Shown here: one piece after another, positions 1-56,083 of the stretch
Position numbering within the stretch: position 1 is the first letter of the stretch
Layout: each line of letters opens with the position of its first letter
Assembly: GCA_043813605.1 (NCBI GenBank)
Contig: JBDRKX010000102.1
Location: 1-56,083, forward strand
Origin: Elusimicrobiota bacterium
Lineage (GTDB): Bacteria > CG03 > SLGR01 > JBDRKX01
Length of the DNA: 56,083 nucleotides
Direction of reading: 5' to 3'
Position numbers and translations under genes: made by a program
Notes under the pieces: generated by a model
Databases searched by the model: none
What the model was told of the DNA's origin: nothing
Seen by the model: only the letters and a program-made list of their open reading frames with translations

Positions 1-1270
1 ACATCCTCCAATGTATAAATTTTGTCGCCCTGATCATCTGATTCTTTTCTTGTCTGGGAAATTTTCAATCCTTTACCTGCAAATTCGTCAAGCATTATCA
101 CATCTTTGCCGACAACCATTCCCAAATATTTGATATAGTCTTTCAGCGCATCCATATACACCGTGCCTTCTGCAGATTCATCCCCTCCCGTAAGTATAAG
201 ACACATCTTGGTTTTATCCGCTTTATCAGGATACCTGTCTTTCTGCATCTTCAGGTTCTTGATGGCGTATTCGATACTTTTTCTTTCAACTATCCTGACG
301 ACATTCGCTATTATAAAATCATCTTCTTCAACTCCTATACGCCGCCTGAAATCACTGTTAAACACATCTATTTCCGGCGGAGATTCGGTAAAATCCATCA
401 CATTCGGTGCAATATTGTCTATGGTCAACAGCCTGTTCGCTTCCCTGAGATAATGTTCCGCTCTTTCAAAATCTTTTCTATCCCTGGAATCATCAGCACG
501 CTTCATAAGCCTGTTATAAAGCTGGGTATTAGCTTCAGAGTTAATGAATACCTGCACTATATTCTCTCCTACAAGCGGGAATGCATGGGCCAGGTAATCG
601 TGTATCTTGTCGTTAAGACGGTTTTCCGGCTGGTATCTTCTTCTTTCGAACCAGAAATCATGGTTATGGTTGATAAAAGTAACGTCTTTACGTTTTTCAG
701 CAACCCTCGCTACAGCAACTCCAAGAGGTATCTGCATCGGAATAGTACTTGAATTCTCCAGTATGACAATCCTGTTGCCTGTTGTGTCTATCCAATCCCC
801 TATCTGCCTTTCAAGAATACTGCTCTGATGTTCAACGAGCTGTTCTACTATCCGGTTCAAAAGAGGCCTTAATTTGTCCATCACTGCCATGTTAAGCGGC
901 AGCCCTATTGACAGGGCACTATCAGCATCAATTAATATCTGTTCTTCTGCAGATCGGATCAGGCGTACAGTCTCGTCATCTAAAATACCGGATCTAAAAG
1001 CTCCCTTTAAGCCCGCGATCACTTCTTTCACACTTGTCAGTTCCGTAAATGTAAGTTTTATTATCAGTTCATTAATAGGCTCTGAAAAAGAAACGCCGGG
1101 ATTCATATGCGTTTTATCTATTCCTTTTGTCTTTATAAATCCTTCACCTATTAGTAAATTAACCGCTGCGCCCGCTCTTTTCAGGATTTTTATCCACTTT
1201 TCGGTTTCAAGGGCCACTCCGTCAATACCGCCCATCCTGGTAACAAGTATCCCTGTCTTTATCCCCTTCT
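1..1270 (-). other. GT-B (GT4-like) glycosyltransferase-like domain inside giant 3, truncated by the window edge
   Basis: KTGILVTRMGGIDGVALETEKWIKILKRAGAAVNLLIGEG has the strand / GG loop / helix layout of GT4 N-domains. Later FIIANVVRIVERKSIEYAIKNLK...CLILTGGD looks like the start of the C-domain. Motif-level only. Confidence 0.4.
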
Positions 1271-4200
1271 GCCCCATCCGTTCAAGTACTTTTTTAAGTT
1301 CGCTTTCCGGCACAGCTCTCAGCATATCCCTTTCCTGCTCCGCAACTAATTCTGCGTCGGTAATACGTTCTTTAATAACTTCCGGTTTAACCTCCACTGC
1401 CGGCTCCGGAGCTTCAGTTGCTTTCGGTACTTCCCCGACCTCAGGTTCTTCCGGTACTTCCCTGACTTCAGGAGTTTCAGGTTCTATAGGAGCCTTTACA
1501 GCAGGCGAAACAGCTGCTTCCTCTTCTATGGGAGCCCTTGCGAACCTTCTCTTTGCCCGCTGAAGGCTGTTCCTGCGTATAATAAAAAGGGTGATACCGG
1601 TCAATGCCGCTGCCGTAATACCTCCAAAAGTAAGTGCCGCCGTGGAAAGGACACCGGCCATCATATAAGCCGCGGCGCCGACAATTACCAGCGCAACCGT
1701 TCCGATAATCAGGTATTTATACCTGGAGAATAGATCCGCCGCATCAAACCTTTTTCTTATGACTCTCCTTACTTCAGCCCTGGGGGCCGACGGGGCTTCT
1801 TCTGCAACTTCTTCCCTGGTTTCAGGCCGGACCGGTTCAGGTTCAAACGTTTCCGGCAGTTCCGCCGGCAGTTCGGCCGTTTCACTGACCGGAGCTCTTG
1901 TGATATCAGGTACTGCTCCCATAGCTCCTGTTACGGCTTCTCCGAGAAAAGCGGTTATCCGAGGCTGTGTCTCATTATACACTTCTTCCCAATCGCGGGT
2001 ATCCTCACGCCCGATTTCAACTCTTGATTCTTTCCCTATAATTACGGATATATCAGCCAATCCTCCCCTTGCCGCAACAACTTTATCTACCGGGAATCCC
2101 AGCAGTATATCGGTACGCCAGTCTTTCTCCAGCTCCTGGACCGGCCTTGAAAAGAATTCTTCAAGATATTCGGCGATATCGGCTTCCGCCGCCATATTAA
2201 AATTACTCTCTCCCGTATGCGCATGAGTACGCTTTATAGCGGTTAACACTGCGGATTCATCATACAGGAACTGTCTTCCACCGGCGGTAAATACTCCCAG
2301 TTTACTGTCCGCTGCCGAGTTTATACCGTTAAGCCAGCCCTGTATTTCGGCTTTTTTCACATCAGCATCAACACTTGTTACCGGTTTCAACCCTGAAACA
2401 GTAGCCGCTATTTCAAGCTTATCCCTGCTTACAAGGTGAGCATGTTTTCCGTCTGACCGTGCTGCTGAGATCCTTTTTGATATATCAAGGCGTTTGAGCT
2501 CTATTTCCAGTTCACCGGATTCTTCTTCAGACAGGACCCTCAACTTTCCTTTACTGTTAACCGCAATAGCTTTCTTCTCCCCGCTCAGGTTAAGGATAAA
2601 TACAATCTCTTTGTCGCGATCCCTATGTATGATCTCTTCTATAAAGAACCTGAACCTCACAGTACCGGCTGCTTTTGCGTTTTCTGCAGCCCATTGACCC
2701 ACAAAAGCGCTTACCAGCCGGGAGATCTCGGCGCTCTTATAACCGTGTTTTTCAAGCACAGCCCTTACATATGAACTGACAGCTCGCGCCACTATCCTTC
2801 TTGCGAGCCACGGCCTGTCGAGGAACGTAGGCAGACTGAGATTCTGCAGTATCATCTCTTCGTAACTGACCACTTCTTCTCCCCTGAGCAGTGAATAGTA
2901 GAGCCTCATATCTTCTTCCGTATATGATGTTACGCGCGGTATGATTATCGTATACGGGATATTTCTATTTTTCAGTTCTCTTGCGACGCCATATGTATGG
3001 AATCCGCCCGTAACCATGACAAGATTGTTCCCTGTACCGGAAAAACTGTCCTCAAATTTATTTATGAAACTGAGATCCCTCTTCTTTGCTATTTCGTAGA
3101 AACTCCCCATTTCCTGAACATGCTGTTTGAGCATGAGAAGGGCCGAGTCTATTGCCGAGAACTCTTTTTTGTACTGTATTTTCAGCATATTGAACTTTTC
3201 TTCAAATTCACCGGCCCGGGCATAGAACCTGTCAAGTTCATCACGGGTTATCTGGTTCAGCAGGAATTTTACCATAAGCTGTATATAGTTACTTATAAAC
3301 ACGAAATCCTTCTCATTATCGTTCTTGCCTAATGCACATGATATTTCTTCTACGACCTTGTTCTCTTCTCCCACGATACTGTAAGTATTAAGCTCCTTGG
3401 AGAGTTCTACGGTTTCTATGTAGTTTTTAAGATTGGAATATGCAGGATCAGTGAATATGAGCCTCGACATCTTCTCACGCATAACACCCGAACTGCTGAA
3501 AAATTCCTTAAACCTCTTGAATGTCACAGAAATATCTGGTTTTCCCTCATAATCCAGCTTCATGACTTTCATGAGTTTCCTGTATTCTTTTTCGACCTTG
3601 CTGAAATCGATGGTTTCCTGCCGCTGGGCAAGTTTCATATACCTGTTGTACTCCTCGGATATGCCCGCGACAGGTTTATCTGCTATTTTGGCCCACCCTG
3701 TAAGATGTTTCTGAAAGATGTACGGGGAAATAAGATCCTGTTTGTACTGGACATACTGTGACCTGAATTTCTGCAGATCTGAAGAACAGATGCTGCTTTC
3801 AGCGGTTTTAAGAAGGAATTTGATCCTTTCAAGGTATTCTACTATCTCCGGACGGCGGTTCAGTGAGGAGAGCAGTATCTGCGTATCCTGCCTGTAGAAG
3901 TCTTCATTATCCAGTCCTTCCAGTATCGGCGGATCCTTATATGCCGCGAATTCTTCTGCCCCGTTAACAAATCCTTTTTTCATGAAATAATGTATTACAT
4001 CCGCTTTCACCCTGATATCAGGGATGGAATAGAGAAGGGATACATCCACATCCGCAGAATTACCTTCTGTCCCGACCCTTTCTATACCGTAGTTGTTATC
4101 TATATGCGTCAGTATGCCCTTTATGTTCTTCTGGACTTCGTAATTTGCATGCAGATCCTGTATAAGTATAACCCTGGATTTAGAACTTCCCTGCATATAC

Positions 4201-4379
4201 GTTTCTACAACCTGACCAAACTCAAACGGTATTTGGATAGGTTCCATACGGGCGACAGCGGTATTAGCGGCTATATATTTGCTGGCATAAGTATAATCGT
4301 TGAATACATAGACGAATACAAAGGATATAATGAGCATCCAGCTTATTAACCTGAAATAACCGCTTTTCAGCATTTTCAT
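1..4379 (-). CDS. Giant multi-domain membrane protein 3, N-terminal 1,459 codons (3' end lies beyond the window start)
   Basis: Manual minus-strand translation from ATG at 4379 (MKMLKSGYFRLISWMLIISFVFVYVFNDYTYA...) stays open to position 3. Frame checked at 4379-4260, at 2999 (LVMVTGGFH) and at 1-60 (...SQTRKESDDQGDKIYTLED). It is absent from the ORF track only because no stop lies in the window. The first ~540 aa are paralogous to the giant 2 N-terminus. The + strand ORFs listed for 163..4349 are low-complexity antisense shadows. Confidence 0.85.
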   Translation of the reverse strand, partial: MKMLKSGYFRLISWMLIISFVFVYVFNDYTYASKYIAANTAVARMEPIQIPFEFGQVVETYMQGSSKSRVILIQDLHANYEVQKNIKGILTHIDNNYGIERVGTEGNSADVDVSLLYSIPDIRVKADVIHYFMKKGFVNGAEEFAAYKDPPILEGLDNEDFYRQDTQILLSSLNRRPEIVEYLERIKFLLKTAESSICSSDLQKFRSQYVQYKQDLISPYIFQKHLTGWAKIADKPVAGISEEYNRYMKLAQRQETIDFSKVEKEYRKLMKVMKLDYEGKPDISVTFKRFKEFFSSSGVMREKMSRLIFTDPAYSNLKNYIETVELSKELNTYSIVGEENKVVEEISCALGKNDNEKDFVFISNYIQLMVKFLLNQITRDELDRFYARAGEFEEKFNMLKIQYKKEFSAIDSALLMLKQHVQEMGSFYEIAKKRDLSFINKFEDSFSGTGNNLVMVTGGFHTYGVARELKNRNIPYTIIIPRVTSYTEEDMRLYYSLLRGEEVVSYEEMILQNLSLPTFLDRPWLARRIVARAVSSYVRAVLEKHGYKSAEISRLVSAFVGQWAAENAKAAGTVRFRFFIEEIIHRDRDKEIVFILNLSGEKKAIAVNSKGKLRVLSEEESGELEIELKRLDISKRISAARSDGKHAHLVSRDKLEIAATVSGLKPVTSVDADVKKAEIQGWLNGINSAADSKLGVFTAGGRQFLYDESAVLTAIKRTHAHTGESNFNMAAEADIAEYLEEFFSRPVQELEKDWRTDILLGFPVDKVVAARGGLADISVIIGKESRVEIGREDTRDWEEVYNETQPRITAFLGEAVTGAMGAVPDITRAPVSETAELPAELPETFEPEPVRPETREEVAEEAPSAPRAEVRRVIRKRFDAADLFSRYKYLIIGTVALVIVGAAAYMMAGVLSTAALTFGGITAAALTGITLFIIRRNSLQRAKRRFARAPIEEEAAVSPAVKAPIEPETPEVREVPEEPEVGEVPKATEAPEPAVEVKPEVIKERITDAELVAEQERDMLRAVPESELKKVLERMGQKGIKTGILVTRMGGIDGVALETEKWIKILKRAGAAVNLLIGEGFIKTKGIDKTHMNPGVSFSEPINELIIKLTFTELTSVKEVIAGLKGAFRSGILDDETVRLIRSAEEQILIDADSALSIGLPLNMAVMDKLRPLLNRIVEQLVEHQSSILERQIGDWIDTTGNRIVILENSSTIPMQIPLGVAVARVAEKRKDVTFINHNHDFWFERRRYQPENRLNDKIHDYLAHAFPLVGENIVQVFINSEANTQLYNRLMKRADDSRDRKDFERAEHYLREANRLLTIDNIAPNVMDFTESPPEIDVFNSDFRRRIGVEEDDFIIANVVRIVERKSIEYAIKNLKMQKDRYPDKADKTKMCLILTGGDESAEGTVYMDALKDYIKYLGMVVGKDVIMLDEFAGKGLKISQTRKESDDQGDKIYTLED
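1580..1722 (-). other. Pair of transmembrane helices in giant 3
   Basis: YKYLIIGTVALVIVGAAAYMMAGVLSTAALTFGGITAAALTGITLFIIRRN: two hydrophobic stretches flanked by basic residues. Confidence 0.6.
2750..4379 (-). other. N-terminal ~540-aa module shared by giants 2 and 3 (possible ChaN/Tiki-like fold)
   Basis: By-eye alignment, giant 3 vs giant 2: ILIQDLHANYEVQKNIKGILTHIDNNYGIERVGTEG vs ILIQDLHANFEVQKNISGILEHIDTNYGISKIGLEG; KFLLNQITRDELDRFY vs KFLLNQITREELDVFY; LVMVTGGFHTYGVARELKNRNIPYTIIIPRVTS vs IVMVTGGFHSEGVARHLKEKAINYTIVAPRVTS. The fold assignment is weak. Confidence 0.7.
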
Positions 4380-4413
4380 CGCTCTTCTATTCCCCTTTTT
4401 CCTCTTCCGGCAT

Positions 4414-4457
4414 AAAAAAAACCCGCACTCTGCTCATTTTTAAACAAAGTGCGGGTT
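4414..4457 (-). terminator. Conserved hairpin + T8, copy A (intrinsic-terminator-like), between small ORF A and giant 3
   Basis: Minus strand reads AACCCGCACT-(18 nt loop)-AGTGCGGGTT followed by TTTTTT: a perfect 10-bp stem and a T8 run in total. The TAA stop of small ORF A (4440-4442) lies in the loop. The giant 3 ATG is 35 nt downstream of the T run. Confidence 0.7.
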
Positions 4458-4976
4458 AATTCTGCGGGCATACATAGATGCCCACCCGTACATCAAAATT
4501 GGATTCATATCATACTTGTCTGCCAGACATTCGATACACCTATCCCTTGGTGTAACAAATTCAGCCCTCCATCGTAGATAATATTGAATACCAGGCGGGG
4601 CATGGGCATCCTCCTTTGTGAACAGGGACATATCCTTAGCTGCTTGAGACAAAGCACTCAGTATCAGTATCAACAGTAATAACGTCTTTTCATTACAGAC
4701 CAGTACACTGCTTAACAGGAAAAATACAAGGCCGGAATTCTTGTTTCTTTCTCTCTGTTTCCGGGTACTGGATTCTACAGGTACTGCATTCTTTTCAAAC
4801 GGGTTCCTGTTCAGGAAATTGTTGATAACAAGGACTGTTTTCCCCGGGTACGGTATAGCAGTTTTTACAAGTATAAAGCTTTTATTTACCACACCGGGTA
4901 GTTGGACGAGTCCAAAGAAAGAGAAACTCAATATGACTATGGCTATTGCCAAAGATATGACTTTATGTTTAGTCAT
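4440..4976 (-). CDS. Small three-TM membrane protein, paralogue A (unknown family)
   Basis: The ORF track gives 4440..5060, but residues 1-28 (MIINFTYISHIFHTYFTKKYY...) are translated from the 11-bp repeat array. Paralogues B and C start directly at a basic N-terminus plus TM helix, which matches Met29 (ATG at 4976, MTKHKVISLAIAIVILSF). The C-terminus QYYLRWRAEFVTPRDRCIECLADKYDMNPILMYGWASMYARRINPHFV aligns with B. Confidence 0.75.
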   Translation of the reverse strand: MTKHKVISLAIAIVILSFSFFGLVQLPGVVNKSFILVKTAIPYPGKTVLVINNFLNRNPFEKNAVPVESSTRKQRERNKNSGLVFFLLSSVLVCNEKTLLLLILILSALSQAAKDMSLFTKEDAHAPPGIQYYLRWRAEFVTPRDRCIECLADKYDMNPILMYGWASMYARRINPHFV

Positions 4977-5009
4977 AATAGGTCTTATATATATAGTATA
5001 ATACTTTTT

Positions 5010-5053
5010 TGTGAAATATGTGTGAAATATGTGTGAAATATATGTAAAATTAA
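5010..5053 (-). promoter_or_regulatory. Four tandem 11-bp direct repeats (tgtgaaatatg x2, tgtgaaatata, tgtaaaattaa) upstream of small ORF A
   Basis: Exact 11-bp phasing is read directly from the sequence. On the coding strand each unit contains a -35-like TTCACA/TTTACA. The same motif family occurs at 25270-25321, 54229-54250 and 55859-55880. Confidence 0.55.
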
Positions 5054-5059
5054 TTATCA

Positions 5060-8000
5060 TTATGTTGCCGTAAACACTCCTGCCACCTTATTCAGGTTAG
5101 GTATTATCGATTCATCCGGCTCCAACTGACGGCCGGTAAGTATCCTCATATGACGATCCAGAAGGTCGAGTATTGATACCCGGCCGCCGCCCATAAATGC
5201 GGCTGCTGCTACTGCATCCCATCTCTTATTACCGGATAATCCCATTTCTACTATAGTAACCGGCATTGTGACGACAGCTTTTCCGAGTCTGCTTATAGCC
5301 ATCACAAGCTGGCGTACACCGGATTTCAGCTTGAGTTCAAGAGTCTTTTCTTCTGTCACTTCTACCATTCCCGCAGATGTAGGCACATCTTCTATCTGCT
5401 TCTGGCCAAGGAACTTCATATTTATCCTTCCTACTTCTTCTATAATGCGTAAAGCTTTTTCCGGCATTTCCTGGCCTTCAGGCAGATTCATCACCAGGGC
5501 CACAAACTGGCTGATCTCTTCTTCTCCTGCCTTGACCTTGTTAAATGAGAATACGGTATTGAACCAGATAGGCAGCGCTATCGCTTCAATATCTGTCATA
5601 TGAGGCGCCAGTTCTTCCATATAGTCCTCCAAGTATTCAGTTAAATGCAGATTCTGGCTGGAATAACCGGCTATCATGGCCCGGAGTACGTTTACCGTGA
5701 TATTCATGTCTTTTGACCTGTCCAGAAGCTCAATGATCTTCCTGTAAGTAGCCTGGTTTATAGTCAATACACCATCTGCATAAGAGGTCTTTTCTCCTGT
5801 ACGAAGTTCTTCTATGCCCAGTTGTGCGGCCAGCAACGATTTTTCACTGAAGTTTTCGGGTATCCGTTTTACGGAAGATATCAGACGCTGCCAGATATTC
5901 CCGCCTGTTGTCGTGACTGCCGGTTCCCTTGCCGCCATCTCATCCCATTTTACGGCAAAATCACCGGCTGAAGTATCAAAAGCCCGCGTTTTCTCAACCG
6001 AGGCTTCCTGGGCCATCTCATCGACTATCCTCATGGCATCCCGGTCGCTCACGCCCATCTTTACCATATCGTCTACCCAGTTATGATAATCCCTGGTATA
6101 GCTGCCTGTATAACCGTGATATACACCGGCAAATGCGGACAATAAGACCGGCTCATTCACAGTATCACCAGTATATATGCCGCTGAAATTAAATGCCAGC
6201 GTGAAATCATATACGAATTCCGCCCAGTTTTCCGCGGACATATGGAACCGTTCCTGTAAGCGGCCGCTGTCGATCTGCGACATACGGGAAAGCTGGTTAA
6301 AAAGTGCCGGGCGCAGAACCTGTCTGTATACTTCTTCGTAACGGGTAAAATTCTCCTGGAATGCCGTCATACCGGCTTTCCAGTCTCCTATATGGTTGCC
6401 TTCGCTAACTACAGGAAGATCAACGCCTGCCAGCCTGTCCATGGCGGAACCGGTATCAACCGTTCTTGCCGGATCGAATTCAGAAACGACCAGACCGTTA
6501 AATACGATCAATTCAGCCGCTTTACCCGCTATAACCGACAGTATCCCGGCTAAACCTTCTATACTCACAAAATCCTTTTCATCTATATCTACCCGGAGAG
6601 CGACGGCGGCTGACCTGACAAACTCGGTATCATAATCTGTAAATTCCTGTGCATTGAGCCCATCAATATCCTTGAGCATATCGGCGCCCAACTGCCCGTA
6701 TTTTTCCAGTTTAAGTATGATATTGTCTCTCATCACGTTTCCATTACTGTCAAGAAGAGGTATATTGCGTATTTCTTCTATCGCCGCATCTATTTCACCA
6801 GGTGTCATGCGGGTTGAACCAATTTCAGGAATTTTTTCTTCAGGCGCGGCTTCGGCGACAGGAGCAGGCGCTTTTGGCGCTATGTCTTCTATTTCCCGGG
6901 GAGAAATGATCCTGTCTGCAACAGAATCAGTGTTATATGTACTGAAAATATCAAATTGCGGACTGATAAAAAATGAGAATTCATATGGATGTTTGTATTC
7001 TATCGGTTCCTTAGCGTCTACGGTCTGGTATGTTTGGGGAAGTCTCAGCATGCCTATATCCGGAGGCGATTTATTTGTGAAAGTTCTCAACCATTCCGAT
7101 ATAGCTGTATCTACTCCATCTCCTATGATACCTTTCAGCCACACAAGGGCTTCGGGGCTGAGCCTGTAAAGGCGCGATATTATCGAATGTATCGGCCGTT
7201 TATCTTTACCGCTGAATACTTCTTTAACATTATCCAGGGACCTCTCATCCTCGTTCAATCCCCTTAATGCGGTCTGCTGAGGTATTGCCAGCAATATGTT
7301 TACCGGCTGAGAGACTATCTTATCAACATTGGCTTTTCCTATAAAGCCTGCCAGTTGGCTAAACCCGGCTTCTGATACAAGAGCTTTTTCGATCTTGGCT
7401 ATTTTTGAGATATATTTTGCCGAGGTACCTTTAACGACGTAATTATTAAATCTCTTTATATCAGCGTTCTTTATCTCTACTATATATATATTGCCGTCCA
7501 GCTCTATAATAGCGTCTAACTCGACCAGCGGCCCGATATTATCCGTTATTGTAATCCCTGTACTAAGTACCTTTGCACCGATGTTCATCAGGTTATCCAG
7601 GCCCACTAGTTCGGCAAAGAAATTGTTTATATCAGACAGATTTATGGGTTTCCTTTCTTCACTCATGTATTCATTTATTATATTGGCAATCGTGTTTAAA
7701 GTACCTAATACCCCGGGTATTTCGATCGTATTAGCTATCACTTCATGGATATATGGATTTATCTCCAAACCTGTTTGAGTTTTATTAAAAGCGAATACTG
7801 CTCCGAGATTTCCAAGATGTTTAATAAGATCTTCATTGATGGACGGGGTAGTTGCTGCAAGGTTAAAAAATTTGCCTAATACCGGAAGGATCCGCGGGTT
7901 ATCAACAGCCAGATTCAGCGACCTGACTGTCAGCGCCCTGGCAGCATCTGAATCGCTGCTCTTTTCTATTACTTCAATAATAGAGGATATCTGCTGCCGG

Positions 8001-11000
8001 AATCCTGTCCTGTCTTCAGGACTCATACTTGCAAGCAGCGATTCTATAACATCCGCTTTCATACCCATTTCTGCGAGCATCTCAGGTAACCCCATTTCTT
8101 CTTCAGTAACCTCTCTTTTTTCAGATACAACGGGTTCTTCTGCGGGTTTTACCGCTTCTTTTCTTGCCCTATAGTTTCTCCATACCCCTAAAGCAATGAT
8201 TCCGGCTATAACAAGCGCAAACGCTCCTGCTAACCACACATAGTTGCTGTTAACAAAAGTCTGCATCATGGTTATCAGGTTATCCAGGCCGGACGGCTCT
8301 ACGATACTCTGTGCGGCACTGATAACATTTTCAGCAGCATCTCTGACGACGAGATCAAGGTTTTCGGGAACAGCAGCCGTTAACTTCCCAACGACCTGTT
8401 CTTTAAGCGGTTCGGCAACCGGACCGGCAGTATCTATTATTGTCTGAACAGCCTGCTTAACCGGTTCGACAGTCTTCATTAGTAATTCCTGGCCAGGTTG
8501 TATCAGTTCCGGGTTTAAGGCAACTTTAGGATTGTTTGAGATTATCTCTTTTACAAAATTCGCTATCTGCTGGTTCGTAGGACTGTCTATGCCTATTCCC
8601 TCAAGGTACTGCCGCGCTATCCTCCAGAGTGAATTACCCGGCTTTACAACCGCAAGTACCTGTGACCCGCGCATTACTATTTCAGCAGCTACGCTTGTGC
8701 CTACATTGCCGAGAAAAGTCAGTATCCCGGCAAATATCCCCAGTCCGGCTACTACCGCTGGTTTCAGTATACCGGCCTTTTTAACAGGTGCAGTTTCTGC
8801 TGCCGGTTCTGAAACCACTATTCTCCTGTCCTGCATTGTCCTGGCTATCACAGATTTTACAAGCGGATATTTACGATATATAGCATCAAAATATCCCCTG
8901 TGAATAGCAATGATCCTGGCACCTTCGCTCCCTGCCCTGACAGTGGCAGTACGAACGGCATCCTGATTAAGGAGAGCTATTTCACCAAAATAGTCATTCA
9001 GTTCAACATTAGCTACATACTTGTCTTCTCCTGCTTCATCTTTCTTTAGTACCTGTGCTGAACCCTCTACAAGGATATAAATGAAGTCTCCTGTTGTGTT
9101 TTCTTTAATTATGTCCTCTCCGGGCTGGAACGAATCTTCCATAACAAGAGACGCGATCAAAGTCCTTATATTATCAGGCAGGCTCCTGAACAGAGTAGAA
9201 TCAGCTATATGTTTCTGGTTTTTCCATGTATTAAGGAGTATTTTCTTCACATTTTTCGTGAGATCCCCCGGATAAACCGGTGTATACTCAATATTCGTCA
9301 TCGCTATTACGGTAGCGTTTGTTTCAACACCTTTCTCGGATAATGCCGATAGTCCCACAATGTCTCCGGGACCCGCTATAGCAATTTCTTTTCCTGTTTT
9401 TTCATCAATAATGCGGACACTTCCTTTTCTTATGAAAAACGCTTTATTAATAATAGTTTCCTGAGTTATAAGTTTTTCACCTTTATAAGATTTTTCTATT
9501 GATTTTCGTCCGAAAATGCCGCGTTTTCCTTTAAGAAGGTTTCTTATCTGTCTTTTCTGGATAGGATTTAGATAGCCGTTCTCAAGCGCATTTGCCAGCA
9601 CAAGAGAATCTACAGGTGCTTTGCCGTTAAATACCGGATCGCCTATTTTAACGACTTCGCCTACTGATACCGGTTCTAAACCGGTCATCTGCCTGTCATT
9701 CTCATCCTGGTAATGTATGCCCAGCATATTCTTTGTAATATCGTCTGTTGTCCTGCCATAGTGGGCACCTGCGGCTTTTACCAGTTTTGCCACATCCTGA
9801 TGAACCGGATCGCCTTTTTTAGCGTCAATAAAAAGTTTATCCACCCCGACGAAAAGAAAATCTACTATATCAGTCGCTTTTTCTTTCTTAAGGACAACTT
9901 TTTCCTCACCTTTATCGTCAATAGTTATTTCTTCAAGAATACCTGTTTCGGCGTTATATATATCCGATGCCATGACAAAAACACCGCCGCCGACATTTTT
10001 CGGAGCTTCGATCCTTATTGCAGCAGTAGGTATACTGTGTTCCACCATCTGAAGTATCACTTTAGTACCGCCCGGCAACTCAATAGTTTTTCCATCTTCG
10101 TTCATTTCGGCAAATATCACATTCTTTCTGAGGTCCTGACCGGTCATAAGTTTACTCTTTTTTGAAGCCTGCTCGAGTATGGTCTCCATGCTCTTTCTTA
10201 CCATCCCCTGTTCAACTATGACCTGTACGCCTCTCTGCGCGCCCGAAAGCATCCCTTCAATATGGTCCGGATGGTTATGCGATATTATTATGTAATCTAC
10301 GTCAGTAGGCAGGCCGCGCGCCTGAAGCACCCTGTCCGCTTCAGCGTGCGGGTCGATGAGTATCTTTGTCAGGGAACCGTCAGCGTTCCGGATCGCTACA
10401 TACATTGAAGTATTAAGCGCCGCTCCCGTTGTCCTTCCAAACGATCCAACACCTATAGGCACAGCTATCATCCCCTTATCAGGCATAGACACAGGTTCTG
10501 CTTCCCATTCGCCAAGATCGTAGTCAAACGGCCTATTGTCAGACAGGTCAAATGTCTTTTCATTGACTTCTACTTTACCATCATGCATCGTAATAGAAAC
10601 ATTCCGGCCCAGATTAGCGATATCTCCTTCATCTAACACCATAAAATCGACTATATGATGTACGCCGAACGGTTTTCCTTCCCTTAATTCCACAGGACCG
10701 AGGAACATCTCAGCAATGAGCGGCTCAAGTATTGCCCGCTGTTCACTGGTCACTATAAGCGTTATCCTCGGGTCCCGGCGCGGCCATCTGCCTCTCACCC
10801 TGCCGTATTCATCTGTTACTATGTTGCCATCTCCATCCCTATACATGGTCTCATTGAACATAAAGAACGCAGGCCTCGAATCAGGACTTCCTTTTTCTGC
10901 TTTAAAATCTATCGGCCCGAATATGTTCCCGGCGTTCATATCAAACACATGATCGAATATCATGTTCATTATCACCGGGATAAGATTAGTCCCGTCTTCT

Positions 11001-14000
11001 GATAAAAGGTCTTCCTGTACCGCAAGGAAATCCGGTATCTCCATCGCGTTTTCCATCCTGTAGGCCTTGTCATGCCCGCGGTTGATACCTGCCTGGAAAG
11101 TCCATTTATTATTTCCCTTTTTCCAGTTATACCTTAAACGGGTAACATCGAGCAGACTTGAGAGGTACCTTATGCCGGCTATTTCAGGTTCAGTAAGATT
11201 TGGAAGGTCAAGAAGCATGGTATTAAGGAATACGGCAGGTTCAAAACCTTTCTGTATTCCGGAAGAGAGGATATCGTTCCTTCTGAGGAGCGTGCTCTGC
11301 AATGAGGATTGACCCCATTCAGAGAGAGTGAAATCAGGAATACCGGTGGCGCTTTGTAGCGCATCAATAATATCCTGTATAATATGCGCTCTTTCTCTTA
11401 ATTCATTGATATTCTTATAGTTAGCCAGTATGTCTTTATGGTATTTGTCTTCTATACCAAGTTCACTCAGGAACGCTCTCATCTCGTTATCAGGCGTAAC
11501 AGGTTCTTTTTCCTCTTCTTCCCTTCTTCTCCTTAAAGCAGTGATTATCCCTGATATAACTCCTACTGCTCCCGCATCTGACCACTCACCCGGCGCTAAT
11601 GCGTTCCGGATCTCTGACATCGCCTCGTTAAGTATTCCGAGCAGTCTTTCAGCGGCATTGTATTCATACCTGCTGTCTTCATCATTAAGTCCTCTCAACT
11701 TGTCCATTATACCGGTCAATCCGGATCTCACATTATCAAGTAATCCGAACGCATTCTTGTCCGTTTTTGCCAGTTCAATAAGGCTGTTTATGAATATCTG
11801 CCTGTTCTCAAATGAATAATCCTCATCAAGTATCCTTGAAACATGTTCCAGTATACCTACCTGTTCTGTACTCACTGTTACATCACCGTCTTTGGTTATT
11901 GTGGCAAAATGAAGAACTCCTTTTGATGTGAATTCAGTGAAAATAACAGCAGATGTTATAAGCTTCATTCCTTCGCCCGGCTGTCCGCCTGTGCATACCC
12001 TTGCCGCCGCGAACTCAAGGTCATCAACTGACACGCCCATTATCTCGGCAAGATAACCGGCTGCATCGGCCAAAGCGATGACTTTCATCACAACCGTCTC
12101 GGGATCTTCACTCGGATCAACTGTTACCATCCTGGCTACTATTCCGGTATAGTTATTGTCTTTTATATGATCTGTAACAAACTGCTGAACATCAACTTCT
12201 TCTTGTGTACCATAACCTAATGCAGCGAGCTTCTTCATCCAGGTTACTGTCTCAATATAAGCCCTTTCCTCTTCCATAGCTCTTACACGAAGGGTACTAT
12301 GGTCACCCATGATACCTATATTGTAATCTTCTATATGTTTCGCTTCATGAGCCAGTACAAGTATCACATTTGCGGCAAAACTCCTGTCCTGCCTGATGTT
12401 TTCAAGATGGTTTTTACCTATAATTATTATTCCGGCTTCATAGAACGCCATCGCCTGGAAAGGTATATCCAGTATAACAAAATGCTTTGCATGACCGAGC
12501 AGTTCTTGTGCCCGCTCTGGATCGACACTATACATGAATTCGACGATCTCTTTCATCGCTTTCTGTATCTCTTTATCAGCCTGCAGTTTTTCATATTCGG
12601 GTTTGGTCATACCGTTCGTCAGTCCGACAAGCTCGGGCCTTGTCGCCATAAGCTCGTTATATCCCAGCGGGGCGGTTATCTGATTTAATATACTGCCGAT
12701 ACGGGCAGTTGGAGTAATCCCCTTAAATATAGTATTCATCACATCGTCTCTTTCAAGAACTTCCATGTGCGGATCATCGGTTGTCGGAGCAAGATAAACG
12801 ACATTATCACCTAATCCGTTATTAAAGAGCTGCTGATACCGGGCATCCGAATTCGCATCAGGATTGAAGGAATCCCCTCTTATGAATACCTGTTTCAATC
12901 CAGCTATCTTTCCGGCAAACTCGCTTACTGCCTCTTTACTGAAGAGCCTTGTCTGTATCGTACCGTTATAATCCTGGACTGCAGAAACGTTACTGTAATC
13001 CCTGAAACCCAGTGCGGATATGATCTTCATAAGAGCCTGTCTGAATCCGCCGGAAGTGTTTGCGGCGCTCTCGTTTCCGCCGATTGTAGGCGTAAGTTCT
13101 ACTACAGAAGCGTTTCTATAGAGGCCGCTCTCATCGTTCAATACGGCATTTCTTATAACGTTTGTCCCGTACGAATGCAGGACGATAGTCACATTCTCTA
13201 TGCCTTTTGATTCGATGAACGCCGCGAGTTCCCGGTTGAATTTACCCGAGATATCATCGATCGGATTGAGCCAGTAATAACTAAACTCGACTATATTGAC
13301 TCCCAGCGCTCTTGCGGTATCAACTATATGTTTCATAGTCTCAGGAGTATAATCAGATGCGCCGTGAACAAGTATATATGTCGGCTTGGTATTGTCTATT
13401 GTGAATGTATCCGGGGAATCGCTCAGATTGACGACTCTGCCCGAAACAGCCGATACATCAGCAGAAGCTTTTGCCTCTGTTCTTCCGGCTTCGACTTCAA
13501 GATGAGCTACTTCCTTAGAATCAATCCTCTCTGTTCCTTCCATCTCTTCATCATAAAATACTCCCGTCAATGCTTCGAATAGGTTCTCTGACGTGAGTTT
13601 TCCGTCAACCAGGCTCACTTTGGCTTCTTTGAAATTCCCGTTACGGTCATAGACCTTCAATACTCCGTCTTTTATCATTAGGTTGGCCATGAGCATCAGT
13701 TTTTCAAGCAGTATATCGGAACCTATCGCCATAGAAGCGAATCCAAGCGGCTCGGTAGTAAAATACATGAATGTCTCGGCAAAATCCTCGTTATAATTTG
13801 TCTTGGCATAATTGCTGACAAAATCGTTCATATCTTTTGATCTACCGGAGAGTTCTATCCAGGCCTGCTTTTGGGTATCTGTAAGGACATTCCAAAAGAC
13901 ATTATGTCCTATCTCGTGCCTTATGGTGCATTCATAAAATTCATCTTTACTACCAAGGTCCCTGGCAGAGAGCGACCTTATTATCTGGTGTATGTGTACA

Positions 14001-17000
14001 GGAATATGTATTCCGTTATCTTCCACTATATTGCCGTTTGCATCAACTTTTTGAAGCCTTGGCACATAGAGTATCGACCTTAGATCAGATGTATATTCTT
14101 CAGGGAAATTATTGACTATATTCTCAAGACGCATCTTTTCCGATACAGTGGCGTCTATGACTGTTACCTGACTGTCGCCTTTTGAAACCGTATCGAAATA
14201 GAGTCCCGGGTTTGCCAGAAGTTTCATGGGGCCGATAAGGAGCATCGCCGTGATCAGCGTAGGAGCGCCCCATTTGCCTACTCCGGAGATTATGCCGTTA
14301 AACCTTCTTCCAAGTAACGTTACTGTAAGTATTGATAGGACAGCTACGATAGAACCCATAAGAAGCGGCAATCCCACATTAAACATGTCGCTTCCCCTTA
14401 TGGTTGTATCATATATCTCCCACGGCTGTGAGAGGAGGCCTTTATAATAGAGGGTCCTTATCGCAAGCACCAGGTCGCTCGTAAGTAAGGCTGCTATTAT
14501 GGAAGACGCTGCAAAATTAGCCATAAAGATACTCCCGAAACTGTTGAGTATACGGGATATCCGCGAACCTGCAGTGGGCTTTTCGGGAACGGCTGATGGA
14601 GTTTTAAGAGCTGTCTTTTCTATTGTTTCGTATGCGGATGCGATTTCCCGTACAGGCTGTGCTTCTCTTTCTATTGATCGGTCAGTCTCAAACATTTCTG
14701 CTGGAGTTCTAGGTACATTAACAATATCCATTATTAGTCCGCTATTCCAAAGAGCATCGTCATCCCAGCTCAGTATTTTATATTTTATAAATCCAGCTTC
14801 CCGTAATATTATTTCTGATACCGTTACATCCAAAGTCTTTATTGCCGTATTTCCCCTTCTTACATATACACCTTTTATATTGCCGGCACGGCCATATTTA
14901 GCTAACTCAAAAAGCAGTGTTCTTACACTTTCATTGTTTTGTTTATAATTACCGTCATCCTCTCCACGGCTCTCATTAGTCGGAAATATACCTATTTTCT
15001 CAATACTGATATTATCCAGTCTGTTCATGACTTCAGCGATATCGGTTCCAAAATTATCAGGATATACATGCGCTACCGCATACTCGGTTTTTCCTGTATC
15101 CCTGTTCCTGCCCTGTATCACGATTCCGGTGCAGCTCATGAACCCGCCGGAACCGATCGCTTCGTCTTTTTCAAGAGACCCGAAGATCATTTCAGTATTA
15201 AAAACCAGTCCTGACTGATATATGGTCTTTCCATCCCGCTCTTCACTGTTAAGATGAAGTTCGTGCGCCCCGTCTACGATCGAATATGAGGTTAATCTCT
15301 CTTCGGCAAGTATCGAAACCGCCTTTTCGGCTGCGGCTTTCAATTGGGCGACCCTTTCCGATACTATATCGCCCGAAATCTCTTCCAGAAACAGTGTCTT
15401 ATTCTCTACTGTCTGTTTATATTCTTCAGATCTCAGATATTCCGCAAGCGGAATTTCTCCTATCTTACTGTCTTTTACAATGACATTTTTAAGCAACCCG
15501 TCACTGACCGCGATCCTAAGTACTCTCGGAATTTCCGTGCCTACGACTTTGACTGCTTTGAATCTTGATTTACCCCTGTCTGATGCCAGACTTATAAGAG
15601 ATCTAATATAATTTCTTATAATAGAAGCCAGGCGGGCTTTTCCCGGAGCTTGATATGCAAAATAACCGAACAGATCCGACACCTCGAATGTGTCTTCTGT
15701 TTCAGAAAACCGTATTTCCGCCAGTTCTTCTCCTTCAGCATTGAATATAGTGTTATACTGGGGATTATCAGGTGTGGGCGCATACCTGAATCCGAAAGCA
15801 TCTACTTGAGTATTGATTATTTTTTCATGGGCAGTTATTTTTACCAGTGATTCGTATGCATTGATCCTAGAAAGGACATCTTTACCGTGTATTTTCGTTA
15901 AATACCGGGATATCATCCCGTGCTGGAAGGACCTGTCTGTTTCCCCGATGATACTCTTGAGCATATCCTGCGTCATCGCCGGATCGTTAAGCTGGGCAAC
16001 ATGGTTAGGAGTTATCACTGGAACTGCCGAACCGGGAGTGAACCCAAATCTCAGGACCTGTTCCGCTGACGCGAGTATATGCGCTATCTGCTGGATATCT
16101 TCCGGGGTTTCGCCTGAACCTTTGAGCTGTTCCATCCAAAAAGCTTCCCTCGATTCGTGGAATATGGATTCATCCTGGTATCTGGAACCGGTGACTATGA
16201 CTAAATTGCCGCTGCTGTCCCGGAAATTATGCGCCCAGTATCCTTCAGGAAGTTCATTATCATCTACAACAAGTAACCTGGCTGTTATTTCTTCTCCCTT
16301 AATTACCCTTTTTTCGACTCCGGATGCGCGTTCGGCCCACTCTTTTTCCATAGCCCTGGCCTGGGTTAGTTTAGCCGCATCTTCTGCCGTCCGGACTCCT
16401 ATCCTCTTGAGAGCTCCTACTGAAGCTCCGACAGGAACAGGAGGTAATCCAGATATTGGCGCACGGGCTGCAAACACTTCCTTGTCATCAATCTCGACCG
16501 CCCGGGCGACATCGGCATCATCCAGCACCTGTTCCTCTTCTATTTGTTCCACATGGAATATAAGTACTTCTTTTTCTTCAGCACCCTTATGAAAATATAC
16601 GCCGCTTCCTTTTATCCTGACTAATAGCATATCCTGTTGGCCATACCTGGCAATAACTTTATTCCTTAACGGAGTGCCCGAAAAACAACTCTGTTCATTA
16701 GTTATTCCCCTATTCTCGTTTTTCTGAACCAGCCGTTTTGCTATCTCAAATTCCTCTCTGGTCATCACACGATAGATGGTCGGTACATCTCTGGGGCTGT
16801 TTACTATTTTCTCTGCATATATATCATCCCTCAAATTCTTTAAAATATCTTTTCCGGCAAGCTGCTTTGAAGTATACCTCAGTACTCTGAACAGGGGATC
16901 ATTTATTGTTCTAAAGAATAGGTTTTCGATCAGTTGTTCAGTATCCATTGTAACAATTCCACCGGTTACTCCATTTATCCCCGGAACAGCCGCACTCCAC

Positions 17001-20000
17001 TCAGCTTTAAACATACTCGCTAAGTCCAGTCCCAACTGCTGTTTCATTGCAATTATATACTTGATCTTAGGCAGCATGCTGTTCATCATGTCCATATACG
17101 CCTTAAACCTGCTGCCATCGCCTTTCATCATCTGAGATAAGGCCTGCAAGGCATTTATGTTGCCTGTCTCCTGAAACATCTCAAGCAGTTGATCAAAATC
17201 TTTAGGCATATTCCTGGCCCATTTTTCCATATTTTCGTTAATCGAGGTTGCCTTCTGACTTTCTTCAATATGGTATTCGAGAATAGAATTATACTGTATG
17301 CGGTCCATATCCGGGAGTGAAACCATTTCGCGGGATATTATCTTTGCTTTCTTTGCAGGTTTTCCTGTTTTTCCTGACACAAGAGCTTCAAGCAGCTTTT
17401 CTTCTAACCGTATCTCAGAACCGTCTTTAATTACTGATTCCAACTCTCTGAAATTTATTGATGTAATATCAGAGAACCACATCCTGCCTTCTTTCGGATT
17501 AAAACTAAAAAGATCATCTGCACCCTTCTCTGTAGCGCCCGCATCCATGGTATAACTTCCTGCATCACACATAAAGAAGATTGCCGATAGCTCAAAATAA
17601 GCTGCGGCAGCAATTCCGGCCTTTTGTGCGCCTCTTCTGATAATACTAGCCGCCCGGTCAATTTTCCCGCTGTCTTTCAATACAATACCTATAGATTCTC
17701 CGTCAATCAGATTTTCTGCGACAGCTATCTGGGAACTGCTGTAACCGAGTTTTCCAAGCATTTCCCTCATCATTCGGGCTGTCTCTTCGTGTTCATCCGT
17801 ACCCTCGACGAGAGCCTTAGGTTTACCTATATCATGGAGCGCCAGTATAAGACGGAACAGCCCGGTATCTACACCTGCAGGAAATTCCATGCCTCTAAAA
17901 TATTTCTCAAACTGGCCGAGCAGCATCAGAGTATGTCTTTCCAGCGTATTGTCCCAGGTAACCTGCTCCGAGTATAAGGATTCAACTTCCGGAAAAGCCT
18001 CCTTGAGTGCATTGAGCAGTGATTCGGGAGAAAATTCATCCCCTTCAGCTATTCTTCTGACTTTATCTACAGTTGACATCCCGGCCAAAGGCTTCGGCCT
18101 GACAATTTTGACTTTTGCATTGATTACTGCCTGAACGTAATCCTCATAATCTGCGACCATGTTGAACGCGGCTTCCCCGAGATATTGTTTCACCAGGTCA
18201 TGGTGTTTCTGCCTATCCTGCGGCTTTTCTGATATGATAGCCTGCAGCTGTGAGATCTGCATATCATCGACTTGCTGCTGGTGGAACGGTGTAAGACTGT
18301 TTATCCCCCCATACTTGATTACCTGGTCAGCTGAAGCAAGTATATGAGATTGATGTATAATTTCTTTTGCTCCTTTCAATCCTGCTTCTTTCATTAAATA
18401 AGCTGTCCAGGCTGCTTCCTGTTTTTCATGAAAAACGGCTTCCTGAGCGATATCGGATTCGGGAGGAGCACGGGTAACAACAACCAGAACCTTCCTGTTG
18501 CTTTCTGCATCTACTCCTGTAAAACGCAGGGATTCTATTCCTTCGGGAAGATTTCTATCACTTATTACCCTTATTGTAACCGAAAACGTCCGCTGACTAC
18601 CCTCATGACCAACGGTTATCCTGTCTGAGGATTCCGGAGTTCCTTTTGATTCCCTCATCCACCGGGATTGGTTGTTTTTTATCAAGCCGTCCAGTTTTTT
18701 CTCTTCTTCACCGGTACGTCTACCCATAGTTTTCATGGCATTATCTATGTCATCTATATCCCCATCAGGTTTTTTTGAGAGTAAGGTACCCTTATAGTCT
18801 TCGAGCTCTTTGAACATTCCCTGTGATAAACTGATATCATTTATTCTCACATTATTGATCAGTGTGCTTAAATCAGGTGAATCGTCAAGACTTGTCAGCG
18901 CATTTATTAATGCGTCTAAACTCATATCATCTTCAGTATTAAGCTCGGATAAGAACATATGGAGCCTTGACGCCGGGCTATTGTCAAACTGCCTTGCTTT
19001 TCCTGTATCATTTAATATATTTTCAAATATCTTTTTCAAAGGATGATTATCAGGTATCCTGTTTAATTCAAGGGCTTTCTTCAAAACAGCTGTGCCCGGT
19101 ATAACTACCCCGCCAGCTGCTTTTTCAGCTAATTCTTTTACCCCTTGCATACCGCCTGTTTTGTAAGCATCAATCATCTCGCCAACTGTTGTTTCTAATG
19201 CGTCCCCGACAGACCGTACAGGCTTACCTGCTTCTCTGGCAGCTTCTGTCACTCTTAGATCTCTGACTTCTTCGGGAATCTCATCCAACTGACTAATAAT
19301 CTCTTCATCCGGTGTTTCAGACAATATTTCTTCAGCGGATGGTTTTACTAACTGAAGCGCCTTTGCAACCGCGTCTATTGTCTTGGGGCCTGCTCCTTTA
19401 ATAGGGCTGAGCAGCCCGTTCAATTTTTCGAAACTTGACACTTGGTCAGGAGTTGCTCCAATAAGGGCATTAACCACATCATCTTTAACTGTTCTCTTGA
19501 GTGATTTCGGTAGAGCGGCGCGTATATTCTTTTCAAATTGGTCAGATTTTGGCTCCGCTTTCGCCTTATAAACTCCAACTGTCTTTTGAGTCAGCTGATC
19601 CCGCATTCTGCTTAATCTGGAAAGTGCGCCTATAACTTCGTCTCTGGCCTGGTCCATTCTCCTTATATTGGGAACCATGTTCCGGGCCAGATTGAAATTT
19701 TTTCTTGCAGCAGCCAGATCGTCGTTTTCAAGCGCCTGTTCAGCCTGTTCCAACACGGCGTTAACAGTAGTCAGATTATCTATCTGTGTCTGAGTGAGTA
19801 CAGCTTTCGGGGCCTTTTCAGCTTTTGCAACTTCTATCGTCTCTACAGGCACCGGTTTTTCGCCGGCTCTCACCAGTATCCTGTTAAGCCCCGCCAGATC
19901 TCCATAATCCCGGTCATTAACTGCCTTTTTAAAGGTCGATTTCATGAATCCTTCATGAGCTTTACCGCCCGGCAGCGGATATCCTACGGGATCCAGAATC

Positions 20001-23000
20001 ATGAAATTACTACCGTCTTCCGTTATGTATATGTTATCTTCATGAAAATCACCGTGTACAATGCCCGCTTTGTGCATCGCAATAATAACTTCTTTTAGCC
20101 TGTTCAGGAGTTCTTTCGAGAGCGGTTTGTCGTATTCGCCAAGCGGTACTCCGGCAGCTTTTTTCATATAATAGCCTTCTACCTGCCCGTTCTCTCCGTA
20201 TTTAAAGGCCAGTGGTTCCGCTATATGTTCAGGGAACATCTTGTGCATAGCTTTTAAAGCATCAAACTCAGCTACTATATCCCTGTATGAGTTCCCGAAC
20301 CGGAGGGGTGTTGTCCTCATAGCAGCGGACTTAAAAAAGACATCCGGCCTGTTTTCAAGATCAGCTTCATCTATGGGTACTTTAGCCAGCGCTTCTTCCG
20401 TCTTGGTTCTGGTCTCTCTCAATGCCTGCAGTTTTTCCTCGTTTAAACTGATAGTATTCTTTATCCGGTCTATATCAAAAAGCAGTTTTCTCTTAGCCTC
20501 TTCGTTTTCAACGGCTTTTTTATACTCGGCATCCAGTATCTGAACAGCTTTGTCAAAATTGCGTTTCTTGGCGTTTTTCTTGATCGCCCCGATAATATTA
20601 TCAAGCTCGGTTTGAGCTTTCGCATATTCAAGGGTACCCCGTTTATCCTGGGCGGACAGGATAGGACTATTTTTAGCTCTCCAGTACATGATATATAACT
20701 GGATACTATCTTTATTCAATCCGTCTTCAATCGCCTGCACCTTTTCCAATTCTTCCTCAGCTTTTTTAAGTTCTGCCTCGGAGGTTGCTTTTTCATCTGT
20801 GCTGTTCTTTTCATTTATATCGAGTATCCGGTTGATATTTCCATAAAGTCCGGCTGTAGCAAGCCCGTTCTGTTCAGCCAGGTTATACTGCCCGAGTGCT
20901 GCCTCTGTATTTCCCTGCTTCTCCCAGGAACGGCCCGATCCTAAATGTGCGCGCTGCTTTAATGCGTTCTTCAGATTTTTATCAGCAACCTGATCGGCAA
21001 GCTGGATCGCTTCTTCATATTTTTTCCTTGCGTAGAGGTTATCATCATTCTCAAGAAAAGCATCACCTTCGTTGAGGAGTATTCCAGCCGGATTTTCCGG
21101 ATTCTTGATCAATCCGAGTTCTCCTGATATTGCGCTGATAGGTTTTTTTCCCACACCGATACGCTTAAGTATCCGTTCAAGTTCATTATAACTTGTGACA
21201 GTTCTGCCTTTCAGCGCCTGGATAACCTGGGCTTTCATCTTCTGTTTAAGCCCTTTGTTGTCAAGTTTTCCAGCAAGCTCTTTTTCTACCTTTATATCGT
21301 TCATTATCCTGTCGAGCTGTGCAAGGTACCCGTTGATATTCGATTTATTCCACTGTCTTACCGGTTCAAGGAATTTTTCAAGAGGAACATTAAGGTCAAC
21401 CGGGTTCTTGAGATATTCTTCTATTATCGCCTGCCTGATCCTTGCAGGCATCTTCACAAACTCTTCGGCAGCGGCTATGCCGGCAAATATCTCTTCCAGT
21501 TTTTTTATGAACTGACCGGCATTTTCATATTTACCCTGCATGCGGGCGGCCTGATATATATCGTTTATAATAGACTCTATTACTGATTTAGATATACCGG
21601 CATCACCCAGCGCCTTGCGTATCCTGTCCAGTTCGTTCACTACGGCTTTAGGAACAACAGCCGCCTCTTCTGCGGAAGCTACAGAAGGCTCTAACTTTGA
21701 TCTCACAGATGCTACGGTATTATCGGCTGTACCCGCCGGGATCTCCCGGAGCAGTTCCATAAGGTCGTTAAACCTTTCTTCAAGGACCTTTTCCCTTTCA
21801 TTAAGCTGTTTTGATGTCCTTAATGCATTCCAGGCCTGACCCATTCCGTTCATATATCCGGCATTCTTCGACAGGGTTTCGAGTTCCATCACCAGCTTAT
21901 TCAGCCTGTCAGTGTATTCTTTCTCTGAAACCTGTTTAGGAGCTTCCGCTTCTTCCGTAACCGCTTCTTCACGCGCTGCCGCCGGTATCATTGCTGTTTT
22001 CTGGTCATTCTGCCAGATAAAGAAAAGTGATACGGCGCCGAGTATGGCGATCGAACCGGCTACCATAGGGCCGGACAATATTGCAGCTATTACCGCAGCT
22101 ATACTCACCCCGCCGATAGCTATCGCATACCTGTATTTGTTTATCAGTCCGCTCACTCCAAGGCGCGCCTTAGGCCTGCGGGTTGTCTCGGCAGCGGTTT
22201 CAGGTTCAGCTGTAATACCTGCGACTTCTTTACCGGAAACTAACCGGGCAAACTGTTCATGTTCCTGTTCATTCGGCACGTCCGGCAATCCCCGGCCTTC
22301 TCCCTGTGTATGCTGGGCCTGTATCCTGTTCCTGCTGTCCCGGGCCATACTGATTGATATACCGCCCCGGGCGTCAACAACCTCTTTTTCAGTGTACCCT
22401 TCGAGCGCCTTTATGCGCCAGTCGTTGTTCTCTATAAGACTCCTGAGATACCCGTCCAGGTCCTTTTCGAACATGTCAGCGTCTTCCCGTAACAGATAAG
22501 AGTTCTTGAGCTTTTTCAGTGTCTCTTCGGTATTGTATACAAAATGGGTATTGCCGACTGATACCAGTTTCAGAACACCGATCATCTGCCTGTTAAGGCT
22601 TTCGAGCCATCCATTGAATGCCGCGATATCTACCTGACCTTTTTCAGAGGAAACCTGAGCCATGGGATAAAGACCGGTTATAGCCTTTTTAACATTAAGG
22701 AAATTCTTTATCCGGAGACTGAGTTTGTAAGGATTGTTCTTGAGTGTATTTATGCCTGCGGCGACCCTGTTCCATCTTGCCTTGTGTATTATCGCCTTTG
22801 CTTCCTCTTCAGGTACTATCTTGATCTTACCCGAACGGTTTATACCCAGCATAACGAGTTTTCCGGCCAGATTCATGTAAGTGTATGCGTATCCGTCCTG
22901 GAACACCTTGTCTTCCGGGTAGAAATTATACTTTTCTCCCGCTGTCTTTAAACTGATATACCCTTTGCTCCATTCACGGCCAAAAGCCATTACTCTGTCA

Positions 23001-24652
23001 AGTAAAGTGACATTGAAACCCGATTGCTTGAGCTGATCCCGCATCGCTTTTCCTATTTCCCTTATGACGATCCTGTCAAGGAACCAGTCCTGGCCCAGGA
23101 AGAAGGATATGAGCGCAAGCGTCTGAGGAAGTACATCCTCATAACTCAGCACCGTATCACCGCGCATGAGCTGGTAATACCTTTTTGTCACCGTCTCATC
23201 ATGAGATGTGACCCTGGGCGCCACTATCGTATAATTGATAGCTTTTTCTTTCAGATGCCTTGCAACACCTTCCGAATGGAATCCTCCGGTTACCATCACG
23301 ATGTTCTTGTCCCGCCTGGAACGCTTTATAACGAAATTATCGACAAACCTCACATCCCTCTCGCATGCCATTGAATAAAAAACGCCCATTTCCTCGATAT
23401 AGGGTTTCAATGCAGACAAAAGGTCGTCTATACCGCCCATCTCCTCGTTATTTTTGAACATAAGCGCATTATAGGACCTTTCAAACTCATCTGCCCCTTC
23501 ATAGAACACATCCAGTTCTTCCCGTGTTATCTGGTTGAGAAGGAATTTTATCAGCGTCTGCACATAGTCAAGCACGTATACAAGGTCTTTTTCCGCCTGA
23601 TTCCCGCAAAGCCCGCTACAGACGGTCTTTATCACTTTATCTTCTTCAGTGAGCAATTTGTTCGTGTTTATCTGTTTGGAAAGCTCGATATTGTCGAAAA
23701 AACCGGCAAGTGTCGAATAATTCCTGTCCAGACGGGCTTTCTCATATATCTTTTCACGCCTGGATGTTGGAGTAGAAGACATGTGTTTCATTATCCTGAC
23801 TGTACCCGTATCCCCGGAATCTTTCTCATAATCCAGGTAGTTCAGAGTCTTCATAAGGTTGTCGTATTCTTTTACGATCTTCTCATCATCCAGGTCATGC
23901 CTGTTTTCAGTGAGTTTCATGAATTTGGCGTATTCGGTCGAAATACTGTTTATGGATTTTCCGGTCCGGTCAGCCCACTCTTTAAGGTACTTCAAGAAGA
24001 CATGAGGGCTGAGATTTCTCTGTTTATAAAGTATGTAATGGCTCCTGAATTTTTTGAGGTCGTTTGAGAATACCCTGTCTTCTACCATTTTCAGCAGGTA
24101 TTTTATCCTCTGAAGGTATTCCACTACCTGTTCGCGGTTGTTCAGTGATGAGAGAAGGACATCGCGGTTTTTGTCGTAGAGCTCACTGTCTTCTATACCA
24201 TAAACAGGAGGAGAGTTCTTTTTAAGCGCAGCAAACCCCTCTGCACCCTTTATCAGGCCGTTTTTCATGAAGAAATCGACTGATTCCTCCTTGCGGCTTG
24301 CGTTCGGTATAGACGATACTATGGAAAAATCTATCTTCTTGTCACTGGGACTGCCTTCAAGGCCTATTTTGCTGATACCGTAATTTGTGTCTATGTGCTC
24401 GAGTATACCGCTGATGTTTTTTTGTACTTCGAAATTCGCATGCAGGTCCTGAATAAGTATCACCATCGGGTATTTGTCACCGGCATTGAACCTTTCAACA
24501 ACCTGACCGCATTCAAACGGTACATCTATCTCATCTGAAGTTTCTATCTCTATACGGGCATAGGCATAATCATTCAGCACGAATACGGTCAAAAAGGATG
24601 TGACCAGTATCCAGCTCGTTATTTTAGTGATTATGTTGTCTAAAATCTTCAT
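5060..24652 (-). CDS. Giant multi-domain membrane protein 2 (6,530 aa), carrying many unrelated enzyme-like domains
   Basis: Uninterrupted 19,593-nt ORF with an N-terminal hydrophobic anchor (ITSWILVTSFLTVFVL). Several internal TM clusters and recognisable catalytic motifs are listed as separate features. The TAA stop (5060-5062) overlaps by 1 nt an upstream in-frame ATG of the small ORF A frame. Confidence 0.9.
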   Translation of the reverse strand: MKILDNIITKITSWILVTSFLTVFVLNDYAYARIEIETSDEIDVPFECGQVVERFNAGDKYPMVILIQDLHANFEVQKNISGILEHIDTNYGISKIGLEGSPSDKKIDFSIVSSIPNASRKEESVDFFMKNGLIKGAEGFAALKKNSPPVYGIEDSELYDKNRDVLLSSLNNREQVVEYLQRIKYLLKMVEDRVFSNDLKKFRSHYILYKQRNLSPHVFLKYLKEWADRTGKSINSISTEYAKFMKLTENRHDLDDEKIVKEYDNLMKTLNYLDYEKDSGDTGTVRIMKHMSSTPTSRREKIYEKARLDRNYSTLAGFFDNIELSKQINTNKLLTEEDKVIKTVCSGLCGNQAEKDLVYVLDYVQTLIKFLLNQITREELDVFYEGADEFERSYNALMFKNNEEMGGIDDLLSALKPYIEEMGVFYSMACERDVRFVDNFVIKRSRRDKNIVMVTGGFHSEGVARHLKEKAINYTIVAPRVTSHDETVTKRYYQLMRGDTVLSYEDVLPQTLALISFFLGQDWFLDRIVIREIGKAMRDQLKQSGFNVTLLDRVMAFGREWSKGYISLKTAGEKYNFYPEDKVFQDGYAYTYMNLAGKLVMLGINRSGKIKIVPEEEAKAIIHKARWNRVAAGINTLKNNPYKLSLRIKNFLNVKKAITGLYPMAQVSSEKGQVDIAAFNGWLESLNRQMIGVLKLVSVGNTHFVYNTEETLKKLKNSYLLREDADMFEKDLDGYLRSLIENNDWRIKALEGYTEKEVVDARGGISISMARDSRNRIQAQHTQGEGRGLPDVPNEQEHEQFARLVSGKEVAGITAEPETAAETTRRPKARLGVSGLINKYRYAIAIGGVSIAAVIAAILSGPMVAGSIAILGAVSLFFIWQNDQKTAMIPAAAREEAVTEEAEAPKQVSEKEYTDRLNKLVMELETLSKNAGYMNGMGQAWNALRTSKQLNEREKVLEERFNDLMELLREIPAGTADNTVASVRSKLEPSVASAEEAAVVPKAVVNELDRIRKALGDAGISKSVIESIINDIYQAARMQGKYENAGQFIKKLEEIFAGIAAAEEFVKMPARIRQAIIEEYLKNPVDLNVPLEKFLEPVRQWNKSNINGYLAQLDRIMNDIKVEKELAGKLDNKGLKQKMKAQVIQALKGRTVTSYNELERILKRIGVGKKPISAISGELGLIKNPENPAGILLNEGDAFLENDDNLYARKKYEEAIQLADQVADKNLKNALKQRAHLGSGRSWEKQGNTEAALGQYNLAEQNGLATAGLYGNINRILDINEKNSTDEKATSEAELKKAEEELEKVQAIEDGLNKDSIQLYIMYWRAKNSPILSAQDKRGTLEYAKAQTELDNIIGAIKKNAKKRNFDKAVQILDAEYKKAVENEEAKRKLLFDIDRIKNTISLNEEKLQALRETRTKTEEALAKVPIDEADLENRPDVFFKSAAMRTTPLRFGNSYRDIVAEFDALKAMHKMFPEHIAEPLAFKYGENGQVEGYYMKKAAGVPLGEYDKPLSKELLNRLKEVIIAMHKAGIVHGDFHEDNIYITEDGSNFMILDPVGYPLPGGKAHEGFMKSTFKKAVNDRDYGDLAGLNRILVRAGEKPVPVETIEVAKAEKAPKAVLTQTQIDNLTTVNAVLEQAEQALENDDLAAARKNFNLARNMVPNIRRMDQARDEVIGALSRLSRMRDQLTQKTVGVYKAKAEPKSDQFEKNIRAALPKSLKRTVKDDVVNALIGATPDQVSSFEKLNGLLSPIKGAGPKTIDAVAKALQLVKPSAEEILSETPDEEIISQLDEIPEEVRDLRVTEAAREAGKPVRSVGDALETTVGEMIDAYKTGGMQGVKELAEKAAGGVVIPGTAVLKKALELNRIPDNHPLKKIFENILNDTGKARQFDNSPASRLHMFLSELNTEDDMSLDALINALTSLDDSPDLSTLINNVRINDISLSQGMFKELEDYKGTLLSKKPDGDIDDIDNAMKTMGRRTGEEEKKLDGLIKNNQSRWMRESKGTPESSDRITVGHEGSQRTFSVTIRVISDRNLPEGIESLRFTGVDAESNRKVLVVVTRAPPESDIAQEAVFHEKQEAAWTAYLMKEAGLKGAKEIIHQSHILASADQVIKYGGINSLTPFHQQQVDDMQISQLQAIISEKPQDRQKHHDLVKQYLGEAAFNMVADYEDYVQAVINAKVKIVRPKPLAGMSTVDKVRRIAEGDEFSPESLLNALKEAFPEVESLYSEQVTWDNTLERHTLMLLGQFEKYFRGMEFPAGVDTGLFRLILALHDIGKPKALVEGTDEHEETARMMREMLGKLGYSSSQIAVAENLIDGESIGIVLKDSGKIDRAASIIRRGAQKAGIAAAAYFELSAIFFMCDAGSYTMDAGATEKGADDLFSFNPKEGRMWFSDITSINFRELESVIKDGSEIRLEEKLLEALVSGKTGKPAKKAKIISREMVSLPDMDRIQYNSILEYHIEESQKATSINENMEKWARNMPKDFDQLLEMFQETGNINALQALSQMMKGDGSRFKAYMDMMNSMLPKIKYIIAMKQQLGLDLASMFKAEWSAAVPGINGVTGGIVTMDTEQLIENLFFRTINDPLFRVLRYTSKQLAGKDILKNLRDDIYAEKIVNSPRDVPTIYRVMTREEFEIAKRLVQKNENRGITNEQSCFSGTPLRNKVIARYGQQDMLLVRIKGSGVYFHKGAEEKEVLIFHVEQIEEEQVLDDADVARAVEIDDKEVFAARAPISGLPPVPVGASVGALKRIGVRTAEDAAKLTQARAMEKEWAERASGVEKRVIKGEEITARLLVVDDNELPEGYWAHNFRDSSGNLVIVTGSRYQDESIFHESREAFWMEQLKGSGETPEDIQQIAHILASAEQVLRFGFTPGSAVPVITPNHVAQLNDPAMTQDMLKSIIGETDRSFQHGMISRYLTKIHGKDVLSRINAYESLVKITAHEKIINTQVDAFGFRYAPTPDNPQYNTIFNAEGEELAEIRFSETEDTFEVSDLFGYFAYQAPGKARLASIIRNYIRSLISLASDRGKSRFKAVKVVGTEIPRVLRIAVSDGLLKNVIVKDSKIGEIPLAEYLRSEEYKQTVENKTLFLEEISGDIVSERVAQLKAAAEKAVSILAEERLTSYSIVDGAHELHLNSEERDGKTIYQSGLVFNTEMIFGSLEKDEAIGSGGFMSCTGIVIQGRNRDTGKTEYAVAHVYPDNFGTDIAEVMNRLDNISIEKIGIFPTNESRGEDDGNYKQNNESVRTLLFELAKYGRAGNIKGVYVRRGNTAIKTLDVTVSEIILREAGFIKYKILSWDDDALWNSGLIMDIVNVPRTPAEMFETDRSIEREAQPVREIASAYETIEKTALKTPSAVPEKPTAGSRISRILNSFGSIFMANFAASSIIAALLTSDLVLAIRTLYYKGLLSQPWEIYDTTIRGSDMFNVGLPLLMGSIVAVLSILTVTLLGRRFNGIISGVGKWGAPTLITAMLLIGPMKLLANPGLYFDTVSKGDSQVTVIDATVSEKMRLENIVNNFPEEYTSDLRSILYVPRLQKVDANGNIVEDNGIHIPVHIHQIIRSLSARDLGSKDEFYECTIRHEIGHNVFWNVLTDTQKQAWIELSGRSKDMNDFVSNYAKTNYNEDFAETFMYFTTEPLGFASMAIGSDILLEKLMLMANLMIKDGVLKVYDRNGNFKEAKVSLVDGKLTSENLFEALTGVFYDEEMEGTERIDSKEVAHLEVEAGRTEAKASADVSAVSGRVVNLSDSPDTFTIDNTKPTYILVHGASDYTPETMKHIVDTARALGVNIVEFSYYWLNPIDDISGKFNRELAAFIESKGIENVTIVLHSYGTNVIRNAVLNDESGLYRNASVVELTPTIGGNESAANTSGGFRQALMKIISALGFRDYSNVSAVQDYNGTIQTRLFSKEAVSEFAGKIAGLKQVFIRGDSFNPDANSDARYQQLFNNGLGDNVVYLAPTTDDPHMEVLERDDVMNTIFKGITPTARIGSILNQITAPLGYNELMATRPELVGLTNGMTKPEYEKLQADKEIQKAMKEIVEFMYSVDPERAQELLGHAKHFVILDIPFQAMAFYEAGIIIIGKNHLENIRQDRSFAANVILVLAHEAKHIEDYNIGIMGDHSTLRVRAMEEERAYIETVTWMKKLAALGYGTQEEVDVQQFVTDHIKDNNYTGIVARMVTVDPSEDPETVVMKVIALADAAGYLAEIMGVSVDDLEFAAARVCTGGQPGEGMKLITSAVIFTEFTSKGVLHFATITKDGDVTVSTEQVGILEHVSRILDEDYSFENRQIFINSLIELAKTDKNAFGLLDNVRSGLTGIMDKLRGLNDEDSRYEYNAAERLLGILNEAMSEIRNALAPGEWSDAGAVGVISGIITALRRRREEEEKEPVTPDNEMRAFLSELGIEDKYHKDILANYKNINELRERAHIIQDIIDALQSATGIPDFTLSEWGQSSLQSTLLRRNDILSSGIQKGFEPAVFLNTMLLDLPNLTEPEIAGIRYLSSLLDVTRLRYNWKKGNNKWTFQAGINRGHDKAYRMENAMEIPDFLAVQEDLLSEDGTNLIPVIMNMIFDHVFDMNAGNIFGPIDFKAEKGSPDSRPAFFMFNETMYRDGDGNIVTDEYGRVRGRWPRRDPRITLIVTSEQRAILEPLIAEMFLGPVELREGKPFGVHHIVDFMVLDEGDIANLGRNVSITMHDGKVEVNEKTFDLSDNRPFDYDLGEWEAEPVSMPDKGMIAVPIGVGSFGRTTGAALNTSMYVAIRNADGSLTKILIDPHAEADRVLQARGLPTDVDYIIISHNHPDHIEGMLSGAQRGVQVIVEQGMVRKSMETILEQASKKSKLMTGQDLRKNVIFAEMNEDGKTIELPGGTKVILQMVEHSIPTAAIRIEAPKNVGGGVFVMASDIYNAETGILEEITIDDKGEEKVVLKKEKATDIVDFLFVGVDKLFIDAKKGDPVHQDVAKLVKAAGAHYGRTTDDITKNMLGIHYQDENDRQMTGLEPVSVGEVVKIGDPVFNGKAPVDSLVLANALENGYLNPIQKRQIRNLLKGKRGIFGRKSIEKSYKGEKLITQETIINKAFFIRKGSVRIIDEKTGKEIAIAGPGDIVGLSALSEKGVETNATVIAMTNIEYTPVYPGDLTKNVKKILLNTWKNQKHIADSTLFRSLPDNIRTLIASLVMEDSFQPGEDIIKENTTGDFIYILVEGSAQVLKKDEAGEDKYVANVELNDYFGEIALLNQDAVRTATVRAGSEGARIIAIHRGYFDAIYRKYPLVKSVIARTMQDRRIVVSEPAAETAPVKKAGILKPAVVAGLGIFAGILTFLGNVGTSVAAEIVMRGSQVLAVVKPGNSLWRIARQYLEGIGIDSPTNQQIANFVKEIISNNPKVALNPELIQPGQELLMKTVEPVKQAVQTIIDTAGPVAEPLKEQVVGKLTAAVPENLDLVVRDAAENVISAAQSIVEPSGLDNLITMMQTFVNSNYVWLAGAFALVIAGIIALGVWRNYRARKEAVKPAEEPVVSEKREVTEEEMGLPEMLAEMGMKADVIESLLASMSPEDRTGFRQQISSIIEVIEKSSDSDAARALTVRSLNLAVDNPRILPVLGKFFNLAATTPSINEDLIKHLGNLGAVFAFNKTQTGLEINPYIHEVIANTIEIPGVLGTLNTIANIINEYMSEERKPINLSDINNFFAELVGLDNLMNIGAKVLSTGITITDNIGPLVELDAIIELDGNIYIVEIKNADIKRFNNYVVKGTSAKYISKIAKIEKALVSEAGFSQLAGFIGKANVDKIVSQPVNILLAIPQQTALRGLNEDERSLDNVKEVFSGKDKRPIHSIISRLYRLSPEALVWLKGIIGDGVDTAISEWLRTFTNKSPPDIGMLRLPQTYQTVDAKEPIEYKHPYEFSFFISPQFDIFSTYNTDSVADRIISPREIEDIAPKAPAPVAEAAPEEKIPEIGSTRMTPGEIDAAIEEIRNIPLLDSNGNVMRDNIILKLEKYGQLGADMLKDIDGLNAQEFTDYDTEFVRSAAVALRVDIDEKDFVSIEGLAGILSVIAGKAAELIVFNGLVVSEFDPARTVDTGSAMDRLAGVDLPVVSEGNHIGDWKAGMTAFQENFTRYEEVYRQVLRPALFNQLSRMSQIDSGRLQERFHMSAENWAEFVYDFTLAFNFSGIYTGDTVNEPVLLSAFAGVYHGYTGSYTRDYHNWVDDMVKMGVSDRDAMRIVDEMAQEASVEKTRAFDTSAGDFAVKWDEMAAREPAVTTTGGNIWQRLISSVKRIPENFSEKSLLAAQLGIEELRTGEKTSYADGVLTINQATYRKIIELLDRSKDMNITVNVLRAMIAGYSSQNLHLTEYLEDYMEELAPHMTDIEAIALPIWFNTVFSFNKVKAGEEEISQFVALVMNLPEGQEMPEKALRIIEEVGRINMKFLGQKQIEDVPTSAGMVEVTEEKTLELKLKSGVRQLVMAISRLGKAVVTMPVTIVEMGLSGNKRWDAVAAAAFMGGGRVSILDLLDRHMRILTGRQLEPDESIIPNLNKVAGVFTAT
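5063..5790 (-). other. C-terminal ~230-aa domain shared with giant 1
   Basis: Giant 2 vs giant 1: GVLTINQATYRKIIELL vs GKLTVRSDIYEAIQEL; EAIALPIWFNTV vs EKIVLPVWFSWV; ALRIIEEVGRINMKFLGQ vs LGEVIETAERINEGFLGE; AVAAAAFMGGGRVSILDLLDRHM vs NTIAAYAFGNGGSIIDQLKASM; ESIIPNLNKV vs NDIVPNNLIESV. Confidence 0.65.
8476..8665 (-). other. LysM-like domain in a loop bounded by TM helices (TMs at about 8700-8785 and 8180-8250)
   Basis: LAVVKPGNSLWRIARQYLEGIGIDSPTNQQIANFVKEIISNNPKVALNPELIQPGQELLM fits the LysM pattern (V.pGdtLw.IA..y ... N ... l.pGq.L). Flanking TMs are AVVAGLGIFAGILTFLGNVG and YVWLAGAFALVIAGIIALGVW. Confidence 0.5.
8866..9200 (-). other. Cyclic-nucleotide-binding (CAP/cNMP) domain 2
   Basis: FQPGEDIIKENTTGDFIYILVEGSAQVLKKD...YFGEIALLNQDAVRTATVRAGSEGARIIAI carries the canonical FGE[IL]ALL ... 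RTATV.A signature. Confidence 0.75.
9262..9545 (-). other. Cyclic-nucleotide-binding-like domain 1 (more divergent)
   Basis: YKGEKLITQETIINKAFFIRKGSVRIIDEKTGKEIAIAGPGDIVGLSALSEKGVETNATVIAMTNIEY has the same beta-roll layout (G.GD.vG..AL ... atviA.t). Confidence 0.55.
9720..10480 (-). other. Metallo-beta-lactamase-fold domain
   Basis: KILIDPHAEADRVLQARGLPTDVDYIIISHNHPDHIEGML; the HxHxDH motif is encoded at 10262-10279. Confidence 0.7.
12300..12420 (-). other. Second HExxH zincin-like motif
   Basis: ANVILVLAHEAKHIEDYNIGIMGDHSTLRVRAMEEERAY: HEAKH with downstream acidic residues. A single motif only. Confidence 0.35.
12990..13420 (-). other. Alpha/beta-hydrolase (lipase/esterase-like) domain
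   Basis: KPTYILVHGASDYTPETMKHIV...ENVTIVLHSYGTNVIRNAVL...VELTPTIGGNE. The nucleophile-elbow-like HSYGT Ser codon is at 13172-13174. Confidence 0.55.
13760..13960 (-). other. Zinc metallopeptidase-like domain (HExxH + EDFAE)
   Basis: ECTIRHEIGHNVFWNVL (HEIGH encoded at 13904-13918) and NYNEDFAETFMYF (13769-13792). This pairing is typical of small zincin families. Confidence 0.6.
16040..16300 (-). other. Unassigned module, copy 2 (LPEG...IVTG...FHExxEAxW...AHILASAEQV)
   Basis: ITARLLVVDDNELPEGYWAHNFRDSSGNLVIVTGSRYQDESIFHESREAFWMEQL...IAHILASAEQVLRFG is paralogous to 18290-18620. Confidence 0.5.
16545..16790 (-). other. Possible ADP-ribosyltransferase-like R-S-E region
   Basis: TIYRVMTREEF ... 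SCFSGTPL ... GAEEKEVLIF spaced about 30 and 37 aa apart. This resembles the Arg / S-x-S / ExE[VIL]L layout of R-S-E ARTs. Weak, motif only. Confidence 0.25.
17550..17950 (-). other. HD-domain phosphohydrolase-like region
   Basis: LERHTLMLLGQFEKYF...LFRLILALHDIGKPKALVEGTDEHEETARMMREML...FFMCDAGS. The HD codons are at 17831-17836. Confidence 0.6.
18290..18620 (-). other. Unassigned module, copy 1 (LPEG...VVTR...FHExxEAxW...SHILASADQV)
   Basis: VTIRVISDRNLPEGIESLRFTGVDAESNRKVLVVVTRAPPESDIAQEAVFHEKQEAAWTAYL...HQSHILASADQVIKYG. Confidence 0.5.
19965..20345 (-). other. Protein-kinase-like (RIO/Kdo/APH-type) domain
   Basis: AMHKAGIVHGDFHEDNIYITEDGSNFMILDPVG: HGDxxxxN catalytic loop (HGD at 20048-20056) plus a DP metal-binding position. 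The N-lobe is poorly recognisable. Confidence 0.5.
23030..24652 (-). other. N-terminal module shared with giant 3
   Basis: See the alignment given for feature 2750..4379. Confidence 0.7.
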
Positions 24653-24660
24653 TTATTCAT

Positions 24661-24704
24661 AAAAAAAACCCGCACTCTGCTCATCTCTAAACAAAGTGCG
24701 GGTT
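24661..24704 (-). terminator. Conserved hairpin + T8, copy B, between small ORF B and giant 2
   Basis: Same 10-bp stem as copy A (AACCCGCACT / AGTGCGGGTT); the loop differs at 2 nt. The TAG stop of small ORF B (24687-24689) lies in the loop. The T8 run ends only 8 nt before the giant 2 ATG (24652). Confidence 0.7.
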
Positions 24705-25241
24705 AATTACTCGGGCATTAGATGCCCGCCCGTACATCAAAATTGGATTTATATCATACTTATCTGCCAGATTTTGGATACATTTATCCACAGGTGTGAT
24801 AAACTTAAGCCGCCATCTGGAATAATACTGAAAATCATCATCGGGAGGCCTGCACCTCCGTTTCAGATAGTCGGTAAAACTCTTTAAACAAACACTGACT
24901 GCAGCCAGTATCCCTATCAAAAAGACAAGGAACATTGACTCTTTGGAAGCAAAAAGCGCTCCACCCATGATAAGGAAAAGGAAATTGAATATTTTTCTCG
25001 AATCCTTATCGTTTGAATCTCCCGCTCTATTACTCGTTTCCTGTACACTGCCGGTAGCGGCTCCTTTGACACATCCATTGACTTCCATAACAGCGATCGA
25101 CGGATAATTCAGCGCGGTTTTCAGCAGTGAAACCGCTCCGGTAATGTTCTTCTGGATCTGAAAAGTCCCCAGAGAGGTGAAAGACAGTATTACCAATACA
25201 GTCAGTATCGACAGTATTTGTCTTTTGTTAGAGTTTTTCAT
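24687..25241 (-). CDS. Small three-TM membrane protein, paralogue B
   Basis: 184 aa with an N-terminal TM (ILSILTVLVILSFTSLG) and two central TMs. Conserved tail: QYYSRWRLKFITPVDKCIQNLADKYDINPILMYGRASNARVINPHFV. Confidence 0.8.
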   Translation of the reverse strand: MKNSNKRQILSILTVLVILSFTSLGTFQIQKNITGAVSLLKTALNYPSIAVMEVNGCVKGAATGSVQETSNRAGDSNDKDSRKIFNFLFLIMGGALFASKESMFLVFLIGILAAVSVCLKSFTDYLKRRCRPPDDDFQYYSRWRLKFITPVDKCIQNLADKYDINPILMYGRASNARVINPHFV

Positions 25242-25269
25242 TATATACTCTTTTCTATTAAAAGTATAC

Positions 25270-25321
25270 TGTGAAATTGTGAAAAATTTGAGTACGGAAT
25301 GTAAAATGTTTGTAAAATATT
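25270..25321 (-). promoter_or_regulatory. Phased direct repeats tgtgaaat / tgtgaaaaatt / tgagtacggaa / tgtaaaatgtt / tgtaaaatatt upstream of small ORF B
   Basis: 11-bp register read directly from the sequence. Lies 29-80 nt upstream of the ATG at 25241. Confidence 0.5.
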
Positions 25322-25453
25322 CATATTCAAAGTATCCTTTTAAGAACCGCTAAATTAATAACACGTAATTATGAATTAATCAAGAGAGGGGATTTTTAAC
25401 TATAAATCCATATTTATTAATAGAAATGAAAATCCGGGAGGGTAATAATACTC

Positions 25454-25496
25454 AAAAATAGAGATCCGGACTGCCCTTTCAGGAACAGTCCGGATC
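25454..25496 (-). terminator. Rho-independent terminator after giant 1
   Basis: Minus strand reads GATCCGGACTG-(12 nt)-CAGTCCGGATC followed by TCTATTTTTGAG: a perfect 11-bp stem, 43 nt after the TAA stop of giant 1. Confidence 0.75.
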
Positions 25497-25538
25497 ATGT
25501 ATTCGGGGAGAATATCTCCCTTTTCTAAAAGCCGACTT

Positions 25539-28500
25539 TTACGTCGAACTGAGCACGCTCTCTATCAGGTTGTTAGGCACGATATCATTGCTCGTTCCGC
25601 CGCCCAGGAACGCCGACATGGACGCTTTCAGTTGGTCGATTATAGAACCTCCATTACCGAAAGCGTAAGCCGCTATAGTGTTTATCTGTCCGCCGTTTAT
25701 CAACCCTTCGCCTGGAAGCACTCCGAACGGCATTTTCGCCGTTATATCAGCCGTCTTTGCGAATATGCTCTGGATTATACCGACTAGTTCACGCGCGCCG
25801 CCTTTTTCCTCCAGGTATTTCTTTATTCCGGCCGCTATGTAACCGTGTGAACCGGAAGGCTGGATATTCTGCAGTTCCCCGAGGAATCCTTCGTTTATCC
25901 TCTCTGCCGTCTCTATCACTTCTCCCAGCTGTTTTGCGGTCACTCCAGGCAATTTCTCGGCTATATAATCAGACAGCTCCTGTGTCGAACCGGCTGCCAG
26001 CGATTTCACCCAGCTGAACCACACTGGAAGCACTATTTTCTCCGTATCACTCATTGCAAGGCTGCCGTCAAGTTTCCCGAGTTCTTTCATGTATCCCTCT
26101 GCCGGGTTCTCGTCATACCGGTGCATCTCGTATGCAGATATTGTTGCCAGCACCTTGACGGCAAGATCAATATCCGCTGCAGCAAGCTCCTGTATAGCTT
26201 CATAAATATCGCTTCTTACGGTCAGTTTACCGGTTTCCGGGTTATAGGCAGTCACATCGCCTTTTTCTGCTCTTTCTACGCCTGTCACACCCATAACAGT
26301 AAGCTTTTCAGCCATGCCAGCCGGAAGTTCCCTTGCGATCTCTTCAATTGTTTCCGTATCCGCTAATACCGCTTCTATCTCCTTGACCTCATTTTCACCA
26401 ATATAGGCTGCCGGAAGATCGGTCTCAAGCGCTGTTGTCAGATCACCGACAGTATCTATTTCGGCATCAGTAAGTATCTGCTTGACTCCGTCTGAAAGGT
26501 CAAGATCATTAACAGATACATCCTGAACGCTCGAAACTGCCGCGACCTCACTCAAAGCTGTCTCAATTTCGCTCATCACAGTTATGCCTAATTCAAGTGA
26601 AGCAAGAACACCGTTATTTATAGCTGTTTCAAGTTCTCCGACATTGTTTATTCCCGCATCTTCAAGCTTAAGCTTGGTATCATCAGACAATGCCAGTTCC
26701 TGTACAGGTATTTTCTGTACTGCCGGTATGGATGTCAGCTCATTCAGCGCTGTTTCTATCTGACCTAACTCATTAGGACCAAGGTCTGCTATCGGGAGCG
26801 CTGTATCAAGCGAATCCTGAAGCGCTCCGGCACTTAGTATACCGGCTTCCATGAGAGTATCCTGGAGTGCAGGAGAAAGACCGAGACGGTCGACAGATAC
26901 ATTCCTCGCTGCCGCACTGAGAGGCTGCTGTGTCTGTGTTGCCGGCACATCTGCTGATGATATCCCGAGGAAACTCTTCACTTTGGATGTCAGGTTCTTC
27001 AGGCTGTCAACAACAGCGACCGTAGTCCATCCCATTGCACCGTAATCATACGCTCCCATATCAGAAGGTGTTGTCGTCTCTATTATCTCGCTGTCTTCAT
27101 AGACACCGTCTTTATCGACATCAACGACTACAACCGCATGTCCCTGGCCGGTTTCCTTGTTGAAAAGGAGTTTAATCACTGCCGACAGGCCCATATCTTT
27201 TGCCGCCAGGAAGAGCTGCACGCTCCTGTCAAGACAGTCTGTAGCAATCTGACTGGCACCTGCCGCTATACTCGACATCCTCTCGTTTATACCGGCCATT
27301 GTGGTATAGAACAGGTCCGATGTCGGAGCGTATATCTGGTTCTGGACAAAATCAACGATCTTGGCAAAAACACCTTCCGGTTCTGTGCCCTCTGTGTCTG
27401 CTGAAGGTATTGAAGCCGATATCTCAGGTACTGTCCTTTCCATTCCGAGGAGACTGTATATCTCGTCCTTTTTCTCGGCTGAAGTGACTGGTTTGTCGAG
27501 TACCGCTATTATCTGATCGATCGTATCGGGCTGTGCCGGTGCATCTATCTCAGCTATTACCGTTCCGGTAAGTGCCAGGTTCTCTGCCAGGTAATCCTGC
27601 GTCACACCTTCCATCTCAGGAAGCAGTTCCGCTACAACTTTATTCTTCACTGACACGTCCTGACCTTCGGCAACAGCCATAACAAGATCGGTGTAGGATA
27701 TCGTTCCTGTCAGGTACTGTACCAGCGGTGACTCGTTGAACGCGCTCCAGTTGCCGGCTTCAAACTCTATCGCTGCCTTGATATCAGCCTCGGTCATACC
27801 GGCTATCACAAGAGGTGAATCGGGAGCAGTAAGTATTTCCAGTACGTTTGCTGAAAGAGCCGTGCTGAGCGCTTTATAAGCGTTACTGCCTATGCTCACA
27901 GGGCCGCCTTCTGACTGTGCCCTGATCAATGCATTTATAAGTGTTTCCACTTTGACAGGTTCATCCGTATTCTCTATTATTCCCGCGTTCTGCAGCGAAT
28001 TAAGTATATGCGTTTCAACACCAGTATCAAGACCGAGAGCCTGTATGGAAGTATCTGTAAATGTTACAAGCGAACTGAATTCCGCAGGCACTGATACAGT
28101 TTCCGGTATTACTCTTTCTATACCAAGAAGACTGTATATCTCGTCCTTTTTCTCGTTTGAAGACACCGGTTTGTCGAGTACTTCTATTATCCGGCCGGCA
28201 ATTTCCGGAGTGACTCCGTCAAGTGTCGCCACAAGGTCTTCCTGTGTCACACTTCCCATCTCAGGAAGCAGTTCCGCCATAACTACATTCTTCACTGACG
28301 CGTCCTGACCTTCGGCAATAGTCATTGCAAGATCGCTGTAGGATATCGTTCCTGTCAGATACTGTACCAGCGGGGACTTATTGAACGCGCTCCAGTTACC
28401 GGCTTCAAACTCTATCGCTGCCTTGATATCAGCCTCGGTCATACCGGCTATCACAAGCGGTGAATCAGGAGCAGTAAGTATCTCCAGCACATTCACCGAG

Positions 28501-31500
28501 AGAGCCGTACTGAGCGCTTTATAAGCGTTACTGCCTATGCTCACAGGGCCGCCTTCTTCCGGTGACCTGGTTAATGCATTCATAAGCGTCTCCACTTTAA
28601 CAGGTTCATCCGTATTCTCGATTATTCCTGCATTCTGCAGCGTATTGAGTATCTTTGTCTGGACAGCAGCATCCAGTCCGAGAGCCTGTACTGTTGTAGC
28701 AGTTGTAAACGCTTCGAGCGATATCGATTCAGCGGCCGCCTGGAAGACTATTCCTGTATACGCTTCCCATACCGCCTGCTGTTCTTCGGCTGACATTGTT
28801 TCCGGAATAAGATCGGAAGCCATGAGTACCGCAAGCTTATCCTGAGGTTTACCTTTGAGTTCAGGATATGCCGCTACATTATTCAACATATCTGCCGCTC
28901 TGTCGAGACTCACAGCAACCGACTCTCCGGCATTCTCGGTAAGCATAGCGTTGACATCAGCTACGACCGGCGCCAGGCCGGATGTTATCAGGTTCTCCGT
29001 CTGTTTATCATCAAGCTTGAAGTTCTTTGTCTTCAACTCTTCGTAGAGCCTGGTGCCTTCAAGTATTGTCCTCTTTCTATCGTCATCACCTCTTAAGTTC
29101 TCTATTTTATCCAGTTTGGTATTGATAATCACAAGCCTGCTTACAGGATCCAGTCCCTGCATCATCAACATCATATTCTCTTTTTCTACAATTTCCTGTA
29201 CCACAGCGTCTACATCAATTGTCTCGGCCACCGAGTCCTCTATCTGTATATTCGATACATTCTCATCATTCATCATCTGGGTAATCTTCTTGCTGATACT
29301 TACCTTTATATCATCTGTCACATATTTTTCAGCCTGCGTTCTTATGGTTTCAGATGAACTGAAATTCAAACGCAGATTAGAAACAGATTCCTGGAAGTTA
29401 TTGGTAAGTTCGGCTTTCCTGGCTTTGCGGCTTTCATCATCTCCGCCGCCAAGACCCAACTGGATCAGCATTGCCAATATACCGTCTTTTAACACATCTT
29501 TTAATGTAGTTGTCGTTTTAAGCGACTCTTTCCTTGTTTCACTCTGACTTGCTATACTGCTGATCTTACTTTCAACTTTATCGCTGTTAAGACCGATCGT
29601 AACATCCTTCTTGTCTTCGCTGTATGTAACAGTGACAGGATCGGTAGTGGCTTCCGTAGTTGACGGCAGAACACTCCTGGAAAGCTCCTTAAATGTCTGC
29701 GCAATCTCTTTCGGATTCTTTGCGGATGCAAAAGAGAGCTCAAATTTCACGAGTATATTTCTTATCTTTTCAAGGTCGACATTTATCACCTCATAGCCCT
29801 CAGTACCTATCTCTTTTCTCATAAGTTCTCCGGTAACATCCTTGAGTTCCCTGATATTAGTTATATCCGTACCGGCTACCGCATTCTGAAGAGTACTAAT
29901 TTCTTCAGCAGTAAGACCGATAGCTTTTACTGTCTCCTCAGCTTTCTGTGTTCCAAGATCCGCTATGAGCGTATCCATCCTGCTATCGATGAGTTCCAGA
30001 TTTTTAATCCTCTCAAGCTCGGCTTTTTTCGCTATAGCCTCTGTCCTGATATCATCACTGATATTGGGTGAAGCTATTACTTTGTTCAGGATGTTAATGG
30101 AGTTATTTATGACTCCGGCCCACACTCTATTGACTCTTTCAAGAGGAGTAGTCAATTCTGAACTGTGGAGTCCGTTTTCATCAATAAGCGACCCATCCTC
30201 AACTGCAGTGTAAATAGCTCTAAGTTCTTCCTGCCCCTTGCCGGTAGATCTCTTGATCCACCCTTTCATCGGTTCCTGCACTATCCTGCCCATGGGCTCC
30301 AGACTGCCTTTATGCATTATCGAATTGGATTTTTCTATTGCTGTCCTGTAATTAGTCACAAGAGTAACAATTTCCTTTTCATCCAATACTTCCATAGCTT
30401 CTACAATATCCTCATTACTATAAAGGCCTTCGGCATTCGTTTCAGCGCCCATGTCCTCAAGAGCCGTCTGAAACTTATTCCATATTGCCCTGATATCCTT
30501 CTTGTCCGCCTCTGTAAAGAGCCCTTTGATATCTCCATCATGATCGTTCAGGAACTCTTCATACTGCATCATACCGACAAGGATATTTTCTACATTTGTA
30601 TCGCTTGTACCAATAAACCTGGCTGTTTTTGCGTTAGCCCTGCCGGTTCTTCCCAGCATCTGTGTCAGGCTGCCCCAGCCCATATTTTCTACACCTATCG
30701 CTATCTCTACAACCTGCCCCTTATAGTCATACGCTCTTGTCCCTACATCTGTTGTAAGCACGATCCTGTTTATATCCTGATCACTCTTAGTCCTGTTCTT
30801 CAAAGCTATCTTCTTCGTTATTTCACCCTGTATGTTTTCAGGCGTAGTATGCATATCGATGGTATCTATGACCCCTTCTTCGGATCTCAGCGCTTCCAGA
30901 AGAGTACTTTCCGCTTCAGTGATCGTCCCGGCTGTCTCTTTTGCGGTCAATTCATTTTCGATCTCATTTAGTTTTGTTTCTACAGCCGCCTTTAATTCAA
31001 GCAATTGCGATCCGCTTGCTACCCTCGACAGAACGCCGCTCTCGCCTATCAGATCAAGTCCAGTGGCTTTCTTTATTTGCGCAAGTTTTATTTCTTCCGT
31101 GCCGGTAAGCGTTCCGGCTTCCTCTTTGGCAAGCAGGTCTCTAAACTCGGATCTCTGTTCATCATTCATATCATTTAAGACACCTGATATTTCTCCGAGT
31201 TCAAATATTTTTCCTTGATATGCAGCTACTATCATCTCCGCAGCTTTCTTGACATCGAGATCATTTACATAATTATATGTCTTTGCCTCGAGCGAATCGA
31301 TTATCTCCACTGCCGCATTGCCGTAAATAGCGTTAGCTATAAGTTCAGCTGTATCCATACTTGCAGAACCGCCGGCTGTAAGGCTTCCCTGCGCGCTTCT
31401 GAGCTGCTCAAGCTCTACTCCCAGTTCAAACTTCCTGGTTTCAAGGTCGGCTTTCATATCGTCCATTGAACGGTTCTTTGTCTCGATATCAAACCGGGCG

Positions 31501-34500
31501 GCAATTCCGGCTACATACTCGCTCCGCACCTGGTCAACAGTCTTGTTTTCAACCTCTATACCGGCTGTTTCTGCTGCTGCGAGGAGTTCTGTTTCTGTAC
31601 CTTCGAACGCTATGCGCATGTCAGTTTCCAGAGCGGCTATGGTCTCACTGAGCGCGGCAACCTTCTGCGGATCATTCTTATCTCTAAAAAGCTCTGATAT
31701 TGTTGCCTGCCAGCTTCCTCTTGAAAGCTCGATCTTATCAGGATCGATCTTATATTCTCTAAGTTCCGCACTTATGTCGTCTATAGACCGGTCTTTTGTA
31801 GCTATCCTGAACTGTTCTGCCATTGCGATCAATTCCTCTTCAGTTCCATTGATCGCGGCTTCGATATCAGAATTTACTCTCAAAGACAGAATAACATTAT
31901 AAACGTCGCTGTTATCCCTGCTGCTTGTCTCCTTGGATTTATTTTGGCTTCCGGGAGAGAATCCCCTGCCGTCTTTCTCCATAGCTATTGTACCGTTATA
32001 TACTTCCGACATAGCCCGGAACGCGTTGCTTATCGGTCCGCCTAACCAGCTTTCCCACATATCGGAATTAGTCTTATATTCTTCCAGTTCCGCTTTTACG
32101 GCTTCTATTGACTGGCCTTCCGTATCTATACTGAACAGTTTTGCCATTGAGATCAATTCCTCTTCAGTCCCGTTAAGCGCTGCTTCAATATCAAAAGTCT
32201 TCCTGAGTATTCTGTCAGCAGCTTTATTCCAGCTGATCTTATGGGTATCCTCATTGCGGAAGAAATGCGGTGTCTCTACATTATCAGCCATATCGGATTC
32301 ATCGAATGTCTGCGTGATATTACTTCCGGTGATCTGTTCATATAAACTTTCCATCTTATCCACAAACACCTTATCCGCAGGTGTAGGTTCACCCGCGATA
32401 TATGTTGATAACGATAATGCCGCAAGATCAGCCTCATCAATAATACGCGTATATTCGGAACCAAGAGCTTTTTCCAGATCATCATTACCTTCATCCGCCG
32501 TCTTTTTGGCAGCTTTATGGACAAGATGCGTCCTGGTATGTATATCGTAAACCATTACGTTGCCGGGTTTATTAATTGCCTCTATCAGGCTCTTGTTATT
32601 ATCGTTCCTGTCTTCCAGTTTTTTCGCGTTTACATACGTCATACCATAGAGGTTGGCGAGCTTTTCTTCAGCTTCCTGAGCGGCCGGGTTCTCTGAACCG
32701 CTCACAAACCTGGTTATTTCACCTTCGGAACTTACATAAACAGCTTTTGCTTTATTGCTGCCCATTATGAGGTTTCTTGCACCTAAGACATGAGTATAAC
32801 CTGTCGTTTTTCCTCCTGATGTCGTAAGCTGTACGATCTTATTGTTCAGGTTTGCCCGGACCATAATCATCTGTTTTGAATGTCTTACCGGATCGAATCC
32901 CCGTACTATAAAGTCTTTATACAACTGCAGTTTTTCAATATACTCACCGGAGAAATCCTTATCAGGGTTGCCTTCTTCTATAGCGCTGAATACAGTATCG
33001 ACATAGTTCTCCATACCTACTTCAGATAGATTAATAACTTTTTCACCTTCTGCTGTCCTTATGACCGTATTGCCGTAGTTATTCACTCCGAACAGGATAT
33101 CAATCCTATCTGCAAAATAAACACTCTCCTTTTCCGTTATAAGCCCTTTAGTCTTAAACGCTGTTATCTCAGCCCTTATAGCGTTACCGAATGCTATACG
33201 CTCTTCGCTTGTTGCCGTTGTGAAATCAGGTACTTTTATTATTTTCCCGCCGCTCGTCACGAACTGGCCGTTTTGAGCCAGCTGCCCGAAAATATTGTCA
33301 ATTTCCTGCCCGAAATTGCTTTCCTTTACAACTGCTGTCTCTTCCTTGATCTCAACACGCCTGAACTCCTCGTATTTATGCTGGCTGTTTACCAGTGCGC
33401 GTTTAGCTTCGACTATCTTTTTCTTTGTATCCGCTACAACTTCGGTCTTTTTACTCTCATTATCTGCATTTAAATAATTTCCTATTGATTCACTCTGGAC
33501 CTGGAGAAGATTCATTTTTGCCGTTTCAACATTTATGATCTCTTCAACAACACCGTCATTTTGCATAGTCTCAATATTGCTCTCCATAACTCTTATTCTG
33601 CTGTCAATAATATTTTTCTGTAAAGTCAATTCTGCTGTTTCCAGGTCCTGAGTCAGTGTTTGTATACTGGTTTTATAAGTAGACGGCATACCCATTCTCG
33701 ACGCTATCATACCCCCGATAATGGGCAGGTAGAAATTATTTTCGCCCATGATCATTCCCAGAGGCACTGAAACAGCAAAGAACTTGGCCAGATGCAGCAG
33801 TCTGGGCTTCGATACACCGGATTCAGCGATATTCAAAGCTCTCAGCATAGCCAGTTCGGATGTCATTTCCTTTATGTTCCTGTCTGCCTCCAACTCGGTT
33901 CTTACATTATTCTTCACTATCGCAACGTCGCCGCCGTTCTCCTCTACTATCTCTTCTAACGGCATTCCCATTCTGGCCTCCAGCGGGACCCGCATAGTCT
34001 CAAGGAATGTCACATCTTTCATGTTATCGAGATTCGCAATATTAGCATCGGCTGCTTCCGTTTCCAGTGCTTTGTTCCTGTTATAAAGCTGATAGGCTAC
34101 CGCTTTATACATATACTGGAGCTCATCCGACCGTTTATTGCCTGTTATAAGTTTTATATCATCTGCCGTTATATCTCCGAATGTTTTCCTGGTCACATCA
34201 GCAGCATTATGTACATCCTGCAGTTTAACGCTTAACTGATCAAGCGCTGCAATATCATCCTGTGTAACTGTTGATACTGCGTCTGTTCCGGACGATTCCT
34301 GGGCTGTCCTTATTTCCACAAGACTGCCGGATATCATGCTGATAAACGCAATGTCTTCGGCTGTTAAATCAGCTGCTGTTACTACGGATTTTCTCAAGTT
34401 CACTATCTTTTCACCAAGCGTATTCGCAGTATCAATATCATCTTGTGTTACTTCATAAGACACTGTATCCAGCCCCAAAGATTCCTGGAGAAGTTTCATT

Positions 34501-37500
34501 CCAATTACAATCTCACCAAGATTACCGGCAACCTCCAGATCTGCATCGGAAAGATTATCTATTGCTGCTGCAACATCTTTCGCTACCTGTTTTTTAACTT
34601 CCCTGGGAAGCTCAGCAAGCGTGAATCCATCGAGAAGCGCTATATCCTGTGCCGCCACAAGGAATTCCCTTGTATTTTCAAGAGTCTCTATCTCTGCTGA
34701 GTAAAGCGAGCGCGTGCTCTCTTCTCCGTTTTTATCTATTACTTTAACCTGCACAGAATCAGGATTTGCTGATAACTGTCCCATAACTGTATCCAGCACA
34801 GCTATTTTATCCTGTATTCCCAGACTATTGAACTCAGCGAATAGTTCCTCATCTATTGTTTTTTCAGTTTTTTCTTCTACTGCCGGCTGTACCGGCGCGA
34901 CTGTTTCCGCTGCCTGGGAATCGGACTGGCTCATGGCGGTAAGTATCGGGTCTATACTGTCTTCAAGATCCTGTACCACGGTATTCACTCCGGCCTTTGC
35001 GTTCTCAAGCGCCTGCGCGTTTGACTGCTCCATTGCAGAGAATTCCGCGTCAATATTCGAATCAAAATCAGCCACCGTCGCCTGCAGCCCTGTCACTGCA
35101 TTCTCAAGCGCCTGCTCGTCGGACTGATCCATTGCCGACAGTACCGAATTCACACCCGCGTCGACATCCTGGACATTCGCCTGTATATTGGTCCTGGCGT
35201 TCTCAAGTGCCTGCTGGTCCGACTGCTCCATGGCAGAGAACGTCGCGTCGATCCCGGTCTCAAAATCCGCTACCGCCGTCTCTATTACCGTTCCGGCATC
35301 TTCCGCTGCCTGGGAATCGGACTGGCTCATGGCGGTAAGTATCGGGTCCATACTGTCTTCAAGATCCTGTACCACGGTATTCACTCCGGCCTTTGCGTTC
35401 TCAAGCGCCTGCGCGTTCGACTGCTCCATGGCAGACAATGTGGGACTTACATTAGAATCAAAGTCCGCCACCGTCGCCTGCAGCCCTGTCACTGCATTCT
35501 CAAGCGTCTGCTCGCCGGACTGATCCATTGCCGACATTATCGAATCAATGCCCGCATCTACATCCTGGACGATTATTTCCATATCAGATCTTGCGTTTTC
35601 AAGCGTCTGCGCATTAGACTGGCTCATGGCAGATATTATCGGATTTATATTAGAATCGAAATCAGCTACTGCTGTCTCAAGATCTGCTGCAAAATCTGTG
35701 TCTTCCATTCCTGAAAGTATCGCATCCATTCCCGACTGCAGATTCTGAGATGTCGTCTGAATATTTTCCGTGAGGTTTTCCAGCGCCTGCGCGTTAGATT
35801 GTTCCATTGCTGAGAAAGTCGCATTAACACCGGCGTCATAATCCTCTACAGTTGCCTGAAAATCAATTAAAGCAGTTTCAAATGTATCCATATCCGACTC
35901 ATCAAATGCCGTAAGTATGGAATCCATACCTGACTGAAGACCCTGTGAAGTTGTCTGGATATTTTCCGTGAGGTCCCCCAGCGCCTGCGCGTTAGATTGT
36001 TCCATTGCTGAGAAAGTCGTATTGATCCCTGAATCAAAATCATCTACTGTCGTTTCAAATCCGGCTATAGCATTATCAATAGCCGAAGTACCACCCGTAT
36101 CAGAAATACTTCCGATCAGCATATCATCTGATGTCACAATATCAGGTGTTGTTATATCATCTGAAACCGTCAATCCCGTATCAACTGTCCTTTGATCAGC
36201 ATCCGGTGTTAATGTGCTGTCAATAGTAACATTGCTGAGTATGTTTCCAGTTAAGCGAATATCTTCAGGCTGCATATTCACCACATTATCCATGGTTGCG
36301 CTGTTTTCTGATAAAGAATTATAGTCCATACCGAAATTAATATTGAATTTTCCGCCGCCGAGTACCTCCTGCATGTTTTCATTTGATATTCCAAACCCGT
36401 ATTCAAGTACTCCTTCCTGAACTGCTTCTTCCCATATCACCCGGTCAACAAGTTCACCGAACTTTGTTGTATGCGATCCCATTCCAAAAGTCTCCCATGC
36501 GGTTTCATATTGATATAATCTTCCTATCCCGGGAGCTCTTGACAGCAGGTAACCTGCCGCAGGGCCGACTAAAAGGCTCGGAATCAACAATACCTTTCCG
36601 AATTCGTAACCCATATCGTATCCGGACTGGTAACCGTCTATCCAGCTTTCAAATGAAAGCTCGCTGTCACCGAACAGTTTGGAGGATCCGAACTGCATGA
36701 TCATATTCGTGCCTGCGACAAGATGCCCTACATTAGAGAATCCTTCAACCGCATTGAAACCGGCGAACGACAGGCTATTTAAACCGCTTAGGGTCCAGTT
36801 GCCTGTCTGAGCCAACTTTGAGCTTCCCGAGAATAAGTTTACACTTCTTCCCCAGGTCCAGCTCTTCAAGCCGCCGGTAGCCTCAAATCCGGCAGCGCTC
36901 TTGACATTTGCCAGAGTCTGGCCGGCAACCTTCTTCACCGCCTCTATTCCTGTCGGTTTAACAGCTTCAGCTGCGCCAACCTTGGCCCCGAACTGTTTGC
37001 CGCCGGCCTTTGTAAAAGCGCTCGGCGCCTTAGCCAGTATCTTAGCACCTGTATATGCCATCAAGCTCTCGTAACTCCATTCTGCAAAACTGCCTGCCGC
37101 AACTGAAAAATCACCCGATAATGCTTCGCCGACAAAATCATAAGTGGAAGCTACCGAATCTACAGCTGCTGAGATCTTCGCAGAAAAATCGCCTTCGGTA
37201 AACGCCATGGCATAGGCGGTCTTTGCTCCGGCAAGAGTAGTCTGAGAAACCAATACAAACTGCGTGGCTTTTGCCAGCAGAGTCTCTCCTCTGACAACCC
37301 AGGAAACATATTTTGCGCCTTTGACACCGTTGAGCGCGGTACTGGTTGCTCCCGCTATTTTGGTTCCGACAACAAACGCTTTCTGACCCCAGCTGAATCC
37401 CTGGATAAAAGTACCTGCTCCTCTCAACGCGCCGCCTATCCAGCTTCCGGCGCCAAAACTGAGCGCTGTTGTTGCGAATAACGTTATATCAAACGCGGCA

Positions 37501-40500
37501 TCAACCCATGTGTACATGTTCTGATGCATGGCAAGGTTAACAGCTGTGTCCCCGAGTGGTACATCGCCGTTCCTTAATCTACTGTCAAAACCCTGTGCCC
37601 ATGAAGAAAAACTGTTTTCCAGAACGCCTATTGCAGCCTGCGCCCTTACAAGCAATTTGAAATTATTGGAATTCCGGCCCGCATCAAAAGCATCCGTGAG
37701 CATTTTTGTAGTTATCTTATCCGAAGCCATGCCGGCATCCACAGAATTCTGGAGATAATCAACCCATTTATCACCCTTTATACGGCTCTTCTGTCCAAAA
37801 CTGGATATCTCCGTCCTTCTAAGATCGGCTCCCTGGAAATAAGCTGCGAGCATCGACCTGTCTGTTTCGCTGAGACGATTCATTACGTCTATCATCTCGT
37901 TATCCGTTGCCCGCCTGGTATCAAGGGTCTGCTTATTTAATCCGTCCGTTGCTATTTCCGTAACGACTTCGCGTTTTACTATCCAGTTAAGAGCCGTTCC
38001 GGACATATCTTTTTCTCCGCTCTTTACTTCTTCAACTTTATATGTTATCTGTTCAAGCGCGCCGAAATCAGATGTTTTTATTGTAAGACTAGCTATCTCA
38101 CCAGGACCACGAAGAACCCTGTTTACATCCATTATCCTGTCGACCTTAAGGTTGTTATCCTTCACACTGAACTCTACATAATTACCCTTCTTATTAAACA
38201 CCCACCCGTCCTGACCGCCTTTAACAGTGGCTCTTATCTTTCCGTTAACATAACTCAACTCCATGTCATCGGTTATCGGACAGTTCTTGTTCAGGTAATT
38301 GCCTTTACTGTCAAGTATCACCTGGCCGAATTTTACGGCACGGTTTGCATCGTCTTTATGCCTGTATATTTTAAAACCGCTGTCACCCATTTTCGCCGTG
38401 GCATCTGCATCCAGCTTAAACGCATCCATGTCAATGGAAACCTTTACGGTTTTTGAATTATACGTAAGACCTTCTTTATTCTTGATCGCGTTGCCCTTGG
38501 CATCATACAGGTAGGTATTCTCAACAGTGAGCATAAGATCGTTCTTGGAATATGTCATCCTTACCATATTGACCTGTCCATCCGATCTGTACTTATACTC
38601 TGTCTGCAGCTCTTTATATTTAACCAAGCCGTCAACCCTGTAATTAGTATCGTTTGTTACCTGCAGTTTAAGTACCTGGCTGGTACTTCCGTCCTTGTTC
38701 GTTACAGTGATAACCTGGGATCTTTCGGAATGTGAATCGGAAGAATTCAGTACTTTCCTGTTCTCGCCGTTCAGGCCTTCAGTAAACACGCTGTATCCCG
38801 AGTTTTTAACGGTATTTTTAACCGCTACAACATTACCGGATTTATCAACAGTATAATCCGCATTGATCTCGACAGCTTTAAGGTTCCCCTTACCGTCATA
38901 AAAGTAGTTTGCGTTCCTGATATCATAGTGCTTGCCGATCCTCTCTCCATTCGAAACGGTCCATTCGTCATATCCTTTATCTTTAGTGCTTATTACTTTC
39001 AGTTCTCCGTTTACGAGTCCAAGAGTTTCTTTATGACTGTCAATGTTCCTCCCTGCTATTTCCTTCTCTGTTCCTGATGTCATATCATAAGTGCGGCTCT
39101 CATATCCGGATCCCTCTATGACAACCCTCAACCCGCCTTTGTAACTGTACTTTGCAGTTCTTGTGTCATAATGCTCCGTTGATTTTATCTGTTGTCCGTC
39201 CATGGTCCTGAAAGCAACAGCATTATAATTTTTATCGTATGTTCCTGTGATTTTGACCTCGCCATCTACAAGCCGCCATGTTTCTTTATGCACTTCTGCG
39301 GTTTTTCTGCCCGCCAGTATCGGATTATCCGGGTTAGTAGCTATATCGTAAGTATCGCTCTGGAATCCCGTGCCGTTGATATTTTTTCCAACCAGATTAC
39401 CTTTATCATCATATTTGAAATCAGTAGTCTTTACAGCGTAATGATCATTTGTCATATTAGCGCCGGACTTATCCTGAGCCCAGGTGTCACAGTTATGTTC
39501 GACCGCTTTAACCAGCTTGAACTGGCCATCCATCATCTGCCAGTTTTCTGCCCGGGACTTGGCGGCACTTCCGTTAATATCCGTAAAATCACCGCCATCG
39601 ACTGCAACACTTGTTTTGGTGTTGTACCCGTCTCCGGTTACAGTCATTATCTTGTTACCTGAAGCGTCAACACCATAGACAGCTTTTCTTTCATCCCAAT
39701 GCTGGGTAGACTTCATCATCATCGCTGCGCCTGTTACGGTGTCTATTTCTGTCTTCTCAGTCACCACGTTGTAATTGGAATCCTTTCTGCTCACCAATGT
39801 GATATTGCCCGCTTTATCCACCGTAAAGGTCTCTATATGTTTATCCGAAGTAGTAAGCGCTTTTATCACATCATCACTTGAACGCGAAATATAATTGTCA
39901 CTGGTTACGGTTATTCCTGTCATTTTTCCGTTAGAATCGTATGCGTAATCAGCGATCCTGCCGGCTGAATCCTCGGTTACTTTGTTTCCCTCTACGAGTC
40001 TCCAGGATTCATAGTTTGTATCTGTTGTCTTGACAAGGTTAAGCTGGCCGCCCCTCATACCCAAGACCTGTTCGTGCATATCAGAATGTTTATACGAAGT
40101 CTGGGTACCTGCAGAATCGAAACCTTTAAGTTCCCAGTTATCCCCGCTGATAACACTTGCAAGAAGATTTCCTTTAGCGTCATAGGTATTATTCACGCTC
40201 CTCGATGAATATGTCTCAAGTGTAGTTGTGCCGGTTTCGGAATTAAGTTTCCAGTTAGAGTAATTATCCATTGTCGTCTCTTGAGATTTATATACGCCAT
40301 TGCTTTGAATTACCTGCCGGTCTTTATAATTATCTCCTTTGACAGTATTAGTGACAGTCCCGTCCAGCGTAACGGTTTTCTCAAAAAGATCCGCTGTAAT
40401 GGTCTTATTTATACCATCCACCGCTTCACTCATGTTCGTGTACCTGTCAACTTCAGTTTGTCTCGTATTGAACTGACTGCTGATATTGGTCGGATCAGCA

Positions 40501-43500
40501 TATGTGCCGTATTCAGTTTCAAATATTGTCACATTCCCTTCGACTCTCTTGGCTTGCACGATCTTATTATCTGTATATGCGCTGCTCGTCACATAGGATC
40601 CTGTCAGGTGTTTCAGGTCGGTAAAAGTCACATTATTACATATCTGCTGGCTGCCGTCCGCATTTATCTGCATAAATGAATTCAATGCAGCATTAGATGA
40701 AGAGTACTTAGCTGTCTGGAACCCTCTTATATATTCATTTGAAATATATTTTTCCCCGTTAAACACCATAAGAGAATCATCTCCGGACTGTCCGGTCGCA
40801 TTAAGGGTTCTCACTCCATGCTCAAGTATCTCCTGGGCTTTCAGTATATGAGGATTATCTTTAGGCATACCTGTTCCCGTTGATTCAGCTTTAACAGGCA
40901 CGCCGTTAGCATCATATTCATAGACAAATCCGACTTCAACTATTGTTTTTACCTGATCGCTGCCGTATGTATATGACTCTACCTGGAAATGCGTCCATAC
41001 ATCATCTTCATTTGCAAAAACAGTATTGATATTGTAGCCTTCTTCAAAATAGTCGAATGTGGATACGCTCTCTCTGCCTGTTATCTGTTTGCCTATAAGA
41101 GTGAATTCTACTCCTCCCCTGTTATAAACAGTATCGCCCTCGGCGGCTGTTACTCTGAATGTGGTACTCTGTACCGCGCGGCCGCCGACATGTTCTTCTA
41201 TCGTTACATACTCATTCTGATTAACGCCAACATTATGAAAGACATAGGTCTCTTTAGTACCGTCTATCACATGAGCTAATGTTGTGGATTGGAGCCATTT
41301 ACCCGGATTTACCGGACCCATAGCGGCGGCATTAATCAGGGCATTCGGATCTTCAAATCCGCCCATTATGGCAAGCGTCTCGGAATCACTTAATGTACGC
41401 TGGCCAAGAGTTGCATTGGCAGAAAGCACCATAAACTTGTCAGCCGAATTGAAACCAGCGACTCCTCCCTGTCCGTTTCCTCCGACGACATAATGACCTA
41501 TCCCGTCTTCACCCGAAAGATATACTATTGCAGAATTACCCGACCCTATATAGTTGTTCAGGTCACTTGAACTCACTTCTGCTGCATGCAGTGTAAGTCC
41601 GTACTGTTTAGCTGTTGTCTGGATAGCAAACATGGATGTCGCCAGGACATCACCGCTCTGTTCAAATACTCCTTCATTCAGTGATCCGGTCATTATATCT
41701 ATGAGAAGAGTCGTGGTAGCCAGACCTGACTTCGTATGGGCTATACCCTGCTGAGTCAGAATATTGCTGAGAGCATCTGCAGCGCAGTTCATGACCTCCT
41801 GTGTTGCGCTGACAAGCTTGATCATATGATTAAGATTCTGCTGCGTAAGGGCTATTATCGGATTTTCGTCCGGGTTAAGTCCTATTTTAATAAGCATTTC
41901 ACGCTGTTCAGCTGCTGTTGCAGTCATATATTTCTGACCCCAGAGCATGACATTTGACAGAGTTTTGGCTCTTGTTGTACTCAGGTCCAATGCCTCTTCA
42001 ACAGTCAATGCACCCGTCTTTACAAGATAAGCCTTTTCCGGATCTACCTGGATATCACCATAATAGAGTCCTGATTCGGTCTTACTGTAAACTCCGTCAG
42101 TACCGTACACAGAACATACTTTGATCTGCCCGTCGCTCGTATAATCGCCGGCAGTATATCTGCCTGACGCAAGATCACCGGTCAGTCCGGTATCCTTTGT
42201 ATAAATATGCCCTATACCTGTTTTCTCATCTCTGAAGATTGAAGTCATATCACCGGAACTGTTATAGCCTTTATCAAGCATACCTTTGACAAGACCGGCC
42301 TGGGCATCCTCTCTATAAGAACCGGTAACAGTCTTATCCAGTATACCGTCATTAACCGCTATTCTGCTGATTACTGCAGTACCGGCACCCTGCTGGCCGG
42401 CGACAACAGTATCATAGTATCCGTCCGCTTTGCCGGTCACACCTTCTGACATTGTAACAGCCCATACATTCACATCGGCATCCGCCTGCGCTTCCTCTAC
42501 GAATAACAGTCCGGAATCAGTATTCAGCAGACTTCCTTTGACCATTTCACCGGTTATCTGCGCGTATGTTCCCGTCAGTTTTTGAACTACAATTCCATCG
42601 GAGCCCACGGCTATTCTATTGATCACCGTAGAACCCCCTACACCGGCGACAACAGAATCGTAGGTACCGGCGGCAAGCCCCTGTATACCGTCTGCTGTTG
42701 TTAATGTCCATGCCAGTTGGTTTATTCCGGCCTGTTTCTCGCTCATGAAAAGCATACCTGCATCAGTATTAACCAGATCCCCTTTTATAAATAATTCTTC
42801 CTTTATATTTGCATAAGTTCCTGAGAGTTTATTATCTAACACAGCTCCACCGGTTACAATGATCCTGTTAACGACCTCAGTACCCAGAACTCCGGCTATA
42901 ATAGTGTCATAATTACCTGCAGATGCAGCGCCGGTTATTCCATTACTCTTAGTCGATGACCATACAAGCTGATCGACACCGACCTGTTTGTCATCAATAA
43001 AGATCATTCCGGAATCAGTATTAAGCAATGTTCCCTTGACCATTCCGGCATGAGCGTCTTCTCTGTACATCCCGGATAGCGCTGACACATACTTGCTGTT
43101 CTCATCAACCGCGATCCTCTGTATGACAGATGTACCGGCAATCTGACTATCATAGCTGCCCGCCTCAGCCAATCCTGTTATACCCTTGTTCCTGTCTACT
43201 GACCAAACCATACCCGCTTCATCATCAATAAAGAGCATTCCGGAATCAATATTGATTACTTTACCCTTCACATAACCGGCTGTTGCATCTTCTCTGTAAA
43301 CGCCGGATCTTTTTGTATCATATACCCCGTCCTCAAGAACAGATACTTTTTCAAATACAGAAGCGCCGCTCTTGCCGACAATATTCCTTATGTAATCGCC
43401 TTGTTCAGCCAGTCCGTCTATCCCTTTATCTTTGCTAACTGACCATACAAGCTGTTCTGTTCCCGACTGTTTTTCATCGACAAACAGCATTCCTGAATCG

Positions 43501-46500
43501 GTATTTATTACGTTTCCTTTTACCTGGCCCGCTGTTGAATCCTCTCTGTAAATACCTGATCTTGTTGTACTGAGAGCCCCGTTATTCATCACAGCGATCT
43601 TCTCAAATACTGACGAGCCGCTCACTCCCACAATAGTCCTTATATATTCTCCTTCTGCTGCTACACTTCCTAACCCGTCTTCCATACTCATGTTATGTAC
43701 CAGCCGGCCGGCTGGTGTCGATTCTTCATCCACAAAGAGCATTCCGGTATCCATATCGGCTATTCTTCCTTTTACCCAATTACCTTCCTCGGCTTGTCTG
43801 TAGAATCCCGCAGTATTCTGTCTGAGTACGCCATTATCATATGTAGATATATAGCTGACATTATTGGTTATCCCTTTTGTATAAGTACCGGAAGCTAATC
43901 CGACAATACTTCCATCTTTGATCTCATATCCAAGAGAATCAGAAGTACTCATAAATACGAATGTTTCCCCGCTATAATCTCCTTTAAGACCGCCGTCCGC
44001 ATCAAACACGGCATTTGTCTCCACATACCTCGTTTTGTCTATTGTTACTATCCTGGAATTCATCCTGGGGTCAGAAACATCATATGTGAGCTGGCCGTCT
44101 TCCGAAACAACTACATTGTCCGTAGTCCTTGTTACGCCTGATGAATCCGTATATGACGCTCTCATATCTGAGATGTCGGCTTTCAGGTCAAAAGCATTTG
44201 ATCCGTCAATATTGCTTGCCGTATATGTTATGCCCTTGCTATCAGTCCAGGAATAACTTCCTTTAGCTATCTGATTGTAAGCACCGGCAAGAGAACTGAC
44301 CGCTGAACCGCCCGCACTCAAGAACACTTCACCCCAGTCCATCTCTTCTTTCAAACCGAAACTTACATTTAAGGCTCCACTAACAGCGCCCGTCAATACG
44401 GAGGTGCAGAAATCCGCTGCTGCCTGTGAATATATGACACTATTGATGTTAACAGTACCATCTGTAACACCGGGACTTGTCGCTCCGAAAGCATCTGCCA
44501 TTGCAGGCTGTATTACTGCAGTCAAGCCGGCGGTTATCCCACCGATTGCTCCGGCTTTAAGAGCCATGCCGAAATCTATACCGTCACCTGATATAGCCTG
44601 CCTTACAAGGCTCATCCCTGTACTGGTAACAAATCCGGCTACTACCGCTCCTAGTATTCCTCCGCCAACCGCATCTGATATTGACGAGGATATCCCACCC
44701 AGCGGGCTGAATCCAGCCAGACTGCAGACTCCCATTGCCGCGCCCAGTATATCGCCGCTCTGTACTGCATTAACTATACTGTATACTTTATAAGCCGCAC
44801 TAACTACATTGTATATTGTACCAAGCGTACCAGTACTGAATGCGCCAGTTACCGGAGCCAGCGCGCTGGTTATAGGAGCTGTCACTGCAGATACCGCAGA
44901 ACTGACAGCTGTTATTGCTGAACCCACCGCTGCTATAGCATATCCAGCTGCGAAAACTACCGCTCCAGCCGCTGCTACAACAGCTCCAGCTGCTATACAG
45001 GCAATGCCTCCAACTATTCCCGCTATACCGCCGGCAGCTAATAATCCAGCCCCGGTAGCCATAAGAGCAGTACCGGCAGCCATTATAGCGCTTCCAGCAG
45101 CCGCTATCGCTGTTCCTACCGATGTTAAAACACTTCCAACGGTAACAGCTGTTGCTGCTGATGCTGCTGCTGTTGCCGCGGCGCCGGCTCCTACTACTGC
45201 AGGAGTAGCCGCGCCCCAGGTAACCACTATTACTACAATTGCTATCACAACAAGGCAAACGATTCCAAGTATGTTACGGGCGCCCATTGTTTCCTGGGCT
45301 TCCTGCTCGGACATATCCTGACCGATAGATTCTTCAGAAAGGACTTTTATATTTGCGCCCGCGCGGTTCTGGAACTCATCTTCGGTCATCGTCTTTTTCT
45401 GACCGTCGGAGTCTGTGTATGATACTATCCCGTTATCTATACCAGTGATCGTGATATAATGGTCCCCGTCAACATGAACGATCAGTGAATTACCCTCGTT
45501 TATGTAGTTCTTCAGATCAGTAAAATTAGTAACATTCGCATGCAGTTCAATACCGTATTTAGTGCTCGCGACTTTCTGTATCGCGAACATAGAAGTCTCC
45601 AACTGGTTACCGCTCGCAAGATCATCCAGAGTGACCGAACCGGTAAGCAGGTCGATGAGAAGAGCATTGGTCGCTATTTCCTGTTTATCACCGGTTATAC
45701 CGAGCTGAGAAAGCAGATTGACAAGGGCTTCTACAGCACAGTTTATAGCGCCTATAGTAGAATTCATAAGATCCATAAGCGCGTTAATGGTCTCAATAGC
45801 GATATTTAATGAGATATCATCAGTATCCAGGCCCAGGGCGGCAAGCATCTCGGTTTTTCTCTCATCACTCGCTCCCATGTATTCAAGCAGCCAGTTGATT
45901 ATCCCCTGTATCACCTCTGCATCAGCAGTCTCCGCTGCCGGCATATCTATGTTCAACGCAGCAGCCATAAGATCCACAAGTTCCTGTCCCGCTATTTCGC
46001 TGTTCTCTGCTACAGCGGATACGAGTTCAGCAAGTTCCTCATCAGCCATTTCCGCTGATGCTGCTACCGCTGATATCAGGGCGCCCATATCCTCAACTGT
46101 CATATTCTGCTCAGCAGCGACCGCTGAAATAAGCTCTGCAAGCTGGGCTGTTTCGAGTTCGAGGCCGGCAAGTACTTCAGCCAGTTCTTCGGTTTCAAGC
46201 CCGAGAGCATTTATAAGATCCGCGAGTTCTTCTGTTTCAAGTCCGAGCCCGTTGATAAGCTCAGATGTTTCTTCACTGTTCAACCCCAGTTCTTCAATTA
46301 CTGCCGCCATTTCATCCGAACTTAATCCCTGGCTCTTGAGGTACTCAGCAAGTTCTTCGCCTTCAAGGCCTTCTTCTTCTATATGTTTAATTATCTCTTC
46401 TTTCTCTTTTTCGGCTTCTTTCACACCCTCAAGTTCTTCCGTGACGGTTTTATCCCCCGGCTCTGAGGTCTGTCCCGTTGTAGTTGTCACTTCTTCAGAA

Positions 46501-49500
46501 GAAATGCCAAGTTGACTCCTGATATCTTCTTTTTCTGATTCTTCAATATCAAGATTGCTTATTATCTCTTCCTTATCTTCTTCCTCAGCATCCATTTTTG
46601 ATAAGACAGAAACGAGCTCATCTTTCTCAAGTTCAAGGTTATCCAGAAGCTCCGCTTTTTCTTCGTTCTCAAGATCAAGACTGCTTACGACCTCGGCAAG
46701 AGATTCATCGTCCATATCAAGCCCGTATACAAGATCAGCCAGCATCCCGCTGTCAAGTTCAAGCCCGTCTATCAGTTTCGCGAGGTCTTCCGATTCGAGC
46801 CCGAGTTTATCGATGAGTTCTATCATATCATCCATGAACATTCCCATGCCTTTTATTATTTCAGCAAGTTCTTTAGCTTCAAGCCCGAGGCCTTTCAGCA
46901 TATCGGAAAGTTCATCACCTTTTAATCCGAGCGCTATAAGCAGCGCTGTAAGTGTTTCTACGTTCAGACCAAGGCTCTTCAGATACTCAATAAGCTCATC
47001 GCCTTTAAGTCCTTTCTTCCTGACATCAGCCATTATTGAATTAACTCTACTATTTACAGCAGCACTGAACGTCCTCTGCTCGTGTACTTCGTAATGAGTG
47101 TCACGGCGCTCAGGTCTTTCCTGAGTTACCTGCTGCTGAGTAGTCTGCCGGGCCGTGGTATCCCCGCCGCCGTCATAACTCTGCTGAGGCGGCCATACAA
47201 GGTTGCCGTCTTTATAATATTTTCCGCTTACAGGTTCAGGGTCTTTTGCATTTCCATTACTGTCATATGTATATTTCATTACAAAATTTTCGAATTTTTC
47301 ACTTGAAATGACTTTACCTTTAGAATCTGTAGTTTTAATAGTACCGTTAAGCTTTTCTGTGTCTACTTTTCCAATTTCATTGTATGTGTAATCTTTACGC
47401 AGATCATACGTTGTTGTCTTGCCGTTCTCTGTAACTGCACCGGAGATTATCACATATGCCGGTTCCTCGGAATCGCCTTCATATCCGAATTCCTGCTTAA
47501 AATTATTATATTCCTGAACTGTTTCTTTACCGTCTTTTGTTTCAATAAATTTCCCATCTATTACTTCAAGAGTTTTCCTGCCCTGTGCGTCATAAGCGTA
47601 TTCTTTCGAGAATCCGTCAAACTCCATCTTAACACCGTCTTCGACTGCTGTGCCATTTCGGGTTTCTTTTAATACATTACCTTCAGCATCACGAACATAT
47701 TCAACTGTATAATCAGTATACTCGCTCTTGGTTGTCTTCCCGTTCTCTGTCTGAGTAAGCTTGCCGTTAAGAGTCTCTTTTATAACATTCCCGTCAGCGT
47801 CCTTGACCGTCTCCTGCTCGAAATCCTCGAATTTCTTGGTCACGCCGTCTTCTATTGCCGTGCCATTCCTTTTTTCTTTTGTAATATTGCCATCTGCGTC
47901 TCTTGTATACTCGACACTGTAACCAGTATATTCCGATACCTTTTCAGTACCGTCAGCGTCTATCTGGGTAAGTTTACCGTTAAGCGTCTCTTTCGTAACA
48001 TTACCGTCGGCGTCCTTCACCGTCTCCTGCTCGAAATCCTCGAATTTCATGGTCACGCCGTATTCGACTGCTATGCCGTTCCTGGTTTCTTTGGTTATAT
48101 TCCCCTCACTGTCATACTCGAACTCAACGGTAAAATCAGTGTATTCTCTTGTACCGTCAGCATCTACCATTGTTCCATTACGGGTTTCTTTTATGACATT
48201 CCCTTCAGAATCATACGCGAATTCCTGCACGAACTCCGTATACTCCATTTCTACGCCGTCTTGTATTATAATCCCGCCGGACACCTGTTTGATGACTCTG
48301 CCTTCCGAATCATACGTATAATCAATTGAATAATCCGTGTATTCCCTGACAACGGTTTTACCGTCTTTGGTCTCTGTTATTTTACCCGACATCACTTCAC
48401 TCGTAACTCTTCCTTCAGAATCGACTACCGCCTGCTTGGCATAATTATCAAACACCATTGTCGTACCGTTTTCTATCGCGGTACCGTTTCTGGTTTCTTT
48501 AATAACATTTCCATCAGCATCGAGTTCGTAATCGACAGTATAATCACTGTACTCAGAGACAGATGTTTCCCCGTCCTGAGTTTGAGTCATTTTGCCGTTC
48601 ATAACTTCTTTTATAACATTCCCGTTGGCATCTTTGACTGTTTCCTGGCTGAAATTCTCAAATACCATGTGCGCGCCCTGTTCAGTTGCCTCGCCGTTTC
48701 TTATCTCTTTGATCACATTCCCGTTGGCATCATAGACTTTTTCAACACTGAAATTATTATATGTCCTTACATCCTGTACTCCGTCTTTTGTAATTGTTAT
48801 CGTACCGTTTCTGGTTTCAGTTTGAACTTTACCGTCAGATGTATAGGTCATATCCATCTTGAAATTGCTGAAAACCTGTGTTTCTGTGGATTCACCTTCT
48901 TCAGTTACTTTAAGGGTTCCGTTCAGGGTCTGCTGACTAACTTTTCCGGCAGAGTCATACTGACAATCAAGTGTATAATCAATGTATTCATTTGTTGTTA
49001 CATTACCGGCATTATCAGTGACTATCATAATACCGTTCTGAACGGATTGTGTTACCCGCATCGGATCGGTACTTGTATCATACGTGTTATCAATAGTAAA
49101 ATTATCATACTCCCGGTATGAAGTGGTTCCGTCATCATTTGTTACTTCTACCTTTCCGTTCTTTACTATAGTGGCTTTATCTTCACCTTCAGTTGTAACG
49201 GTCTCGGTATACCCGTCCATAGCTGTCTCGGTCGGATCTGATGAATCAGTTGATGTTGTTGTATCACCTGTTGTGCCGGTTGTCGGCGGAGTTACAGCGG
49301 TACCTCCGTCATAACCGGAACTACCCATTATTTTTTTCATTTGCGCAACCGATAATTTATTAGTCACAGTTTTATTAGCAAGAATTTTCACTTTTCCGTT
49401 TTTAATAAGCCTCTGCGAACTCATGGTCTTTGTTGTTCCGTCTGAATCTATATATGTAGCGGTATCTCCTATGATATCTGTTATTACTACATAGTGGTCA

Positions 49501-52500
49501 GGCTCTCCATTTTCTCCAGCCACATGTGCTATGACAGAATTACCTTCCTGAATATACTGTTCCAGTTCATAAAAATCGGCTTCACTCCCTTCCAGTGCCA
49601 CACCCTGTTTTTCTGCTGCTTTCTGTATGGCAAACATAGATGTCGAAAACTGCGCGCCACTGGACAATGTCTCTTCGGTTACCGAACCAGTAAGAATATC
49701 AACAAGTATGGAAGTGGTCGCTATCTCTTCTATTGTCTCGGCATCTTCTATACCGAGAAGATTCTTAAGAGCATTAGTTGCGCAGTTTATCACGTTCTTA
49801 GTCTCATTGAAAACTGTTAGCAGCGCATCTATACTGGATTTGGATATCTGTATGGTAATATCGTCAGGATTGAGCCCGAGTTCTGCAAGCATGGCATTTC
49901 TCTCTTCTTCAGTCGCATCCAGATAATCATTGAGCCAGGTAGAAACATCTTGTTTTACTTTATCTTCGGATGTAAGGGTTTCGTCCTGTATTTCCGTCTG
50001 TTCGTCATCAACTTGATCCTGTGATGATAAAGTAACCGTTTCTTCCGCGCCTGTGTCTGCATCAATACTAGATCCAGTAGCGGTATCCTGTGCCTCTTTT
50101 TGTGTTGTATAGGTCCGCGCTGTATATTGTGATGTTATATTACTCTCGGATCCGCCGCCTGTTTCAGTACCGGTAATCGCGGGACCCGCATCCACATCTA
50201 CATCAACGTCTACATCCGCATCCATACCTACAGCAACATCCGCATTAACAGTTGTATCTGCAGTTGTATCTGCAGTTGTATCTGCAGCCACATCAGCCGA
50301 TACCGCATCAGAACTCGACGAGCTTAATCCTAAAGCAGAAGACAGGCTGTTTCCCGTCACAGCGCTGAAGCCCTGCCCGACTACACTATTGTCTGCAAAA
50401 TTACCCAGCATGCCGCTTATTGAAAAACCCTGATCCGACATCGCTGATTGCGCTGCCGCTACTGCCAGACCGACCGCAAGGCCGCCTATGAAACCAAAAG
50501 CAAGGCTTGCGGCAATAGTTGCAATAGTAGTCATATGGGATGTGATAAATCCCATTATTGAAAACCCTGTTTGAGCCGCTTCTGCTGCTTCCGCACAAGC
50601 TTCTGCCGCTTCCGCACAAGCTTCTGCTGCTGCTGCCGCTTCCGCAGACGCTGCATCCGCCGCTTCCGCCGCCGCATTCGCTGCTTCTGCCGCTTCCGCA
50701 CAGGCTTCCGCATCTCCACTGGCTGCTGCTTCCGCGCAGGCTGCCGCCGCCGCCGCACAATCTGCCGCCGCTTCCGCCGCTGCATCCGCTGCATCTGCCG
50801 CATCCGAGGCCGCATCCGCCGCTTCCGCCGAGGCATCCGAGGCTGCTGCATCCGCATCCGCCGCTGCATTGGCATCTGCCGCCGCATCCGCTGCTTCCGC
50901 CGCTACATCCGCCGCTGCATCAGTCCCAATCGCTGCCGCATCCGCTGCCGCCGCATCCGCTGCCGCATCCGCCGCCGCCGCCGTATCCGCCGAGGCATCC
51001 GCCGCTTCCGCTGCCGCATCCGCCGCATCCGCTGCCGCTGCCGACGCATCCGCTGCCGCTGCCGACGCATCCGCCGCATCCGCCGCCGCATCCGCTGCAT
51101 CCGAGGCCGCATCCGCTGCATCCGCCGCATTTCCATTCGCCGCCGCATCCGCTGCCGCAGAAGTCGCATCCGCTGCCGCTGCCGACGCATCCGCTGCATT
51201 CGAGGCCGCATCAGCCGCGTCAGATGATGCATCCGCCGTATCTCCCGCTGCATCACCTGCACCATCTCCGTCCCCGTCTCCGCCCTTGGCGCCCATAATC
51301 GACTGCTGTTCGGCTACTCCCAGTTCACGCGTTACCGCTTCTTCTGCCAGTATGTTAACCGTATCCGCGATATTTAATGAATCTTTATTTGCTGTATATT
51401 CCTTGCCGTCCGCATCTGTATACGTAACTTCCCCGGCATCGTCTATACCAGTAACCACTACATAATGACCTGCACCACTATCCCCCTCTACCCACGCTAT
51501 TACGGAATTACCATCCTTTATATAGTCTTTAAAATCATTCCAGGACGCTTCACTTCCATGGAGATCCAATCCCTGCTTTTCCGCTGCTTTCTGTATGGCA
51601 AACATAGAGGTAGAGAACTGTCCACCGCTTGAAAGAGTCTCTTTTGTCACTGAACCGGTTAAAATATCGACAAGGACGGCTGTCGTTGCTATTTGGGCCT
51701 GCGTATCATCGTCAGAAATTCCCAGAAGATTAGCCAATGCTTTTACAGCGCAGTTTATTACATCACCTGTCTGGGTCAGGAGTTTAATTATGGCGTTTAC
51801 CGATGCCTGAGTAAGATTTACTATCGGTACTTCTTCAGGATCCAATCCGAGGTCCGCGAGCATCTCTTTCTGTCTTTCAGTACCGGCACCAACATACTCT
51901 TCAAGCCAGGCTGCGACATCCTGCACTACAGCATCTTCTGCCTGATGAATATCCTGCTCGTCTGTGGTTGTAACTGTCTCGTCAACTACTGTTTCAACAG
52001 TATACTCGGTTGGCTCTGTAGTCGTTTCCACATATTCCGTATCGGGTGCTGTTTCGGTATCAATATAGCTGTTCGCTGCCGCTATCACCTGCCCTACTTT
52101 TTCTGTATCATTTTGCTCAACGAGATCCGCTGCTGTCTCGACAAATTGACCGGCAGATTTAACATCACCGATCTCTATGAAACGGTTGGCAGTATCAATC
52201 AGATCTTTTGCCGTTTCTGTATTTCCGGATTCCACAAGTCCTTTGGCAGCTGCAGCCAGGTCTCCCGCTTCTTCTGTCTTGCCCTGATCTATAAGTGTAG
52301 TTGCAGTATCCAATAGCTGACCGGCTGTTTTAAGCTGGTCGTTTTCAACCATCCGGCTCACTGCGCTGATAAGGTCTTCCGCTACCGGAGTATTACCTTC
52401 CTTAAGCGATTCATTAACAGCATCGACAAGCTGACCCGCCGCCGCAGGATCTCCTTCTTCCATTAGTTTTTTTGCCGTTTCAACAAGCTGACCGGCTGTC

Positions 52501-53510
52501 TCGATATACCCTTTTTCAACAAGATTGTTTACAGAATCTACCAGGTCGTTTCCGGCTTTCTCATCTCCCACAGCTTTAAACTGATCACTCAACTGTAATG
52601 CATCATCTTTTATTGACGCTGTCTCATCTTCGATATCAGTTTCAACAGTACCAACTTCGGTGTCTTCAGAAAGAGTATGGGCGGCTTCGATCACCGTAGC
52701 CTCAGCATCTTCTGTCCCGGGCGCCGTCTCGGTTTCCAGTTCGGTTTCCTGGGTTGTTACTACAACTGCCGGTGTTTCTGTTTCTGTCTCGTCCAGAGCG
52801 GTCTCTGTATGTTCGTGTTCTATCGACTCGGTTTCAGTGTCGACAGTTTTAGTTGTTTCAGTAGTTTCCGGTTCTTGTGTGTCGACAGTTTTAGTTGTTT
52901 CAGCAGTTTCCGGTTCTTGAGTATCTACATAGAACTCTGTCTTTTCTCCGCCGGCCTTAAAGCCCAGTTTTGTCAACTTATCATGGTGTGACTCTTCTGA
53001 ATCATCCTGCGCTATACTCCAGATAAAGTTCCTTACCGCCCTGGTGATCTCCGAATCCTTGAGTAATTCATCGGTCTCACTTCCCCCGGAAGGATCACTC
53101 ACAATATTCAGGTCTGCAAGTATTTTCTTCTCTTCGTCCGAAAGGTTTAATCCAAGGTCTTCCAGAATACTGTCCATTTCCTGGACGGTTTCCGCGGATG
53201 ATATACGGCACATGGTATCCATTGTCGCCGCCTGTTTGTTTTCTTTTAGATTGGGGTCATATCCGGAATCTTGTTCCACAGGCGAACCCCAGCCCGTAGC
53301 GCCGTCGGAATCCCTTTCATCCACACCGCGGGCACTTCCGATGGTCCCGTCCTGTATGAGATTGAGTTCATCATCCGGTTTGTAATAGAACCAGCCCCAG
53401 CAGACATTGCTGAAGAAAAATGCGAAGACTGTAGCAAGAGTCACAGCCTTCCTCATCATCACCAGGTTCTTCCTGCTGAAAATTACTTCTGTTAATTTTG
53501 TAGTATTCAT
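25539..53510 (-). CDS. Giant multi-domain, repeat-rich membrane protein 1 (9,323 aa)
   Basis: Uninterrupted 27,972-nt ORF with an N-terminal anchor VTLATVFAFFFSNVCWGWFYY. Domains and repeat families are listed separately. The ATG at 53510 lies 3 nt after the stop of small ORF C. Confidence 0.9.
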   Translation of the reverse strand: MNTTKLTEVIFSRKNLVMMRKAVTLATVFAFFFSNVCWGWFYYKPDDELNLIQDGTIGSARGVDERDSDGATGWGSPVEQDSGYDPNLKENKQAATMDTMCRISSAETVQEMDSILEDLGLNLSDEEKKILADLNIVSDPSGGSETDELLKDSEITRAVRNFIWSIAQDDSEESHHDKLTKLGFKAGGEKTEFYVDTQEPETAETTKTVDTQEPETTETTKTVDTETESIEHEHTETALDETETETPAVVVTTQETELETETAPGTEDAEATVIEAAHTLSEDTEVGTVETDIEDETASIKDDALQLSDQFKAVGDEKAGNDLVDSVNNLVEKGYIETAGQLVETAKKLMEEGDPAAAGQLVDAVNESLKEGNTPVAEDLISAVSRMVENDQLKTAGQLLDTATTLIDQGKTEEAGDLAAAAKGLVESGNTETAKDLIDTANRFIEIGDVKSAGQFVETAADLVEQNDTEKVGQVIAAANSYIDTETAPDTEYVETTTEPTEYTVETVVDETVTTTDEQDIHQAEDAVVQDVAAWLEEYVGAGTERQKEMLADLGLDPEEVPIVNLTQASVNAIIKLLTQTGDVINCAVKALANLLGISDDDTQAQIATTAVLVDILTGSVTKETLSSGGQFSTSMFAIQKAAEKQGLDLHGSEASWNDFKDYIKDGNSVIAWVEGDSGAGHYVVVTGIDDAGEVTYTDADGKEYTANKDSLNIADTVNILAEEAVTRELGVAEQQSIMGAKGGDGDGDGAGDAAGDTADASSDAADAASNAADASAAAADATSAAADAAANGNAADAADAASDAADAAADAADASAAAADASAAAADAADAAAEAADASADTAAAADAAADAAAADAAAIGTDAAADVAAEAADAAADANAAADADAAASDASAEAADAASDAADAADAAAEAAADCAAAAAACAEAAASGDAEACAEAAEAANAAAEAADAASAEAAAAAEACAEAAEACAEAAEAAQTGFSIMGFITSHMTTIATIAASLAFGFIGGLAVGLAVAAAQSAMSDQGFSISGMLGNFADNSVVGQGFSAVTGNSLSSALGLSSSSSDAVSADVAADTTADTTADTTVNADVAVGMDADVDVDVDVDAGPAITGTETGGGSESNITSQYTARTYTTQKEAQDTATGSSIDADTGAEETVTLSSQDQVDDEQTEIQDETLTSEDKVKQDVSTWLNDYLDATEEERNAMLAELGLNPDDITIQISKSSIDALLTVFNETKNVINCATNALKNLLGIEDAETIEEIATTSILVDILTGSVTEETLSSGAQFSTSMFAIQKAAEKQGVALEGSEADFYELEQYIQEGNSVIAHVAGENGEPDHYVVITDIIGDTATYIDSDGTTKTMSSQRLIKNGKVKILANKTVTNKLSVAQMKKIMGSSGYDGGTAVTPPTTGTTGDTTTSTDSSDPTETAMDGYTETVTTEGEDKATIVKNGKVEVTNDDGTTSYREYDNFTIDNTYDTSTDPMRVTQSVQNGIMIVTDNAGNVTTNEYIDYTLDCQYDSAGKVSQQTLNGTLKVTEEGESTETQVFSNFKMDMTYTSDGKVQTETRNGTITITKDGVQDVRTYNNFSVEKVYDANGNVIKEIRNGEATEQGAHMVFENFSQETVKDANGNVIKEVMNGKMTQTQDGETSVSEYSDYTVDYELDADGNVIKETRNGTAIENGTTMVFDNYAKQAVVDSEGRVTSEVMSGKITETKDGKTVVREYTDYSIDYTYDSEGRVIKQVSGGIIIQDGVEMEYTEFVQEFAYDSEGNVIKETRNGTMVDADGTREYTDFTVEFEYDSEGNITKETRNGIAVEYGVTMKFEDFEQETVKDADGNVTKETLNGKLTQIDADGTEKVSEYTGYSVEYTRDADGNITKEKRNGTAIEDGVTKKFEDFEQETVKDADGNVIKETLNGKLTQTENGKTTKSEYTDYTVEYVRDAEGNVLKETRNGTAVEDGVKMEFDGFSKEYAYDAQGRKTLEVIDGKFIETKDGKETVQEYNNFKQEFGYEGDSEEPAYVIISGAVTENGKTTTYDLRKDYTYNEIGKVDTEKLNGTIKTTDSKGKVISSEKFENFVMKYTYDSNGNAKDPEPVSGKYYKDGNLVWPPQQSYDGGGDTTARQTTQQQVTQERPERRDTHYEVHEQRTFSAAVNSRVNSIMADVRKKGLKGDELIEYLKSLGLNVETLTALLIALGLKGDELSDMLKGLGLEAKELAEIIKGMGMFMDDMIELIDKLGLESEDLAKLIDGLELDSGMLADLVYGLDMDDESLAEVVSSLDLENEEKAELLDNLELEKDELVSVLSKMDAEEEDKEEIISNLDIEESEKEDIRSQLGISSEEVTTTTGQTSEPGDKTVTEELEGVKEAEKEKEEIIKHIEEEGLEGEELAEYLKSQGLSSDEMAAVIEELGLNSEETSELINGLGLETEELADLINALGLETEELAEVLAGLELETAQLAELISAVAAEQNMTVEDMGALISAVAASAEMADEELAELVSAVAENSEIAGQELVDLMAAALNIDMPAAETADAEVIQGIINWLLEYMGASDERKTEMLAALGLDTDDISLNIAIETINALMDLMNSTIGAINCAVEALVNLLSQLGITGDKQEIATNALLIDLLTGSVTLDDLASGNQLETSMFAIQKVASTKYGIELHANVTNFTDLKNYINEGNSLIVHVDGDHYITITGIDNGIVSYTDSDGQKKTMTEDEFQNRAGANIKVLSEESIGQDMSEQEAQETMGARNILGIVCLVVIAIVVIVVTWGAATPAVVGAGAAATAAASAATAVTVGSVLTSVGTAIAAAGSAIMAAGTALMATGAGLLAAGGIAGIVGGIACIAAGAVVAAAGAVVFAAGYAIAAVGSAITAVSSAVSAVTAPITSALAPVTGAFSTGTLGTIYNVVSAAYKVYSIVNAVQSGDILGAAMGVCSLAGFSPLGGISSSISDAVGGGILGAVVAGFVTSTGMSLVRQAISGDGIDFGMALKAGAIGGITAGLTAVIQPAMADAFGATSPGVTDGTVNINSVIYSQAAADFCTSVLTGAVSGALNVSFGLKEEMDWGEVFLSAGGSAVSSLAGAYNQIAKGSYSWTDSKGITYTASNIDGSNAFDLKADISDMRASYTDSSGVTRTTDNVVVSEDGQLTYDVSDPRMNSRIVTIDKTRYVETNAVFDADGGLKGDYSGETFVFMSTSDSLGYEIKDGSIVGLASGTYTKGITNNVSYISTYDNGVLRQNTAGFYRQAEEGNWVKGRIADMDTGMLFVDEESTPAGRLVHNMSMEDGLGSVAAEGEYIRTIVGVSGSSVFEKIAVMNNGALSTTRSGIYREDSTAGQVKGNVINTDSGMLFVDEKQSGTEQLVWSVSKDKGIDGLAEQGDYIRNIVGKSGASVFEKVSVLEDGVYDTKRSGVYREDATAGYVKGKVINIDSGMLFIDDEAGMVWSVDRNKGITGLAEAGSYDSQIAGTSVIQRIAVDENSKYVSALSGMYREDAHAGMVKGTLLNTDSGMIFIDDKQVGVDQLVWSSTKSNGITGAASAGNYDTIIAGVLGTEVVNRIIVTGGAVLDNKLSGTYANIKEELFIKGDLVNTDAGMLFMSEKQAGINQLAWTLTTADGIQGLAAGTYDSVVAGVGGSTVINRIAVGSDGIVVQKLTGTYAQITGEMVKGSLLNTDSGLLFVEEAQADADVNVWAVTMSEGVTGKADGYYDTVVAGQQGAGTAVISRIAVNDGILDKTVTGSYREDAQAGLVKGMLDKGYNSSGDMTSIFRDEKTGIGHIYTKDTGLTGDLASGRYTAGDYTSDGQIKVCSVYGTDGVYSKTESGLYYGDIQVDPEKAYLVKTGALTVEEALDLSTTRAKTLSNVMLWGQKYMTATAAEQREMLIKIGLNPDENPIIALTQQNLNHMIKLVSATQEVMNCAADALSNILTQQGIAHTKSGLATTTLLIDIMTGSLNEGVFEQSGDVLATSMFAIQTTAKQYGLTLHAAEVSSSDLNNYIGSGNSAIVYLSGEDGIGHYVVGGNGQGGVAGFNSADKFMVLSANATLGQRTLSDSETLAIMGGFEDPNALINAAAMGPVNPGKWLQSTTLAHVIDGTKETYVFHNVGVNQNEYVTIEEHVGGRAVQSTTFRVTAAEGDTVYNRGGVEFTLIGKQITGRESVSTFDYFEEGYNINTVFANEDDVWTHFQVESYTYGSDQVKTIVEVGFVYEYDANGVPVKAESTGTGMPKDNPHILKAQEILEHGVRTLNATGQSGDDSLMVFNGEKYISNEYIRGFQTAKYSSSNAALNSFMQINADGSQQICNNVTFTDLKHLTGSYVTSSAYTDNKIVQAKRVEGNVTIFETEYGTYADPTNISSQFNTRQTEVDRYTNMSEAVDGINKTITADLFEKTVTLDGTVTNTVKGDNYKDRQVIQSNGVYKSQETTMDNYSNWKLNSETGTTTLETYSSRSVNNTYDAKGNLLASVISGDNWELKGFDSAGTQTSYKHSDMHEQVLGMRGGQLNLVKTTDTNYESWRLVEGNKVTEDSAGRIADYAYDSNGKMTGITVTSDNYISRSSDDVIKALTTSDKHIETFTVDKAGNITLVSRKDSNYNVVTEKTEIDTVTGAAMMMKSTQHWDERKAVYGVDASGNKIMTVTGDGYNTKTSVAVDGGDFTDINGSAAKSRAENWQMMDGQFKLVKAVEHNCDTWAQDKSGANMTNDHYAVKTTDFKYDDKGNLVGKNINGTGFQSDTYDIATNPDNPILAGRKTAEVHKETWRLVDGEVKITGTYDKNYNAVAFRTMDGQQIKSTEHYDTRTAKYSYKGGLRVVIEGSGYESRTYDMTSGTEKEIAGRNIDSHKETLGLVNGELKVISTKDKGYDEWTVSNGERIGKHYDIRNANYFYDGKGNLKAVEINADYTVDKSGNVVAVKNTVKNSGYSVFTEGLNGENRKVLNSSDSHSERSQVITVTNKDGSTSQVLKLQVTNDTNYRVDGLVKYKELQTEYKYRSDGQVNMVRMTYSKNDLMLTVENTYLYDAKGNAIKNKEGLTYNSKTVKVSIDMDAFKLDADATAKMGDSGFKIYRHKDDANRAVKFGQVILDSKGNYLNKNCPITDDMELSYVNGKIRATVKGGQDGWVFNKKGNYVEFSVKDNNLKVDRIMDVNRVLRGPGEIASLTIKTSDFGALEQITYKVEEVKSGEKDMSGTALNWIVKREVVTEIATDGLNKQTLDTRRATDNEMIDVMNRLSETDRSMLAAYFQGADLRRTEISSFGQKSRIKGDKWVDYLQNSVDAGMASDKITTKMLTDAFDAGRNSNNFKLLVRAQAAIGVLENSFSSWAQGFDSRLRNGDVPLGDTAVNLAMHQNMYTWVDAAFDITLFATTALSFGAGSWIGGALRGAGTFIQGFSWGQKAFVVGTKIAGATSTALNGVKGAKYVSWVVRGETLLAKATQFVLVSQTTLAGAKTAYAMAFTEGDFSAKISAAVDSVASTYDFVGEALSGDFSVAAGSFAEWSYESLMAYTGAKILAKAPSAFTKAGGKQFGAKVGAAEAVKPTGIEAVKKVAGQTLANVKSAAGFEATGGLKSWTWGRSVNLFSGSSKLAQTGNWTLSGLNSLSFAGFNAVEGFSNVGHLVAGTNMIMQFGSSKLFGDSELSFESWIDGYQSGYDMGYEFGKVLLIPSLLVGPAAGYLLSRAPGIGRLYQYETAWETFGMGSHTTKFGELVDRVIWEEAVQEGVLEYGFGISNENMQEVLGGGKFNINFGMDYNSLSENSATMDNVVNMQPEDIRLTGNILSNVTIDSTLTPDADQRTVDTGLTVSDDITTPDIVTSDDMLIGSISDTGGTSAIDNAIAGFETTVDDFDSGINTTFSAMEQSNAQALGDLTENIQTTSQGLQSGMDSILTAFDESDMDTFETALIDFQATVEDYDAGVNATFSAMEQSNAQALENLTENIQTTSQNLQSGMDAILSGMEDTDFAADLETAVADFDSNINPIISAMSQSNAQTLENARSDMEIIVQDVDAGIDSIMSAMDQSGEQTLENAVTGLQATVADFDSNVSPTLSAMEQSNAQALENAKAGVNTVVQDLEDSMDPILTAMSQSDSQAAEDAGTVIETAVADFETGIDATFSAMEQSDQQALENARTNIQANVQDVDAGVNSVLSAMDQSDEQALENAVTGLQATVADFDSNIDAEFSAMEQSNAQALENAKAGVNTVVQDLEDSIDPILTAMSQSDSQAAETVAPVQPAVEEKTEKTIDEELFAEFNSLGIQDKIAVLDTVMGQLSANPDSVQVKVIDKNGEESTRSLYSAEIETLENTREFLVAAQDIALLDGFTLAELPREVKKQVAKDVAAAIDNLSDADLEVAGNLGEIVIGMKLLQESLGLDTVSYEVTQDDIDTANTLGEKIVNLRKSVVTAADLTAEDIAFISMISGSLVEIRTAQESSGTDAVSTVTQDDIAALDQLSVKLQDVHNAADVTRKTFGDITADDIKLITGNKRSDELQYMYKAVAYQLYNRNKALETEAADANIANLDNMKDVTFLETMRVPLEARMGMPLEEIVEENGGDVAIVKNNVRTELEADRNIKEMTSELAMLRALNIAESGVSKPRLLHLAKFFAVSVPLGMIMGENNFYLPIIGGMIASRMGMPSTYKTSIQTLTQDLETAELTLQKNIIDSRIRVMESNIETMQNDGVVEEIINVETAKMNLLQVQSESIGNYLNADNESKKTEVVADTKKKIVEAKRALVNSQHKYEEFRRVEIKEETAVVKESNFGQEIDNIFGQLAQNGQFVTSGGKIIKVPDFTTATSEERIAFGNAIRAEITAFKTKGLITEKESVYFADRIDILFGVNNYGNTVIRTAEGEKVINLSEVGMENYVDTVFSAIEEGNPDKDFSGEYIEKLQLYKDFIVRGFDPVRHSKQMIMVRANLNNKIVQLTTSGGKTTGYTHVLGARNLIMGSNKAKAVYVSSEGEITRFVSGSENPAAQEAEEKLANLYGMTYVNAKKLEDRNDNNKSLIEAINKPGNVMVYDIHTRTHLVHKAAKKTADEGNDDLEKALGSEYTRIIDEADLAALSLSTYIAGEPTPADKVFVDKMESLYEQITGSNITQTFDESDMADNVETPHFFRNEDTHKISWNKAADRILRKTFDIEAALNGTEEELISMAKLFSIDTEGQSIEAVKAELEEYKTNSDMWESWLGGPISNAFRAMSEVYNGTIAMEKDGRGFSPGSQNKSKETSSRDNSDVYNVILSLRVNSDIEAAINGTEEELIAMAEQFRIATKDRSIDDISAELREYKIDPDKIELSRGSWQATISELFRDKNDPQKVAALSETIAALETDMRIAFEGTETELLAAAETAGIEVENKTVDQVRSEYVAGIAARFDIETKNRSMDDMKADLETRKFELGVELEQLRSAQGSLTAGGSASMDTAELIANAIYGNAAVEIIDSLEAKTYNYVNDLDVKKAAEMIVAAYQGKIFELGEISGVLNDMNDEQRSEFRDLLAKEEAGTLTGTEEIKLAQIKKATGLDLIGESGVLSRVASGSQLLELKAAVETKLNEIENELTAKETAGTITEAESTLLEALRSEEGVIDTIDMHTTPENIQGEITKKIALKNRTKSDQDINRIVLTTDVGTRAYDYKGQVVEIAIGVENMGWGSLTQMLGRTGRANAKTARFIGTSDTNVENILVGMMQYEEFLNDHDGDIKGLFTEADKKDIRAIWNKFQTALEDMGAETNAEGLYSNEDIVEAMEVLDEKEIVTLVTNYRTAIEKSNSIMHKGSLEPMGRIVQEPMKGWIKRSTGKGQEELRAIYTAVEDGSLIDENGLHSSELTTPLERVNRVWAGVINNSINILNKVIASPNISDDIRTEAIAKKAELERIKNLELIDSRMDTLIADLGTQKAEETVKAIGLTAEEISTLQNAVAGTDITNIRELKDVTGELMRKEIGTEGYEVINVDLEKIRNILVKFELSFASAKNPKEIAQTFKELSRSVLPSTTEATTDPVTVTYSEDKKDVTIGLNSDKVESKISSIASQSETRKESLKTTTTLKDVLKDGILAMLIQLGLGGGDDESRKARKAELTNNFQESVSNLRLNFSSSETIRTQAEKYVTDDIKVSISKKITQMMNDENVSNIQIEDSVAETIDVDAVVQEIVEKENMMLMMQGLDPVSRLVIINTKLDKIENLRGDDDRKRTILEGTRLYEELKTKNFKLDDKQTENLITSGLAPVVADVNAMLTENAGESVAVSLDRAADMLNNVAAYPELKGKPQDKLAVLMASDLIPETMSAEEQQAVWEAYTGIVFQAAAESISLEAFTTATTVQALGLDAAVQTKILNTLQNAGIIENTDEPVKVETLMNALTRSPEEGGPVSIGSNAYKALSTALSVNVLEILTAPDSPLVIAGMTEADIKAAIEFEAGNWSAFNKSPLVQYLTGTISYSDLAMTIAEGQDASVKNVVMAELLPEMGSVTQEDLVATLDGVTPEIAGRIIEVLDKPVSSNEKKDEIYSLLGIERVIPETVSVPAEFSSLVTFTDTSIQALGLDTGVETHILNSLQNAGIIENTDEPVKVETLINALIRAQSEGGPVSIGSNAYKALSTALSANVLEILTAPDSPLVIAGMTEADIKAAIEFEAGNWSAFNESPLVQYLTGTISYTDLVMAVAEGQDVSVKNKVVAELLPEMEGVTQDYLAENLALTGTVIAEIDAPAQPDTIDQIIAVLDKPVTSAEKKDEIYSLLGMERTVPEISASIPSADTEGTEPEGVFAKIVDFVQNQIYAPTSDLFYTTMAGINERMSSIAAGASQIATDCLDRSVQLFLAAKDMGLSAVIKLLFNKETGQGHAVVVVDVDKDGVYEDSEIIETTTPSDMGAYDYGAMGWTTVAVVDSLKNLTSKVKSFLGISSADVPATQTQQPLSAAARNVSVDRLGLSPALQDTLMEAGILSAGALQDSLDTALPIADLGPNELGQIETALNELTSIPAVQKIPVQELALSDDTKLKLEDAGINNVGELETAINNGVLASLELGITVMSEIETALSEVAAVSSVQDVSVNDLDLSDGVKQILTDAEIDTVGDLTTALETDLPAAYIGENEVKEIEAVLADTETIEEIARELPAGMAEKLTVMGVTGVERAEKGDVTAYNPETGKLTVRSDIYEAIQELAAADIDLAVKVLATISAYEMHRYDENPAEGYMKELGKLDGSLAMSDTEKIVLPVWFSWVKSLAAGSTQELSDYIAEKLPGVTAKQLGEVIETAERINEGFLGELQNIQPSGSHGYIAAGIKKYLEEKGGARELVGIIQSIFAKTADITAKMPFGVLPGEGLINGGQINTIAAYAFGNGGSIIDQLKASMSAFLGGGTSNDIVPNNLIESVLSST
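25542..26245 (-). other. C-terminal ~230-aa domain shared with giant 2
   Basis: See the alignment given for feature 5063..5790. Confidence 0.65.
26360..26905 (-). other. Three tandem helix-hairpin-helix modules resembling the RNA polymerase alpha C-terminal domain
   Basis: VSVDRLGLSPALQDTLMEAGILSAGALQDSL...LGPNELGQIETALNEL; IPVQELALSDDTKLKLEDAGINNVGELETAI...LGITVMSEIETALSEV; VSVNDLDLSDGVKQILTDAEIDTVGDLTTAL...IGENEVKEIEAVLAD. Compare the alpha-CTD pattern I.eLeLSvRs.NcLk.agI.tvgdL ... fG.kSl.EI...L. Confidence 0.5.
27000..27270 (-). other. Transglutaminase-core / papain-like Cys-His-Asp domain (tentative)
   Basis: QIATDCLDRSVQLFLAAKDMGLSAVIKLLFNKETGQGHAVVVVDVDKDG. The Cys codon is at 27234-27236 and the His codon at about 27137-27139, with spacing as in transglutaminase-like peptidases. 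Confidence 0.35.
27425..28700 (-). repeat. Tandem duplication of a ~215-aa (about 645-bp) coding unit
   Basis: Units start QALGLDAAVQTKILNTLQNAGIIENTDEPVKVETL and QALGLDTGVETHILNSLQNAGIIENTDEPVKVETL. Long identical stretches include LEILTAPDSPLVIAGMTEADIKAAIEFEAGNWSAFN. The antisense shadow ORFs at 27892 and 28537 both begin MLTGPPS, giving an offset of 645 nt. Confidence 0.9.
30560..32900 (-). other. Divergent SecA-like DEAD motor (NBD1, large insert, NBD2)
   Basis: FDPVRHSKQMIMVRANLNNKIVQLTTSGGKTTGY (Walker A at 32802-16); RIIDEADLAALSLSTYIAGEP (IIDEAD at 32427-32444); LTAGGSASMDTAELIANAIYGNAAVEII (about 31320-31385); VLTTDVGTRAYDY (about 30735-30770); LTQMLGRTGRANAKTARFIGTSD (about 30620-30670). 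The order and context match SecA motifs I, II, III, V and VI. Confidence 0.6.
34870..36110 (-). repeat. About 12 tandem ~33-residue acidic repeats (consensus ..V.DfD.gi....SAMeQSnaQaLENa...)
   Basis: Examples: ATVADFDSNVSPTLSAMEQSNAQALENAKAGVN and TVVQDLEDSMDPILTAMSQSDSQAAEDAGTVIE. At the DNA level there is a 396-bp higher-order repeat: 34905-35140 vs 35301-35536 are nearly identical. Confidence 0.85.
37900..41290 (-). other. Long beta-rich region with scattered degenerate YD-type repeats
   Basis: Recurrent motifs: YDAKGNLLASV, YAYDSNGKMTGI, KYDDKGNLVGKN, FYDGKGNLKAVE, LYDAKGNAIKNK. Confidence 0.45.
41358..41962 (-). other. C39-like cysteine peptidase module 4 (most divergent) with terminal LSDSETLAIMGG
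   Basis: EVMNCAADALSNILT ... TSMFAIQTTAKQYGL ... GHYVVGG; the tail LSDSETLAIMGG|FE is encoded at 41358-41393. Confidence 0.5.
42050..43900 (-). repeat. About 8 tandem ~80-83-residue repeats of unknown fold
   Basis: Consensus G.Y...I.G..G..V...IAV...G.....SG.YRED..AG.VKG...NTDSGMLF.DE..G..QLVWS.....GI.GLA. The NTDSGM(L/I)F codons recur near 43745, 43495, 43250, 43012, 42768 and 42520, a period of 238-250 nt. Confidence 0.85.
44290..45278 (-). other. Gly/Ala-rich multi-TM block (~330 aa)
   Basis: ILGIVCLVVIAIVVIVVTWGAATPAVVGAGAAATAAASA...GIAGIVGGIACIAAGAVVAAAGAVVFAAGYAIAAVG...GILGAVVAGFVTSTG: several hydrophobic segments of TM length. Confidence 0.6.
45279..45915 (-). other. C39-like cysteine peptidase module 3 with terminal MSEQEAQETMGA
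   Basis: GAINCAVEALVNLLS ... TSMFAIQKVASTKYGI ... GDHYITITGIDNGIVSYTDSDG; the tail is encoded at 45279-45314. Confidence 0.55.
45960..47020 (-). repeat. Two blocks of ~11-residue LGL-type helical repeats (..LGL..EELAELI..)
   Basis: Examples: LKSLGLNVETLTALLIALGLKGDELSDMLKGLGLEAKELAEIIKGMG... and INGLGLETEELADLINALGLETEELAEVLAGLELETAQLAELI. Confidence 0.8.
47150..49230 (-). repeat. YD-repeat (RHS-repeat-type) block, about 25 units
   Basis: Examples: YDANGNVIKEIRNG, LDADGNVIKETRNGT, YDSEGRVIKQVSGG, YDSEGNITKETRNG, RDADGNITKEKRNG, YDAQGRKTLEVIDG, YDSNGNAKDPE. Confidence 0.75.
49320..49949 (-). other. C39-like cysteine peptidase module 2 with terminal LSVAQMKKIMGS
   Basis: NVINCATNALKNLLG ... 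TSMFAIQKAAEKQGV ... PDHYVVITDIIGDTATYIDSDG; the tail is encoded at 49320-49355. Confidence 0.55.
50560..51287 (-). repeat. ~240-aa Ala/Asp/Glu/Ser(/Cys) low-complexity tract, followed by a TM segment (50400-50560)
   Basis: GDGDGDGAGDAAGDTADASSDAADAASNAADASAAAADA...AAADCAAAAAACAEAAASGDAEACAEAAEAANAAAEAADA...EACAEAAEACAEAAEAAQ, then ITSHMTTIATIAASLAFGFIGGLAVGLAVAAA. GC-rich triplet-like DNA gives ORFs of at least 100 codons in all six frames. Confidence 0.9.
51288..51917 (-). other. C39-like cysteine peptidase module 1 with terminal LGVAEQQSIMGA
   Basis: DVINCAVKALANLLG ... TSMFAIQKAAEKQGL ... AGHYVVVTGIDDAGEVTYTDADG; the tail is encoded at 51288-51323. Confidence 0.55.
52060..52556 (-). repeat. 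Nine ~19-residue helical repeats (..AG.LV..a..l.e.g....)
   Basis: AGNDLVDSVNNLVEKGYIETAGQLVETAKKLMEEGDPAAAGQLVDAVNESLKEGNTPVAEDLISAV...SAGQFVETAADLVEQNDTEKVGQVIAAANSYID. Confidence 0.75.
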
Positions 53511-53513
53511 TGT

Positions 53514-54158
53514 TTATACCGCCTTTGTGTATAACTTACTTTCTTCTATACTCATAAAAAAAACCCGCATTCCGAATACTTCATTCAAAATGCGGGTTCC
53601 TTTCCCCCGAAAACCTTTTACGCGCGCTATATCAAATTCGTTTACACGGCTTTTCAGATACCTGTCCCATGGCGTCAAAAACTTCAGTATCCAGCTCGTG
53701 TAATACATTATGCCGGCCCGTATACGGCCCGGCATATAACAATCCCTGTCATATGCCTTTTTCCGTATAAGCGTTGTGCCGAAAGTAAAGACTGCAACCA
53801 TAAGAAGAAAAAACAGCTCCCTGTTCGTCATCAGCACTGCACTCAGTACGTAGTAGAGATGCCCGAACAATCCCCTGCCGGCCTTTTTCCTGACAGGTAC
53901 CGATTTGGTATTTGATTTTTCTTCTTCAGAACTTATCTTTACTTCTCTAAAAAATTCTTCAGATTCAGTAAAAATCGTCAGGTACGGAAACAGTATCTTT
54001 GTTTTAAAAAAAGAAACTGTGCATTCTATCATGTCAAATTGTATAGCAGCAACAGTTTCTATTGTTTCGGATATCTGGAAAGTGCTCATAAAAGTACAGA
54101 GACATATTGTAATAATTATGAGATGTGATATTAACTTTATTTTAATTAAATTACGCAT
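53514..54158 (-). CDS. Small three-TM membrane protein, paralogue C
   Basis: 214 aa with N-terminal TM LISHLIIITICLCTFMSTF and central TMs. Conserved motif: MYYTSWILKFLTPWDRYLKSRVNEFD. The TAA stop lies 3 nt before the giant 1 ATG. The ORF reads through hairpin copy C. Confidence 0.75.
   Translation of the reverse strand: MRNLIKIKLISHLIIITICLCTFMSTFQISETIETVAAIQFDMIECTVSFFKTKILFPYLTIFTESEEFFREVKISSEEEKSNTKSVPVRKKAGRGLFGHLYYVLSAVLMTNRELFFLLMVAVFTFGTTLIRKKAYDRDCYMPGRIRAGIMYYTSWILKFLTPWDRYLKSRVNEFDIARVKGFRGKGTRILNEVFGMRVFFMSIEESKLYTKAV
53556..53598 (-). terminator. Conserved hairpin + T8, copy C, 46 nt upstream of the giant 1 ATG and inside small ORF C
   Basis: Minus strand reads AACCCGCAT-(19 nt)-ATGCGGGTT followed by TTTTTT: a 9-bp stem whose closing end differs from the A/B stem on both arms while pairing is kept. 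It is translated as ...TRILNEVFGMRVFFM... in ORF C. Confidence 0.5.
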
Positions 54159-54191
54159 AATATAATATGTATATTATCCTTTTCCAATAAT

Positions 54192-54200
54192 ATTATACCA
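54192..54200 (-). promoter_or_regulatory. Candidate extended -10 element (TGGTATAAT) for the small ORF C / giant 1 unit
   Basis: The reverse complement of attatacca is TGGTATAAT, 34 nt upstream of the ATG at 54158. The context is AT-rich, so chance matches are likely. Confidence 0.3.
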
Positions 54201-54228
54201 TATAATAATGAAATTATGCTGACTATTA

Positions 54229-54250
54229 TGTAAATTTTCTGTAAAATATC
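54229..54250 (-). promoter_or_regulatory. Two phased 11-bp repeats (tgtaaattttc, tgtaaaatatc) upstream of small ORF C
   Basis: Read directly from the sequence. The array abuts the stop codon of the receiver gene. Confidence 0.45.
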
Positions 54251-54251
54251 T

Positions 54252-54662
54252 TCAGTTTACCAATGGGTTAAAACTCGTGTTTTCGTCATAGTTGTCTTCT
54301 ATAAGGGACCTCAGATTCATGAGTGAAAAAGGTTTTACTATATATTCTTTAGCACCAAGAAGAAAAGCTTCATTAAGGCTCTTTTTCTCATCGACTACAG
54401 TTAATATGAAGATAGGAATATCTTTTGTACTGTAATCACTTTTAAGTTTTTTCAGGATCTCGAATCCCGTCATTCCAGGCATGTTAAGATCAAGAGTTAT
54501 TATTGAGGGCTTACATCTGAAGGCCTTGTCTATCCCGTCTTTTCCAGTTGTCGCTATTTCAACTTCGTACCCTTTCAGTTCAAGGCCGTCTTTTATCATC
54601 TCGGCAATATAAATGTCGTCATCAATTACCAAGACTTTTCTTTTTGCGCTTTTTGCGCACAT
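54252..54662 (-). CDS. Stand-alone response-regulator receiver (CheY-like) protein
   Basis: KVLVIDDDIYIAEMI...PSIITLDLNMPGMTGFEIL...IPIFILTVVDEK...GAKEYIVKPF: the acidic pocket DD, the phospho-acceptor Asp, and the conserved Thr and Lys are all present. There is no output domain (136 aa). Confidence 0.9.
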   Translation of the reverse strand: MCAKSAKRKVLVIDDDIYIAEMIKDGLELKGYEVEIATTGKDGIDKAFRCKPSIITLDLNMPGMTGFEILKKLKSDYSTKDIPIFILTVVDEKKSLNEAFLLGAKEYIVKPFSLMNLRSLIEDNYDENTSFNPLVN

Positions 54663-54693
54663 TTCCCCGTCCTTTTTCCTTGTTTGGCGGCGC

Positions 54694-55809
54694 CTAAAGT
54701 TCTATACCATAGGTTTTGTAAATATCGAGCAGTTCGTCCATTTCCGGCCTGCGGTTAAAGTAAAAATCCAATTTGCTCATACCGTGTGAATAGAGCTGGA
54801 ATTTCCCTTCAGGTTCGACCCATAGGCCTACCATTTTTCCTTCATGATAGAACCACTCGTTTACGAGTTCTCCTTCATAAGTTGTATATACAGGTTTTCC
54901 GTTATCATACCAGGTTACCTGACCGGTTATCACATCTTCGGAAAATATCAGTTTTGAACCCTGCCATTTGTACAATTTGGTAACAGTGCCGTTCTCGTCG
55001 ATCTCTTTCTGTTGTTTCCCGTCCGTGTAGAGTGTCACGTTACCCTGCTTATCTTTAACCGATTCTATCTGATAATAACCGTTCTCATCTTTCTTGTACG
55101 TATAAGTGGCAAGCAGTTCCCCGTCTTCAGTTACGGTCTGTATCCTGTTGCCTTTCTTATCGAAACTGGTCACATTACCGTATGCATCTGTCCTGGTTAC
55201 CAGTATACCTTTTAAATCGTATCTGTATGTTGCGATCTTGTTCCCCTCATAATCAAGATCATAACCGGCTTTTCCCTGTTCATCATATTTTACTTTTGCC
55301 TGCGTCAGCTCATCTACAACCCACTGTACATTTTTTCCATATTTGTCGTACTCAAAAGTCTTTGTGATATTTAGGTCTTCGTCATATTCCGCTACCGTTT
55401 TACCGCCAAGCCCCTGTTCCATATATCCGACCTTTTCATCATACTCATTTGTCACCTCTATCATATTGGAACCAGCCTGTCTTTTCCATTTCTTGTCAAT
55501 TTGCCCCTGCATATTCCTCTCATGAGATTTTCGACCGTGTATGGAAAAAGCCTTGTTCCCGTCCTTGTCGACACTGACCATAACATCTCCCTTTGATGTA
55601 ACATATGTTTTGTTTCCGTTTTTATCCGTTATAACAAGAGGTCTGAGAGGGTTTGTATCTATTATCTGTTTTGCCGGCTTGAAGAGCTGTCCATCGGGCC
55701 TGAAAACTTTAGTCGGGTAGTATGAATACGGATCTATTCTCGCTATTCCGTCACACGCTAATAGCGATATATAATACAGCGCTAATAATAATGAAAATAT
55801 TCTTTTCAT
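54694..55809 (-). CDS. YD-repeat lipoprotein
   Basis: Signal peptide with lipobox MKRIFSLLLALYYISLLAC|DG. YD-type repeats: EYDEDLNITKTFEYDKYGKNV, KYDEQGKAGYDLDYEGNKIATYRYDLKG, DAYGNVTSFDKKGNRIQ, KDKQGNVTLY. GGAG lies 4 nt upstream of the ATG. Confidence 0.85.
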   Translation of the reverse strand: MKRIFSLLLALYYISLLACDGIARIDPYSYYPTKVFRPDGQLFKPAKQIIDTNPLRPLVITDKNGNKTYVTSKGDVMVSVDKDGNKAFSIHGRKSHERNMQGQIDKKWKRQAGSNMIEVTNEYDEKVGYMEQGLGGKTVAEYDEDLNITKTFEYDKYGKNVQWVVDELTQAKVKYDEQGKAGYDLDYEGNKIATYRYDLKGILVTRTDAYGNVTSFDKKGNRIQTVTEDGELLATYTYKKDENGYYQIESVKDKQGNVTLYTDGKQQKEIDENGTVTKLYKWQGSKLIFSEDVITGQVTWYDNGKPVYTTYEGELVNEWFYHEGKMVGLWVEPEGKFQLYSHGMSKLDFYFNRRPEMDELLDIYKTYGIEL

Positions 55810-55858
55810 AACTCCATTAATAATTTACTACATTTCTATGAAAAGCATGAGAAAAGAT

Positions 55859-55880
55859 TGTAAAATATATGTAAAATCCA
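55859..55880 (-). promoter_or_regulatory. Two phased 11-bp repeats (tgtaaaatata, tgtaaaatcca) upstream of the YD lipoprotein gene
   Basis: Read directly from the sequence, 50-71 nt upstream of the ATG at 55809. Confidence 0.45.
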
Positions 55881-56083
55881 TATATTATTTTGTCATATTC
55901 GCTTTCTAATAAGACAACATACTCTTATTACAGCCTATTCTCACTTAAACTATTTATACTATCTAATATAATTACTAAACCATTTAACCGTTTTTTTCAA
56001 TATTACGAGTAAATGCTAACCTTAGTTGGAGTTGAGAAGACGGCTCCTCAAATTGGTATACTATACCAAGAGATAAAAAAGGA

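Follow-up and report, generated by a model that had tools for sequence, protein, structure and literature searches.

The window examined here, a stretch of DNA of 56,083 nucleotides, encodes a giant protein of 9,323 aa, and the question raised by this locus is whether the product remains a single chain or is divided by proteases contained within it. Giant ORF 1 was taken from the ORF list and its translation ran without internal stops. A hydrophobic N-terminal segment was located at approximately residues 20–42, and the first C39 module began at residue 520. The original prediction had described four modules in this one ORF with a shared Cys motif, a His motif, the peptide TSMFAIQ and a C-terminal tail; all of these were recovered, with nucleotide coordinates identical to those originally given.

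25539..53510, minus strand: giant ORF 1, candidate polyprotein, 9,323 aa
aa 1–741, 742–1397, 1398–2744, 2745–4051 and 4052–9323: predicted fragments of giant 1, from the cassette coordinates
51288..51953, minus strand: C39 cassette 1, aa 520–741 (profile-matched module span aa 520–747), Pfam Peptidase_C39_2 6.6e-10
51750–51752 and 51465–51467: Cys587 and His682 of cassette 1 (Cys motif INCAVKALANLLG, aa 585–597)
51288–51323, minus strand: cassette 1 tail LGVAEQQSIMGA, predicted cut after Ala741, tail score 13.8
49320..49979, minus strand: C39 cassette 2, aa 1178–1397 (module span aa 1178–1403), Pfam Peptidase_C39 3.8e-6
49782–49784 and 49494–49496: Cys1243 and His1339 of cassette 2 (Cys motif INCATNALKNLLG, aa 1241–1253)
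49320–49355, minus strand: cassette 2 tail LSVAQMKKIMGS, predicted cut after Ser1397, tail score 27.0, the maximum of the protein
45279..45929, minus strand: C39 cassette 3, aa 2528–2744 (module span aa 2528–2749), Pfam Peptidase_C39 1.2e-5
45738–45740 and 45459–45461: Cys2591 and His2684 of cassette 3 (Cys motif INCAVEALVNLLS, aa 2589–2601)
45279–45314, minus strand: cassette 3 tail MSEQEAQETMGA, predicted cut after Ala2744, tail score 20.8
41358..41984, minus strand: C39 cassette 4, divergent copy, aa 3843–4051 (module span aa 3843–4057), Pfam 0.014, under the cut-off
41784–41786 and 41493–41495: Cys3909 and His4006 of cassette 4 (Cys motif MNCAADALSNILT, aa 3907–3919)
41358–41393, minus strand: cassette 4 tail LSDSETLAIMGG, predicted cut after Gly4051, tail score 15.1

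The four C39 modules

A profile of the four modules was searched against a six-frame translation of the window and gave exactly four copies, all in giant 1, where TSMFAIQ also occurs four times; the same search found 0 copies in the neighbouring 6,530-aa giant. Modules 2–4 are 40–52% identical to module 1, and the Cys, the His and the Gly at -2 of the tail are invariant across the copies.

The C39-type layout that had been proposed for the modules was borne out by Pfam matches for modules 1–3, by the PDB sequence search, in which the ComA peptidase domain was the top match with His and Asp aligned, and by the C39 structures retrieved with Foldseek. Module 1 scored 40.2 bits against PF13529 (Peptidase_C39_2, cut-off 24), and modules 2 and 3 scored 27.2 and 25.5 bits against PF03412 (Peptidase_C39, cut-off 22). 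Module 4 alone scored 15.6 bits, under the Pfam cut-off of 22, yet reached 304.9 bits against the four-module profile. The first half of giant 1 (aa 1–4700) gave 69.8 bits for Pfam C39, and PF03412 was matched by 29 of the 30 family members tested. The AlphaFold (AF2) model of module 1 had a pLDDT of 92.3 and a pTM of 0.90. Its best Foldseek match was the StbD/CdiA-CT C39 toxin (8ssm, E 1.4e-4, target TM 0.59), and the other top matches were PCAT1 PEP (7n87) and LahT150 with its leader (6mpz), all of them C39. The arrangement in the model is papain-like, with the Cys (residue 68) starting a helix at 68–77 and the His (residue 163) in a strand at 162–170. Judged from sequence profiles and predicted structures, the four modules of approximately 220 aa are real C39 peptidases.

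The AF2 model of module 4 had a pLDDT of 84.3 with a low-confidence loop at residues 171–174. The Asp-bearing β-hairpin of modules 1–3 is missing from this module, and its His-to-site distance is 45 aa compared to 58–60 aa in modules 1–3. The absence of the hairpin, together with the score under the Pfam cut-off, is a point against the reading of self-cleavage in cis.

Conservation of the Cys and His in homologues had also been anticipated, and was borne out: the His is nearly invariant, being kept in 166 of 181 aligned family modules, and the nucleophile column contains Cys in 88 and Ser in 74. The acid column contains Asp in 110 and Glu in 49. Family modules that have lost the nucleophile are also without the His, a joint loss that suggests a pseudoenzyme pattern. 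A Gln upstream of the Cys is the proposed oxyanion-hole residue of C39 peptidases, although its role has been doubted for LahT150 (PMC6363468). Module 1 and many relatives have Gln at -7 from the Cys; modules 2–4 have E, S and T at this position, and module 4 has Gln at -5. That the proposed residue is at -7 in only one of the four modules counts against self-cleavage in cis. Some Cys modules of giant 1 may be located in an oxidising compartment, and this possible location is a further point against cis self-cleavage.

The leader-like tail

The tails had been interpreted as double-glycine leaders. Their consensus has L at -12, S at -11, E/Q at -8, I/T at -4, G at -2 and G/A/S at -1, and agrees with what has been published on the leader consensus and binding mode of ComA and LahT (PMC6363468). 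A matrix of 13 columns was built from 82 homologue tails only, with the window sequence excluded, and upheld the interpretation by placing the four tail sites at ranks 1–4 among 9,311 positions of giant 1, with scores of 27.0, 20.8, 15.1 and 13.8. When windows of 95 aa were drawn at random from the 150 related proteins, the 99th percentile of their best score was 6.8, and the four tails are far beyond chance.

The module profile matched 386 representative proteins at E ≤ 1e-3, and tails and modules were counted in the 150 best relatives, which come from Omnitrophota, Elusimicrobiota and other MAGs. Within this set a strong tail, L-[ST]-x-x-[EQ]-x-x-x-[IT]-[KRM]-G-[AGS], was present in 140 of the 171 untruncated modules, and the syntenic orthologue L001 carries LSKEEMQEIKGA followed directly by GRG, in keeping with the expectation that orthologues would have the tail. 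The distance from the catalytic His to the tail site is mostly 58–75 residues in the family. The commonest end point of profile matches is the -1 residue (40 of 187 at HMM position 225, with 37 more at 226–228), past which the family sequence diverges into acidic tracts, transmembrane helices or GWW motifs. Away from modules, 7 tail-like sites were observed in 378,000 residues compared to 5 expected from shuffled sequence. The leader-like tail is strictly coupled to the C39 module.

This coupling bears on the proposal that the sites are cut in trans, whether by a neighbouring module of the same chain, by another copy of the giant or, with the tail serving as export signal, by a separate ABC exporter of the PCAT type. 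Canonical C39 peptidases cleave separate leader peptides in trans (PMC6363468), at least two modules are present in 33 of the 150 best related proteins, and the tails of catalytically dead modules would be cleavable only in trans. A trans-acting processing protease would, however, be expected to have sites apart from modules, and such sites show no enrichment over shuffled sequence; the spacing between His and site is kept within narrow limits, and StbD-CT self-processes in cis (bioRxiv 10.64898/2026.05.07.723447). In Pfam searches of giant 1, giant 2 and the small neighbouring proteins, neither ABC_tran nor ABC_membrane was matched, and a Walker-A scan found no Walker A motif near any of the four modules. 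Cutting in trans is quite improbable.

A strong tail followed all 67 Ser-His modules and 52 of the 78 Cys-His modules. The other 26 Cys-His modules, which include a clearly tail-less subgroup, are a point against the cis self-cleavage reading.

In the AF2 models of modules 1 and 4 the tail is helical between -10 and -5 and makes a β-bridge at -3/-2, with pLDDT >85; the pLDDT drops below 50 from +3 in the module 1 model and from +2 in the module 4 model. The leader in the LahT150 complex forms a two-turn helix from -4 to -11, a hydrophobic groove takes up -4, -7 and -12, and the stretch from -1 to -3 is linear (PMC6363468), a shape that the modelled tails appear to match. The high confidence of the modelled tail would speak for its packing on the domain only, and not for placement of the G-[GAS] bond on the Cys.

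Relatives also contain dead N-terminal modules, in which the nucleophile is V or G, the His is replaced by L, M or V and the tail is kept (ETKKNTKGT-FFAKLF). These tails have Thr at -1 and are followed by a conserved segment, with an active module 30–80 aa downstream. Because catalytically dead modules keep the tail, it is of use apart from the catalysis of its own module, and its retention there is a point against self-cleavage in cis.

An alternative is that the tail is not cut and serves a structural or autoinhibitory role, as a pseudo-substrate helix that caps the active site. Giant 1 would then stay whole and its C39 modules would cut other substrates (envelope proteins, those of prey, or other giants), possibly on displacement of the tail. 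Such a role would suit the tail and following segment that the dead modules conserve, the AF2 models, in which the tail is built into the fold with high confidence, and the existence of family C39 modules that work without any tail; other substrates for C39 domains have also been raised by West-Roberts et al. (bioRxiv 10.1101/2023.11.21.568195). The conserved positions are nevertheless those that define cleavable GG leaders (G-2 invariant, A/S/G-1, L-12, E-8, I-4), and family homology stops at -1 with variable sequence beyond it. The dead modules, moreover, have Thr at the key -1 position and could be cut by the active module downstream. An uncleaved tail of this kind is considered unlikely.

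Proposed processing of giant 1

Taken from C39 membership, tail statistics, conservation, coupling, catalytic residues and models, cis self-cleavage is well supported but unproven, and giant 1 is probably a membrane-anchored polyprotein with four self-processing cassettes. The pairing of protease and site recurs in approximately 140 related modules of other giants, and for this reason giant 1 probably cuts itself at four points. Each cassette would consist of a three-helix extension of approximately 65 residues, a C39 papain-fold core, a short linker and the leader-like tail, with the Cys of the core at the start of a helix, the His on a β-strand and usually an Asp on the next hairpin. The tail would fold back on its own peptidase, as a bacteriocin leader does on the PCAT peptidase domain, inserting its two-turn helix into the hydrophobic groove and the extended G-[GAS] into the active site, and the bond past -1 would be cut once, intramolecularly. 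The upstream fragment would retain the protease at its C-terminal end, and the segment that follows would be freed with a new N-terminus. We infer the cleavage itself, its occurrence in cis rather than in trans, a single turnover and possibly co-translational cutting.

Cutting at the four sites, after aa 741, 1397, 2744 and 4051, would divide giant 1 into five products, the first of which would contain the anchor and helical repeats. The sequence KGGDGDGD of the D/A-rich tract lies directly past the predicted cut of cassette 1, and product 2 would comprise this tract and a hydrophobic segment. A YD-like repeat block comes after the predicted cut of cassette 2 and would form product 3 together with helical repeats. 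Directly past the predicted cut of cassette 3 is a strong transmembrane helix (RNILGIVCLVVIAIVVIVVTW) with a hydropathy peak of 3.25 at aa 2747–2765; product 4 would contain a multi-TM block and repeats of approximately 90 aa. Product 5 would be the 5,272-aa remainder. A SecA-like motor had been suggested for this region and was not supported by Pfam, PDB sequence search or the Walker-A scan; the last 5,000 aa of giant 1 had no PDB sequence match, and no Walker A was found beyond aa 2025.

The C-terminus that would be exposed by cutting, ...I-[KR]-G-[GAS], recalls LRGG, with which ubiquitin-like proteins end, and transfer reactions can be catalysed by enzymes of the papain fold. By analogy with sortase or ubiquitin-like conjugation, the cassette might thus be a transpeptidase, in which an acyl-enzyme formed at G-[GAS] would pass the upstream fragment to an amine (an envelope component, lipid or other protein) and not to water. 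No acceptor motif or partner was identified, however, and the nearest solved relatives by Foldseek are hydrolases, leaving transpeptidation a very remote prospect.

Comparison with known systems

Cutting of giant Omnitrophota proteins into smaller polypeptides by C39 domains has already been proposed, with the cleavage points stated to be unknown (West-Roberts et al., 2023, bioRxiv 10.1101/2023.11.21.568195), and a PF03412 cluster in such proteins is also described in bioRxiv 10.64898/2026.06.07.730766. Giant 1 resembles the Omnitrophota giants in its size, its N-terminal anchor and the C39 domains close to the anchor, and the module relatives are annotated from Omnitrophota and Elusimicrobiota MAGs. 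Giant 1 has the 'Archaeovorin'-class traits of an ORF of at least 7,000 aa, an N-terminal signal or anchor and C39 nearby (West-Roberts et al., 2023). It differs from those giants in that SecA domains were not found in it by Pfam: none of the SecA DEAD, preprotein-binding, glycosyl-transferase, hydrolase or methyltransferase domains of the 'Archaeovorin' set was matched in giant 1 at E ≤ 0.01, although remote homologues may have escaped these searches. Relative to West-Roberts et al. (2023), the present analysis adds a conserved site in fusion with each module and statistics on that site, and it describes the alternation of Cys and Ser as well as the variant with dead modules. Chances appear evenly balanced that the C39 core with its own double-glycine tail represents a widespread kind of bacterial leader protease, cis-acting and not described before, that has Cys or Ser as its nucleophile and makes true polyproteins of the giant ORFs found in Omnitrophota, Elusimicrobiota and bacteria related to them. 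If so, each cassette would make one cut, in the manner of the polyproteins of RNA viruses, cutting would often free the N-terminus of a transmembrane or hydrophobic segment, and the tail motif would be a first sequence-readable cleavage map for such giants.

The modules share with the PCAT/AMS exporters (ComA, LahT, PCAT1; PF03412) the Pfam family, the papain-like fold and Cys-His-Asp, and the tails share with the exporter substrates L-12, E-8, hydrophobic residues at -7 and -4 and the following GG, GA or GS. Leader binding is predicted to be alike, with a two-turn helix and then an extended P3-P1. In contrast to PCAT/AMS, giant 1 has the site on the same chain as the protease and downstream of it, towards the C-terminus, has no ABC transporter and repeats the cassette four times in a giant protein. 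The extra three-helix N-terminal extension (~65 aa), the Ser nucleophile in nearly half of the module family and the strong preference for K/R/M at -3 are also distinct from PCAT/AMS.

In MARTX and large clostridial toxins the internal cysteine protease domain (C80) splits a very large bacterial protein into functional modules. Its fold is caspase-like (clan CD), its activator is inositol hexakisphosphate and its cuts fall after Leu, and one protease serves several sites, whereas giant 1 has one protease per site. Pfam gave no Peptidase_C80 match in the modules or in giant 1, and the module fold is papain-like.

StbD-CT, the CdiA-like effector C39 toxin (8ssm/8ssk) that gave the best structural match to the module model, self-cleaves in cis after Gly-Gly in a catalytic-Cys-dependent manner (bioRxiv 10.64898/2026.05.07.723447), and C39 self-cleavage in cis has thus been demonstrated there by experiment. 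Unlike in giant 1, the StbD-CT site is in a linker N-terminal to a single-copy peptidase, so that cleavage releases the peptidase itself as a toxin, and StbD-CT also cuts GyrB and ParE in trans.

The papain-like leader proteases of plus-strand RNA viruses likewise cut once and in cis, their one site being G↓G or G↓[ANS], and occur as tandem copies in closteroviruses. Potyvirus HC-Pro and closterovirus L-Pro differ from the modules in being viral, in having no detectable sequence relationship to them, in their minimal papain fold and in sites without the long leader-type helix motif. Each has one G↓G site that it cuts in cis; for HC-Pro this site is the C-terminal end of the protease itself, and the product C-terminus of HC-Pro stays locked in the cleft (PMC6357015).

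Family and fold of the modules

The ORF list of the window is dominated by minus-strand genes. The six-frame translation of the whole window was searched with the four-module profile, which revealed exactly four copies, each scoring 305–372 bits and all contained within giant 1, the candidate polyprotein.

25539..53510, minus strand: giant 1, a 9,323-aa ORF
aa 520–747, 1178–1403, 2528–2749 and 3843–4057 of giant 1, minus strand: modules 1–4, the matches of the four-module profile
5060..24652, minus strand: giant 2, a 6,530-aa ORF that comes after giant 1

Translation of giant 1 placed all of the motifs quoted in the original prediction at their exact coordinates. Modules 2–4 are 40–52% identical to module 1, and the four copies show no variation in the Cys, His or −2 glycine (−1 being the residue before the predicted cut). 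Two features of these copies count against self-cleavage: module 4 lacks the Asp-carrying hairpin, and the Gln proposed as the oxyanion residue is not conserved in modules 2–4.

The modules belong to peptidase family C39. Pfam gave Peptidase_C39_2 for module 1 (6.6e-10) and Peptidase_C39 for modules 2 and 3 (3.8e-6 and 1.2e-5), all over the curated cut-offs, with module 4 reaching only 0.014 at 15.6 bits, under the cut-off of 22; PF03412 was matched individually by 29 of 30 aligned family members. The top match of the module profile among solved structures was the ComA peptidase domain, a weak match (E = 0.1) that aligns the HY..V histidine and the following Asp. Module 1 with its tail, the double-glycine leader-like site at the C-terminal end of the module, was modelled with AlphaFold2 from a 30-sequence alignment (pLDDT 92.3, pTM 0.90), giving a structure in which the Cys begins a helix and the His lies on a β-strand. 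The best PDB match of this model in Foldseek was 8ssm (E 1.4e-4, TM 0.59 normalised to the target), the C39 toxin from StbD, a CdiA-like protein of Citrobacter, the other top matches being the papain-like toxin 9l5u, AvrPphB, the PCAT1 peptidase domain 7n87 and leader-bound LahT150 6mpz. The anticipated similarity to papain-fold C39 peptidases was consequently found both by profile (Pfam, modules 1–3) and by structure (Foldseek, module 1). Matches in a viral structure library were confined to generic papain/NlpC-like domains of phage tail proteins and were uninformative.

The modules differ from PCAT transporters in having no ABC domains in Pfam and are therefore not assigned to them; the peptidase-ABC transporter model of NCBIfam was matched at sub-threshold level only. 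The C39-like domain Tox-PL-C39 of polymorphic toxins has been described as a toxin domain and not a releasing peptidase (Zhang et al., 2012). This assignment was rejected for the present modules, because they are internal and repeated and gave no significant match to a known toxin domain in Pfam.

Conservation and modelled placement of the tail

When 1.84 billion representative proteins were searched exhaustively with the module profile, 386 relatives emerged at E ≤ 1e-3; many of these are giants, the longest having 7,803 aa. Relatives that bear a name are annotated either as 'cysteine peptidase family C39 domain-containing protein' or as hypothetical proteins, and come from Omnitrophota, Elusimicrobiota, Endomicrobiales and unclassified MAGs. 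A word-indexed protein search with the four-module alignment gave no match and a metagenome-contig scan gave no confirmed relative. The scan of reference genome contigs gave one related locus only, the syntenic L001 in contig JAIVZN010000015.1 of a MAG labelled Deltaproteobacteria, where the same N-terminal anchor is followed by one module, then LSKEEMQEIKGA directly before GRG, and then a Gly-rich tract.

In the best 150 of the 386 relatives 187 module instances were located. Their profile alignments ended most commonly at the residue matching −1 (40 of 187, HMM position 225), and a further 37 of 187 ended no more than 3 positions past it. The consensus of 83 well-aligned tails was L-[ST]-x-x-[EQ]-x-x-x-[IT]-[KR]-G-[AGS]. 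When giant 1 was scored with a 13-column matrix built from 82 homologue tails, none from the window, the four predicted sites took ranks 1–4 of 9,311 positions with scores of 27.0, 20.8, 15.1 and 13.8; giant 2 scored at most 4.1. The threshold for a strong tail was set at 6.8, a value that the best score exceeds in only 1% of random 95-residue windows drawn from the 150 proteins. At this threshold a strong tail followed 67 of 67 untruncated Ser-His modules and 52 of 78 Cys-His modules of the best 150 relatives, mostly at 58–75 residues from the His. The MG[GAS]-type tail expected in orthologues is present in L001 and in most of the relatives' modules. About a third of the Cys-type modules, including a clearly tail-less subgroup, have no strong tail, and this counts against self-cleavage. 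Homologues ending exactly at −1, as natural 'pre-cut' genes, were not found, the short ones resembling contig-end fragments.

Tail-like sites without a module are no commoner than in shuffled sequence, 7 sites scoring ≥12 being observed in 377,751 residues against 5.0 expected by shuffling. The motif is therefore essentially confined to the C-terminal end of the modules, a coupling that fits one protease per site and is at odds with a general multi-site processing protease. Cleavage of the sites in trans appears quite improbable. For matches scoring ≥10, 16 were observed and 8.4 expected in shuffles. Two such sites lie in giant 1 with no adjoining module.

aa 5707–5719 of giant 1, ~36354..36392: orphan site GISNENMQEVLGG before GKFNI, score 10.4
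aa 7459–7471 of giant 1, ~31098..31136: orphan site LLAKEEAGTLTGT before EEIKL, score 10.1

These two sites (ending at aa 5719 and 7471) were rejected as trans-cleavage sites, since the lack of enrichment of module-free sites over shuffles reduces them to chance level.

In the module 1 model the tail was placed confidently, with a mean pLDDT of ~96–97 at residues 201–220, a helix at residues 213–218 (positions −10 to −5) and a β-bridge at −3, and pLDDT fell below 50 from +3 onward. An independent model of module 4, the divergent copy, repeated this pattern: the helix again spans −10 to −5, the bridge lies at −3/−2 and pLDDT is below 50 from +2. In the crystal structure of LahT150 with its leader, positions −4 to −11 form a two-turn helix, residues −4, −7 and −12 occupy a hydrophobic groove and −1 to −3 are bound linearly; the published leader consensus is L at −12, E at −8 and L at −7, followed by GG, GA or GS (PMC6363468). 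The predicted layout of the tail in both models is the same as in this complex, the position of the scissile bond on the Cys being only putative.

Catalytic residues and proposed processing

Across the family the nucleophile is Cys in 88 modules and Ser in 74, while 166 of 181 aligned modules retain the His, and the acid position is Asp in 110 modules and Glu in 49. The predicted conservation of Cys and His in homologues thus extends to the His in nearly all modules and, in most, to a nucleophile that is either Cys or Ser. Judged from the alignment, this alternation beside a fixed His-acid pair looks like an active nucleophile position. The Ser-nucleophile modules make up 74 of the 187 instances in the 150 best relatives, nearly half and family-wide, with none in the window. 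Their nucleophile context is HFGDSAF, as against VINCAV in Cys modules, and the tail of Ser-His modules often precedes GWWxxFWKG or a transmembrane-like FFPLLF segment.

In one subgroup of N-terminal modules the nucleophile and the His are lost together, and by sequence these modules are pseudo-proteases. They comprise the first module of the relatives P0001, P0005–P0008, P0010, P0011 and P0021, and these modules mostly have V or G at the nucleophile position (S in P0005) and L, M, V or S in place of the His. In every case an active Cys-His-Asp module follows 30–80 residues downstream. Their tail is kept in divergent form, E-[LI]-D-x-E-T-K-K-N-T-K-G-T with Thr at −1, followed by a conserved FFAKLF. 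Because these dead modules retain it, the tail may matter without catalysis by its own module. This retention counts against self-cleavage in cis, as the tail may be structural there; that tails in general stay uncleaved, with a structural or autoinhibitory role, is nevertheless considered unlikely. Alternatively, the tails of dead modules may be cut by the active module downstream, which would be cleavage in trans.

Cutting of giant 1 in cis by modules 1–4 at their own predicted sites is the reading we favour, with some reservation. The central idea of the original prediction, self-cleavage of giant 1 by its C39 modules, draws support from the family, tail, catalytic-residue and model evidence, cleavage itself being predicted. 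Each cassette (module plus tail) would probably make one cut only, in cis, behind its own G-[GAS], and the protease would stay on the upstream product as its C-terminal domain. The predicted products are aa 1–741, 742–1397, 1398–2744, 2745–4051 and 4052–9323. Predicted cut 3 directly precedes the strongest transmembrane helix of giant 1 and positions +1 to +6 in relatives are often FFxxLF or GWWxxFW, so a hydrophobic segment would often begin at the new N-terminus. The cassette comes before its cargo in the chain and might therefore cut while translation is still under way. By analogy, precedents for such cutting may be seen in StbD-CT, which cleaves itself in cis after Gly-Gly and needs its catalytic Cys (bioRxiv 10.64898/2026.05.07.723447), and in the viral papain-like leader proteases HC-Pro and closterovirus L-Pro, which make a single cis cut at a G/G site, HC-Pro at its own C-terminus with the product end remaining locked in the cleft (PMC6357015). 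That the cassette is instead a transpeptidase is given very little weight.

C39 domains have been reported near the N-terminal signal of giant Omnitrophota proteins, further analysis of which was blocked by missing cleavage points (West-Roberts et al., 2023; bioRxiv 10.1101/2023.11.21.568195), and a 2026 preprint lists, for long proteins of Omnitrophota, an architecture cluster with PF03412 (bioRxiv 10.64898/2026.06.07.730766). The broad concept of C39 cleavage of giants is already anticipated in print; in the literature searched, no description was found of the fused leader-like site or its family-wide conservation, nor of the Cys/Ser alternation or the pseudo-protease variant. Whether the giants of Omnitrophota-like bacteria act as single chains or as cut parts can be tested directly with a conserved site that is fused to every C39 module and legible in the sequence. 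The conserved site gives the exact neo-termini to expect in metaproteomes, delimits small constructs of ~240 aa suited to in-vitro cleavage assays and offers natural boundaries for splitting giants in structure prediction. If the proposal is true, the range of double-glycine peptidases would reach beyond exporter domains acting in trans to cis cassettes with a single turnover, and the naturally occurring series of Cys and Ser nucleophiles would interest enzymologists as well as those who engineer self-cleaving tags.

Remainder of giant 1 and neighbouring genes

The remaining features of the locus are as follows.

25542..41357, minus strand: C-terminal remainder of giant 1 (aa 4052–9323), proposed to hold a 'SecA-like motor'
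53514..54158, 24687..25241 and 4440..5060, minus strand: small paralogous membrane proteins of 214, 184 and 206 aa with a common motif
3..4433, minus strand: third large gene, ≥1,458 aa, with its start near 4380 and a hydrophobic segment at the N-terminus
54694..55809, minus strand: 371-aa lipoprotein-like protein with YD-like repeats, upstream of the operon

The SecA-like motor proposed for the 5,272-aa remainder found no support: Pfam gave no SecA match in giant 1 at E ≤ 0.01, a PDB sequence search, which remote homology may escape, gave no match for the last 5,000 aa, and there is no Walker A motif past aa 2025. The only above-cut-off Pfam match in the C-terminal half of giant 1 is RNA_pol_A_CTD (~aa 8994–9050); apolipoprotein-like helical repeats there scored 58 bits against a cut-off of 90. 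Giant 2 has neither a C39 module nor a tail-like site. It contains two cyclic-nucleotide-binding domains (2.8e-25), along with a weak metallo-β-lactamase match (25.9 bits, cut-off 27) and a weak LysM match in its C-terminal half.

One small membrane protein is encoded immediately upstream of each large gene (giant 1, giant 2 and the third large gene), and these proteins may be dedicated partners of the giants. None of the three gave a Pfam match. Their C-terminal motif, YY.RWR.KF.TP.D.C...LADKYD.NPILMYG.AS...INPHFV, stands out best when the 184-aa and 206-aa copies are compared. The third large gene continues past the left edge of the window and is for this reason missing from the ORF list; its antisense shadow probably accounts for the long plus-strand ORFs at 874..2226. 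A short homologue of the 371-aa protein (MKRIVTLLLMVCC...VDPYSFYPSKRYKPKGEIF) is encoded at ~9020..9340 of L001 (contig JAIVZN010000015.1), just upstream of the giant gene there, and L001 is therefore syntenic with the window locus.

Follow-up and report, generated by a model that had tools for sequence, protein, structure and literature searches.

Three small paralogous genes, each standing directly before a very long one, end in or shortly after a hairpin that is followed by a run of Ts, and the homologous nucleotides of that hairpin are decoded in different reading frames from one gene to the next. Which is being conserved, the peptide or the nucleic acid, and what would such a structure be doing at the entrance to a giant gene? 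How single bacterial genes of 20-100 kb are transcribed and translated without premature termination is an open question, and in a limited search of the giant-gene literature the word "terminator" was absent and no upstream module of small ORF and hairpin was described. The hairpin is a conserved, sequence-defined and putative control point before such genes.

The three junctions and their relatives

The window is the whole stretch of DNA that was analysed, 56,083 nucleotides making up contig C102 of an Elusimicrobiota assembly of 2.84 Mb in 132 contigs that is 93% complete. Its small ORFs are all on the minus strand and belong to one orphan family of membrane proteins: ORF C (53514-54158, 214 aa), ORF B (24687-25241, 184 aa) and ORF A (4440-4976), for which the ATG at 4976 is the likely start and whose frame is open to 5060, where it overlaps the stop of the second giant gene. 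Behind them, on the same strand, are giant gene 1 (25539-53510, 9,323 codons, ATG at 53510), giant gene 2 (5060-24652, 6,530 codons), which has an N-terminal domain common to other giants, and giant gene 3 (3-4379), which runs off the window after more than 1,459 codons. The hairpin with its T8 occupies 53556-53598 at junction C (stem-loop 53562-53598, T8 53556-53563), within the last 25 codons of ORF C, whose tail crosses both; 24661-24704 at junction B; and 4414-4457 at junction A, the minus strand being the sense strand in each case. On the plus strand 53556-53598 reads A8, then CCCGCAT...ATGCGGGTT, with these coordinates exact; the minus, sense strand at this junction is AACCCGCAT-loop-ATGCGGGTT, then T8, then ATG.

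The small ORFs have no Pfam family, a word-based homologue search with them returned the query itself only, and a protein atlas gave no usable match. A profile of the family (A4) recovered 129 representatives among 1.84 billion proteins. The genome as a whole is rich in giant genes, with 18 ORFs of more than 3,000 codons amounting to 538 kb, or about 19% of the assembly. The longest complete one has 32,333 codons (C47:18111-115112), and many of the contigs with giant ORFs, which include C47, C100, C13, C43, C131, C49 and C111, are one end-to-end open frame.

Junctions were sampled independently of the hairpin. The N-terminal domain of the giants was aligned (A2) and searched for in 26 genomes of the phylum, seven of which, all of one order, have it, and every small ORF that precedes such a giant gene was found to have a hairpin and T-run between the two. 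A metagenome scan with the same domain gave only four loci, one of them informative, and three extra junctions came from metagenome and assembly look-ups. The total sample is 24 DNA junctions from seven genomes of the order plus metagenomes, of which 21 were tabulated for frame and stop; 22 hairpins were aligned (A3).

In the genome of the window there are 10 copies of the hairpin, seven of the strict pattern and three variants. All 10 are at the 3′ end of a paralogue of the small ORFs, and a giant gene, of up to 32,333 codons, comes next in eight. A covariance model built from the 22 hairpins found 10 sense-strand matches in this genome, and in the order it had matches in seven of 14 genomes, only those carrying the giant N-terminal domain. 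A dispersed palindrome of the REP or MITE type was considered and rejected, as the sense-strand matches are not in varied intergenic contexts but at small-ORF junctions in all 10 cases. A further paralogue of ORF C, 76% identical, lies at C125:1-700 with a hairpin that is near-identical (one loop difference); it ends at the contig edge, and another cassette is probably concealed in the assembly gap.

Reading frames and base pairing

ORFs A and B read the 5′ arm as AAC CCG CAC TTT GTT (N-P-H-F-V) and then stop in the loop, at TAA in A and TAG in B. In ORF C it is read ACC CGC ATT, and the frame then stays open (...GMRVFFMSIEESKLYTKAV) over the 3′ arm and the T8 to a stop 3 nt before the giant ATG, the peptide over the hairpin being T-R-I-L-N-E-V-F-G-M-R-V-F-F. 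The original prediction took this as homologous nucleotides decoded in different frames, and the wider sample bears it out, since the 24 junctions use all three frames and leave one copy untranslated. The CCCG core is in phase 2 (xxC CCG, giving N-P-H/R/D-F) in 11 of the 21 tabulated junctions, in phase 1 (xCC CGx, T-R-T/A/I-L) in five and in phase 0 (CCC Gxx, P-A/V-L/F) in the other five, including C13_1, in which the stop is 3 nt before the arm and the hairpin is untranslated. The tails of the family representatives show signatures of the three frames in the proportions 35/25/17 (77 of the 129 were classifiable), a split that is heuristic because it is based on peptides and not on DNA.

The frame changes arise because the linker between YDINP, the last conserved protein motif, and the hairpin, 26-54 nt long with all residues modulo 3 represented, differs in length between copies by amounts not divisible by three. 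Upstream of the linker conservation is of the protein type, the YDINP block having an entropy of 0.65 at the first codon position, 0.70 at the second and 1.40 at the third. In the hairpin arms and T-run there are runs of invariant bases instead, with no three-base periodicity. A sequencing indel in ORF C, with the true end of the gene upstream of the hairpin, would have been a trivial source of the frame difference. It is ruled out, as the same frame (xTRILNxxFGxRVFF) recurs in the C125 paralogue and in relatives of 33-40% overall identity. The frame independence is also a caution to annotators that the C-terminal 10-30 residues of the family are by-products of an RNA signal rather than a functional peptide.

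Across the 22-sequence alignment standard pairs occupy 89% of cells, compared with 32-52% when each position is given slid partners. Double changes are present in 11 of 17 pairs (43 cells), counts that overstate the number of independent events, all of the sequences being paralogues or relatives of one another; the slid-partner control retains that relatedness and is still clear, and in 500 shuffles not one attained any of the five measures used. The arms vary together as CAC/GTG, CAT/ATG, CGC/GCG, CGT/ACG, GTGT/ACAC, GGAT/ATCC and CCCCGTAC/GTACGGGG. These statistics are, if anything, slightly conservative, because the row for G002_C42 is shifted by two columns and its perfect 12-bp stem was scored as unpaired. 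There are 40 G.U cells compared with nine A.C cells, an imbalance which indicates that the structure is selected on the sense RNA and not on the antisense strand or on duplex DNA.

The earlier proposal that selection acts on nucleic acid structure and not on the peptide is thus well supported by the use of three frames, the compensatory changes, the G.U excess and the lack of codon periodicity in the arms. When covariation and codon-level conservation are set against each other at homologous junctions, as was suggested at the outset, the pairs with double changes are in the stem and the codon signal is in YDINP, with none in the arms; no homologue was found that keeps the peptide and has lost the stem. 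One implication of that first description did not hold. It had implicitly taken a stop in the loop as the usual arrangement, and this is a derived minority, with read-through of the ORF C kind being the rule.

Terminator anatomy, stop positions and promoters

The three hairpins of the window have predicted folding energies of -33.2, -27.1 and -28.4 kcal/mol (copies A, B and C; z -6.8 to -7.0), and none of 200 shuffles folds as well. For copy C the minus strand folds at -28.4 kcal/mol and the plus strand at only -16.9. The exact hairpin pattern occurs once in the window and in none of 100 shuffles. Stems are 17-23 bp long with a G+C-rich base, (A)ACCCG-NNN / NNN-CGGGT(T), a variable and G.U-rich upper part, and a tail of U7-9. 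The two hallmarks of an intrinsic terminator are therefore both present: a G+C-rich stem-loop in the sense RNA, evident from fold z, covariation and the G.U excess, and a run rich in U immediately 3′ of it, which is T7-T9 in most copies of the 24-junction sample and weaker in G005_C24 and G002_C42. Columns 46-48 of the alignment, where the T-run starts, are invariant and the remainder stays T-rich. A strict scan of the genome (stem of at least 7 bp, at least seven Ts in eight) returned only 57 sites that resemble terminators, and of these the junction hairpins rank with the strongest. That 53556-53598 and its kin are RNA-level hairpins of the terminator type, independent of frame, is held with high confidence.

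The sequence of the stem is canonical and not unique. Its exact pattern has 41 matches in public genomes, nearly all of them ordinary terminators of unrelated bacteria (for instance Colwellia and Flavobacterium), and a match in Omnitrophota is likewise unrelated, so the idea that conservation of primary sequence alone implies a specific binding factor was dropped. The curated covariance models of Rfam 15 (riboswitch, T-box, ANTAR target and others) gave no relevant match at seven loci with E up to 1.

The small ORF crosses both arms and the U-run in 17 of the 21 junctions. Its stop is then most often 4 nt into the next gene, in an ATGA overlap (10 copies), or 1 nt in (two copies); one copy ends 10 nt in, and four others fall short of the next ATG, by 1, 3, 11 and 31 nt respectively. 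A loop stop is found in three (A, B and C47b), and a stop before the arm in C13_1 only, which is also the sole copy followed not by a coupled gene but by a fresh promoter-like region of ATTTCAC repeats and TATACT. As in attenuators with a leader ORF, the ORF overlaps the terminator or ends within reach of a ribosome in the 21 junctions, and three further loci agree. From the end of the hairpin to the giant ATG there are 12-67 nt in the 20 junctions that have a coupled gene and 10-72 nt in the three further loci; where the gap between T-run and ATG is short it has no Shine-Dalgarno sequence.

In the loop-stop copies an ATG after the T8 opens a mini-ORF (24649-24660 and 4388-4413 in the window; the region of C47:115112). 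Those of B (ATG AAT AAA TGA, MNK) and C47b (MYFKQK) end in an ATGA overlap with the giant start and that of A (MPEEEKGE) ends 7 nt before the giant ATG; these mini-ORFs may be a relay for reinitiation.

Each small ORF, and the YD lipoprotein gene, is preceded by ATTTTAC/ATTTCAC repeats and then TATACT or TATAAT (minus strand, 4990-5050, 25265-25318, 54200-54245 and 55850-55877 in the window), an arrangement that makes up 21 clusters in the genome. In relatives, giant genes that have no small ORF have a region of ATTTYAC repeats directly upstream, and the clusters are probably the promoter or operator of the cassettes. No such cluster separates any small ORF from the giant gene behind it, and at 10-72 nt the gap appears too short to hold a promoter. 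Taken together, the short gap and the lack of a motif cluster suggest that transcription of the giant gene must read through the hairpin, though an internal promoter of another type may lie between the two.

Function and alternatives

The arrangement invites the following reading. A cassette would comprise a promoter, a gene for a membrane protein of about 190 aa, the hairpin and U-run within or at the end of its coding sequence, and a giant gene, and transcription from the small-gene promoter would get to the giant gene only by passing the terminator. The hairpin would be kept from forming, and read-through allowed, by a ribosome that translates the small ORF close behind the polymerase; the same ribosome would stop at or next to the giant ATG, usually at an ATGA overlap, and could reinitiate there. 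The polymerase would thus enter a gene of 20-97 kb with a ribosome behind it, and transcripts that are not translated would terminate before the giant gene. Were termination routine, 17 of the 21 small ORFs would be left without a stop codon in the terminated RNA. That looks maladaptive, and it suggests that the ribosome on the small ORF prevents the hairpin and is then coupled to translation of the giant gene. On this evidence we consider it moderately probable that the hairpin is an intrinsic terminator embedded in coding sequence and acting as a ribosome-gated attenuator, keeping in mind that the pattern of stop positions could also reflect selection for translational coupling alone.

More tentatively, and as a possibility that we would not rate as the likely outcome, the hairpin may be a coupling checkpoint for giant genes, such that only a polymerase followed by a ribosome passes and that ribosome is handed to the giant start via the ATGA overlap. 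If so, ribosomes would cover every transcript of a 20-97 kb gene from the first codon on and protect it against Rho, and the lineage would have a general solution for giant-gene expression with a real membrane protein as the leader.

The main rival is a constitutive, partial terminator that acts independently of ribosomes. Polymerase would outrun the ribosomes, most transcripts would stop at the U-run and a small, constant share would pass, keeping giant mRNA rare, and the ORF would drift over the hairpin in any frame because nothing forbids it. The anatomy is canonical and strong, and the same stem is an ordinary terminator in unrelated bacteria. Sense strands in this genome are purine-rich (55.6% overall, 57.2% in giant genes) and rho is present, a combination of purine-rich genes and rho that has been linked to runaway transcription, with ribosomes lagging behind polymerase (PMC13323073). 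Runaway transcription, if it applies here, could count against the gate, as a lagging ribosome could not shield the hairpin. Against a constitutive terminator, the RNAs that it released would carry the stopless small ORFs just mentioned, the ATGA overlaps imply that passage of ribosomes over the hairpin is intended, and C13_1, alone in ending a transcription unit, has its stop before the hairpin. A terminator of this constitutive sort seems to us unlikely. A tmRNA would bear on the fate of non-stop transcripts; neither ARAGORN nor the Rfam model at its cut-off detected one in this 93%-complete draft, and no conclusion is drawn from that.

It is improbable that the hairpin is not primarily a terminator at all but an element of RNA processing or stability, such as a site for a double-strand RNase or a 3′-end protector, or a brake on the ribosome as it finishes the small ORF, perhaps to time insertion into the membrane or transfer to the giant start. 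The length of the stem, greater than in most terminators, and its location inside coding sequence would suit such roles. However, neither role needs the U-run, which is among the most conserved parts, and the most conserved pairing is the G+C-rich base adjoining it, as expected for termination.

Slightly less credible again is a terminator overridden by a dedicated protein factor, either an RNA-binding antiterminator, perhaps acting via the neighbouring receiver, or a specialised NusG paralogue of the kind that serves long polysaccharide and polyketide operons. In its favour, families share the sequence of the stem base, ACCCG/CGGGT, and a receiver-only response regulator is upstream of cassette C and of related cassettes. 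Yet cassettes A and B have no adjoining regulator, the receivers neighbouring cassettes have no output domain and no ANTAR or other RNA-binding domain, the Rfam models found nothing, and there is a single NusG homologue, in an open frame of 404 codons, in the 93%-complete assembly. Very improbable is an element acting as DNA (a recombination or cassette boundary, or a cruciform), or a conserved NPHF peptide with the frame of ORF C a frameshift artefact: the repeat does mark cassette boundaries and NPHF-like tails are the commonest class, but the G.U pairs are strongly strand-asymmetric, the minus strand is the one that folds well, three frames are in use, and the frame of ORF C is kept both in C125 and in distant relatives.

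Attenuators controlled by ribosomes are a known kind of element. In the E. coli pyrBI leader the ORF pyrL runs through an intrinsic terminator that precedes the regulated gene, and a ribosome close behind the polymerase blocks the hairpin so that transcription continues; the 44-codon peptide lacks a role of its own, and UTP-dependent pausing provides the signal. The cassettes resemble pyrBI in that an ORF crosses an intrinsic terminator just before the downstream gene. They differ in that the putative leader encodes a conserved membrane protein of about 190 aa and usually ends in an ATGA overlap, that the genes behind the hairpin have 4,000-32,000 codons, and that no metabolite signal is evident. 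The intercistronic rph-pyrE attenuator of E. coli, with the associated effect of the rph-1 frameshift, has a full-length gene as its leader, and translation must reach the terminator region for transcription to continue downstream. A full-length protein gene would be the leader here also; the rph stop, though, is just before the hairpin, in contrast to the cassettes, which have theirs in the loop or, in most copies, past the U-run.

Other precedents concern the influence of the ribosome on terminators more generally. Li et al. 2016 (PMC4824070) report, from a synthetic reporter system in E. coli, that a terminator within a few bp of a stop codon, or towards the end of a coding region, is repressed by the ribosome in vivo; the arrangement considered here is natural and conserved, in an uncultivated lineage. 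Another report has ribosomes preventing the formation of terminator hairpins when coupling is tight (PMC5021804). In the microcin C operon an intrinsic terminator reported to be influenced by the ribosome (PMC4231749) stands between the small ORF mccA and the downstream genes starting with mccB, where it sets the ratio of short to long transcripts. The short mccA transcript carries a complete ORF and is the main product, unlike most short transcripts of the present cassettes, which would lack a stop codon. Unusual here are the location of a terminator inside the tail of a real and conserved membrane-protein gene, the ATGA coupling of that small ORF to a giant gene, and the span of the arrangement over an order-level clade. 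The natural series of frame variants, along with the compensatory stem variants, makes the proposed gating by the hairpin directly testable with reporters.

A second G+C hairpin is present about 10 nt upstream of the terminator at some junctions (4458-4495 and 24705-24740 on the minus strand of the window; also C47, C111, C79, C13 and G001), with stems that vary as GGGCAT/ATGCCC, GGGGTA/TACCCC, GGCCC/GGGCC and GGCTC/GAGCC. A conserved CGGG before it could pair with the CCCG of the terminator as an antiterminator. No claim is made for either, as z is only -0.5 to -2.1 for the copies of this genome and G001 (+1.4 for W_C), the mean over 21 junctions is -0.62 compared with -0.2 to -0.34 for control windows, and the upstream hairpin is absent from several relatives.

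The neighbourhood of cassette C is itself partly conserved. The order of a YD/RHS-like lipoprotein gene, a receiver-only response regulator, the small ORF and the giant gene (53514-55809 in the window) is kept in G002 (L090, 717-3019), and its receiver, small ORF and giant gene part is shared by L088 (1697-3073) and by the P0007 contig. One cassette, at C111:29760-30400 (L072), has a small ORF that looks degraded, with 89 codons from the first ATG and a TGG codon of the YGW motif in the homologous frame changed to TAG; its hairpin and ATGA overlap are intact, and the giant gene behind them has more than 9,900 codons.
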